Positions 1-38,126 of a DNA stretch of 38,126 nt are shown one piece after another. Where the stretch lies: assembly GCA_964558865.1 (NCBI GenBank), contig CAZLGN010000001.1:1-38126 (forward strand). The letters are read 5' to 3'. Origin of the DNA: an uncultured Methylomagnum sp. (lineage in GTDB: Bacteria; Pseudomonadota; Gammaproteobacteria; Methylococcales; Methylomonadaceae). The notes beneath the pieces were generated by a model, which made no database searches, had not been told where the DNA came from, and saw only the letters and a list, made by a program, of their open reading frames with translations. The position numbers and the translations under genes are program-made. How positions within the stretch are numbered: the stretch's first letter is position 1; every line of letters starts with the position of its first letter.

Positions 1-141
1 ATTAAGATAATTTAAATTGAAAAAATCAACATTCCACCCCGCTCAATGTGGGTTAAACGCTATTTTTATCCGCGTATTCTCAGGTTCGGGTACTGAAATC
101 GCCAACTCACGCCGCGTCCTTTTGAAAAGCAAAGCGATGCG

Positions 142-708
142 TTAAAAAACAGAAAATTGATTTTGTAATTGTTCAACTTTTTCAGCGGGCAATTTAATCG
201 TTAATTGAATTTGTCCTGCGAAACTTTGCTCAATAATTTGTCCATCAACTTTTTTTAATGCGTACTCAAAAAACTGAAATTGGTCATAATCGAGTGTGAA
301 AGTTAGCGTCACCATTTCAATAAATTCTTGTAACGTTGCACTATCAATCACTTGTTTTGCCGTGTTGCCGTAAGCGCGTGTTAACCCCCCTGCCCCTAAT
401 TTCACACCACCAAAATATCGAATGACAATGATAAGCGCGTTAATAATGTTTTTGCCTTCTAAATGTTGAAAAATGGGTTTTCCAGCCGTGCCAGAAGGTT
501 CACCCGCATCGTGAAAACGATAAACAATGCCATTTTCTGTTTTTAAACGATAAGCAAAAACAATGTGATTGGCGTGTGGATGCGCCGTGTGTTGTATTTT
601 CAATTCATGTAAAACGTCTTGCTCGTTCTCACAAGGTTTAAGGATGCCGATAAAACGGGATTTTTTAATAATTTCTTCAAAGAGGTGCGTTTGCGTAACT
701 GAAAACAT
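142..708 (-). CDS. yigZ: YigZ/IMPACT (UPF0029) family protein
   Basis: 188-aa ORF. It carries the family-typical motifs KSRFIG, HDAGEPSGTAGKPI and VIRYFGGVKLGAGGLTRAY. Confidence 0.85.
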   Translation of the reverse strand: MFSVTQTHLFEEIIKKSRFIGILKPCENEQDVLHELKIQHTAHPHANHIVFAYRLKTENGIVYRFHDAGEPSGTAGKPIFQHLEGKNIINALIIVIRYFGGVKLGAGGLTRAYGNTAKQVIDSATLQEFIEMVTLTFTLDYDQFQFFEYALKKVDGQIIEQSFAGQIQLTIKLPAEKVEQLQNQFSVF

Positions 709-784
709 GGATTAGGACAGATTTTTTTTTTGATTATGATGCTGTCATCATAAAGGATTCAAGCGGCTTCATCAGCATCGAACG

Positions 785-2005
785 TTAACTTTGGCAAAAT
801 GTTTTTCCAAAAATAAGTTGGTCGCGCCATTTCGATAAGTCGGTTTTATTTTCAAGTAACTCTTGATACCAAATGCTATCTGCTATGTCGCCGTATAAAA
901 CCGCGCCCGTCAACTGATTCGCCTTTAAGACTAATTTTTTGTAAATGCCCAATGCTGGGTCAGAAAAGGTAATACTTTCACTTTCTTCGTCACCGACAAA
1001 ATCACCGACTGAAAACAATTGAATCCCCGTTACTTTCAACTTTGTTGCGGTTGGCAAAGTGATGTATTCCGCCACGCCGTGTGCGCTGAGATGATTTGCA
1101 CACACTTTCGCTTGTTCAAATAGTGGCGCGATTGATCCAAACGTCGCGCCACGATGTTGAATGCACTCACCGACCGCGTAAATACTGGGGTCATAACTTT
1201 GCAACGTGTCATTTACCACAATTCCGCGTTCACAATATAAACCCGCTTCTTTTGCTAAGGTCATATTCGGTTCAACGCCAATTGCGGTAATAAATAAATC
1301 ACACGCTAACGCACTTCCGTCTTCAAAATGTGCCGAAATAATGTGTTTATTTTCATTGCCGACGAGCTTTTGTAATTTTGCCGACATTTTGAATACGATG
1401 CCGCGTTGTTCGAGTTCGGTTTGTAATAACTTCGCCGCCGTTTTATCCAATTGGCGATTAAGTAAAATTTCGTTGCTGTGAACAACCATGACTTTCATGC
1501 CGCGCAATGCCAAACAATTCGCCGCTTCTAAACCCAATAATCCACCACCCAAAATCACCGCTTTTTTGTGCGTGCGGCTGTAATCGAGCATTTTATTTAC
1601 GTCCAAAATGTCTCGAAAACTAATCACTCCGTCTAAATTGTTACCTTCCACTTTTGGCAAAATCGCTTTTGAACCTGTGGCAATTAACAATCGGTCGTAA
1701 CTTGCGGTGGTGCCGTCAATGGCAATCACTTTTTTGTAACCGCGTTCGATACGCGCCACAGCTTTTTTCTCGCCCGCGTGTAATTTGATTTTATTATCGA
1801 CGTACCATTGGCGTGGGTTAATGACAATGTCTTCAACGGTTTTATCGCCCGCTAACACCGCTGACAACATGATGCGATTGTAGTTGCCGTAAGGTTCTGC
1901 GCCAAAAACCGTGATTTCATATTGGTCGGGCGACGCGCTCAATAATTCTTCAATTGTTCGCATTCCCGCCATACCGTTGCCAATGACAACTAATCTTTGT
2001 TTCAT
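785..2005 (-). CDS. NAD(P)/FAD-dependent pyridine-nucleotide-disulfide-family oxidoreductase, resembling the N-terminal flavin module of NirB/NasB or rubredoxin reductase
   Basis: The tracked ORF runs 785..2041 from a TTG start. I prefer the ATG at 2005 because it places the Rossmann motif RLVVIGNGMAG at the N-terminus. A second dinucleotide motif, ILGGGLLGLEAA, is present. There is no siroheme or Fe-S domain. Confidence 0.8.
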   Translation of the reverse strand: MKQRLVVIGNGMAGMRTIEELLSASPDQYEITVFGAEPYGNYNRIMLSAVLAGDKTVEDIVINPRQWYVDNKIKLHAGEKKAVARIERGYKKVIAIDGTTASYDRLLIATGSKAILPKVEGNNLDGVISFRDILDVNKMLDYSRTHKKAVILGGGLLGLEAANCLALRGMKVMVVHSNEILLNRQLDKTAAKLLQTELEQRGIVFKMSAKLQKLVGNENKHIISAHFEDGSALACDLFITAIGVEPNMTLAKEAGLYCERGIVVNDTLQSYDPSIYAVGECIQHRGATFGSIAPLFEQAKVCANHLSAHGVAEYITLPTATKLKVTGIQLFSVGDFVGDEESESITFSDPALGIYKKLVLKANQLTGAVLYGDIADSIWYQELLENKTDLSKWRDQLIFGKTFCQS

Positions 2006-2041
2006 CTGTTTTACCTGCTGCCGAATATAAAAATGCTTCAA

Positions 2042-3574
2042 TCAAGCGAAAAACATTTTTTTTGCCAAATGTGAACCTGCTTGCGTGAGAGGATGAATAA
2101 TAAAATCCGCCCCCGATAATTCCAAAGCGGCTTGTTCTTCAGTGAAATAGCAAATTGTCCCAATGTGACCGTTAAACCCCCGTTTTCTTAATCGAAACGT
2201 GGCGGCACGACGGGCTTCAAAATCAGGCATCGTTAAAAGAATGCCTTTCACATGGTCAAGTCGTAATCCGTTTAATAATTCAACATCTTCCGCGTCACCG
2301 TAGACAACCCGTCGCCCATCAGCGAGCAATTTTTCTAAAATGGTGGGATCGGCATCAAATCCCACCACACGTTGTTCTTTTTCGTGTAACGCCAAATATG
2401 CAGACGTTCCCATTCGTCCCATGCCAAAAATAAGCCATTCTGCAACACCAATGCTGTCGGGTAGACGGTCTGGGTGTTTGCCTTTTCGTTCAAATCGAAT
2501 TAAAAAAGGTTCTAAAACCGAAAAGAGTCGATGTGAAAAACGATTTAAAGGTGCCGCAATTGCCAATGAAGCCGCCACCGCCAAACTAATTGTCGCTTGC
2601 CATTGTGAGGATAATAAATCTGCTTCCACCACTGCTTCAGTCGTAATCAAAGCAAATTCGCTGTATGTCATTAACGCCAAAGAGGAAATAAATGCCGTTC
2701 GAGCGCGTAATCCAAAAAATACGAATAACATAAAAAATAATGCGCCTTGCAATGGCAACATTAACAGCAGAAAAATAGCATCTTGGATTTGTTCCAAACT
2801 GGGCAATTCGCTCAAACCGATTTGAATAAAAAAGGCGACCAATAAAATTTCTTTCAGCCCCCACAACTTGTTGGCAATATCTTCTGTTTTGGTATGTGAT
2901 GCCAACGTAATCCCCATTAACAACGCGCCAATATCTGCTGAAATACCGACATGATTTGCAATGGCACTTCCCGCCAAGGCAAAAAATACACCCAGTAATA
3001 AACGCAAATCATCGCTGTGAGTGGCGGATAATAATCGATGCGCTAAGGGGCGAATTAACGGTAACGCTAGCAATCCAAATGCCCACGGATTTGGCGTTTT
3101 TCCATTTGCCACGGCTAATAATCCAATCGCAATAATGTCCTGCAAAATCAAAATACTTAACACGTCGCGTCCGTGCAGTGTTGATAACTCGTTATTATCT
3201 TCAAGAACCTTAATCGCTAACACGGTACTCGAAAATGCCAAGCTCGCGCCCAATATCAAACCGCCCGTTAGATGTCCGCCTTGCCAAAGAAAAAAAGCGA
3301 CGGAAATACCTGTGACAATCGTTAAATGCAACCCACCTACACTGAGAACCTCACGTTTTACAAGTGAACGGGGTTTTATTTTTAAACCAACGGTAAAAAG
3401 TAATAATTCAATGCCTACATCAGCAAGATGATTAAGCGTCGGCGAGGTGGCAATTTCAAAAAAATTTAAAACGTATCCCGCTAACAAATAACCCACTAAA
3501 GGTGGCAGAAACAAACGGTTAGCGAGTAATCCAATAAAATACGCGCTGCCTAAAAAAATAACTTCATCCATCAA
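2042..3574 (-). CDS. Kef-type monovalent cation:proton antiporter (CPA2) with a C-terminal RCK/TrkA-N domain
   Basis: 510-aa ORF. The N-terminal part is polytopic and hydrophobic (LPPLVGYLLAGYVLN...). The C-terminal part carries the Rossmann-like motif LIFGMGRMGTSAYLAL...VVGFDADP, typical of KefB/KefC-like proteins. Confidence 0.85.
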   Translation of the reverse strand: MMDEVIFLGSAYFIGLLANRLFLPPLVGYLLAGYVLNFFEIATSPTLNHLADVGIELLLFTVGLKIKPRSLVKREVLSVGGLHLTIVTGISVAFFLWQGGHLTGGLILGASLAFSSTVLAIKVLEDNNELSTLHGRDVLSILILQDIIAIGLLAVANGKTPNPWAFGLLALPLIRPLAHRLLSATHSDDLRLLLGVFFALAGSAIANHVGISADIGALLMGITLASHTKTEDIANKLWGLKEILLVAFFIQIGLSELPSLEQIQDAIFLLLMLPLQGALFFMLFVFFGLRARTAFISSLALMTYSEFALITTEAVVEADLLSSQWQATISLAVAASLAIAAPLNRFSHRLFSVLEPFLIRFERKGKHPDRLPDSIGVAEWLIFGMGRMGTSAYLALHEKEQRVVGFDADPTILEKLLADGRRVVYGDAEDVELLNGLRLDHVKGILLTMPDFEARRAATFRLRKRGFNGHIGTICYFTEEQAALELSGADFIIHPLTQAGSHLAKKMFFA

Positions 3575-4214
3575 AATTCTCCCGTGTGCGTTTTGTAATT
3601 ATTTCAGTCTAGCAAACGGACTTTAATAACACGACTGGAGCTTTACAAAAATCTGTCACACACAAACAAGCAGGGATATTTTTTACAAATCTGGAATGTT
3701 CATGGTGTCTTCGCAACCATTACTGCAATGAATCGTGATGCCGTTTTTCCAGTGAAAAATTCCGACAAATGCACATCGTCGCGCGGGGAGAATTTCTTCG
3801 TAAAAGGTGACAATTTGATGCGTTTCCTGTGAATCTCAAAGGCAAATTAAAATGCTGTTCAAAATGCGTTTTGCAATGGTTGTGCCAGTATTAAAAACCA
3901 TTGATTTCATGTGGCTTTATTTGTTTAAACACAGGAAGGTTATGCTTTTTCGCATTGTTATGGTGCAATCATAAAAACATGGAGGACGCTTTTAGTGCAG
4001 CTAAACCAAATTGATTGTGGTTGCCGATGTCACACGTCGATAACAAAGAATTAACGACTACAGCCTGCGTAACACCCGTTGGCATGATAATTAAATCCGT
4101 TATAGGGTAATAATGACATAGTACAATGCGCCAATTATTTTCATTCGCGCGTTGTTTTTGAGAATGAATATGGATGAATACAAATCATAACCCCCTGTTT
4201 TAAAGGATTTTTCT

Positions 4215-7200
4215 ATGCAACAGACGCAATCTACTGATGAAAAAAATGTTTCTAAAATGCTTTCAAAATTGTTTGAACAATTACAAAGCGAATTTGAAAG
4301 CACGCTTGCGCGTCTTGAAGAACAAAATTGGATTAAATCCCAAGTAACTCAAATTACGACCTCGATTTATCAAACAAAAACCTTTGCTGATTTAGCGCAA
4401 ACGCTTCTTTCTGAAATCGCAACACCGTTGAATATCGGACAAGGCGCGTTTTATATGCTGGAAGAAAACGAAAAACTGACTTTAATTGGTGGTTATGGTC
4501 TGAAAGTAAATAAAAAAAAGGCGAATTATCAACTCGAAATCGGTGAAGGATTAGTCGGACAATGCGCGAAAGAAAAACGGCAAATTATGATTGCCGATGT
4601 GCCAAGCAACTACGCCAAAATCAATTCTGCGCTAGGTGATGCGTCACCCCGATGTTTGCTAATCACGCCAATCATGCACATAGATTGTCTGGTTGGTGTC
4701 ATTGAATTAGCGTCATTTTGTACGTTTAATGCGCGGCAAATTGCGCTTTTAGAAGAAATTCTGCCATTACTCGCGATGAATTTTGAAATGATGGAGCGTA
4801 CGCTTCACACGCAACGCTTGTTAGAAGAAACGCAAAAACAAGCCGCCATCATGAAACAGCAATCCATTGAAATGGAAGCGAAGCAAGTTCAAATTAAAGC
4901 CACTGAACGTTGGTATCGCAGCATTGTGAATTCCTCGCCTGATGGTTTATTGATTGCCGATGAACACGGTGTAATTGTGCTAGTGAATCCCAAAATCGCC
5001 AATATCTTTGGCTATCAAATCGATGAATTGGTCGGAAAACCTGTTGAAGTTTTAGTTCCACAAGGGGCGCGTGGTGGACATCACAAACACCGTGACAGTT
5101 ATGTTCAATCAAATTCTGCCAGCAAAGACAGTGAAAGTCGTCAAATGGGCATGGGTTCCATAACATTACACGGCGTGCGTAAAGATGGTTCAGAATTTCC
5201 TGTTGATTTAGGATTATCGAAATTGCCCGCGCTGGATGGCAAAGGCATTTGTATTTGTGTTTCGGTGCGTGACATTTCGAAACGAAAAGCCATTGAACAA
5301 CAAATACAACGCGACCAATTCCTTTCAGAAACCGCGTTAGATTTAACGCGCTCAGGTTATTGGCAAACGACTTTAACTAAAAAAGGTTTTCGTTATATAG
5401 CCTCTGATCGAACAGCAACTATCTTGGGAGACCCAGAAAATACGCATGACACAGATTGGTTATCCCATATCAGCGTTATTGATAAAGAAATTGCCCAGCG
5501 TGTACAAGAAAATTTCGATGCTGCCGTTGCGGGAACGGTGCCGTTTTATGACAACATTTACCCATATATGCGCCCAATCGACAGCAAAGTGATTTGGGTT
5601 CATGCAATCGGTAACGTCATACGCGATGCCGATAATAATTTCGTTGAAATGTACGGCGTAATTCAAGATATAACCGAATCAAAAAACGCCGAGAAAAAAC
5701 TCCAACTCGCCAAAGAACTCGCTGAAGAAGCGGGACAAGCCAAAAGTGATTTTCTTGCTAACATGAGTCATGAAATTCGCACGCCAATGAATGCGGTGAT
5801 TGGTATGTCGTATTTAATGATGAAAACGGATTTAACGACCCGACAGTTGAATTACATCAAAAAAATCAACAGTTCAAGCCAACATTTACTCGGTATTATT
5901 AACGACATTTTGGATTTTTCTAAAATCGACGCAGGAAAATTAACCATTGAATCGATTGATTTCTTCATGGATAAAGTCCTAACTAATGTCACTAATTTAA
6001 TTGCTGAAAAAGCGAACGACAAAGATTTAGAACTCATTTTTGATGTATCGCCTGACGTGCCACGCCATTTAATGGGTGATCCATTACGTTTAGGGCAAAT
6101 CTTGATTAACTACGCCAATAACGCCGTGAAATTCACAGAGAAAGGCGAAATCGTCATTGAAGTTAATCTTAAAGAAAATAATGCGGAAAATGTTTTGGTA
6201 CATTTCGGCGTGCGTGATACAGGCATTGGCTTAACAGAAGAACAAAAAGGACGTTTATTTCAATCTTTTCAGCAGGCCGATACGTCAACGAGCCGTAAAT
6301 ATGGCGGCACAGGTTTAGGATTGGCGATTTCAAAACAACTTGCACAGTTAATGGGCGGTGAAGTTGGCGTTGAAAGTGAAGTCGGAAAAGGCAGTTCGTT
6401 TTGGTTCACCGCAAGACTAAACCGCATTAAAGATGGTGAAAGTGTTCAAAAATCAACAATGGATTTGCGAGGTTATAAAGCACTTGTTGTTGATGATAAT
6501 TTAACCGCGCGTCAAGTATTGACTGAACAATTAAACCAAATGTCTTTTCTTGTGACGCAAGCAGAATCAGGCAAAAAAGCCATACAAGAAATTGAGCAGG
6601 CGATAAAAAATCGTAAGCCTTTCGACATTGTCTTTATCGATTGGAAAATGCCTGAAATGAACGGGTTGGAAACGGCGCGTAACATTCATTTACTTGAAAT
6701 GGATGTCATTCCAAAAATCGTTATGGTGACGGCTTACGGGCGTGATGATGTCCTAGATGAGGCGACAAAAGTCGGTGTGGAATGTATTTTGACAAAACCC
6801 GTGAATGCTTCCACATTGCTCAATTCCATCATGCGAGCTTTCAGAGGCGAAGACGTTAAACAACAGGAACAGAATACAAAACGTAATGCCTCAAATTTGA
6901 TAGAAAATTTAACGACGATTAAAGGTGCCGCTATTTTGTTAACAGAAGATAATGAACTTAATCAAGAAGTTGCATCAGGTTTATTAGAATTTGGGCATTT
7001 TGATTTAGACATTGCGAATAATGGTCAAGAAGCCGTTGATATGGTTGGTATAAAACATTACGACATTGTGTTGATGGATATGCAAATGCCTGTGATGGAC
7101 GGCGTAACAGCGACTGCTGAAATTCGCAAAAATACGGCTTTAGATGCCATGCCAATTATTGCCATGACAGCCAATGCAATGTCTGAAGACAAAGAAAAAT

Positions 7201-7967
7201 GTTTAAAAGTTGGAATGCAAGACCATATTTCAAAACCCATTGATCCCGAAGAATTATTTTTTGCATTGCTCACATGGATTAAACCGCGTGAAGGTATTGG
7301 CGAAATCGGCGAAATAATTGAATCTAAACAAACAAACCCCGACGTTGAACAATCTGCACCAGACATCAATTTAAATGATTTATTGGTTATTGAAAATCTT
7401 GATGTGGAACTGGGTTTGCAGCGGGTGTTGGGCAATAGAAAATTGTATTTGAATATATTACGCAAATATATCGGCAGCCAAGACACAACGGTGGACGAAA
7501 TTAGAACCGCATTAAGCGCGGGTGATTATTCAACCGCAGAGCGTATTGCTCACACGATTAAGGGCATGAGCGGTAATGTCGGTGCGATAATTTTACAAAA
7601 TATGGCAGGCGAATTAGAAAATATGATTCGTAATGGTGACATTCACAACATTGACGTTAAACTTAGCGCATTTTCAGAAATGTTTAACGACATGATTACC
7701 AAAATAAAAAAGGGCTTGCCCGCTGAGGCAGCGCATATTGCCAAAACCGTTGATACAAGCAAAGCTCCCGAAGTGATTAAACAGTTAAAACAATTACTCG
7801 CCGATGACAGCAGCAAATCAGGTGCGCTTATTGAAGATAATATCGATTTGCTGAGTTTTATTTTAGGTGCGAAAATTTTTTCGAAAATAGACCGCGCTGT
7901 AAAACAATTTGATTTAGATGACGCACTGACGTTTCTCGAAGAACGCATTGCGGAACTTGAAATTTAA
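4215..7967 (+). CDS. Soluble hybrid sensor histidine kinase (coiled coil-GAF-PAS-PAS/PAC-HisKA-HATPase-REC-REC-Hpt)
   Basis: 1250-aa ORF with AAGGA 8 nt upstream of the ATG.
- H-box: [16 protein letters not shown].
- G-boxes: DTGIGL and [11 protein letters not shown].
- Two receiver motifs: VDDN...DWKMPEMNG and TEDN...DMQMPVMDG.
- Hpt motif: [12 protein letters not shown].
- No transmembrane segment is evident. Confidence 0.9.
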
Positions 7968-8006
7968 CAACCACAGAAAAATAACAAAATTATTTGGAAA
8001 AAAACA

Positions 8007-9206
8007 ATGTCTTTAACTAAAGATTCTACCGATAAAGCAACCATCCTCGTCATTGATGATACGCCCGATAACCTCGTCATCATGAGTAATTTACTCGAAG
8101 ACAAATATACCGTCAAAGTAGCGAATCGGGGTGAAAAAGGTTTAAAAATCGCGCGTTCAAATTCACCACCTGATTTAATTCTTTTAGATATTATGATGCC
8201 AGAAATGGATGGTTATGAAGTCTGTGAACTTTTGAAAGCCGACCCGAAAACAGCGGATATTCCGATTATTTTTCTGACTGCCAAAAATGAAGTCGATGAC
8301 GAAATTTCTGGTTTTACACTGGGGGCAGTGGATTACATTACCAAACCGATTCAAGCCGAGGTCACGTTAGCGCGAATTAAAAGACATTTAGCGATTAAGA
8401 TGGTGCAGGACAAACAGCGCGAAGCCGCTGCAAAACTTCGTAATCAGTTGATGTATATGCAGAAAATAAGCAGCATGGGACAACTTACCGCTGGGGTTGC
8501 ACACGAATTTAATAACATTTTAGGCGTAATTAGTGGTTATACCGAAATCAGTAAAATGATTATTGAAGATATTCAAGATGACAATTGCAAAGACGATTTA
8601 GGTCAAAATTTATCGGCGGTTGAAAAAGGCGTTAAAAAAGCGGCGCATTTAATTCAAAAAATGCTTGTTTATTGCAATCAGCATAATTTGAGCGAAAGAA
8701 AAAAGATTGATGTTAAACCGACGGTTAAGGTTATCAATGATGTTTTGTCAATGCTAGATGCAGCGGATAATGCAAAAACGACATTAACCGTGTCAACAAC
8801 CTGTGCAGAATCTATCGAAATAGATTCGACAGCGTTAAGTCAAATCGTAACTAATTTAATAAATAATGCACATTACGCTATCAAAAATGTGCCAGATGGC
8901 TGTGTAGAAATTTCATTGCAAATTACTCAATCAGTAGAATCGAACTGTACAGCCTGTGGCAATGTAATTGTTGGCGATTCACATATTAAATTAAGCGTCG
9001 CTGATAATGGTTGTGGAATGAATGCTGAAACGGTATTGAAAGTATTTGACCCGTTTTTCACCACAAAACCTGTTGGTGACGGCGTAGGATTAGGACTTTC
9101 AGTTGTGAGCGGTGTGGTACATCAAGCAGGCGGACACATTGTTGTCGATTCAAAATTAGACGAAGGAACGGTATTTAAGTTATTTTTCGACACGGGCGAT
9201 AATTAA
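8007..9206 (+). CDS. Response-regulator receiver fused to a histidine kinase (REC-HisKA-HATPase)
   Basis: 399-aa ORF starting 39 nt after the hybrid kinase.
- Receiver motifs: VIDDTPDN...LDIMMPEMDGYEV...FLTAK.
- H-box: AGVAHEFNNIL.
- ATPase motifs: DNGCGM and GVGLGLSVV. Confidence 0.9.
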   Translation: MSLTKDSTDKATILVIDDTPDNLVIMSNLLEDKYTVKVANRGEKGLKIARSNSPPDLILLDIMMPEMDGYEVCELLKADPKTADIPIIFLTAKNEVDDEISGFTLGAVDYITKPIQAEVTLARIKRHLAIKMVQDKQREAAAKLRNQLMYMQKISSMGQLTAGVAHEFNNILGVISGYTEISKMIIEDIQDDNCKDDLGQNLSAVEKGVKKAAHLIQKMLVYCNQHNLSERKKIDVKPTVKVINDVLSMLDAADNAKTTLTVSTTCAESIEIDSTALSQIVTNLINNAHYAIKNVPDGCVEISLQITQSVESNCTACGNVIVGDSHIKLSVADNGCGMNAETVLKVFDPFFTTKPVGDGVGLGLSVVSGVVHQAGGHIVVDSKLDEGTVFKLFFDTGDN

Positions 9207-9295
9207 AAATCGCTGACAAAAATGTGTGGTGAATTTCAGCAAAAATATGAACATTTCTTTTATGGTTTTTTTCAAATTCATTAACGTTCTTTTTC

Positions 9296-10471
9296 ATGAA
9301 AAATATCGAATACATTAACAAACCTGAGCAACTCAACGACTTGTGCCAACGCATTGAAAACGCGCCTTGGATTGCAATTGATACCGAATTTTTGCGCGAA
9401 AAAACCTATTATCCGCAATTCTGTTTATTGCAATTAGCGACTCCCGAATGGGTGGCGTGCGTTGATCCCATTACGTTGCCGAATTTGGGTCAACTTTTCA
9501 ACGCGATTTACAATCCAACCGTTACAAAAGTGTTTCATTCTTGCCGTCAGGATTTAGAAATTTTTTATCAGCTCACGGGAAAATTACCCACCCCGATTTT
9601 TGATACGCAAATTGCCGCTCCATTATTAGGTTTTCCTGAAAGTACAGGTTATGGCGCATTAGTATCGAGTTTTCTCAACATCAATTTGAATAAAGCACAC
9701 ACCCGCGCCGATTGGAGTGCGCGTCCATTGAGTCGTGACGAAATTCAGTATGCCGCCGACGATGTGATTTATTTGTGTAAAATTTATCAAAAAATGGTCA
9801 AACAATTAACAGATTTGAGGCGAATTGATTGGCTGGGTGATGATTTTGCCGCGTTAGAAAATGTCGAACAATATGAAGTCACGCCAGAAAATGCTTGGTT
9901 GCGTATCAAAGGAAAAAATAAATTAACGGGCAAACAATTGTCGATTATTCAAGTGATTTCGCAATGGCGCGAAGTGACAGCGCAAAAAGAAAATCGTCCC
10001 AAAAATTGGTTATTGCGTGACGAACAAGTGCTTGATTTTGCGAAATTACAACCTGAAAACAACGAGGCATTATCAAAAATTCGCGGGCTTAATGAGCGAG
10101 TAATAAATTATCACGGCAAAACGTTATGCACGTTAATTAAAACGGCAAGAAATTCGCCACCAATTCCGATTCCCGAATATGCAAAAAGCATTTCAAGTAA
10201 AAATCAGCAGCAAGAAGCTATCGTTGATATTTTGTTTGCATTGGTACGAATTCGCGCCGAAGAAAATTCGCTTAATCCCACCAGTTTAGCGACCCGCAAT
10301 GATTTGGAAGCCTTATTAAACGGCGAGACCGAAGACTGTTTATTATTGCGCGGCTGGCGTTTTTCGATGGTGGGTAAAGAATTGCAGCAACTTTTGAGCG
10401 GCGAAGTACAATTAAAAATCACCGACGGCTTGCTGCAATTCATTGGTTCAAATCAGCAGATAAACGCCTAA
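9296..10471 (+). CDS. rnd: Ribonuclease D
   Basis: 391-aa ORF. DEDD 3'-5' exonuclease motifs are present (IAIDTEF, FHSCRQDLE, YAADDVIYL), followed by an HRDC-like region. Confidence 0.9.
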   Translation: MKNIEYINKPEQLNDLCQRIENAPWIAIDTEFLREKTYYPQFCLLQLATPEWVACVDPITLPNLGQLFNAIYNPTVTKVFHSCRQDLEIFYQLTGKLPTPIFDTQIAAPLLGFPESTGYGALVSSFLNINLNKAHTRADWSARPLSRDEIQYAADDVIYLCKIYQKMVKQLTDLRRIDWLGDDFAALENVEQYEVTPENAWLRIKGKNKLTGKQLSIIQVISQWREVTAQKENRPKNWLLRDEQVLDFAKLQPENNEALSKIRGLNERVINYHGKTLCTLIKTARNSPPIPIPEYAKSISSKNQQQEAIVDILFALVRIRAEENSLNPTSLATRNDLEALLNGETEDCLLLRGWRFSMVGKELQQLLSGEVQLKITDGLLQFIGSNQQINA

Positions 10472-11599
10472 CCCCATCATCACCAAACCACTCATCAATT
10501 TAAGCCAACGTCCTTCTTTTTCTTGGAGACGATGTTGGCTTAACGTCACCACACCAATCGTCAAAATGACCAAATCGTCAAACATATATGCCACGTTATA
10601 CAGCAGCAAATAACCGTAATAATCAATGCTATTTAAATGCTGCAACGTCAAAATTCGTGTGTAAAGCGCGGGAAATCCTGACGTACACATAAATTCCACC
10701 GCTTGCACTAAAAGAGCCAGAATGACCACGCCAATCAACGCGCCACCTAAATTTTGAGCGTTGAGAATTTGCCGCATTCGTGCATAAATTCCTGCTTTGC
10801 TTGTAGTTGGAATCGACAACGACAAGCCGCGTCCAAAAAAGAAAAAATCTTTAAGGTTAATTGCCCCCGCAATCACTGCGATTAAGGCAATGATGATTTC
10901 AGAAATCCGTGACAATCCCACCCATAAAAATAGATTCAACCACGCGGACATAAACAGAAAATAAACGATGCCTTCAATCGCCACAAAAGTTCCAGCAATT
11001 GCTAGCATTCGATGACGATTGTGCATTGGTGCGAGTAATGAAATCATCAAAATTAACACCCACATCGAACACGGATTAAAACCGTCTAGCAATCCCATCG
11101 CCAAGGTAAAAATCGGCAAACCCATTTCGACGAGCGTGATTTTTTGCCCCAAAAAATTCAGTTCAAAATTCTCTGTTTTTTCGATTGTGGGCGCGGTACA
11201 TTCAAGCGATTGTTGAATTTCACAGCTTCCCGCCTCGTTTTGTGGCGAAGTCGGTGGCACGTTTTTTTGCACTAACGCAGAGCGAATCCATTGCCCCGTC
11301 GTAATTTCATCGGTGTAACCAACAATCAATTGTCCCGCGATATAAAACGCAGGAACTCGCGCCACTGTATTTTTTTGTTGCGCTAAAATTTTCAAATGCG
11401 TTAAAGCCGCTGGCTCTTTTTCAATATCATGAATCGAAATCTGCAAATTGGGTTGCTCTTGTTGTAATAGCGTTAAAAACTTTTTAGCTTCCACACAATG
11501 CGGGCAATCTTCGCGGGCGAACAATTCAATATCCGCTGCATTGGCGTTAAAAAAAGCACTCACAAATATCAAAATGAACAATTTAATCGCTACTTTCAT
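10448..11599 (-). CDS. Secreted glutaredoxin/thioredoxin-fold domain fused to a CcdA/DsbD-like polytopic membrane domain
   Basis: 383-aa ORF. It has a signal peptide (MKVAIKLFILIFVSAFFNANA) and a CPHC redox motif, followed by multiple transmembrane helices with the CcdA-like motif LLDGFNPCSMW. Confidence 0.7.
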   Translation of the reverse strand: MKVAIKLFILIFVSAFFNANAADIELFAREDCPHCVEAKKFLTLLQQEQPNLQISIHDIEKEPAALTHLKILAQQKNTVARVPAFYIAGQLIVGYTDEITTGQWIRSALVQKNVPPTSPQNEAGSCEIQQSLECTAPTIEKTENFELNFLGQKITLVEMGLPIFTLAMGLLDGFNPCSMWVLILMISLLAPMHNRHRMLAIAGTFVAIEGIVYFLFMSAWLNLFLWVGLSRISEIIIALIAVIAGAINLKDFFFFGRGLSLSIPTTSKAGIYARMRQILNAQNLGGALIGVVILALLVQAVEFMCTSGFPALYTRILTLQHLNSIDYYGYLLLYNVAYMFDDLVILTIGVVTLSQHRLQEKEGRWLKLMSGLVMMGLGVYLLI

Positions 11600-11743
11600 T
11601 ACATTTTCTCCAGAATTCAGAATGACTAAAACTGTACTTCAATCTTCAATTAAATAAAACTACTTAACTTTAGTAAAGTTTAGAATTACACTCAACTACG
11701 AAGCAAGTTTTAACATTCTTTTTTTTATTCACGAGGTTGTCTT

Positions 11744-14700
11744 ATGCAAAATTCGCAAACACTTACCATCGATGGAAACCAAGCTGCCGCGATGGTGGCT
11801 TACAAACTCAACGAAGTTATTGCCATTTACCCCATAACTCCCGCGTCCACAATGGGCGAATGGGCGGACGAATGGGCTTCAAATAAACAGCTCAATTTGT
11901 GGGGAACCGTCCCGCAAGTCACCGAAATGCAAAGCGAGGCGGGCGCAGCGGGTGCAATTCACGGCGCATTGCAAGCGGGAACACTTGCTACGACATTCAC
12001 TGCCTCGCAAGGCTTGTTGTTAATGCTGCCGAATATGTACAAAATCGCGGGGGAATTAACGCCGACGGTTTTTCATATTGCCGCCCGTTCGCTTGCTTGT
12101 CAGGGTTTGTCTATTTTCGGCGACCACAGCGACGTAATGTCAGCTCGCATGACGGGATTTGGAATGTTATGCGCGAATTCGCCGCAAGAAGTGTTAGATT
12201 TCGCGCTAATCGCCCACGCTGTGACTTTAGAAAGTCGTATTCCGTTATTGCATTTTTTTGATGGTTTCAGAACTTCGCACGAAGTCGCCAAAATTCAAAC
12301 CTTCGACGATGACGTATTTCGCGCCATGATTCAAAACAATTGGATTACCGAGCATCGAAATCGGGCTTTAACGCCTAATAAGCCCGTTATGCGTGGTACC
12401 GCGCAAAATCCTGATGTTTATTTTCAAGCGCGTGAAACTGTAAATCTCTATTACGATGCAATGCCTACGATTGTGCAAAATGCAATGAATCGCTTTACAG
12501 AATTGACGGGGCGTGTTTATCGCTTATTTGAATATGAAGGCGCGGAAAATGCTAAACAAGTCATTATTATCATGGGTTCGGGTGCCGAAGCGGTTGCGGA
12601 AACGGTCGAGTATTTGAATCGAAAAGGCGAATCCGTTGGCGTTTTGAAAGTCCGTTTATATCGTCCTTTTGATGCGGAAAGTTTGCTCGCCGCGTTGCCT
12701 GAATCGTGCAAAAAAATTGCCGTTTTAGACCGAACCAAAGAGCCTGGCGCAGACGGCGAACCGCTTTACAAAGACGTTTTAACCGCGATTGCACAAAATT
12801 ATTTGAGTGGTGCGTCGAAATTTTCAGAATTACCTATCGTTGTCGGGGGACGTTACGGCTTGTCGTCGAAAGAATTTACGTCTGGAATGATTAAAGCGAT
12901 TTTCGAGGAATTGAAATCCGCACATCCAAAAAATCAGTTCACCATCGGCATCAACGATGACGTGACGCATAGCAGTTTGCCATGGGACGCAAGTTACCGC
13001 ACAGATTCACTTGCCGATACCTTTCAAGCAATGTTCTACGGTTTAGGCAGCGACGGCACGGTCGGTGCGAACAAAAACACCATCAAAATTATCGGCGAAG
13101 GAACCGATTTAAACGCGCAAGGTTATTTCGTCTACGATTCCAAAAAATCAGGCGCGGTCACCGTTTCGCATTTACGTTTTGGTTCGCAACCGATTCGCGC
13201 TACTTATTTGATTTCCGAAAATGACGCGAATTTTATCGGCTGTCATCAATCGGTTTTCCTTGAACGTTACGATATGTTGGCGAACGCGGCGGAAAATGCG
13301 GTGTTTTTGTTGAATTCGCCTGAACCGCTTGAAAAAGCGTGGGAATCGTTGCCAACCAAAATGCAGCAACAAATGTTTGCTAAAAAAATCCGTTTTTATG
13401 TCATCGATGGTTACGCGGTTGCTGAAAAAACGGGCATGGGCAGACATATCAACACCATTATGCAAACTTGTTTTTTTGCGATTTCAGGCGTGTTGCCGCA
13501 AGAACAAGCGATTACCGCGATTAAACACGCCGTCGAAAAAACCTACGGTAAAAAAGGGCAGCGTATGATTGAATTGAACATGCGAGCGATTGATGAAACG
13601 TTGGCGAATTTGCACATTGTGCCGTTGCAAAACGTCGTCGATTCGCAAATTGTGCTTAAATCTAATATCAACGATTCTGCGCCTGAATTTATTAAAAACG
13701 TCACGGGCGAAATTATCGCGGGGCGCGGCAATGCGTTACCCGTTAGCGCGATGCCGATTGATGGCACCTTTCCAACTGGCACAGCAGCTTATGAAAAACG
13801 AAATTTAGCTCTCGAAATTCCCGTTTGGGAAAGTGATTTGTGTACCCAATGTGGCAAATGCGTCATGGTTTGTCCGCACGCTGTCATTCGTAGCAAAATT
13901 TACCCGCTCGCTGAATTAAAAAATGCGCCAGAAACTTTCAAATACACGCCGATGCTAGGCAAAGATTTCCCCGACGGTTTAGCGATGAGTTATCAAGTTG
14001 CGCCTGAAGACTGCACTGGCTGTAATTTGTGTGTCGATATTTGTCCGATTCGAGACAAATCGAACGCTAGCCGCAAGGCTTTAAATATGCAGCTGCAACC
14101 GCCATTACGCGAAGTCGAACGCGAAAACTGGAATTTCTTTTTAACGATTCCCGAATATGACCGCCGTTTATTGAAAACGAACACGATTAAAGGTGCGATG
14201 GTGTTGCAGCCGTTGTTTGAATTTTCAGGCGCGTGTGCGGGTTGTGGCGAAACGCCTTATATTAAACTTGCGTCACAACTCTTTGGCGACCGAATGTTAG
14301 TCGCAAATGCAACAGGCTGTTCATCAATTTACAGCGGCAATTTACCCACAACACCGTGGACAAAAAATGCTGAAGGTCGTGGCGTGGCATGGAGTAATTC
14401 GCTGTTTGAAGATAATGCCGAATTCGGTTTAGGAATGCGCGTGGCGTTAGATAAGCAAACAGAACACGCTGAAGAATTACTCTTAGCGTTGCATGAACAA
14501 ATAGGCATTGAGTTAGTTGAAGATATTTTAAGAGCCGATCAATCCACAGAAGCGGGAATTTATGAACAACGTGAGCGAATTGTGGATTTAAAAGAGGAAT
14601 TGAAAACTATCGCTCATCCACTTGCCGCTCAACTGCTGGAATTAGCGGATTATTTATGCAAAAAAAGCGTGTGGATTATTGGCGGTGATGGTTGGGCGTA

Positions 14701-15376
14701 TGACATTGGTTATGGCGGTCTCGACCACGTTTTAGCGAGTGGGCGCAATGTGAACATTTTGGTTTTAGATACCGAAGTGTATTCCAACACAGGCGGACAA
14801 ACCTCAAAATCTACGCCGCGTGGTGCGGTGGCGAAATTTTCAGCAGGCGGCAAAGCCTCTGCGAAAAAAGATTTGGCATTACTCGCAATGGATTATCCCA
14901 ATGTTTATGTCGCACACGTTGCTTATGCGGGTAAAGATACCTAAACACTGAATGCGTTTTTAGAAGCCGAAGCTCATGAAGGCACGTCGATTATTATTGC
15001 TTACGCGCCTTGTATCGCGCACGGTGTGGATTTGTCCAACAATCATCGTCAACAAAATCTCGCGGTAAAAAGTGGGTATTGGTCGTTATTCCGTTTTGAC
15101 CCGAACAGACTTAAACAAGGCAAAAATCCGATGCGGCTTGATTCGCCTGAACCATCGATTTCTTATCGAGAATTTGTGCAAACCGAAACCCGTTTCAGTA
15201 TGTTGTGGCAAACGCATCCCGAAGCGGCAGAGGAATTTTTAGCACAGGCGCAGCAAGACGTAAAAAATCGCTATCACTTTTATAAACAACTTTCGGAATT
15301 AGAGTGGGACGATACAACGAGCGTTTCATCGTTCAAAGCACAAATCAAAACCGCAGTGGAGAAAGACAATGGTTGA
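11744..15376 (+). pseudogene. nifJ: Pyruvate:ferredoxin (flavodoxin) oxidoreductase (PFOR/NifJ type), interrupted by a single in-frame TAA at 14942-14944
   Basis: ORFs 11744..14944 and 15026..15376 are in the same frame, and the 81 nt between them contain no further stop. Read through, the translation is a continuous PFOR sequence (...AYAGKDT*TLNAFLEAEAHEGTSIIIAYAPCIAHGVDL...). Two ferredoxin-type CxxCxxCxxxCP clusters and the TPP-binding GGDGWAYDIG motif are present. If the stop is a sequencing error, this is an intact CDS of about 1210 codons. Confidence 0.9.
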
Positions 15377-16382
15377 TTTAACGACAAATTATTTGGGTTT
15401 GAAATTGGTAAATCCATTAGTGGCTTCTGCGTCGCCATTGACGAAAGCCTTAGATAGCGCGAAATGTTTGGAAGATGCTGGCGTGTCAGCATTGGTAATG
15501 CACTCGTTGTTTGAAGAAAAAATTGCATCGGAAGAACAACATAATGCGCGATTTTTTTATCAGCAATCGCTCGGACACGGTGAAGCGGATTCGTTTCACC
15601 CGCTGCACCACGATGTACAAACCTATCAAGACCGCTATTTAGAAAACCTGCAAAAACTCAAAGCAGGATTATCAATTCCGATTATTGCCAGTTTAAACGG
15701 CACGTCTTTGAGTGGCTGGGTTGATTACGGCAAACAATTAGAACAAGCAGGCGCGGATGCTCTCGAACTCAATGTTTATCACCTCGCGGCGAATGGCGAC
15801 GAAAGTGGAGAACAGGTTGAACAACGTTATTTGGACATTTTGCGCGAATTGAAAACGCGCGTTCAAATTCCGATTGCGATGAAAATTTCGGCGCAATTTA
15901 GTTCGCCGATTCATTTTGCCAAACGGCTGGAAGCGACTGGCGCGAATGGTTTGACGATTTTTAATCGTTTTTATCAGCCCGATATTGATTTAGAAACGTT
16001 GGAAGTTGTGCCGAAATTAGAACTTTCGACACCACAAGAAGCGTTGTTGCGAATTCGTTGGACGGCGTTGTTGTACGGGCGCACAAATTTATCGTTAGCC
16101 GTGACGGGCGGTTTTCATCAAACGCCCGATATTTTAAAAGCCTTGCTCGCGGGTGCAGATGTGGTGCAGCTTTGCAGTGTTTTATTGAAAGATGGCGTGG
16201 GACGGTTAAGCACAATTTTGACTGAACTCGAAACGTGGTTAGACGCACATGATTACGAATCGATTGAGCAGCTCAAAGGCAGCGTCAGCCAGCAAAACGC
16301 GATTGATCCAAGTGCGTATGAACGCGCCAATTATGTGCAGGTTTTAGATAATTATTCTGGCGCGTCTGGCGTGTTGCGGTGA
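15369..16382 (+). CDS. Dihydroorotate dehydrogenase-like TIM-barrel flavoprotein, probably not a true DHOD
   Basis: 337-aa ORF whose ATG overlaps the nifJ stop by 8 nt. DHOD-like N-terminus (LGLKLVNPLVASASPLT) and FMN-phosphate motif (VTGGFHQTPDILKALLAGADVVQLCS) are present. The position of the catalytic-base motif (ELN-SCPN or SSPN in true DHODs) reads ELNVYHLA. Confidence 0.8.
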   Translation: MVDLTTNYLGLKLVNPLVASASPLTKALDSAKCLEDAGVSALVMHSLFEEKIASEEQHNARFFYQQSLGHGEADSFHPLHHDVQTYQDRYLENLQKLKAGLSIPIIASLNGTSLSGWVDYGKQLEQAGADALELNVYHLAANGDESGEQVEQRYLDILRELKTRVQIPIAMKISAQFSSPIHFAKRLEATGANGLTIFNRFYQPDIDLETLEVVPKLELSTPQEALLRIRWTALLYGRTNLSLAVTGGFHQTPDILKALLAGADVVQLCSVLLKDGVGRLSTILTELETWLDAHDYESIEQLKGSVSQQNAIDPSAYERANYVQVLDNYSGASGVLR

Positions 16383-16387
16383 TTCCT

Positions 16388-18073
16388 ATGAATCAATTCG
16401 ATATTGGGTCAACAATGCGAAAACTACTTATTTTTATCGCTTTAGGCTGTCCCGTTTTATCTTGGGCAGAAGGCGGCGGAACAGAATCGATGGATAGACC
16501 GAGTATGCGTCCATTACCTGAATTTCCCGCCACCGAACCCAATCGCCCCGATTTCAAACTTCCTCCTGTTCCCGAAAATATCCCGCAACAAACTAGCGAA
16601 CAACGCCAATTTGATATAGTCCGAATCGAATTTGACGGTAATACGGTTCTTGACGAAAAATCGCTCCGTGAATCAGTGCAATCGTATGAACGACGTGGCG
16701 TTACCCTCAACGAATTAGAAGAGCTACGTTTAAAAATTACCCAACGTTATATCGACCAAGGTTATGTGAATTCGGGGGCGATTTTGACGGCGGATGCTTT
16801 TAACGATGGCGTTCTGCGTTTCAAAATGCAGGAAGGACATTTAGACGAAATCATTATTCACGGTCAAGAAGGGTTGCGCGAAAATTATATTGCAAATCGT
16901 CTGCGCGGAGATTCGGAACAACCATTGAATTTACAAACGTTACAAGACCGTTTTCAAATGCTTTTGACCGACCCGCTGATTAGTCGAATGAATGGGCGTA
17001 TTTTGCCCAGCAATTCACCCGCGCAAAGTATTCTCGATGTAGATGTGACTCGCGCTCAACCTTACCAACTCAGTTTGCTCGGTAATAACCAACGTCCGCC
17101 GTCTATCGGTGCTGAAGCCTTTGGCGTAAATGGTTGGGCGCGAAATTTGACGGGATTTGGTGATTTGCTCGATTTTACGTTTTATACCAGCGCGGGTTCC
17201 AATCGTTACACGGGCAGTTTTAGTGTTCCGATTACCGACCAAGACACGCAAGTTTTCTTTCGTTTTGACGAGGGCGATTCGTCGGTTCAAGAGCAACCGA
17301 TTCGCAAAATCAACGTCACCAGCCAAGTCCATAATTTAGAAGGCGGCATCAGTCATCCGCTAATCAACACCTCAAAACAACGTTTGAATTTTGGCACGTT
17401 GCTCGCCATTCGAGAAAACGAAACGTTTTTAGATGGCAAGCCATTTTCATTTGTCGCAGGCGATTCAACAGGTCATACGCAAGCGACCGTGTGGCGGGCT
17501 TTTCAAGATTATATGCAACGTTGGGAAAATCACGCGCTGTCGTTACGTTCGACCTTTAGCGTCGGACTCAATACACTCGGTGCCACACCCAAAAAGAGTA
17601 GTGAGTTTTTTGCCTGGTTAGGTCAGGCGCAATATGCCTATCGCGTGAATGAAGAAGGTTCGCAAGTGGTTTTGCGTGGCAACAGCCAATTAAGTAACGA
17701 TAAGTTATTGCCGTTGGAGCGCATTGCGATTGGCGGCATGGGAACAGTGCGCGGCTATCGAGAAAATCAATTAGTACGCGACGAAGGTTACAACGTTTCG
17801 GCAGAATACCGTTATCCTGTTTTAGGTGGCGCAACGTCTACCGATGCCCAAATTCATCTCAATCTAGTGCCATTTATGGATTATGGCAGCGCGTGGAATC
17901 AAGGCGAAACAGCGCAAAATTTGTTTTCAGTCGGCGCAGGATTGGAATTTGATTGGCAACGTTTTCACAGCGGGTTTTATTACGGTTACGCTTTGAACAA
18001 ACCAACCACCGAGCAACAAGGTGATTTACAAGATGCGGGGATTCATTTCAACGCCCGTTTAGACCTGTTTTAA
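16388..18073 (+). CDS. ShlB/FhaC/HecB-family two-partner-secretion outer-membrane transporter (TpsB)
   Basis: The tracked ORF starts at GTG 16379, a GTGA overlap with the upstream stop. ATG codons at 16388 and 16415 are alternative starts. It has a signal peptide (MRKLLIFIALGCPVLSWA) and a POTRA_2-like region (IEFDGNTVL...LRLKITQRYIDQGYVNSGA). The beta-barrel carries the conserved loop-6 VRGY motif and FMDYGSAW. Confidence 0.9.
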   Translation: MNQFDIGSTMRKLLIFIALGCPVLSWAEGGGTESMDRPSMRPLPEFPATEPNRPDFKLPPVPENIPQQTSEQRQFDIVRIEFDGNTVLDEKSLRESVQSYERRGVTLNELEELRLKITQRYIDQGYVNSGAILTADAFNDGVLRFKMQEGHLDEIIIHGQEGLRENYIANRLRGDSEQPLNLQTLQDRFQMLLTDPLISRMNGRILPSNSPAQSILDVDVTRAQPYQLSLLGNNQRPPSIGAEAFGVNGWARNLTGFGDLLDFTFYTSAGSNRYTGSFSVPITDQDTQVFFRFDEGDSSVQEQPIRKINVTSQVHNLEGGISHPLINTSKQRLNFGTLLAIRENETFLDGKPFSFVAGDSTGHTQATVWRAFQDYMQRWENHALSLRSTFSVGLNTLGATPKKSSEFFAWLGQAQYAYRVNEEGSQVVLRGNSQLSNDKLLPLERIAIGGMGTVRGYRENQLVRDEGYNVSAEYRYPVLGGATSTDAQIHLNLVPFMDYGSAWNQGETAQNLFSVGAGLEFDWQRFHSGFYYGYALNKPTTEQQGDLQDAGIHFNARLDLF

Positions 18074-18089
18074 CTTTTGGGAGTTTGAA

Positions 18090-20324
18090 ATGAATCAATT
18101 TCGTATCTTAATTATCGCAACGGGGTTCTGGGCGGGTGTTGTTCACAGCGCAGATTTTGAAGACCTTTATCTGCAAAGCAAAAATCGTTTAGCGCAAGAA
18201 CAATACGGTTTAGCGATAGAATCGCTGAACGATGCAAACCAACTCGCATCAACACCAGAACAACAAGCACAAACGTTGGGAACACTCGGTTTAACCTATT
18301 ACCGAATGCAACGTCGAGAACAAGCCGCAAAATTATTGCGTGAAGCGGTGGCGTTAAATGTCGGTGAAAACACGACCCGCGCTCGTTGGTTAGGCACGCT
18401 CGCCGATTTAGAGTTGGATAAAAAAAATCTCGACACAGCCCGTTCACTGTATGAACAAGCCTTACCGTTAGCGGAAAAGGATGGCGAATTGATGGCAAGT
18501 TTGCGCTTGGGCAAAGTGGCAACCTTACCGTTAGCTGAACAATTGGCAGAATTAAAAACGCTTAAAGATGATTTGGATACGCTTGAAAATCCTGAAACGA
18601 AAGCTCGTTTGCTGATCAATTTAGGCGAACAAGCCCACAAACTTGGCGCGATAGAACTGGCGTTTAACAGTTTTGAACAAGCGCGGCGCAGCGGTGAACA
18701 TCAACCGCGTTTGCAAGCCGAAGCAATGGGACAACTCGCACAATTGTATGAAGAGCAAACTCGTTTTGATGAAGCCTTGCGTTTGAATTCGCAAGCCATC
18801 GACGCGGCGAAAAAAGTGGATGCCCATGATTTGTTGTTGGAATTGGAATGGCGGCAAGGACGTTTGCAGCGGGCGTTACAACATTTGCCTGAAGCGACAG
18901 CCGCGTATCAACAAGCAATCGAACACATTGAAGCGATTCGCCAAGATATTCCCGTTGAATACCATAACGGGCGGTCTTCGTTTCGAGAATTGTTAGAACC
19001 TGTTTATTTGGGTTTGGCAGATTTGTTGTTGACGCAAGCCAGTCAAAAAAGTGGTAAAGCTAAAAATGACCTGTTGCGCCATGCACGAGCAACGGTGGAA
19101 CTGATTAAACAGTCTGAACTCGAAGATTTTTTAGGCGGACGTTGTGGCGTTCACAGCAACAAAAACGCGCTGTTGGAAGCGGTCGAACCCACTACTGCAA
19201 TTATTTACCCGATTCTGTTGCCTGATCGTTTGGAATTGTTAGTCAGTAGCGGCAATGAAATTCGCCAATACACGCAACCCATTGGCGCGGCAGAGATGCA
19301 AGATTTAACCAAGCATTTAGCACACAGCCTGCGAACCAATAAATATGATATTAAGGCGGCATCTGAAAAACTGTATCAACAACTGATTGCACCGATTGAA
19401 CCGTGGTTGCAGGAGCAAAATATCAAAACGTTGGTGATGGTTCCTGATGGAGTTTTACGATTGATTCCGCCAGCGGTTTTGTACAACGGTGAACATTATC
19501 TGATTGAAAATTACGCGGTGGCGACTTCGCCAGGTTTGACATTGTTTGAACCCGCGCCGTTGCAACAACGTGGGATTAAGGCATTGTTAGCAGGAATGAG
19601 TGAACCTGGTTCGGTGGTTGACCATTTGCCAGCTGCTTTTTTGCAAGCCTTGGCGGGAAATCGTGGTTTGAGTAATCCAGAAGATATGAGTGAAGCGGCA
19701 GTCAAAAGCCGACAACTTGAACTCGAACGGATGATAAAAGAGCCTGTTTTTCGTCAGCAACTCAAAGAAAAATTAAGTTTGCCAGGCGTTGCAGAAGAAA
19801 TTAAAAGTCTGCAAAAAGAAGTTTCCAATACATCGCTGATGAATGAAGGTTTTACGGTTGAGGGTTTCAAAAACCAAGCGATTCAAGAGCCTTATTCTGT
19901 GGTGCATATTGCTTCGCACGGTGTATTTGGTAAAACGGCGGCTGCCAGTTTTGTAATGGCGTTCGATGGCGTGATTGATATGGATGATTTAGAACGACTT
20001 TTAAAATCCGACAAATTCTCAAAACAACCAGTGGAATTATTAACGTTGAGTGCGTGTCAAACAGCTGAAGGCGATGATCGTGCGCCGTTGGGATTAAGCG
20101 GGATTGCGCTAAAATCCAAAGTGCGTAGCGTACTGGGAACGTTGTGGCCTGTTTCGGATGAAGCGGCATCGTTGTTAATGGCGGAATTTTACAAAGCTCT
20201 TTCGCAACCTGGAATCAGCAAAGTTCAAGCCTTGCGACAAGCGCAAATCGTATTACTCAAACAAAAAGACCTCGAAAATCCGTTTTATTGGTCGCCATTT
20301 ATTTTGGCGGGGAGTTGGTTATGA
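18090..20324 (+). CDS. Secreted TPR-repeat / CHAT-domain (caspase-like) peptidase
   Basis: 744-aa ORF with GGGAG upstream of the ATG. It has an N-terminal signal peptide (MNQFRILIIATGFWAGVVHS-AD) and about 330 aa of TPR-like helical repeats. The C-terminal CHAT domain has an intact His/Cys dyad: VVHIASHG (His codon at 19917-19919) and LLTLSACQTA (Cys codon at 20055-20057). The tail is the typical PFYWSPFILAG. Confidence 0.9.
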   Translation: MNQFRILIIATGFWAGVVHSADFEDLYLQSKNRLAQEQYGLAIESLNDANQLASTPEQQAQTLGTLGLTYYRMQRREQAAKLLREAVALNVGENTTRARWLGTLADLELDKKNLDTARSLYEQALPLAEKDGELMASLRLGKVATLPLAEQLAELKTLKDDLDTLENPETKARLLINLGEQAHKLGAIELAFNSFEQARRSGEHQPRLQAEAMGQLAQLYEEQTRFDEALRLNSQAIDAAKKVDAHDLLLELEWRQGRLQRALQHLPEATAAYQQAIEHIEAIRQDIPVEYHNGRSSFRELLEPVYLGLADLLLTQASQKSGKAKNDLLRHARATVELIKQSELEDFLGGRCGVHSNKNALLEAVEPTTAIIYPILLPDRLELLVSSGNEIRQYTQPIGAAEMQDLTKHLAHSLRTNKYDIKAASEKLYQQLIAPIEPWLQEQNIKTLVMVPDGVLRLIPPAVLYNGEHYLIENYAVATSPGLTLFEPAPLQQRGIKALLAGMSEPGSVVDHLPAAFLQALAGNRGLSNPEDMSEAAVKSRQLELERMIKEPVFRQQLKEKLSLPGVAEEIKSLQKEVSNTSLMNEGFTVEGFKNQAIQEPYSVVHIASHGVFGKTAAASFVMAFDGVIDMDDLERLLKSDKFSKQPVELLTLSACQTAEGDDRAPLGLSGIALKSKVRSVLGTLWPVSDEAASLLMAEFYKALSQPGISKVQALRQAQIVLLKQKDLENPFYWSPFILAGSWL

Positions 20325-22645
20325 ACACATTTAAATTTTTAGCCTTTGGTTTTGCGATTTCTACGCAATTTGCCTTCGCAGAAGGCATTGCCACCGACGG
20401 TACAATGGGCGCGGCGCAAACATTAAGCGGCGCAAACGTCACCATTCCGCAAACTCTCGGCACAACGGTGGGCAATAATTTGTTCCACAGTTTCGCCGAT
20501 TTCAATATCAACTCTGGTCAAACAACGACTTTCACAGGTGGCGATAATCTGCAAAACGTTATTTCTCGCGTCACGGGCGGTAACGCTTCAAACATCAACG
20601 GCGTTTTAAAATCTGAAATCAAAAACGCCGATTTTTACTTCATCAATCCCAACGGCATTACCTTTGGCACAAACTCTCAAGTCGATGTGCCTGCGGCGTT
20701 TCATGTCAGCACCGCCGATAAAATGGATTTTGATAAAAACGGCGGGGTGTTTTATGCCGATTTGAACAAAGACAGCAAACTCAGTAGCGATGCGCCTGCC
20801 GCTTTTGGCTTTTTGGGAACCTCGAAGGCGAATAATGGGTTGATTGATTTCGATAATTCCAAAATCATTTTGAAGCCTGAGAAAACGCTAGATGTCGTCG
20901 CAGGAGAAATCAAAGTTGAAAACAAATCAGCTATTACTGAACCAGCAGGAGAAGTGCGTTTAGTGGCTATGCAAGGTGAAGGAGTTGTGAGTTTGGAAAA
21001 AATTAACGATACATTATCGCTACCAAACACAACGCCAACAACCTCTAATGCAGGGAAAATATCGGTAAAAGACAGTGTTATCGATATGACTGGCGACGGT
21101 GGTGGTCGCTTCGCTCTTTGGGGAGGTGAAACTTCGCTCAAAGACAGCAATGTATTTGCAGATAATAATGGAGCTAAAGATGCTACTTCTGCGAAAGGCG
21201 TTGATATTTATGTTGATTCGCTAGAAATAGATAATGTGAATGTTAATTTCCTAGATGCAGACAAAGGTAGTATTTCAGTTGATGCCTTAAATGCTGGTAA
21301 AGCAGGGAATCTAGTGGCGAAAGTAACCAATTTTTTGAATATATCCAATGGTGGATACATAACGAATCGTGTTTGGCGTCAGGGTAATGGCGGTAATCTC
21401 ACCGTTGCAGTGGATACTCTGAAAATGGATAGTAAAGGTAATCATTCAGTTGGCGGGACAGGTATTTATTCAGGTGTAGAGGAAGGTAGTGGTCAAGCAG
21501 GCGATGTGAGTGTTAGCACACGGGTAATAAATCTTTTACACAGTGGAGTCATTTCAAGTTCAACATGGGCAGAAGGTAACGCTGGGAATGTAACTGTTAT
21601 AGCCTCCGATACTATAGTCATCGACGGTCAATCTGAAAATTTTTGGGGAACAGGTATTTTTACTGACGCACTTCCTGGCAGTAGCGGCAATGCGGGTAAA
21701 GTGTCCGTGAATACCAATAAACTTACCATCCTAAATGGTGGACAAATATCAAGTTCTACTCGAAGTCAAGGAAGTGCTGCTGGAAAAGTATCAGTTACTG
21801 CAAATAATTTGCAAATTGATGCTAAGTGGAATTCTTCCCAGCTAACAGGTATTTTTTCAAAGTCCCGTGGTACAGAATCAAGCGGTGTAACAGGTGATTT
21901 ATCCGTTACAGCGAATGACCAGCTACATATTAACGATGGTGGTGCTATTAGCATTTCAAATGAAGCGAATGATGTCACCAACTCCATCTCAATTAGCCCA
22001 GGCAAAATCATCGTCACCGCACCTAATATCGACATGAAAAACGGTAAAATCAGCGGTAATTCCGCTGGCAACGTTGCCGCAGGAAATATCGCCGTAAATT
22101 TTTCAAATCACCTAAATATGAATTCTTCGTTTATTACCACCACAGCCAATACAGGTAATGGAGGGGCTATAAAAATCAACGGTGGCGAATTGATTTACTT
22201 AAAAGATTCGGGAATCAAAACCACGGTCAGTGGCGAAAACGGCAACGGCGGTGATATTTCAGTCAATGCAGAAATGCTCGTGATGGACACAGGTTTAATT
22301 CAAGCCAATGCGAAAAGTGGCAATGGCGGCAACATTGATTTAGCGTTGCAAGCTCTTATTCCCAGTGCCGACAAGCTAATCAAAGGCGGTAAAACAGTTG
22401 ATTGGAACAGTTCGCCTTCAACAATAAACGTCATTCAAGCTGCTTCACAAACGGGCGTGAGTGGTACAGTCACAAACTCTGCACCACAACTTAATTTGAG
22501 CGGCGTGTTAGCAAATGTCGGCAATGCTAATTTTGATAACAGCCTCATCAGCCAAGATTATTGCGCTTTAGGTCAAGGTAGTTCGCTTGCTAAAAAAGGC
22601 AAAGGCGGTTTGCCGATAAGAGCGAAAGATTTGCAGGTGAAGTAA
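20321..22645 (+). CDS. Filamentous-haemagglutinin-N-terminal (TPS) domain exoprotein, a short TpsA-like beta-helix protein
   Basis: I prefer the ATG at 20321, which has GGGGAG 7 nt upstream and forms an ATGA overlap with the CHAT stop, over the tracked TTG at 20288.
- Signal peptide: MNTFKFLAFGFAISTQFAFA.
- TPS motifs: NLFHSFADFNI, ISRVTGGNASNINGVL, FYFINPNGITFG.
- Periodic repeats of the type GNGGNLTV, GNAGNVTV, GNAGKVSV and GNGGNIDL.
- The protein ends ...DYCALGQGSSLAKKGKGGLPIRAKDLQVK. Confidence 0.9.
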   Translation: MNTFKFLAFGFAISTQFAFAEGIATDGTMGAAQTLSGANVTIPQTLGTTVGNNLFHSFADFNINSGQTTTFTGGDNLQNVISRVTGGNASNINGVLKSEIKNADFYFINPNGITFGTNSQVDVPAAFHVSTADKMDFDKNGGVFYADLNKDSKLSSDAPAAFGFLGTSKANNGLIDFDNSKIILKPEKTLDVVAGEIKVENKSAITEPAGEVRLVAMQGEGVVSLEKINDTLSLPNTTPTTSNAGKISVKDSVIDMTGDGGGRFALWGGETSLKDSNVFADNNGAKDATSAKGVDIYVDSLEIDNVNVNFLDADKGSISVDALNAGKAGNLVAKVTNFLNISNGGYITNRVWRQGNGGNLTVAVDTLKMDSKGNHSVGGTGIYSGVEEGSGQAGDVSVSTRVINLLHSGVISSSTWAEGNAGNVTVIASDTIVIDGQSENFWGTGIFTDALPGSSGNAGKVSVNTNKLTILNGGQISSSTRSQGSAAGKVSVTANNLQIDAKWNSSQLTGIFSKSRGTESSGVTGDLSVTANDQLHINDGGAISISNEANDVTNSISISPGKIIVTAPNIDMKNGKISGNSAGNVAAGNIAVNFSNHLNMNSSFITTTANTGNGGAIKINGGELIYLKDSGIKTTVSGENGNGGDISVNAEMLVMDTGLIQANAKSGNGGNIDLALQALIPSADKLIKGGKTVDWNSSPSTINVIQAASQTGVSGTVTNSAPQLNLSGVLANVGNANFDNSLISQDYCALGQGSSLAKKGKGGLPIRAKDLQVK

Positions 22646-22647
22646 CA

Positions 22648-24543
22648 TTGCAAACGCCCTTCAAAAAATGGTTACTTCATTCTCATGTAAGTTGCTCTCT
22701 ATTAGGCTTGTTGTCTGCCGTTGTAATTATCGTTTTGCAATACATCGGCATTTTACAAGGTGCAGAATTACAAGCATTTGACCAATTTTTACTGAAACGT
22801 CCAACAATAGCGATTGATGACCGTATCGTGGTAATTGGTGAAACTGAACCCGATATTCGTCGTTTCGGACATCCACTTTCTGATCAAGTGTTAGCGGACG
22901 CACTGCAAATACTAGAAAAAAATAACGCGCGAGTCATTGGCGTAGATAAATACCGCGATGTTGCGGTAAAACCTGGCACAAAAGAACTCAAAAACGTATT
23001 GCAAAAATACAGCAACATTGTTTGGATTTTTTTCACGGGTAATTCAAAACAGGAATTTATTCCTGCGCCAGAAGTCATAGTAAATAACCCTGAAAGAACA
23101 GGTTTTAATGATCTCGTGGAAGATAGCGACGGTGTGGCGCGGCGGGGATTGTTATTTTTAGAAATGGATGGCGACAATTATTACGCTTTTCCTTTGTTAC
23201 TGGCTTTGCATTATTTGGCGGGTGAAAACATCGCGGCTGGCAGCGATGAACAAGGAAATTTAAACCTCAATGGTGTGAGTTTGCCACCAATAGATTCAAA
23301 ATTTGGAGCCTATAACGCCGTAGATACGGGCGGCTATCAAATCATGCTCGATTATCCAGGGCTGCCGCAATCATTCAGTTTTTTCACCTTGTCTGATTTA
23401 TTCGATGGCAAAATTAAAAACAACGCGCTCAAAGATAAAATTGTCCTCATCGGTGGAATGGCACCTAGTTTGAGTGATTACCGCTTGTTGCCGAATGAAA
23501 TGAAACGTTTTGGCGTTGAGCATCACGCTTATTTTGTTAGCCAATTATTAAACACAGCACTTGAAAAAAAATCGCCCTTACGCGCTTGGTCAAATAATGT
23601 TGAATATGGTTGGTTATTATTGTGGTGTTTAATCGGTGCATTGACAGGATTTTGCAGAAAGCAACTGCTGCAACTATGCACATTGATAATAGCTGAGATT
23701 TTACTGTTACAAGGTTTAAACATTATTTTACTCAATGAAAATTTGTGGACACCTTTAGTCGCACCATTACTGGGCTGGGGAAGTGCGTTAGCGTTGAGTA
23801 TTTTATATTTTTCCAGTCAAGAACGTGCTGAACGTCGCCAATTGATGCAATTATTTGCGAGCCACGTTTCGCCCGAAGTGGCTAAACGATTGTGGGACGC
23901 ACGAGAACAATTTTTTACAGAAGGCGGTGTTAAACCTGATACTTTAACTGCCACAGTGTTATTTACAGACATCACAAACTTCACCACGCTTGCAGAAAAA
24001 ATGGAGCCGCTGATTTTAATGAAATGGCTAAATGAATATATGGGCGAAATGAGCAACATCGTCACGCATCATAATGGCATGGTGAACAAATATATTGGTG
24101 ATGCGATTATGGCGATTTTTGGTGTACCCGTAAAACGTGAAACAGAAACAGAAATTGCTACCGACGCGCAACATGCCGTTAAATGCGCCATTGAATTTAA
24201 TCGGCGGTTGCGTGAACTTAATCAAAAATGGCAAACACAAGGGCTTCCTGAAATTACTATGCGAGTCGGTATTTACACGGGGTCATTAGTGGCAGGTAGT
24301 TTTGGTGGTGCAGTACGAATGGAGTACACTGTCATTGGCGATACAGTTAATGCTGCCTCACGTTTAGAAAGTTTCGATAAAACAACGGCAGAACCTGATA
24401 ATCAGCATCCGTGCCGCATTTTGATTGGAGAAACGACTTATCACTGCATCTCGTCTCTTTACGAAACCAAAATGGTCGGTGAGTACAAACTAAAAGGCAG
24501 AAATGAATACTCAAAAATTTATCAAGTTATTGTTTCACGATGA
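22648..24543 (+). CDS. CHASE2-sensor class III adenylate/guanylate cyclase, with a probable class IIIb adenylate cyclase signature
   Basis: The TTG start lies 2 nt after the TpsA stop, with AGGTGA 7 nt upstream. The layout is TM1, a periplasmic region of about 280 aa beginning with the CHASE2-typical LQGAELQAFDQFLLKRP, three transmembrane helices, then the cyclase homology domain (VLFTDITNFT, NKYIGDAIMAIFG, YTVIGDTVNAASRLES). Confidence 0.9.
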   Translation: MQTPFKKWLLHSHVSCSLLGLLSAVVIIVLQYIGILQGAELQAFDQFLLKRPTIAIDDRIVVIGETEPDIRRFGHPLSDQVLADALQILEKNNARVIGVDKYRDVAVKPGTKELKNVLQKYSNIVWIFFTGNSKQEFIPAPEVIVNNPERTGFNDLVEDSDGVARRGLLFLEMDGDNYYAFPLLLALHYLAGENIAAGSDEQGNLNLNGVSLPPIDSKFGAYNAVDTGGYQIMLDYPGLPQSFSFFTLSDLFDGKIKNNALKDKIVLIGGMAPSLSDYRLLPNEMKRFGVEHHAYFVSQLLNTALEKKSPLRAWSNNVEYGWLLLWCLIGALTGFCRKQLLQLCTLIIAEILLLQGLNIILLNENLWTPLVAPLLGWGSALALSILYFSSQERAERRQLMQLFASHVSPEVAKRLWDAREQFFTEGGVKPDTLTATVLFTDITNFTTLAEKMEPLILMKWLNEYMGEMSNIVTHHNGMVNKYIGDAIMAIFGVPVKRETETEIATDAQHAVKCAIEFNRRLRELNQKWQTQGLPEITMRVGIYTGSLVAGSFGGAVRMEYTVIGDTVNAASRLESFDKTTAEPDNQHPCRILIGETTYHCISSLYETKMVGEYKLKGRNEYSKIYQVIVSR

Positions 24544-24582
24544 AAAATTGAGTTCAATCCAACCGCTATTTGGAGTCACGTT

Positions 24583-25167
24583 ATGAACAAAAAACTTGTC
24601 TTGCTCGTTATTTTTATTTCATTGTTACCTTCATTCACAAATGCTGACGGCTTACTAACATACAAGCCGCCGCAAATGACAACTTTACAAGGTCGCATTG
24701 GAGGTGGCACGCGCAGTTTGAATTTAGCCACACCAAAAATTCAACTATTAGCACCCAAGCACATTGCGTTAACAAGTCAAACACAACCAATTTTGTATTG
24801 GTATTCATCAGAACCCAATCAACAAAAAGTAGAATTTATTTTAATTGAAGAAGGGGCAGATGAACCTTTATTAGAAGAAAGTTTGTCGATGACCACTGTT
24901 GGCATAAACCGCATCCGTTTAAAAGATTACAACGTGTCGTTGCAAGCGGGTAAAAAATATAAATGGTCTATCAATAATTCTGCACAAAGTTTAGAAGATG
25001 CCAGTGCAACGTTGATTTATCAATTCCCTACTGTCTCGTTATCTACTATCGAACAAAAAGCAGAAAACGGTTACTGGTACGATACGCTACAGCAACTCAT
25101 TGAAAGTCATTCGCCACTTGCCAATGATTTACTCAAACAAATTGGCATAGAAATACCCCCGCTTTAA
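24583..25167 (+). CDS. Secreted DUF928-family protein
   Basis: 194-aa ORF with GGAG upstream of the ATG and a signal peptide (LLVIFISLLPSFTNA). Family-like motifs recalled from DUF928 are YKPPQ...GRIGGGTRS, PILYWY, KVEFILIEE, LQAGKKYKW and NGYWYDTLQQL. Confidence 0.8.
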   Translation: MNKKLVLLVIFISLLPSFTNADGLLTYKPPQMTTLQGRIGGGTRSLNLATPKIQLLAPKHIALTSQTQPILYWYSSEPNQQKVEFILIEEGADEPLLEESLSMTTVGINRIRLKDYNVSLQAGKKYKWSINNSAQSLEDASATLIYQFPTVSLSTIEQKAENGYWYDTLQQLIESHSPLANDLLKQIGIEIPPL

Positions 25168-25180
25168 ATTCGTACTGATT

Positions 25181-26704
25181 ATGTTTTGTCTGGTTCAATC
25201 ACTGCTAAAAGACACCGTTTATCCACATTCGGTAAGCGAAATTGAATTGATTGAAACCCACATTTCGTGGATTTTTTTGACGGGCAATTTTGCTTATAAA
25301 ATCAAAAAGCCCGTTCAATTCGATTTTTTAGACTTTTCGACGTTAGAAAAGCGGCATTTTTACTGTGAAGAAGAATTGCGATTAAATCGCCGTTTTGCGC
25401 CGAATCTTTATTTGCAAGTCGTTCCAATCACAGGAACGGTGGAACATCCACAAATTGACGGCAGCAGTGAAACGATAGAATATGCCGTTAAAATGCAGCA
25501 ATTCCCCGCAGGTCAACTTCTGAGTGAAATGGCGAATTGCGGGGATTTGAACACAGAAATTATTGACCAACTCGCTGACCTCACCGCTGATTTTCATCAT
25601 CGCGCCACTTCTGATATTTCCCGCAGTCATTACGGAACAGCCGCCGAAATTCATCATTGGTTTTCAGGCAACTTCGCACCAATTCGTCCATTTTTTGATG
25701 TGGCGCAATTAGAAGTGTGGGGCGAGAAGGAATTGTTAAAAAATACGCTGTTAATTGAACAGCGCAAACAGCACGGTTTCATTCGAGAATGTCACGGTGA
25801 TTTGCATTTGGGAAATATCGTGTGGTTTGAAAATCGCGTTACGCCGTTTGATGGCATCGAATTCAATCCCGCTTTGCGTTGGATTGACGTAATGAATGAA
25901 GTTGCGTTTGCGGTGATGGATTTAGAACAACGCAATTTTAAACCGTTTGCCTATCGATTTTTGAACCGTTATTTAAGTCAAACGGGCGATTATTCAGGCT
26001 TGAGTTTGCTGCATTATTATTGCGTTTATCGGGCGTTGGTTCGCGCCAAAATTGCCTTATTGCGCTGGCAACAACATCGAAACCAGTTGGATTTTGTTGA
26101 CGCTGAAAGTTATCTCAAATTAGCAGAACGTTTCACTACACAAAAATCGCCGTTATTGATTATTACGCATGGTTTTTCGGGTTCAGGAAAATCCACCGTC
26201 AGCGCACAATTGGCAGAAAATTTAGGTTTGATTCATTTGCGTTCGGATGTTGAACGGCAACGGTTATTTGAGAAATCGGAGCAAAACATTTACAGTTCAA
26301 AACACACCCAACAAACATATCAAACGCTCGCCGATTTTGCCGCCACAATTCTCCATGCAGGGTTTTCAGTGTTGGTTGATGCGACGTTTCTTAAATTAGA
26401 CCAACGCGCTTTATTTCAAAAATTGGCAGCTAATCAAAACGTAGAATTTTTTATTTTAGATTTTCAGGCAACAAAGGAGGAATTAAGTCGTCGCATTCTT
26501 CAACGGCAACAACTCGGCAATGATTTTTCGGAAGCGACGTTAGCCGTATTGCAACAACAAATTAAATCTGCACAATCCCTGATTTCGACTGAACAACATA
26601 AAACGATTCAAATCGAAAACGTGGCAGATGCGTTAAAAAAATTACTTCATCATCTCCAAGGAGAACACCATGACACAACCAGTAAATTATATTCGTTGGT
26701 TTAA
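25181..26704 (+). CDS. Fused aminoglycoside-phosphotransferase-like kinase and P-loop (AAA/gluconate-kinase-like) ATP-binding protein
   Basis: 507-aa ORF. The N-terminal domain has IETHISWIFLTGNFAYKIKKPV and the protein-kinase-like catalytic loop CHGDLHLGNI. The C-terminal domain has the Walker A motif ITHGFSGSGKST. Its 3' end overlaps the ppsA start by 35 nt. Confidence 0.8.
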   Translation: MFCLVQSLLKDTVYPHSVSEIELIETHISWIFLTGNFAYKIKKPVQFDFLDFSTLEKRHFYCEEELRLNRRFAPNLYLQVVPITGTVEHPQIDGSSETIEYAVKMQQFPAGQLLSEMANCGDLNTEIIDQLADLTADFHHRATSDISRSHYGTAAEIHHWFSGNFAPIRPFFDVAQLEVWGEKELLKNTLLIEQRKQHGFIRECHGDLHLGNIVWFENRVTPFDGIEFNPALRWIDVMNEVAFAVMDLEQRNFKPFAYRFLNRYLSQTGDYSGLSLLHYYCVYRALVRAKIALLRWQQHRNQLDFVDAESYLKLAERFTTQKSPLLIITHGFSGSGKSTVSAQLAENLGLIHLRSDVERQRLFEKSEQNIYSSKHTQQTYQTLADFAATILHAGFSVLVDATFLKLDQRALFQKLAANQNVEFFILDFQATKEELSRRILQRQQLGNDFSEATLAVLQQQIKSAQSLISTEQHKTIQIENVADALKKLLHHLQGEHHDTTSKLYSLV

Positions 26705-29084
26705 TGAATTGACGATTGATGATGTGCCGTTAGTTGGCGGTAAAAATGCTTCGCTGGGTGAAATGTATCGCGAACTCGGGTCGCAAGGCGTACAAATTCC
26801 AAATGGTTTCGCAGTTACGGCAGAAGCCTATCGTTATATTTTGGATAAATCAAATAGTTGGGCGGCTTTGCACGAAGCGTTAGACGATTTGAATCCCGAA
26901 GACGTGAATGATTTAGCCAAACGCGCCCGAAAAGCGCGGGAAATTATTTACGCCGCGCCACTTCCCGAAGATTTAGAACAGCAAATCCTCGCCGCTTACA
27001 AAAAATTACAGGAACAATACGGCGAAGAATTGAGCGTTGCCGTTCGCAGTTCAGCCACCGCTGAAGATTTACCGACCGCGAGTTTTGCGGGACAACAAGA
27101 CACTTATCTCAACATTCGCGGCGAAGTGGTGTTGCTCGAATCGTGCAAACGTTGTTTTGCCAGCTTATTCACCGACCGCGCCATTCATTATCGTGTCGAT
27201 CAAGGTTTTGACCATTTCAAACTCGCGTTATCAATCGGTATCATGAAAATGGTGCGCTCCGACTTATCTGCCAGCGGCGTGATGTTTTCGCTCGACACCG
27301 AATCGGGTTTTAGCGACGTGGTATTTATTACGGGAGCTTACGGTTTGGGTGAAAATGTCGTACAAGGTGCCGTGGATCCCGACGAATTCTATGTGCATAA
27401 ACCGACGTTTGAACTTGGACACCGTGCCGTTTTGCAGCGAACGTAAAAAAAAAAAAAAATCAAAATGATTTACAGCGACCAAGACACGCGCGAATCGATA
27501 CAGAATATCGTTACCTCAAATGAAGAACGAAATCGGTTTTGTATTACCGATGCAGATGTGTTGACGCTTGCTGATTACGCGATAAAAATTGAAAAACATT
27601 ACAGTGCCAAAGCAGGTCACACCAAACCAATGGATATGGAATGGGCGAAAGATGGGCTTGATGGTGAGTTGTACATTGTGCAGGCGCGTCCTGAAACGGT
27701 TGTTTCGCAATTGCGCGGCATGATGTTGGAACAATACACGCTCAAAGAATCCGCTGTGCCGATTATTACGGGGCATTCAGTCGGCAGTAAAATTGCCACA
27801 GGCAACGCGCGAATCATCGAAAATGCTCAACAGCTTGGCGATTTTAAAGCAGGCGATATTTTAGTTGCCGATATGACCACACCTGATTGGGAACCTGTCA
27901 TGAAAATTGCGTCGGCGATTGTGACAAATCGTGGGGGCCGCACATGCCATGCGGCGATTATCTCGCGTGAATTAGGCGTTCCAGCGGTGGTCGGTTGTGA
28001 AAATGCCACGACCACAATTAAAAATAATTCGCCTGTCACGGTTTCTTGTGCCGAAGGAGATGTTGGCAAAGTGTACGCGGGAACGTTAGATTTCAAAGTC
28101 GAATCGACCGATTTATCGGGTTTGAAACGTCCAAAAACCAAAATCATGCTCAATATTGCCAATCCCGAAGTCGCGTTCAAAACCAGCTTTTTGCCAAATG
28201 ATGGCGTGGGGTTGATGCGGATGGAATTCATCATTACCGAATACATCAAAGCACATCCGATGGCGTTGATTCATCCAGAGCGTGTGCAAGATGCGAATGA
28301 ACGTGAACAATTAGCAAAATTAACGCGAAATTACGCTACGCCGCAAGAATTTTTCATCAGTAAATTAGCCGAAGGCGTTGGCACAATTGGCGCGGCGTTT
28401 TATCCGAAACCCGTTGTGGTGCGAATGTCTGATTTTAAAACCAATGAATATGCCACGCTTTTGGGAGGCAAGTGGTTTGAATTCGACGAAGAAAATCCGA
28501 TGATTGGCTTTCGTGGTGCGTCACGTTACACGCATCCTGCGTATGCCGAAGGTTTTGCGCTGGAATGCGCGGCAATGAAACGTATCCGCGACGACATGGG
28601 ATTGACCAATGTGATTTTGATGATTCCGTTTTGTCGGCGGGTTCAAGAAGCCAAAAAAGTGTTGGATTACATGGCGCAACTCGGTTTGAAACGTGGCGAA
28701 AACGGGTTGCAAATTTACGTCATGTGCGAAATTCCAAATAACGTGATTTCGATTGATGCGTTTTCTGAACATTTCGACGGCTTTTCGATTGGCTCGAATG
28801 ATTTGACGCAACTCACGTTGGGTGTTGACCGTGATTCGGCGATTTTGGCAGAAGATTTCGACGAACGAGATCACGGCGTAAAAGAGATGATTCGATTAGC
28901 GGTAACGGGTTCAAAACGTAACGGCAAACATTGTGGATTGTGCGGACAAGCACCGTCGGATTATCCTGAAATGGCGCAATTTTTGGTTGAAATTGGGATT
29001 GATTCCATGAGTTTAAATCCTGATACCGTTTTAAAAACCACGCAATTGGTTTTGGAAACAGAGAAACGATTGGCAAAAAGCTAA
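26670..29084 (+). pseudogene. ppsA: Phosphoenolpyruvate synthase (pyruvate, water dikinase), interrupted by a single in-frame TAA at 27444-27446
   Basis: ORFs 26670..27446 and 27465..29084 share one frame. Read through, the sequence is ...FYVHKPTFELGHRAVLQRT*KKKKIKMIYSD..., which aligns without gaps to my recollection of E. coli PpsA (...VHKPT...IVRRTMGSKKIRMVY...). The N-terminal VGGKNASLGEM, the phospho-His region TNRGGRTCHAAIISRELG and the PEP-utilising C-terminal domain are all intact. Confidence 0.9.
27445..27459 (+). repeat. A15 homopolymer tract inside ppsA, beginning within the in-frame TAA
   Basis: Direct count: T at 27444, then 15 consecutive A (27445-27459), then T at 27460. Confidence 0.95.
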
Positions 29085-29120
29085 TTAAATGTGCTTATTT
29101 AAAGACTTGGAATTTAAACT

Positions 29121-30140
29121 ATGAAAACGTTGACTATTACTCGCCCTGACGATTGTCATTTACACATTCGAAATGGCGCGATTTTAAAAACTGTTTTACC
29201 ACACACGACGCGCCAATTTGCCCGCGCGATGATTATGCCAAATCTAAAACCACCTGTAACCACCGTCGCACAGGCATTGATATACCAAGACGAAATTTTA
29301 CAGGCAATTCCAAACGGCACGGATTTTACACCGTTAATGACCTTGTATTTAACGGCGGCGACGACAATTGACGAAATTAAACGCGCTGCTGAATGTGAAC
29401 ACATTCACGCGGTTAAACTTTATCCAGCGGGAGTAACAACGAATTCTGATGCGGGTGTAGCGGATGTAACCAAAATTTACCCATTATTAGCGGCGTTGGA
29501 AAAGTACGATTTACCACTATTGATTCATGGCGAAGTGACTGACGAAGATTGTGATATTTTTGATCGGGAACGGGTGTTTATCGAACGGTATTTGATGGCG
29601 ATTGTAACGAATTTCCCCGCGTTGCGAATCGTGTTAGAGCATGTCACAACACAAGAAGCAGTTCAGTTTGTCGAATCGGCAAGCGATAAAGTAGCCGCTA
29701 CGATTACACCACAACATTTACTGTTTAATCGGAACGCAATTTTAGCGGGTGGAATCAAGCCGCATTATTATTGTCTACCAATTTTAAAACGTGAAACGCA
29801 TCGCGCGGCATTAGTAACTGCGGCGACAAGTGGGAATTCTAAATTTTTCTTAGGGACAGACAGTGCGCCGCATTTGACGCATTTGAAAGAAGCTAATTGT
29901 GGTTGTGCGGGGTGTTACAGCGCATTTGGCGCATTGGAACTTTACGCCGAAGCCTTTGAACGAGTGAAGGCGTTAGATAAATTAGAAGGTTTCGCAAGTT
30001 TTTACGGGGCGGATTTTTACGGTTTGCCTCGCAATAAAGGCACCGTAACGTTAGAAAAAGCGGATTGGATTGTTCCCGCGAATTATGACGGCATTACACC
30101 ATTAAACGCGGGCGAATGCTTACACTGGAAAATGATGTAG
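29121..30140 (+). CDS. pyrC: Dihydroorotase, homodimeric (class II) type
   Basis: 339-aa ORF. The N-terminus [12 protein letters not shown] matches the PyrC metal-binding DDWHLHLR-type motif. AVKLYPAG and FLGTDSAPH motifs are present. Confidence 0.9.
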
Positions 30141-30163
30141 TTTTCCTATTTTTTTAGCGCGTA

Positions 30164-30184
30164 AGGGCAAATAACATTTGCCCT
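30164..30184. terminator. Perfect 9-bp stem / 3-nt loop hairpin between the convergent genes pyrC and pgpA
   Basis: AGGGCAAAT (30164-30172) pairs with ATTTGCCCT (30176-30184). No U-tract follows on either strand, so function as an intrinsic terminator is uncertain. Confidence 0.3.
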
Positions 30185-30193
30185 CGCCTAAAA

Positions 30194-30697
30194 TCAGAAC
30201 AACATATTAAACGCCCACAAAATTCCGCCTGCAAAAACACCTGCCAATACGTCATCCAACATAATTCCAAAACCACCCTGAACGTGTTTATCGACCCATT
30301 TAATGGGAAAAGGTTTAAGAATATCGAAAAATCGAAACAACAAAAATCCTGCTAAAACATTCCAAAAACTAAATGTGACAAACCACATCGTAATTAAATA
30401 GCCTGCAATTTCATCCCAAACAATGCCATTAAAGTCATGTTCGCCCAGCAAATTCGCCGCCACATCACAAATTTTAATGCCAACCAATGTCGCAATAATC
30501 GTCGAGATGCAATAAAACCAAAATGGCGTTTGAGCCAATAACAAATAAATCGGAATCGCCGCGAGTGTCCCGCAAGTTCCTGGAGCTTTTTTTACCAAAC
30601 CTGAACCAAAACCAAAGGCTAAAAATAGCCAGGAATTTTGTAGAATATGCTTTGGCGTAAGTTGTTTTTTGCCGTAATGTTTAAGAAAAATGTTCAT
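30194..30697 (-). CDS. pgpA: Phosphatidylglycerophosphatase A
   Basis: 167-aa membrane protein with FGFGSGLVKKAPGTCGTLAAIP and DILKPFPI motifs typical of PgpA. It lies downstream of thiL, as in many gammaproteobacteria. Confidence 0.9.
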   Translation of the reverse strand: MNIFLKHYGKKQLTPKHILQNSWLFLAFGFGSGLVKKAPGTCGTLAAIPIYLLLAQTPFWFYCISTIIATLVGIKICDVAANLLGEHDFNGIVWDEIAGYLITMWFVTFSFWNVLAGFLLFRFFDILKPFPIKWVDKHVQGGFGIMLDDVLAGVFAGGILWAFNMLF

Positions 30698-31610
30698 AGC
30701 CTTTGCTGTTTAGTGTTTCAATTTGCCCGAATTTTGTTAAGCGCAAGCCTGCGGTTGTTTCAATTACGCCAATTTGCGTGCAATTTTCAGGTACTCGATG
30801 CACGAATTCAGGTGAAATCGTAAAACATAATTCGTAATCATCGCCAGAAATTAGCGGCATTGACGCATCGTTTGTTGCTTTAATATAAGATTTCACAGCA
30901 TCTGAAAGCGGTAATTTTTCCCAGTCCAAACATGCGCCAACGTGGCTTTGTCGCAAAATGTGACCCAAATCGCTTGCCAAACCGTCTGAAATATCAATAC
31001 AGGCGCTCGCAATTCCGCGTAATTTTAAACCCAATTCTACTTGCGGTATTGGCTGATGAAATCGGCTTAAAGCGTTTTTGTCGTTACAGTCGTAACCCTG
31101 TTCAATTTTCAATCCTAAGCCCGCTTCGCCTAATAATCCCGTCATGTAAATTAAATCGCCCACTTTCGCCGTCGAACGTTTTAATGCCTGTCCGTTTGGC
31201 ACCAATCCCATTGCTTGCACGGTCAAAGTCAACGCCCCTTTTGTCGTATCACCACCAATTAAATCGACAGAATACCGTTGCGCTAATTTTAAAAAACCTG
31301 CTGAAAATTCACTCAACCACGTTTCATTCGCTCGCGGCAAGGTCAATGCCAAGGTAACGGCAAACGGTTTTGCGCCCATTGCCGCTAAATCACTCAAATT
31401 TACCGCCAGTAATTTATGCCCCAGTTGAGTGGGATTAGCATCAGCGAAAAAATGGACATTTTCAACCATTGTGTCGGTAGTTATCGCCAGTTCATAACCG
31501 CTCGGAACAGAAAGTAACGCACAATCATCACCAATTCCTAAATGTATTTCAGTATTTTGATGGGTTTGTTTTTTGAAAAACTTATCGATTAAAGAAAATT
31601 CTGTCAGCAT
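30681..31610 (-). CDS. thiL: Thiamine-monophosphate kinase
   Basis: 309-aa ORF. EFSLIDKFF...LGIGDDCALL...ITTDTMVENVHF matches the ThiL N-terminus. It overlaps pgpA by 17 nt. Confidence 0.9.
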   Translation of the reverse strand: MLTEFSLIDKFFKKQTHQNTEIHLGIGDDCALLSVPSGYELAITTDTMVENVHFFADANPTQLGHKLLAVNLSDLAAMGAKPFAVTLALTLPRANETWLSEFSAGFLKLAQRYSVDLIGGDTTKGALTLTVQAMGLVPNGQALKRSTAKVGDLIYMTGLLGEAGLGLKIEQGYDCNDKNALSRFHQPIPQVELGLKLRGIASACIDISDGLASDLGHILRQSHVGACLDWEKLPLSDAVKSYIKATNDASMPLISGDDYELCFTISPEFVHRVPENCTQIGVIETTAGLRLTKFGQIETLNSKGYEHFS

Positions 31611-31752
31611 AATGTTTTTGACTGAATATATTGGTGTTTATATACAAAAATGTTTCGTGTAAAACTTTTTATTAAAATCAACGTGTTGTAATTCATTTTT
31701 AAATTTCTCCAAAATAGTTTTTAAGGTTGTATATTTGCATAACTTTGCGTGC

Positions 31753-31781
31753 TTGACTAATGACAATGTCTACTCTTTAAT
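31753..31781 (+). promoter_or_regulatory. Candidate sigma70 promoter for the PhnD-like gene
   Basis: TTGACT (31753-31758), a 17-nt spacer, then TTTAAT (31776-31781). This sits about 58 nt upstream of the ATG at 31839. Pattern match only. Confidence 0.3.
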
Positions 31782-31838
31782 TCCAAAAATAACCGTGATT
31801 ATTGATAATCCCAAAAAACTCACTACAGGAATAATCTC

Positions 31839-32759
31839 ATGCCCAATTATATTCAAAATATCGTAAAACTGTGGGTGATAACGACTTTGATGTTTATGAG
31901 CGGCTGCGATAAAACAAAAGAAGAAAGCATTTATCAACCCGTTTTCACTTCAGTCAACACTTCACAACTTACCGAATACATTGTTGGCATTCACCCGCTG
32001 CACAATCCGCAACGCTTAATGGAACTTTATAACCCGATTGTAGATTATATGAATATCCATATTCCTGAAGTGCATATCACCTTAGAAACCTCCGCAAATT
32101 ACGAAGAATTTGAAAATAAGTTATACGCTGGACATTTCGATTTTGCGATGCCGAATCCGTATCAAACCATTCAATCACTCAAACATGGCTATCACATTTT
32201 TGGAAAAATGGGCGATGACGATGGGTTTCGCGGCATTATTTTAGTGCGTAAAGACAGCAAAATTCGCCAAGTGTCTGATTTAAAGGGGAAGGTTGTTTCA
32301 TATCCCGCCCCTACTGCTCTCGCTGCTACAATGATGCCACAATACTATTTACACACGCACGGCATTGATGTGAATCATGACATTAAAAATTTGTATGTTG
32401 GTTCACAAGAATCGTCAATCATGAATGTGTTGCGCGGACGAGTTGCGGCAGGTGCAACATGGTCAGTGCCGTGGAAGGGTTTTCAAACCGAACAGCCCGA
32501 TATGGCAAATCAGCTAGAAGTAAAATGGCAAACCGACCCTTTATTAAATAATGCTTGGGTCGCACGCCAAAACATTCCCGCATCGATGGTCGATAAATTT
32601 GGGCAACTGCTTTTTGGATTGCAAGATATTGAACAAGGTAAAATGATGTTGGCGCGTTTGCCCATTTCTCGGTTTGAGCCAGCCACTGATAAAACCTATT
32701 ATCCTGTGCAGCAGTTTTTAGAAGTATTTTCTAAAACGGTTCGTACAATTGACTATTGA
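31839..32759 (+). CDS. PhnD-like phosphate/phosphite/phosphonate ABC-type periplasmic substrate-binding lipoprotein
   Basis: 306-aa ORF with a lipobox (LMFMSGC). Its PBP type-2 layout resembles the PhnD family (GIHPLHNP...ANYEEFENKLYAGHFDFAMPNPY). No permease or ATPase gene is adjacent. Confidence 0.75.
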   Translation: MPNYIQNIVKLWVITTLMFMSGCDKTKEESIYQPVFTSVNTSQLTEYIVGIHPLHNPQRLMELYNPIVDYMNIHIPEVHITLETSANYEEFENKLYAGHFDFAMPNPYQTIQSLKHGYHIFGKMGDDDGFRGIILVRKDSKIRQVSDLKGKVVSYPAPTALAATMMPQYYLHTHGIDVNHDIKNLYVGSQESSIMNVLRGRVAAGATWSVPWKGFQTEQPDMANQLEVKWQTDPLLNNAWVARQNIPASMVDKFGQLLFGLQDIEQGKMMLARLPISRFEPATDKTYYPVQQFLEVFSKTVRTIDY

Positions 32760-32823
32760 ACGGCGAAAAATTATCAATTCGAACAAATCGCCATTGAACT
32801 CGCTGCGCCCAAAAATTAACGCA

Positions 32824-33519
32824 TTACAATTTTGCCAATTCGGTTTTTATCCACGCTTCGGCTTCGGCGTTAATATCAGCGGCTTTGCGTCCTTTGGTTT
32901 CAATGGGCGCACCGATTTTCACTTTAATCGTGCCTGGATATTTTAAAAAACTGTATCTTGCCCAAAAATCCCCCGCATTATGCACAACGGGAATAACGGG
33001 AAAACCTGATTTGTGCGCTAACATCGCGCCACCAATGTTGAACGGTAAAACTTCGCGTGCGCCTGCACGGGTACCTTCGGGGAAAATCAACACCCAAATA
33101 CCTTCGTTTAAGTATTTTGTGCCGTCTTTTAGCAAACTTTTCAACGCGCCACGGGCGTTACGTTTATCAATCACGATGGATTTCAACAACAATAACGACC
33201 AACCCCACAACGGCAAATACAATAATTCACGTTTTATCACCGCCGATTGCGTTGGCAATATATAACGCAACGCCAACGTTTCCCACGCGGATTGATGATT
33301 GCTGAAAATAATTGTGGCTTGTTCGGGGTTCACATTTTCCAAACCTTCCACTTCGTATTTCAAACCGACGGTTATTTCCATTATCCAAAGCATTAACCGA
33401 CACCACAATTTGCCTAGTTTGTAGCGCATGGGAAATGGAGTCCAAAACAATGCAAATAAAATTGCCGCTTCAATCGTTGCAGTGAAGAAAATACTGAAAA
33501 AAAGTAAGGCTGAACCCAT
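32824..33519 (-). CDS. plsC: 1-acyl-sn-glycerol-3-phosphate acyltransferase
   Basis: Acyltransferase motifs NHQSAWE and FPEGTR are present. The tracked ORF extends to 33579 and would overlap gmhB by 44 nt. The Met at 33519 places the NHQ motif at about residue 74, as I recall for E. coli PlsC, so I prefer it. Confidence 0.85.
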   Translation of the reverse strand: MGSALLFFSIFFTATIEAAILFALFWTPFPMRYKLGKLWCRLMLWIMEITVGLKYEVEGLENVNPEQATIIFSNHQSAWETLALRYILPTQSAVIKRELLYLPLWGWSLLLLKSIVIDKRNARGALKSLLKDGTKYLNEGIWVLIFPEGTRAGAREVLPFNIGGAMLAHKSGFPVIPVVHNAGDFWARYSFLKYPGTIKVKIGAPIETKGRKAADINAEAEAWIKTELAKL

Positions 33520-33535
33520 GTAATTTTTCGGACGA

Positions 33536-34078
33536 TTATCGACCGATGAAGAATTTTGCTGTGTCATAAAGATTTTCAAAAAATAAAAGTGAAGTTAAAA
33601 ATTGTGGATTATCTTGTAACGTTTTTGCACCGTTACCTGTTTTGACTAAAATGGGAATTGCGCCACCATTTTGAGCGGCTTGAATGTCGCGCAATGAATC
33701 GCCAATAAAACAAACGTCTTTTAAATCAACATCGTAATCGACAGCGAATTGTTTTAATAAACCTGCTTTCGGTTTGCGGCATTCACAACAATCTTCAGTT
33801 TGATGCGGACAAAAATAAATGGCTTCAATCGCGCCACCAAATTTAGAAACAGCTTTACACATTTTGTCGTGAATCGAATTTAAGGTTTTTTCGTCGAACA
33901 AACCTCGCGCCAAACCCGATTGATTAGTGATAACCACGACGCGAAAACCGTGTTGATTTAACAGCGCAATCGCCTCCAAACTATTCTCAAGCGGCAACCA
34001 TTCTTCGGGCGATTTTATAAATTCGTCCGAATCGTGGTTAATCACACCGTCACGGTCGAGCAGAATGTAACGGTGCAT
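33536..34078 (-). CDS. gmhB: D-glycero-beta-D-manno-heptose 1,7-bisphosphate 7-phosphatase (HAD family)
   Basis: 180-aa ORF with HAD motif I (LLDRDGVIN), a CxH...C..C zinc-site-like region (FCPHQTEDCCECRKP) and the GDSLRD motif. Confidence 0.9.
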   Translation of the reverse strand: MHRYILLDRDGVINHDSDEFIKSPEEWLPLENSLEAIALLNQHGFRVVVITNQSGLARGLFDEKTLNSIHDKMCKAVSKFGGAIEAIYFCPHQTEDCCECRKPKAGLLKQFAVDYDVDLKDVCFIGDSLRDIQAAQNGGAIPILVKTGNGAKTLQDNPQFLTSLLFFENLYDTAKFFIGR

Positions 34079-34081
34079 TTT

Positions 34082-36172
34082 CTAGGCTTGCAATTTTGAA
34101 ATATCGGCGCAGGTCAAAAATTGTTGCGACAACAAATTCAGCAACGCGAGGCGATTTGCGCGTAATTCTAAATCGTCACAATTCACCATTACGCCATCAA
34201 AAAACGCATCGACTGGTTGTTTCAATTCTGCTAAACGATTTAACGTCGCTTGATAATTGCGTTTTTCAAGCAGCGGTTGAATGTCCGCCGCCGATTGTTT
34301 TGCCAATTCGTGCAACTTAATTTCAACTGGCTCAACCAAAGCACTTCGCCCTTTGGAGGGAGATTGAGGGGGAGGTGATTTTTTCAAAATGTTCAAAATG
34401 CGTTTATTTGCCGCCGCTAAACTTTCAGCTTCTGGCAATTGACGGAAGGCTTTCACGGCTTGCAAACGTTGCATAAAATCTAACGGTTCAGCAGGATTCA
34501 CCGCTAAAACAGCTTCAAATTCGTCCGCTGTAAAACCTTTGTCTGAAGCGTAACCTTTCAATCGTTCAAAAATGAAATCCGTCACGAGCGTTTGTGTTTT
34601 GGTTTTGTCGAATTCGTGGGCAAATAACGACAGCGCAAATTCAACCAGCGCGTGAATATCGAGTTTTAAATCGTGTTCAATCAAAATTCGTAACACGCCC
34701 AATGCCGCCCGACGTAACGCATACGGGTCTTTATCGCCTGTTGGAATTAAACCTGCGCTAAAAATTCCCGCCAATGTGTCGATTTTTTCAGCCAATGCCA
34801 CCACGCAACCAATATCACTTGTCGGAATCGCGCCACCTGCTTGTTTCGGCAAATAATGTTCTTCAATCGCTTGGGCAACGTTTGGATTTTCGCCGTCTGC
34901 CAGCGCGTAATAACGTCCCATGATGCCTTGCAAATTTCCAAATTCACCGACCATTTCAGTCATTAAATCGTTTTTCGCTAAAAAAGCCGCTCGTTTTGAA
35001 AGTTCAACATCAGCGTTAATTTTGGGTGCGATAAATTCAGCGAGTTTGACTAAACGTTCAACTTTTGCCGCAACGGTTCCCAATTTTTCTTGAAAAACGA
35101 TGGTTTCCAAACGTGGCGCAAAATCGGCAAGTGAATAACGGCGGTCTTGTTTCCAGAAAAATTCCGCATCCGATAAACGTGGCGTAACGACACGTTCATT
35201 TCCATTTTTAATCGATTCGGGATTGGTACTTTGAATGTTACTAAACGTAATGAAATAAGGGCGCAACGAACCATCAGCATTTTTCACGGGAAAGTATTTT
35301 TGATTTTCCTGCATCGTCGTAATTAAAACTTCAGCAGGCAACGCTAAAAAGCGTTCATCAAAATGCCCCGTAATGGGTACAGGTAATTCGTTTAACGCGG
35401 CAATTTCTTCGAGCAAATCGTCTTCAATATGCGCGATGCCATTTACGGTCAAAGCGGCTTTTTCTGCATCGGCACGAATTTGTGATTTACGTTGTTCAAA
35501 ATCGGCAATGACTTTGCCTTGTGACAATAAAATATCAGCGTAATTTTCAGGTTTTGAAATCGTCAAATTTTGTGGCGCGTGGAAACGATGACCGCGCGTT
35601 TGATTGCTTGTTTGCAGCCCTAAAATTTCAGTTTCAATAATTTCATCGCCATAAAGCAAAATCGCCCAATGCACAGGTCGGACAAATTCAGTAGTGAAAT
35701 TTCCCCAGCGCATTCGTTTTGCAATTGGCAAATTCGCTAAACTTTTGCGAATAATGTCAGGAATCAACTGTTGTGTCGTTTGCCCTGCAATCGTTTGAGT
35801 ACACGCAAGCCATTCGCCTTTGTCAGTTTTCAAGCGTTCGAGTTGGTCGAATTCCATGCCGCAACTTTGCGCGAATGCTAACGCAGCTTTGCTTGGCGTG
35901 CCGTCTGGTTGAAAAGCCGCTTGAATCGATACGCCACGTTTTTGTACGGTTTTATCGGCTTGTGCGCCTTGCAAATTTTCGATAAAAACCGCCAAACGAC
36001 GTGGCGCGGCGAAACTTTTTACGTTTGAAAAGGCTAATTCAGCATCGTTCAAACCTTGCACGATGCCATCGGTTAAAGCGTTGCTTAATTTCAATAACGT
36101 TTTCGGCGGCAATTCTTCGCAACCGAGTTCAAAGAGTAAATCTTGTTTTTCTATCACTGTATTTCCTGTCAT
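34082..36172 (-). CDS. glyS: Glycine--tRNA ligase beta subunit
   Basis: 696-aa ORF with a typical GlyS N-terminus (LLFELGCEELPPK) and length. Confidence 0.95.
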   Translation of the reverse strand: MTGNTVIEKQDLLFELGCEELPPKTLLKLSNALTDGIVQGLNDAELAFSNVKSFAAPRRLAVFIENLQGAQADKTVQKRGVSIQAAFQPDGTPSKAALAFAQSCGMEFDQLERLKTDKGEWLACTQTIAGQTTQQLIPDIIRKSLANLPIAKRMRWGNFTTEFVRPVHWAILLYGDEIIETEILGLQTSNQTRGHRFHAPQNLTISKPENYADILLSQGKVIADFEQRKSQIRADAEKAALTVNGIAHIEDDLLEEIAALNELPVPITGHFDERFLALPAEVLITTMQENQKYFPVKNADGSLRPYFITFSNIQSTNPESIKNGNERVVTPRLSDAEFFWKQDRRYSLADFAPRLETIVFQEKLGTVAAKVERLVKLAEFIAPKINADVELSKRAAFLAKNDLMTEMVGEFGNLQGIMGRYYALADGENPNVAQAIEEHYLPKQAGGAIPTSDIGCVVALAEKIDTLAGIFSAGLIPTGDKDPYALRRAALGVLRILIEHDLKLDIHALVEFALSLFAHEFDKTKTQTLVTDFIFERLKGYASDKGFTADEFEAVLAVNPAEPLDFMQRLQAVKAFRQLPEAESLAAANKRILNILKKSPPPQSPSKGRSALVEPVEIKLHELAKQSAADIQPLLEKRNYQATLNRLAELKQPVDAFFDGVMVNCDDLELRANRLALLNLLSQQFLTCADISKLQA

Positions 36173-36231
36173 AACTTTTTAAAATATATTCTGAAAAAAA
36201 TGGCTATGTTGAGCTAAATTTGTATTTAAAC

Positions 36232-38126
36232 TTAATTATTTGATAAATCTAGTAATTTACAATCTAACCAACACTCCGCTGTTTGATTTTTACAAGGTAA
36301 AATGGAGTCAAAAACTTCGTTATTATTTTCCCATAAATCAAGTAGTTGTTGATTATTGTCCCCAATTTTTTGTGCTAATTTTGGAATGCAAGTCGGAATT
36401 TGTGTGGCTTCAAATTCTGTAACAACTTCTTTTAACAAACTATGCGCCGTATCAAAATCAAAATCATGTAATGCTTGTTCGATTTTATTGATAACTGACG
36501 GTAATAATTTCACTGCAAATTCTGAATAATTTTCTTCCCATAATCGGTTTGCATCGTTATCACAATCAACTAACAAATCCATAAGTGTTTGCATACAACT
36601 CGGTAATTTATCCAATTTTTTTTCTGAATTGACCAATGGTGTATATTTTGCGAGAGGATTTTCAATAAAATACTGCTGCAATGAAATAAGTATTGGCGAG
36701 AGGATTTTCATCATTTCGCTTAATGCAATTAGAGCAGATTCGGAATTTTGTTTTTGACATGCAATTTCAAGGCAACTAGCGTAATTAGGAATTTCATTTA
36801 TCCCCAACGTTCCCGCTAAACCTTTCAACGTATGCGCGAGCATTTTTGCATCGTCCCAGTATGCAGAAGTAATTTTATGGGTAAAGGTTTCGTCGCAATC
36901 GACGTAATCAGTTACAAATTGAAATAACAAACGCATATACAATTGTTGGTTATTTCCTGCGCGACGTATCGCCGCTTTTGCATCAACACCTGCAACATCG
37001 GGTAATTGCAAAGAAACATCAGGCGATTTTTGCGTTGGGATAGGTGGTGAATGATTAGCTGTAGCGTTGACATAATAACGCGCAAGAGTTGAATAAAACT
37101 CGTCTAATTCAATAGGCTTGCTCAAATGACCATTCATTCCCATTTCATAACATTGATTGCGCTCTGTAATCATGGCATAAGCGGTCATGGCAATTAGCGG
37201 TAAGTTGTCATAACGCGAATTGGCGCGAATTTGGCGCGTTGCCTCATACCCATCCATCACTGGCATGTGCAAATCCATTAACACAACGTGATAATAATTT
37301 GCTTCAACGGCATCTAATTGATCAATGGCTTCTTGACCATTATTTGCAACAGTGACTTCAACGCCATGACTTTCCATCAATTCAATAGCAAGTTGCTGAT
37401 TGATTAAATTATCTTCAACTAAAAGTACCCGCATTCCGCTAAGATTGATGTTTTGAAGTGAGAGCGCATCATAATCGGTTACGGTGGTGTTTCCTGTTAT
37501 GGCATTAAATAATTGCCGTAACGCATTGGGTAAAATAGGTTTTGATAAAAAATGCTGTACGCCAAATTTTTCAGCTGTTTCACGGATAACATCGGAATGA
37601 TAAGCTGAAATAACAATAACGTGCGGTGGAAAAATCTGATTATTTTTTTCGAGATGATATAAGAATTGTTCCCCCGTCATTTCTGGCATGACCCAATCCA
37701 TAAGCAGTAAATCATAAGGCTGATTTGCATCGACGGCTTGCTGCAGCATTTCTAAAGCAATTTTTCCACTCGATGCACAATGTATTTTTCCATACGCTAA
37801 ACCAACACCTAAAACAGTGAGTAAATCGACTAAAACTAATTGCGCTTCACGTCGATCATCAATGACCAAAATTCGTAATTTATTTACATCAGGCAAAATA
37901 GTCGGAATACTTTCATCGGCTTTTGCTAATTGAAAACGAGCGGTAAATATAAATGATGAGCCTTCATTTTGCTTACTTTCAACCCAAATGCGACCATTCA
38001 TAAGTTCAACTAATTTTTTGGAAATTGTTAAACCTAACCCCGTGCCACCATATTTTCGTGTCGTTGAACTGTCGGCTTGTTTGAATTCTTGAAATAAATT
38101 CGCTATTTGCTCTGTTGTTAAACCAA
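36232..38126 (-). CDS. Hybrid sensor histidine kinase, partial (5' end beyond the window edge): HATPase C-terminus-REC-REC-Hpt plus an extension of about 180 aa
   Basis: The reading frame stays open upstream of the tracked Met at 38001 to the window end (...[37 protein letters not shown]). Two receiver domains are present (IDDR...MDWVMPEMTG and VEDN...MDLHMPVMDG), plus the Hpt motif LAHTLKGLAGTLG. Confidence 0.9.
   Translation of the reverse strand, partial: GLTTEQIANLFQEFKQADSSTTRKYGGTGLGLTISKKLVELMNGRIWVESKQNEGSSFIFTARFQLAKADESIPTILPDVNKLRILVIDDRREAQLVLVDLLTVLGVGLAYGKIHCASSGKIALEMLQQAVDANQPYDLLLMDWVMPEMTGEQFLYHLEKNNQIFPPHVIVISAYHSDVIRETAEKFGVQHFLSKPILPNALRQLFNAITGNTTVTDYDALSLQNINLSGMRVLLVEDNLINQQLAIELMESHGVEVTVANNGQEAIDQLDAVEANYYHVVLMDLHMPVMDGYEATRQIRANSRYDNLPLIAMTAYAMITERNQCYEMGMNGHLSKPIELDEFYSTLARYYVNATANHSPPIPTQKSPDVSLQLPDVAGVDAKAAIRRAGNNQQLYMRLLFQFVTDYVDCDETFTHKITSAYWDDAKMLAHTLKGLAGTLGINEIPNYASCLEIACQKQNSESALIALSEMMKILSPILISLQQYFIENPLAKYTPLVNSEKKLDKLPSCMQTLMDLLVDCDNDANRLWEENYSEFAVKLLPSVINKIEQALHDFDFDTAHSLLKEVVTEFEATQIPTCIPKLAQKIGDNNQQLLDLWENNNEVFDSILPCKNQTAECWLDCKLLDLSNN

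Follow-up and report, generated by a model that had tools for sequence, protein, structure and literature searches.

What might a closely spaced run of five genes for exported or envelope-anchored proteins, one of them a cyclase, be doing among genes of central metabolism? The window, by which we mean the whole 38,126-nucleotide stretch of DNA analysed here, comes from an uncultured Methylococcales-like gammaproteobacterium, rather than from a cyanobacterium, and carries such a run. A sequence-only reading had taken the five genes for a single envelope-spanning device that reports on a surface protein through a cyclic nucleotide. The reading that we tentatively favour, with somewhat less than even confidence, is that the locus is one envelope system built from two conserved units, in which a CHASE2 sensor would turn the state of a surface protein into cAMP.

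Five genes and their predicted products

All five domain assignments of the sequence-only reading were upheld by Pfam HMM search, giving the following features:

16415..18073, + strand: TpsB outer-membrane transporter (Pfam, start codons, hydropathy, sequence)
18090..20324, + strand: secreted (periplasmic) TPR-CHAT caspase-like cysteine protease (Pfam, dyad conservation, AF2, Foldseek)
20321..22645, + strand: short TpsA exoprotein, 774 aa (Pfam TPS, TIGR01901)
22562..22615, + strand: conserved C-terminal tail motif of TpsA (motif comparison across CHAT-linked TpsAs)
22648..24543, + strand: CHASE2-sensor class IIIb adenylate cyclase with a TTG start (Pfam, hydropathy, CyaB alignment)
24583..25167, + strand: secreted DUF928 protein with a signal peptide (Pfam, alignments, AF2, Foldseek, motif across lineages)

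The genes are consecutive and as tightly coupled as had been claimed, with 16 nt between TpsB and CHAT, a 4-nt ATGA overlap that combines the TpsA ATG at 20321 with the CHAT stop codon, 2 nt between TpsA and the cyclase, and 39 nt between the cyclase and DUF928. As they sit within a longer co-directional run of metabolic genes (11744-30140), close spacing alone cannot delimit a five-gene unit; the unit is delimited by genome comparison, since locus L007 has the same five genes between different flanks. The export signals described earlier are also intact. The start of the N-terminal hydrophobic segments of TpsB and DUF928 passed our hydropathy threshold, and the signal peptides of CHAT and TpsA were read from the sequence, as neither protein has an N-terminal segment above that threshold.

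The TpsB ORF (16379-18073; POTRA_2, 7.3e-18; ShlB, 7.5e-26) opens at a GTG at 16379, and the likely true start is the ATG at 16415. From this ATG the protein comprises the signal peptide MRKLLIFIALGCPVLSWA, a POTRA_2 domain and a ShlB/Omp85 barrel with the loop-6 motif GTVRGYRE, and its orthologues in six loci (L001, L007, L011, L012, L047 and L048) receive identical Pfam calls. For TpsA (ORF 20288-22645; Pfam TPS, 4.2e-32; NCBIfam adhes_NPXG, TIGR01901, 1.6e-18), the likely true start at 20321 gives a 774-aa protein made up of a signal peptide, a TPS domain in which NLFHSF and NPNGI motifs occur, and a beta-helix; Pfam and NCBIfam searches found no toxin domain and no further domain of another kind. 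Length varies among close relatives (about 775, 987, 1001 and 1116 aa), and orthologues of 890 to 1343 aa are conserved at both ends.

The conserved C-terminus of TpsA centres on the motif C…SSL…G[RK]GG[LIV]P, which is near-universal: practically every complete TpsA that is linked to this CHAT family has it. In the window it reads C748-ALGQGSSLAKKGKGGLP, with 9 aa between the end of the motif and the stop codon. Long-tail variants have two Cys that bracket the motif, the second closing the C-terminus; the window's TpsA belongs to the short-tail form and has a single Cys, so an HMW1-type disulfide anchor cannot form within it. In L032, a single example from one MAG, TPS domain, helix and TPR-CHAT form one chain, and the motif lies exactly at the junction between helix and TPR-CHAT. 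The tail is a candidate periplasmic anchor and/or protease site.

The putative protease (ORF 18090-20324; TPR_12, 1.4e-16; CHAT, 4.7e-54) consists of a signal peptide (aa 1-21), about 8 TPR pairs (aa 23-347) and a CHAT domain (aa 423-742). The intact His/Cys dyad noted earlier was confirmed as His610 (nt 19917-19919) and Cys656 (nt 20055-20057), and both residues are kept in every related CHAT examined save one L012 gene that is split across two ORFs. A second conserved Cys, Cys352 (nt 19143-19145), is kept across distant lineages. The AF2 model (pLDDT 75.7) is confident in the TPR region and poor in the active-site region, with pLDDT below 50 for aa 610-674; its Foldseek matches include the TPR-CHAT of Craspase and the periplasmic TPR-CHAT of DdvA.

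Hydropathy places one plus three transmembrane segments around a periplasmic stretch of ~280 aa in the cyclase (ORF 22648-24543; CHASE2, 4.9e-52; Guanylate_cyc, 4.9e-28), with TM1 at aa 18-36, the periplasmic CHASE2 domain, TM2-4 at aa 318-388 and the cyclase domain at aa 434-621. Alignment with P. aeruginosa CyaB (3R5G; 6.5e-31) shows FTD441, K481, GD485 and the YT..GD.VN.ASR block to be intact, with the catalytic D441, K481, D485, Thr, Asn and Arg conserved. The DUF928 protein (ORF 24583-25167; 7.8e-16) has the predicted mature N-terminus GLLTYKPPQMTTLQGRIGGGTR (motif nt 24661-24714), which is conserved though predicted to be disordered, followed by an Ig-like beta-sandwich (aa 53-146) and a C-terminal helical part with an invariant GYWYD. 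Its AF2 model (pLDDT 82.5) matched only generic Ig-like folds in Foldseek. The …GGG[ST]R motif is conserved from Gammaproteobacteria to cyanobacteria, and its xSRG end is expanded to 23-26 tandem copies, as (VSRG)n arrays, in Beggiatoa and Desulfatirhabdium. It resembles the G[RK]GG of the TpsA tail, a likeness that is short and of low complexity.

Conservation of a trio and a pair

From at least 489 confirmed matches we kept 80 CHAT-anchored metagenome loci (35-81% identity). Most loci were classified by purpose-built HMMs, and only about half a dozen, together with selected proteins from other loci, were checked against Pfam. By these assignments TpsB, signal-peptide TPR-CHAT and TpsA make up a near-obligate conserved trio: where at least 4 kb was available on both sides of CHAT (n = 16), TpsB was found in 15 loci and TPS in all 16, in at least four gene orders. 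Neither CHASE2 nor DUF928 was found in any of the nine CHAT loci that had 8 kb or more of sequence on each side, or in the trio loci of two isolates, Methylomonas sp. MO1 and Methylobacter sp. YRD-M1; one or the other was present in 10 of the 80.

Seen from DUF928, CHASE2 is present in half of the unique loci (20/40) and directly adjacent in 19 of those 20. The CHASE2 outputs beside DUF928 include cyclase, Ser/Thr kinase, histidine kinase and GGDEF, and variation in the output while CHASE2 and DUF928 stay fits CHASE2 as the part that reads the envelope. The cyclase pair stands without the trio in the Methylococcales loci L004, L006, L009 and L016, which suggests that the pair can work without it. 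Since trio and pair both commonly occur alone, neither requires the other.

The two units are nevertheless repeatedly joined. A CHAT gene occurs in 14 of the 40 DUF928 loci and at least one trio member in 18, and the co-localisation extends beyond this genome: all four families recur together, in rearranged order and orientation, in L001, L007, L011, L012, L014 and L019. L001 and L014 share the gene order and flanks of the window; in L011 and L012 all five families are shuffled in order and orientation, with DUF928 at 28-32% identity; and in L019, a Magnetococcales MAG, all four non-output families are present and a Ser/Thr kinase replaces the cyclase. In L011 and L012 the module has neighbouring genes whose products bind cNMP (a Crp-like regulator, a SpoIIE phosphatase and a glutaminase); within the window there is no gene for a cNMP-binding effector. 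Joined loci, with shuffled gene orders, are found in Gammaproteobacteria, Magnetococcales, Verrucomicrobiota, Desulfobacterota and cyanobacteria. The co-occurrence suggested earlier for filamentous cyanobacteria holds only in part: Nostoc (L040) and Leptolyngbyaceae (L036) have partial sets, and Acaryochloris DUF928 genes are mostly solitary. The single five-gene device does not hold as an indivisible whole: its families are repeatedly joined, but they resolve into two separable units, each often alone.

DUF928 has links to the trio of its own. In L023, L024 and L027 its immediate neighbours are CHAT or TPS genes, and CHASE2 is absent. In L025 the trio adjoins genes for an ECF sigma factor and for an anti-sigma factor of the form zf-HC2-TM-DUF928, with the DUF928 motif positioned between membrane and Ig domain, the place expected for a site-1 cut. 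These neighbours and this fusion tie DUF928 itself to the trio.

A proposed relay and its competitors

We propose that TpsA is exported by TpsB and that its tail would remain at the pore or in the periplasm, by analogy with the tails of HMW1, HxuA and CdrA. Periplasmic TPR-CHAT would dock on or cleave this tail and so control display or release of the beta-helix, much as LapG acts on CdrA. DUF928 may be a periplasmic co-receptor or regulator of CHASE2; in joined loci CHAT might also act on its disordered N-terminal …GGG[ST]R-small motif or, alternatively, DUF928 might read the TpsA tail. We infer that CHAT processes the tail and/or DUF928 and that CHASE2 transduces the outcome, so that the state of the surface protein would pass through CHASE2 to cAMP.

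Sensors are often encoded next to operons under their control, and it is conceivable, if rather unlikely, that CHASE2-DUF928 senses a cue unrelated to TpsA and CHAT. Its output, here cAMP acting through a Crp-type regulator, would then control expression of the adhesin and the protease, with no physical relay from trio to sensor. The four loci in which the pair stands alone and the Crp-like gene that adjoins the cyclase in L012 are consistent with this. However, the sensor genes lie inside the run, the cyclase starting 2 nt past the TpsA stop, which is unusual for a low-abundance regulator, and both the DUF928-anti-sigma fusion beside the trio and the CHAT- or TPS-flanked DUF928 genes that have no CHASE2 argue against it.

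We think it unlikely that the units are functionally unlinked neighbours, co-carried on mobile DNA or adjacent by chance. The pair is missing from most trio loci, many DUF928 genes stand alone, and a resolvase gene lies near L007 and transposase genes near L003 and L012. Yet 14 of the 40 DUF928 genes have CHAT no more than 10 kb away, versus ~1% expected by a rough estimate that assumes 1-2 copies per genome. The association also recurs across phyla at 25-32% identity with varied orders, orientations and CHASE2 outputs, a pattern not accounted for by shared descent of one island.

That CHAT is itself an exported effector, sent out of the cell together with TpsA or by it to serve as an extracellular protease or in competition, appears improbable. 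The single-chain L032 protein and the length polymorphism of TpsA among close relatives would suit such a role. Free CHAT proteins, however, carry a Sec signal only and no TPS domain, so TpsB has no known route to export them, and the locus encodes neither a toxin domain nor anything immunity-like, and has no VENN-type motif. In CdiA, the C-terminal part of the TpsA precursor stays in the periplasm. The same holds for FhaB (PMC5422565), which also counts against export of CHAT. Anti-phage defence, whether by a cyclase system of the Pycsar kind or by caspase-like abortive infection, is very improbable. In its favour, the cyclase domain matches PADLOC PycC models (3.4e-26), CHAT weakly matches BovA (1.9e-5) and, as DdvA shows, defence genes can be under the control of a periplasmic TPR-CHAT. 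But the PycC match reflects shared class III ancestry, the CyaB match is stronger, and the cyclase has adenylate-type Lys/Thr specificity residues. The locus lacks a Pycsar effector gene. Of its five proteins, all but the cyclase are wholly extracytoplasmic, and the cyclase has its sensor domain in the periplasm; the neighbouring genes belong to central metabolism.

Relation to known systems

The sequence-only reading had allowed that published work might already define this system; our literature search found no paper describing or defining it. The unit of transporter, caspase-like protease and beta-helix protein is widespread and apparently so far undescribed, and its pairing with a sensor across bacterial phyla gives a testable handle on the stimulus of CHASE2 sensors.

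Craspase (type III-E CRISPR gRAMP with Csx29) has the same TPR-CHAT layout with a His-Cys dyad, and its structures 7xss_C and 8d9f_A match our model, but it is cytoplasmic, RNA-guided, devoted to phage defence and without a secretion signal. DdvA, the only characterised periplasmic TPR-CHAT, is a proposed signal-induced site-1 protease in transmembrane signalling (PMC11506125), and its structures 8rw5 and 8rot are among the Foldseek matches of our model. In DdvA the CHAT domain, whose active site is incomplete, forms one protein with the anti-sigma factor, whereas the window's protease would be free in the periplasm and is encoded alongside TpsB and TpsA. The partner in signalling would be CHASE2 with DUF928 or, in L025, the anti-sigma-DUF928 fusion.

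CHASE2 cyclases require the outer-membrane protein NsrA to sense a protein signal (PMC7529298, PMC13001267). The NsrA-CyaK/CyaD1/CyaD2 system of Sinorhizobium meliloti resembles ours in combining a CHASE2-class III cyclase, input through an outer-membrane beta-barrel partner and a proteinaceous signal. NsrA is a single large protein (~1200 aa), and no CHAT, TpsA or DUF928 is reported for that system. The Haemophilus pairs HMW1/HMW1B and HxuA/HxuB also have short TpsAs that stay on the surface and end in a conserved anchor with Cys, there a periplasmic disulfide loop that tethers the protein. The long-tail relatives of the window's TpsA have two Cys around the motif, unlike the single-Cys short tail of the window, and the Haemophilus systems lack dedicated protease or sensor genes.

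In P. aeruginosa, CdrB exports the beta-helical TpsA adhesin CdrA, whose C-terminal tail is kept in the periplasm until the periplasmic cysteine protease LapG cleaves it and releases the adhesin (PMC5422565). The CdrA/CdrB-LapG-LapD circuit thus matches our proposal in having a TpsB, a beta-helical TpsA with a periplasmic tail, a periplasmic cysteine protease and an inner-membrane signalling protein with a periplasmic domain, LapD there and CHASE2 here. It has no counterpart of DUF928, and the protease here is encoded inside the tps operon and is a caspase-fold TPR-CHAT rather than of LapG type. The LapG cleavage site also differs from the tail motif that marks the TpsAs described here. While LapD is a c-di-GMP receptor that signals from the inside out, the CHASE2 receptor, with its enzymatic output, would signal from the outside in.

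The five-gene locus and its boundaries

Profile-HMM searches and the ORF listing agreed on all five consecutive genes for which a sequence-only reading had claimed domains, and placed them as follows.

Genes of the locus, with window coordinates, strand and supporting evidence
16379-18073, + strand, TpsB, a POTRA_2 and ShlB transporter (ORF listing and Pfam)
18090-20324, + strand, TPR and CHAT protein (Pfam, CHAT 4.7e-54)
20288-22645, + strand, TPS-domain protein, TpsA (Pfam, TPS 4.2e-32)
22648-24543, + strand, CHASE2 sensor with class III cyclase (Pfam, 4.9e-52 and 4.9e-28)
24583-25167, + strand, DUF928 protein (Pfam, 7.8e-16)

Reading of the junctions placed the likely start of TpsB at ATG 16415 and that of TpsA at ATG 20321, the latter in an ATGA overlap with the CHAT stop codon; a gap of 2 nt lies between the TpsA stop codon and the cyclase start, and one of 39 nt between the cyclase and DUF928. 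TpsB, CHAT, TpsA and DUF928 each have an N-terminal signal peptide. Since the five genes lie inside an 18-kb co-directional run of metabolic genes, with PFOR and DHODH-like genes upstream and kinase and PEP synthase genes downstream, spacing alone does not define a unit. A promoter and terminator scan of 11000-30500 gave counts at chance level and therefore did not delimit the transcription unit. The kinase gene (25181-26704), 13 nt after DUF928, was rejected as a further member because it and the PEP synthase gene overlap and stay together in a related locus with the same flanks (L001), and because it is absent from one with other flanks (L007). The nearest homologues of the window DUF928 and CHAT proteins were named Methylococcales, Methylococcaceae, Methylobacter, Methylomonas or Methylovulum, which assigns the window to an uncultured, methanotroph-like gammaproteobacterium and not to a cyanobacterium.

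Three observations concern the remainder of the window. An in-frame TAA at 14942-14944 interrupts the pyruvate:ferredoxin oxidoreductase (PFOR) gene, the sequence of which carries on downstream in frame, and a 116-aa ORF at 15026-15376 matches the last 88 positions of TIGR02176 (3.1e-25); the stop may have arisen by nonsense mutation or sequencing error, or may be recoded. PEP synthase, a single 804-aa gene in L001, is split into ORFs 26670-27446 and 27465-29084 at a 15-A run (27445-27459), most likely through a homopolymer indel in the assembly. Other signalling genes, at 4215-9206 and 36232-38001, are unlinked to the five genes in relatives; they encode a 1250-aa hybrid histidine kinase (GAF-PAS-HisKA-HATPase-2xREC-Hpt), a REC-histidine kinase and a REC-REC-Hpt protein.

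TpsB matched POTRA_2 (7.3e-18), ShlB (7.5e-26) and Omp85 (1.8e-11) in Pfam, and its translation contains the loop-6 (V/I)RG(Y/F) motif as GTVRGYRE. TpsA, which adjoins the transporter and protease genes, also matched TIGR01901 (1.6e-18) and carries FINPNGITFG as its NPNG-type motif; Pfam found no domain in it other than TPS. With these features in both partners, the locus is a member of the type Vb (two-partner) secretion systems, and export of TpsA by TpsB is predicted. In the CHAT protein, which also matched TPR_12 (1.4e-16), the His610/Cys656 dyad is intact, just as the sequence-only reading had it, and both residues are kept in homologues. The protein is a TPR-CHAT caspase-fold cysteine protease family member with predicted proteolytic activity. 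A sequence search of the PDB matched TPR proteins only, and Craspase and DdvA were reached by a fold search with the CHAT model. A further, non-catalytic cysteine, Cys352 (19143-19145), lies in the motif E[DN][FY][FL]xxxC and is conserved in distant TPS-linked CHATs.

The cyclase has TM segments at aa 18-36, 318-336, 343-361 and 370-388, so that one TM segment is followed by about 280 periplasmic residues, a further three TM segments and then the catalytic domain; it is a CHASE2 sensor protein, with the periplasmic domain, three-helix TM block and output domain of that class. Its best alignment was to the Pseudomonas aeruginosa adenylate cyclase CyaB (3R5G, 6.5e-31), against which FTD441, K481-x3-D485 and YTVIGDTVNAASR are kept, including both metal-binding Asp residues together with the Lys, Thr, Asn and Arg. 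By this alignment it is a class III (IIIb) adenylate cyclase, with predicted adenylate-type specificity.

The last gene encodes a member of the DUF928 family (PF06051; 58.8 bits versus a cut-off of 26), which has 7139 representatives at E<=1e-3. Its AF2 model (pLDDT 82.5) consists of an Ig-like sandwich and a helical C-terminus with an invariant GYWYD. A fold search brought up nothing beyond generic Ig-like, Calx-beta and FN3 sandwiches and so gave no clue to function.

Conservation of the secretion trio and the sensor pair

To place the locus, homologous loci from other genomes and metagenomes (designated L001, L007 and so on) were collected with DUF928 or CHAT as the anchor. The DUF928 scan took one genome per species and a single pattern from a narrower alignment, E[NAS]GYWYD[AVT], and its 34 loci therefore sample only part of the family. 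They came from Methylococcales, Magnetococcales, Chthoniobacterales, Rhodospirillaceae, Beggiatoa, Desulfatirhabdium, another deltaproteobacterium, Competibacteraceae, Myxococcota and cyanobacteria (Acaryochloris, Leptolyngbyaceae, Nostoc). Neighbours were classified with purpose-built HMMs, and Pfam agreed at about half a dozen loci; selected neighbour proteins elsewhere were scanned directly with Pfam.

Among the DUF928 relatives, L001 and L014 hold the five genes with the flanks of the window at 68-72% identity, and L007 holds them at 60% identity with other flanks and a second TpsA gene, which follows DUF928 (L007:10579-13245). Four loci (L004, L006, L009 and L016) have the CHASE2-cyclase and DUF928 pair only, at 40-50% identity. 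All five families are present at 28-32% identity in L011 and L012, where order and orientation are rearranged. Proteins that bind cyclic nucleotides (cNMP) adjoin these two modules (L011:10690-13858 and L012:12805-13509), comprising cNMP_binding-SpoIIE, glutaminase-STAS-cNMP_binding and Crp-like regulator types; they could serve to read the cyclase signal, and the window encodes no cNMP-binding reader gene.

CHASE2 was found in 20 of 40 unique DUF928 loci, directly adjacent in 19, while CHAT occurred at 14 loci, TPS at 11 and TpsB at 10; the 12 loci with none of these four were mostly Acaryochloris paralogues. The CHASE2 proteins beside DUF928 end in an adenylate cyclase, a Ser/Thr kinase (L019), a histidine kinase (L032, L036, L038) or a GGDEF domain (L029). 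Since the outputs vary, the constant elements are CHASE2 and DUF928, not the cyclase. A Nostoc MAG (L040:7381-9735) encodes a CHAT-CHASE2 fusion, with CHAT N-terminal, followed by DUF928 and then by a TPR-CHAT protein of 1261 aa with a signal peptide; genes for TPS or TpsB are absent within 10 kb.

A metagenome scan with two short CHAT peptide patterns gave at least 489 confirmed relatives, of which 80 loci at 35-81% identity were kept. Where at least 4 kb were available on both sides (n=16 of the 80), TpsB was found at 15/16 loci and TPS at 16/16, in orders that include B-CHAT-TPS, CHAT-TPS-B, TPS-B-CHAT and CHAT-B-TPS. CHASE2 or DUF928 occurred at 10 of the 80 kept loci and at none of the nine flanked on both sides by 8 kb or more. 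Two cultured strains, Methylomonas sp. MO1 and Methylobacter sp. YRD-M1, carry the trio of TpsB, CHAT and TpsA and neither CHASE2 nor DUF928.

The trio is thus near-obligate, and trio and pair can each stand alone. The five families that the sequence-only reading had seen side by side do recur in other genomes, but because trio and pair are each also found alone, the "five-gene module" is the junction of two units. The two are joined far more often than chance, in several phyla and arrangements. The main rival to a working connection is that the sensor pair merely regulates its neighbouring genes upon an unrelated cue; we regard this rival as unlikely. We favor a functional linkage of the five genes, which is well supported and in our judgement probable. 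The earlier proposal had gone further, to one envelope-spanning device that would convert surface state into cAMP; it is supported in part, for the linkage but not for one device of all five genes or for a particular route of sensing.

Conserved segments at the TpsA tail and the DUF928 N-terminus

Across the trio loci TpsA ranges from 705 to >2200 aa (774 aa in the window), and both ends are conserved. The C-terminal consensus reads NVIQAA..G.SG…P.LDLSG.L…C(x3-8)SSL…G[RK]GG[LIVF][PA]. Long-tail variants have an extra ~30-45 residues with a second Cys among the last few; the Methylococcales variant, including that of the window, ends 9 residues past GGLP and has a single Cys, C748. Exactly two Cys residues beyond residue 30 are found in 46 of 84 trio CHAT proteins. 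Close relatives have TpsA proteins of 775-1116 aa, and one close lineage carries an extra gene of ~609 aa, with no Pfam match, between CHAT and TpsA (L013:2816-4645 and L002:2-1825).

One MAG encodes a single 1816-aa protein (L032:3686-9136) that combines the TPS domain, beta-helix, tail motif, TPRs and CHAT, as identified with Pfam; the gene adjoins DUF928 and a CHASE2 histidine kinase, and it is the sole such fusion among the loci examined. Its tail motif (C978…GRGGLP, 990-995) lies exactly at the boundary of the helix and the TPR-CHAT part. Free CHAT proteins have a Sec signal and no TPS domain, and the simplest reading of these sequences is that CHAT would work in the periplasm, beside the TpsA tail.

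The most conserved linear motif of the DUF928 family, [YF]xPPxxGxPxx…G(G)[ST]R and then a small residue, starts directly after the predicted signal-peptide cut, in an N-terminal segment predicted by AF2 to be disordered. In DUF928 proteins of Beggiatoa and Desulfatirhabdium (L023:9440-10546 and L024:9103-10197, also L027:3020-3925), 23-26 tandem tetrapeptides, (VSRG)n or (F/L)SRG, lie between signal peptide and Ig-like domain, in place of the one GGG[ST]R motif of other family members. Such amplification of xSRG fits the end of the motif acting as a site or ligand.

DUF928 also occurs in a second context. In a deltaproteobacterial MAG (L025), genes for an ECF-type sigma factor (L025:1113-1667; Sigma70_r4, 3.4e-7) and an anti-sigma factor in which a membrane segment and a Pro-rich linker join zf-HC2 to DUF928 (L025:1741-3036) adjoin TpsB, CHAT, TpsA and a second DUF928. 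The motif in this fusion is at the position where site-1 cleavage normally occurs. As DUF928 is found both as a separate protein next to CHASE2 and as a domain of an anti-sigma factor, it appears to be a periplasmic receiver used in two ways, and L025 has the same parts wired in a parallel fashion. Pfam scans of the window ORFs found no ECF sigma and anti-sigma pair. A protein with a long N-terminal extension ahead of DUF928 (L030:8882-10522) resembles the L025 fusion.

Four CHASE2-coupled trio loci lack DUF928 and have signal-peptide proteins of ~210-225 aa from two other families between CHAT and the CHASE2 cyclase (L082:3100-3777, L085:5833-6462, L089:2199-2858 and L099:2047-2706). These may be analogues of DUF928; their assignment as FecR- or DUF4384-like was rejected for want of a Pfam match.

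Proposed working and comparison with known systems

Starting from parts with export signals and intact catalytic residues that are recurrently associated, we propose that TpsB exports the TpsA helix while the conserved tail would remain at the pore or in the periplasm, where TPR-CHAT could bind or cut it and so set display or release of the helix. DUF928 would partner CHASE2 in the periplasm. At loci that join the two units, either CHAT would act on DUF928 or DUF928 would read the tail, and CHASE2 would turn the state of the surface protein into a cAMP signal. The whole chain, from TpsA export to the cAMP report, comes close to an even chance without reaching it. Action of CHAT on the TpsA tail is held tentatively, and that CHASE2 reads the trio is somewhat doubtful.

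A more specific version is a secretion-based form of cell-surface signalling, in which a surface TpsA filament would be coupled to TPR-CHAT by its periplasmic tail, CHAT would cut the Arg-containing N-terminal motif of DUF928, and the processed DUF928 or released peptide would serve CHASE2 as its natural protein ligand or as a co-receptor; in other lineages the same cut would be the site-1 cut of the DUF928 anti-sigma factor. We consider this version improbable. If true, it would provide the first defined input for CHASE2, the ligands of which were still called unknown in 2023 (PMC10581220), and the first substrates for bacterial periplasmic CHAT proteases, a group described as lacking known substrates (PMC11506125). 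The candidate CHAT substrates that we infer are the tail of TpsA and the motif at the N-terminus of DUF928, and the proposal predicts that these are cut and that DUF928 partners with CHASE2. The DUF928-CHASE2 link makes the old open question of the CHASE2 ligand testable, and the parts are common, with at least 489 confirmed metagenome matches for the trio and ~7000 cluster representatives for DUF928.

Taken singly, two-partner secretion, CHASE2 receptors and the control of adhesin release from the periplasm have all been described before. Literature searches did not find "CHAT domain" paired with two-partner secretion or hemagglutinin, TPS and Omp85 reviews made no mention of CHAT or CHASE, and the sole mention of DUF928 found placed it next to CHASE2 and WD40 genes in Nostoc punctiforme (PMC5587647). 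A search for which subscription journals were mostly outside coverage, so that a prior description is possible, found no account of a caspase-like protease encoded as part of a TPS trio, of the conserved tail of the TpsA in such a trio or of DUF928 being paired with CHASE2. The trio is widespread and apparently undescribed.

As their defining parts are absent, the locus is not a CDI, LapG/LapD or Pycsar system. CDI (CdiBAI) is excluded by the lack of a variable C-terminal toxin behind a VENN-type motif and of an immunity gene, TpsA ending 9 aa past GGLP and the next genes being the cyclase and DUF928. Among the 26 window ORFs of at least 110 aa, Pfam identified no LapG-type (DUF920) or LapD-type (HAMP-GGDEF-EAL) protein. 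For Pycsar, PycC does match by homology, but the effector gene is absent and the specificity residues are adenylate-type.

Several characterised proteins resemble individual parts. NsrA-CyaK likewise links an outer-membrane protein to a protein-sensing CHASE2 cyclase, and NsrA is said to carry FecR-like parts. DdvA, which the CHAT model matched in the fold search, is the only characterised periplasmic TPR-CHAT protein and has been proposed to make a site-1 cut (PMC11506125). HMW1 and HxuA are reportedly tethered to their TpsB by a periplasmic C-terminal disulfide loop, and LapG cuts the periplasmic tail of CdrA (PMC5422565). The closest system in working would be CdrAB-LapG-LapD, from which the locus differs in its unrelated protease, a CHAT protein, and in a signalling direction that would be the opposite.

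What the first reader, a model, noticed from the sequence alone, without database searches (positions are those of the whole stretch)
18090..20324. Caspase-like CHAT protease predicted to be periplasmic and wedged between TpsB and TpsA
Seen: there is a cleavable-looking signal peptide (…AGVVHS|ADF). The catalytic His (ASHG, 19917-19919) and Cys (SACQ, 20055-20057) are both retained. The stop overlaps the TpsA start (ATGA), implying stoichiometric co-expression with its neighbour. Established: CHAT domains belong to the caspase/peptidase C14-like fold and are usually cytoplasmic effectors, as in HetF and CRISPR-associated CHAT. Inference: this is a dedicated periplasmic maturation or release protease for the adjacent exoprotein or for DUF928. 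Candidate basic/Gly-rich sites are KKGKGGLPIRAK in TpsA and GRIGGGTRS in DUF928.
Basis: partly seen in the sequence, partly recalled or inferred. Interest (0 to 1): 0.7.

Follow-up and report, generated by a model that had tools for sequence, protein, structure and literature searches.

The report
Secretion system with built-in caspase-like protease
The gene encodes a caspase-like (TPR-CHAT) protease that is exported from the cytoplasm and is the fixed third partner of a widespread, undescribed class of two-partner secretion systems, most likely acting on a conserved tail of the secreted protein.

Summary

It is not a chance neighbour.
- Loci chosen by the CHAT protein almost always carry TpsB and TpsA beside it. 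They come from Methylococcales, Burkholderiales, Nitrosomonas and Desulfobacterales.
- Metagenome loci chosen only by the TpsA C-terminal tail always carry the CHAT gene when enough flank is present (45 loci, no informative exception).
- Cyanobacterial plasmids carry the same set; one Pseudanabaena plasmid has all five genes: TpsB, CHASE2 sensor, TpsA, CHAT, DUF928.
- At least 28 protein clusters are natural TpsA-TPR-CHAT fusions. The two looked up sit directly behind a TpsB gene.

The partner TpsAs share an unmodelled tail of about 85 residues.

Best reading, at about 0.55: a periplasmic protease or stopper that binds and cleaves the TpsA anchor tail, controlling tethering or release. In roughly a quarter to a third of loci it is coupled to a CHASE2 sensor and DUF928. 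Cleavage itself is untested.

I found no paper describing this system. I rate it a new variant of a known kind.

The parts
16379..18073 (+). TpsB outer-membrane transporter (ShlB/FhaC type). The likely real start is the ATG at 16415, giving the leader MRKLLIFIALGCPVLSWA.
   Evidence: Pfam ShlB E=7.5e-26 and POTRA_2 E=7.3e-18. Leader. Start position.
18090..20324 (+). TPR-CHAT protein, 744 aa: the finding itself.
   Evidence: AF2 model pLDDT 86.1. Foldseek best hits are Csx29 (8eey_B, E=1.6e-13), DdvA and separase.
18090..18149 (+). Predicted Sec signal peptide, residues 1-20, with cleavage after VHS.
   Evidence: Heuristic. The leader is kept as a feature, not as a sequence, across homologs.
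18156..19130 (+). All-helical TPR scaffold, residues about 23-347.
   Evidence: TPR Pfam hits. AF2 helices 23-347 at pLDDT above 90.
19116..19145 (+). Linker motif ELEDFLGGRC with the invariant non-catalytic Cys352 (codon 19143-19145).
   Evidence: Invariant in 98 of 98 homologs. Present with both TpsA tail types and in fused proteins. Function unexplained.
19356..20315 (+). CHAT (caspase-fold) domain, residues 423-742. Catalytic His610 at 19917-19919 and Cys656 at 20055-20057.
   Evidence: Pfam, codons, invariance. E660, D662 and D663 after the Cys are nearly invariant.
20321..20324 (+). ATGA overlap of the TpsA start codon with the CHAT stop codon.
20321..22645 (+). TpsA exoprotein, 774 aa. 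Leader residues 1-20; TPS domain residues 23-262 (20387-21106), with NPNG at 20645-20656; then beta-helix repeats.
   Evidence: Pfam TPS E=4.1e-32. TIGR01901 E=1.6e-18..
22373..22642 (+). Family-specific C-terminal tail module of TpsA. NVIQAAS at 22427-22447. DYCALGQGSSL at 22556-22588, holding the protein's only Cys, C748 (22562-22564). KKGKGGLPIRAK at 22592-22627.
   Evidence: Conserved across proteobacterial and cyanobacterial partners. Kept at the junction of fused proteins. No Pfam model. Profile search found 1124 clusters at E<=1e-10, with the match at or near the C-terminus in the top 150.
22648..24543 (+). Membrane sensor: periplasmic CHASE2 (residues 24-332), TM helices, and a cytoplasmic class III adenylate/guanylate cyclase (residues 434-621).
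   Evidence: Pfam CHASE2 E=4.9e-52 and Guanylate_cyc E=4.9e-28. TM-like segments. A CHASE2 gene lies next to the trio in 24 of 80 CHAT-selected loci.
24583..25167 (+). DUF928 protein with a signal peptide. N-terminal motif YKPP...GRIGGGTRS at 24661-24717.
   Evidence: Pfam DUF928 E=7.8e-16. Leader. Motif conservation. Present in 18 of 80 loci.

Best explanation
The ORF encodes a Sec-exported, periplasmic TPR-CHAT (caspase-fold) cysteine protease. It is the obligate third component of a distinct, widespread class of type Vb (two-partner) secretion systems.

Proposed mechanism:
1. The cognate TpsA is threaded N-terminus first through TpsB.
2. Its family-specific C-terminal module, about 85 residues with an invariant Cys followed by SS(L/F)-x3-G-x-G-G-(L)-P, is the last part to arrive. 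As in HMW1 and HxuA, it acts as a periplasmic anchor.
3. The TPR scaffold of the CHAT protein binds this tail.
4. The His610/Cys656 dyad cuts within or next to it. This decides whether the beta-helix stays tethered to the cell or is released.
5. Where a CHASE2 sensor and DUF928 are co-encoded, as here with a cyclase output, the event is coupled to cyclic-nucleotide signalling.

Shown: domain identities, conservation of the dyad, the export signal, the two-way synteny, the fusions, and the conserved tail.

Inferred: binding, cleavage, the cleavage site, the consequence (release versus maturation), and the link to CHASE2.
For: 1. Identity and active site. CHAT E=4.7e-54. His610 and Cys656 are invariant in 98 of 98 homologs. 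The full-length fold matches Csx29, DdvA and separase.

2. Location. A leader is present in 92 of 114 homologs against negative controls, and the mature part has no TM segment. In fused proteins the TPR-CHAT part has no leader of its own and follows a TpsA that begins with a hydrophobic leader and a TPS domain.

3. Synteny from the CHAT side. The genome scan found at least 578 related loci. Of the 80 kept, 61 contain all three genes; BCA, CAB and ABC are the commonest orders and all share the cyclic order B-C-A.

4. Synteny from the TpsA side. Among loci chosen only by the tail peptide NVIQAAAP, 45 of 80 carry CHAT. The other 35 all have their TpsA gene cut by, or within 1.7 kb of, the contig end. 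There is no informative counter-example.

5. Cross-phylum conservation. Cyanobacterial plasmids carry the same set. Pseudanabaena ABRG53f has TpsB-CHASE2-TpsA-CHAT-DUF928, and N. punctiforme pNPUN03 has TpsA-CHAT with CHASE2 and DUF928 nearby.

6. Rosetta-stone fusions. TPS + TPR + CHAT occur in one polypeptide in 28 of the top 120 clusters. The join falls just after the tail module, and the two fusions looked up are directly preceded by a TpsB gene.

7. The tail is family-specific and C-terminal. It has one Cys (short tails) or a Cys pair bracketing the motif (long tails).

8. Precedents. The HMW1/HxuA C-terminal disulfide anchor stays in the periplasm, and LapG cleaves the periplasmic tail of CdrA (PMC5422565). 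DdvA has a periplasmic TPR-CHAT (PMC11506125).
Against: - No biochemical evidence of proteolysis exists.
- No residue in the tail looks like an invariant P1. The position before GG is K or R in most sequences, but also A, Y, S or N.
- Six CHAT-selected loci lack an adjacent TpsA within the flank held. L003 has CHAT alone; L002, L007, L042, L045 and L072 have TpsB-CHAT only. The partner can therefore be encoded elsewhere, or CHAT can work without it.
- The signal-peptide call rests on a home-made heuristic.
- The catalytic loop 658-667 has low confidence in the AF2 model, so dyad geometry was not checked.
- A thiol protease in the oxidising periplasm needs its Cys kept reduced. This is possible (LapG) but unproven here.
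Confidence: 0.55

Rival explanations
1. The TPR-CHAT is a cargo or effector of the secretion system rather than its processing enzyme. It would be delivered to the cell surface or outside, as the C-terminal domain of TpsA in fused forms, and would cleave foreign or environmental targets, like the C-terminal caspase-like toxin domains of polymorphic toxins.
For: Fused proteins place TPR-CHAT where CdiA-type TpsAs carry their toxin. Zhang et al. describe caspase-like domains as C-terminal toxins or releasing peptidases in polymorphic toxins (PMC3482391).
Against: - The CHAT part is not polymorphic. It is one conserved orthologous family, 40-90% identical within proteobacteria and 30-35% to cyanobacteria.
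- No immunity-like gene is consistently present.
- Split CHAT proteins have a Sec leader but no TPS domain, so TpsB has no known way to export them.
- That paper lists no caspase among T5SS-delivered toxins.
Confidence: 0.12
2. The protease belongs mainly to a signalling pathway. It would cleave DUF928 or the periplasmic CHASE2 domain, or generate a peptide ligand, so as to switch the CHASE2 cyclase or kinase. TpsA would serve as the surface sensor rather than the substrate.
For: - The five-gene set recurs in Methylococcales and cyanobacteria.
- The CHASE2 domain is constant while its output varies: cyclase, His kinase, or none.
- DUF928 has a conserved Gly-rich N-terminal motif.
- In S. meliloti, CHASE2 cyclases respond to a proteinaceous signal via an outer-membrane barrel protein (PMC13001267, PMC7529298).
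Against: CHASE2 is next to the trio in only 24 of 80 loci and DUF928 in 18 of 80, whereas TpsA and TpsB are nearly universal. The fusions join CHAT to TpsA, not to CHASE2 or DUF928.
Confidence: 0.12
3. The CHAT domain acts as a sortase-like transpeptidase. It would cut the short C-terminal sorting tail of TpsA and link the new C-terminus to an envelope component. Other clan CD enzymes do this (GPI transamidase; PorU in type IX secretion).
For: The conserved motif is followed by a short, variable tail of 11-15 residues at the extreme C-terminus, an arrangement typical of sorting signals. That clan CD includes transpeptidases is my own knowledge, not tested here.
Against: Long-tail and fused variants have 40 to 900 residues after the motif. 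No acceptor or lipid-related gene is conserved in the neighbourhood. There is no direct evidence.
Confidence: 0.08
4. The protein is a non-catalytic periplasmic chaperone or plug. It would hold the TpsA tail through the TPR domain or through a Cys352-Cys748 disulfide, without proteolysis mattering.
For: There is a large TPR scaffold. The non-catalytic Cys352 is invariant, and the only Cys of the window TpsA lies in the tail.
Against: The catalytic His and Cys and the surrounding motifs are invariant across phyla. That is not expected for a purely structural role. Cys352 shows no covariation with TpsA tail type.
Confidence: 0.06
5. It is a cytoplasmic defence-type or HetF-type CHAT effector that merely happens to lie between the TPS genes.
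For: Most characterised CHAT proteins are cytoplasmic. There is a weak PADLOC hit to BovA, E=1.9e-5.
Against: - The leader peptide is conserved.
- Synteny holds from both directions, and fusions exist.
- The NCBIfam Csx29 model scores 17.7 bits against a cut-off of 300.
- No cas or defence genes lie in the window.
Confidence: 0.02

Closest known systems
LapG acting on CdrA (P. aeruginosa CdrAB two-partner system)
   Same: [quoted passage not shown] The event is tied to nucleotide second-messenger signalling (PMC5422565).
   Different: - LapG is an unrelated fold, not CHAT.
- It is not encoded with cdrAB.
- It is controlled inside-out by the c-di-GMP receptor LapD.
- Here the protease is co-encoded or even fused. 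The tail motif differs, and the linked signalling protein is a CHASE2 sensor with an output domain (cyclase or kinase), which suggests outside-in flow.
HMW1 / HxuA C-terminal anchor domain
   Same: The TpsA C-terminus stays in the periplasm. A disulfide-bonded loop locks it in the TpsB pore (PMC5422565). Long-tail relatives here have a Cys pair bracketing the conserved motif within the last ~50-70 residues.
   Different: The window TpsA and all short-tail members have a single Cys, so no intramolecular loop is possible. The motif is different. HMW1 and HxuA have no dedicated protease partner.
FhaB prodomain with the SphB1 maturation protease (Bordetella)
   Same: A C-terminal part of the TpsA precursor is retained inside and removed by proteolysis, which controls release of the mature exoprotein (PMC5422565). 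The fused TpsA-TPR-CHAT proteins resemble a TpsA with a large retained C-terminal domain.
   Different: The FhaB prodomain is not a protease. SphB1 is a subtilisin-type autotransporter encoded outside the fhaB-fhaC locus. Here the protease is a caspase-fold enzyme, either encoded in the operon or forming the C-terminal domain itself.
DdvA (Myxococcus xanthus transmembrane anti-sigma factor)
   Same: [quoted passage not shown] Self-cleavage has been proposed for it (PMC11506125). It is a Foldseek hit (8rw5 and 8rot, E about 2e-10).
   Different: DdvA has a cytoplasmic zinc anti-sigma domain and a TM helix, and it regulates a defence island. The window protein is a soluble secreted TPR-CHAT with only a leader peptide, and it belongs to a secretion operon.
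Csx29 (Craspase TPR-CHAT) and separase
   Same: Same overall TPR-CHAT architecture; these are the best structural matches (8eey_B, E=1.6e-13, TM 0.48). Both are substrate-specific proteases gated by a partner.
   Different: Both are cytoplasmic or nuclear. One is RNA/Cas7-11-activated and the other securin-regulated. The Csx29 NCBIfam model is far below its cut-off, and no CRISPR genes are present.
S. meliloti CHASE2 cyclases CyaD1/CyaD2/CyaK with NsrA
   Same: A CHASE2 class III cyclase receives a proteinaceous signal and depends on an outer-membrane beta-barrel protein. FecR+TPR and barrel ORFs lie directly upstream of cyaK.
   Different: The accessory proteins are of FecR/TPR/TonB-like barrel type, not TpsB/TpsA/CHAT/DUF928. 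No protease is known in that pathway.

Membership tests
CHAT domain (Pfam PF12770, caspase-fold clan CD) | Match to the family profile above the curated cut-off | tested here: met
   E=4.7e-54, 184.2 bits against a cut-off of 24, covering profile positions 2-289 of 289.
CHAT domain (Pfam PF12770, caspase-fold clan CD) | Catalytic His-Cys dyad retained | tested here: met
   His610 (ASHG) and Cys656 (SACQ) are present and invariant in 98 of 98 homologs. They are also kept in the cyanobacterial and fused relatives read.
CHAT domain (Pfam PF12770, caspase-fold clan CD) | TPR-CHAT fold comparable to solved members | tested here: met
   AF2 model pLDDT 86.1, pTM 0.81. Foldseek full-length hits to Csx29 (E=1.6e-13), DdvA and separase. 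Dyad geometry was not checked, because loop 658-667 has low confidence.
CHAT domain (Pfam PF12770, caspase-fold clan CD) | Peptidase activity | not testable with these tools
   Needs an enzyme assay.
Two-partner (type Vb) secretion system | TpsB: Omp85-type barrel with ShlB-type POTRA domains | tested here: met
   ShlB E=7.5e-26, POTRA_2 E=7.3e-18, Omp85 E=1.8e-11.
Two-partner (type Vb) secretion system | TpsA: Sec leader plus an N-terminal TPS domain with an NPNG motif | tested here: met
   TPS E=4.1e-32. TIGR01901 E=1.6e-18. NPNG at residues 109-112. Leader.
Two-partner (type Vb) secretion system | TpsB-dependent export of TpsA | not testable with these tools
   Needs genetics and fractionation.
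LapG/LapD-type periplasmic release system | Protease of the LapG family and a LapD-like c-di-GMP receptor | tested here: not met
   The protease is CHAT and matches no LapG-type family. None of the five cassette proteins has GGDEF, EAL or LapD-like domains. It may work like LapG-CdrA but is not a member.
Type III-E CRISPR Craspase (Csx29) | Match to the Csx29 model and presence of Cas7-11 and Csx30 neighbours | tested here: not met
   NF041237 scores 17.7 bits against a cut-off of 300. The window genes scanned are TPS, sensor and housekeeping genes. There are no PADLOC system hits.
DdvA-like TPR-CHAT anti-sigma factors | N-terminal cytoplasmic zinc anti-sigma domain plus a TM helix before the TPR-CHAT | tested here: not met
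   Only a 20-residue leader precedes the TPR region, and there is no TM segment after residue 45.
HMW1/HxuA-type C-terminal disulfide anchor | Two Cys near the TpsA C-terminus forming a loop | tested here: not met
   The window TpsA has a single Cys, C748. The feature is met in long-tail relatives, which have a Cys pair within the last ~50-70 residues.
TPS-associated TPR-CHAT system (proposed here) | TpsA ends with the module NVIQAA...PQLNLSG...D-x-C-x5-SS(L/F)-x3-G-x-GG-L-P, and a TPR-CHAT gene with a leader lies adjacent | tested here: met
   Window residues 685-774 align with 14 partners. CHAT overlaps the TpsA start. The association holds in both directions.

The most novel reading that the evidence does not exclude
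The TpsA-tail/CHAT pair is the missing input device of CHASE2 sensors. In this reading, the TpsA beta-helix on the cell surface reports contact or load. The periplasmic CHAT protease then clips the anchor tail or DUF928. The resulting Gly-rich peptide, or the emptied complex, is what the periplasmic CHASE2 domain detects, turning a secretion or surface event into cAMP/cGMP or phosphorelay output. A related variant is that CHAT acts as a sortase-like transpeptidase on the tail.
Probability: 0.15. Interest if true: 0.9.

Novelty: new variant of a known kind. Interest (0 to 1): 0.72.

Why it matters
Two-partner secretion is taught as a two-protein pathway with occasional unlinked helpers. This would be a large, cross-phylum class: over a thousand tail-bearing protein clusters, found in cyanobacteria, methanotrophs, nitrifiers, Burkholderiales and sulfate reducers. 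In it, a caspase-fold protease is a fixed, co-encoded or fused third part, paired with a matching sorting or anchor tail on the exoprotein.

Three things follow if it holds:
- A defined natural substrate candidate for a bacterial CHAT protease outside CRISPR and cell-cycle contexts.
- A testable model for how exoproteins of environmental bacteria are tethered and released.
- A concrete lead for the signal sensed by CHASE2 domains, for which the only functional data I found are the S. meliloti cyclases that respond to a proteinaceous signal.

The natural fusions also provide ready-made constructs for testing cleavage in cis.

Tried and rejected
- **Protein search with the TpsA tail alone.** Searching the big protein database with the last 120 residues returned only 7 short fragments and cost one of three searches.
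- **Metagenome scan, first attempt.** A 15-sequence tail alignment was too diverse for the scan. It worked after narrowing to 8 sequences.
- **Co-folding by chimera.** I tried to co-fold CHAT with the TpsA tail as a linker chimera.
- **First AF2 model.** With 14 sequences the CHAT domain was poor, pLDDT 73.7, and Foldseek was dominated by TPR proteins. I replaced it with a 98-sequence model.
- **Covariation test.** I asked whether CHAT Cys352 is kept only when the TpsA tail has a single Cys. It does not: Cys352 is kept with both tail types. The intermolecular disulfide idea therefore stays unsupported.
- **Promoter/terminator scan of 14800-26900.** Counts were at or below shuffle expectation, so the operon structure rests on gene spacing only.
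- **PDB sequence search with the family profile.** Only TPR hits came back.
- **PADLOC.** No defence-system assignment.
- **Literature.** I found no paper on CHAT with DUF928, CHAT with two-partner secretion, the NCBI product names in combination, or the GRGGLP motif.
- **NsrA as a TpsB.** I considered and rejected that the S. meliloti partner of the CHASE2 cyclases is a TpsB. The ORFs upstream of cyaK are FecR+TPR and a TonB-receptor-like barrel.
Full report
**1. The observation**

The ORF at 18090-20324 on the + strand encodes 744 residues.
- Pfam gives CHAT at E=4.7e-54 (residues 423-742) and several TPR families over the N-terminal third.
- Codon 19917-19919 is His610 in IASHG. Codon 20055-20057 is Cys656 in LSACQ.
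- The stop TGA overlaps the ATG of the next gene, as TTATGA at 20321-20324.
- The N-terminus MNQFRILIIATGFWAGVVHS|ADF has the n-, h- and c-regions of a Sec signal peptide.

I scored the leader with a simple rule combining hydrophobicity and the -3/-1 positions. The window protein scores like the leaders of the TpsB, TpsA and DUF928 proteins of the window, and above the cytoplasmic enzymes of the window. Of 114 full-length homologs, 92 pass the rule. The mature chain has no TM-like segment. SignalP was not available, so this is a heuristic.

All lie on one strand with gaps of -4 to 39 nt.

**2. Is the position between TpsB and TpsA meaningful?**

Homologs of the CHAT protein are abundant: 822 hits, the closest from Methylococcales, all named only 'CHAT domain-containing protein'. 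A scan of one genome per species with two peptide patterns around the catalytic Cys (E/Q-L/M-LTLSACQ and TAEGDDRAP) found at least 578 related loci.

I kept 80 of them, from Methylococcales, Undibacterium, Rubrivivax, Aquabacterium, Nitrosomonas, Rhodocyclaceae and Desulfobacterales. I searched their ORFs with the window proteins.
- 61 loci contain TpsB, CHAT and TpsA together. BCA, CAB and ABC are the commonest orders and share the cyclic order B-C-A.
- Most of the rest are truncated contigs.
- Six are real exceptions within the flank held. L003 has CHAT alone between NapC and PNPase genes. L002, L007, L042, L045 and L072 have TpsB-CHAT without an adjacent TpsA.

**3. The reverse test**

The TpsA partners share a C-terminal module of about 85 residues that no Pfam model covers:

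...GG...(W/F)...G.NVIQAA(A/S)P.G.SG......P.L(N/D)LSG.L..L.......D......D.C..G.(G)SS(L/F)...G.GG(L)P...

I scanned metagenome contigs with only the peptide NVIQAAAP from this tail.
- Of the 80 loci kept, 45 carry the TPR-CHAT gene next to the TpsA.
- In all 35 others, the TpsA gene runs into the contig end or has at most 1.7 kb upstream.
- So there is no informative counter-example.

The association holds whichever partner is used for selection.

A profile of the tail, which also covers the last beta-helix repeats, finds 1124 protein clusters (50% identity) at E<=1e-10. In the top 150, the match always ends at or within about 50 residues of the C-terminus.

**4. Other phyla and fusions**

A tblastn of the CHAT protein against plasmids hits 77 records, nearly all cyanobacterial, at 30-35% identity over residues ~207-744.
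- Pseudanabaena sp. ABRG5-3 plasmid ABRG53f carries TpsB, CHASE2 (with a histidine-kinase output), TpsA, CHAT and DUF928 in a row. These are the same five genes as the window.
- N. punctiforme pNPUN03 has TpsA-CHAT with CHASE2 and DUF928 nearby. Its TpsA ends with the same module...ACTPGTRQFQNTFVATGRSGLP..., then a long tail ending in a second Cys.
- Acaryochloris marina pREC3 encodes a 1756-residue protein with a TPS domain (24-229), beta-helix, tail module (...ADACAVPRSGQSQFIVTGRGGLP...), about 60 linker residues, then TPR and CHAT (1486-1754).

Such TPS+TPR+CHAT fusions make up 28 of the top 120 clusters found with that protein, down to about 28% identity. All six further fusions I read keep a Cys-containing tail segment at the junction, degenerate in the most divergent ones. 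All keep the CHAT linker motif. Two of the more divergent fusions, which lie among housekeeping genes, are directly preceded by a TpsB gene.

These fusions are strong Rosetta-stone evidence that the TpsA tail and the TPR-CHAT work together. They also show that the TPR-CHAT is exported: the fused version has no leader of its own and relies on that of the TpsA.

**5. Structure**

With a 98-sequence alignment, AF2 gives pLDDT 86.1 and pTM 0.81. The model has an all-helical TPR scaffold (residues 23-347), a flexible linker, and an alpha/beta CHAT domain.

Foldseek against the PDB returns full-length matches to Csx29 of Craspase (E=1.6e-13), to the anti-sigma factor DdvA, and to separase. The loop after the catalytic Cys (658-667) has low confidence, so I did not examine dyad geometry.

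Sequence models for Csx29 fall far below cut-off. The PADLOC scan gave only a weak single-protein hit to BovA and cyclase-domain (PycC) matches, and no defence-system assignment.

**6. Details of the tail**

The window TpsA has one Cys in 774 residues: C748, 27 residues from the end and inside the module.

Across 96 partner TpsAs there are two types:
- Short tails, with 11-15 residues after G-x-GG. The tail holds a single Cys about 26-30 residues from the C-terminus, and in 40 of the 96 TpsAs it is the only Cys in the mature protein.
- Long tails, with 38-52 residues after the motif. A second Cys sits 2-5 residues from the C-terminus, so the pair brackets the motif.

The TPS review records that the C-terminus of HMW1 and HxuA stays in the periplasm. 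There, a disulfide loop locks it in the TpsB pore. The same review records that LapG cleaves the periplasmic tail of CdrA to release it (PMC5422565). The long-tail variants fit that anchor picture directly.

The CHAT protein itself has exactly two Cys in 74 of 98 homologs: the catalytic one, and Cys352 in a conserved E(L/M)xD(F/Y)LxxxC linker motif. Cys352 is invariant and is kept with both tail types. It is also kept in the fusions. I cannot decide whether it pairs with the tail Cys, latches the catalytic Cys, or does something else.

**7. CHASE2 and DUF928**

Iterated profiles find a CHASE2 gene beside the trio in 24 of 80 CHAT-selected loci and DUF928 in 18 of 80.
- CHASE2 comes with a cyclase, with a histidine kinase, or alone. 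The periplasmic domain is therefore the constant feature.

These two genes are an optional signalling add-on, not the core.

The only functional data on CHASE2 cyclases I found are from S. meliloti. There they respond to a proteinaceous signal and need the outer-membrane protein NsrA (PMC13001267, PMC7529298). Upstream of cyaK I found FecR+TPR and barrel ORFs, not a TpsB.

**8. Interpretation**

The best-supported model is that the TPR-CHAT protein is a periplasmic component dedicated to the TpsA tail. It would bind the tail through the TPR scaffold and cut in or near the conserved motif, so setting whether the exoprotein stays anchored or is released. Where CHASE2 and DUF928 are present, this would be coupled to signalling.

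The identity, export, partnership and tail are shown. The cleavage, its site and its consequence are inferred. The rival readings are set out with their evidence in the Rival explanations section of this report:
- an exported effector;
- a signalling protease for DUF928 or CHASE2;
- a sortase-like transpeptidase;
- a non-catalytic plug.

A cytoplasmic, coincidental CHAT is effectively excluded.

**9. Novelty**

None of my literature searches found a paper linking CHAT with two-partner secretion, with DUF928, or with the tail motif. The 2017 TPS review lists only SphB1 and LapG as named TpsA-processing proteases, and notes that others are unidentified. Periplasmic TPR-CHAT has one characterised precedent, DdvA.

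I therefore rate this a new variant of a known kind: a three-component, or fused, type Vb secretion system with a built-in caspase-fold protease. The library I searched lacks most subscription journals, so an existing description cannot be fully excluded.

Noticed in passing
window 26670-27446 and 27465-29084: A PEP synthase/PPDK-like gene is split into two ORFs. The PPDK_N profile covers positions 2-231 in the first and 242-314 in the second. This is a frameshift, an in-frame stop or a sequencing error.
   Followed up: no
window 11744-14944 and 15026-15376: The 1066-aa pyruvate:ferredoxin oxidoreductase-like ORF is followed by a 116-aa ORF that reads like the missing PFOR C-terminus. That judgement is from the sequence and my own knowledge. 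It is probably another interrupted gene.
   Followed up: no
window 10448-11599 (-): A 383-aa protein with an N-terminal CPHC thioredoxin-like motif followed by several hydrophobic segments. It has no Pfam hit at 1e-5.
   Followed up: no
window 19116-19145 (CHAT residues 343-352): The linker motif ELEDFLGGRC carries a non-catalytic Cys352 that is invariant in 98 of 98 homologs, with both TpsA tail types, and in all fused proteins read. Its role is unexplained. It could form a disulfide to the TpsA tail Cys or act as a redox latch on Cys656.
   Followed up: partly
P0225, P0243: Proteins of about 1950 aa carry TPS, POTRA_2 and ShlB Pfam domains in one chain. These are apparent TpsA-TpsB fusions.
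   Followed up: no
L165:1326-3491 and 3950-4876 (S. meliloti pSymB, upstream of cyaK): ORFs absent from the PLSDB gene table, encoding FecR+TPR and a TonB-receptor-like beta-barrel, lie directly upstream of the CHASE2 cyclase CyaK. This is another case of a CHASE2 sensor next to TPR and outer-membrane barrel proteins.
   Followed up: partly
L001, L005, L008, L016, L046, L144: Two or three tandem TpsA genes, each with the tail module, lie in the same locus as a single CHAT gene.
   Followed up: no
L094:3622-4743 and L117: A cyclase + PilZ protein without CHASE2 sits next to the TpsA-TpsB-CHAT genes. CHASE2-only proteins with no output domain occur in L009, L049 and L063.
   Followed up: partly
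L161 (Nostoc sp. PCC 7120 plasmid alpha): Here the CHAT gene lies near a TpsA gene but is separated from it by a peptidase-domain ABC transporter, a HlyD adaptor, a PPIase and a PPC-domain protein. This may be a type I secretion link.
   Followed up: no
window 4215-9206: A large hybrid histidine kinase (GAF-PAS-HisKA-HATPase-REC-Hpt, 1250 aa) and a REC-HisKA-HATPase protein lie upstream. No link to the TPS cassette was examined.
   Followed up: no
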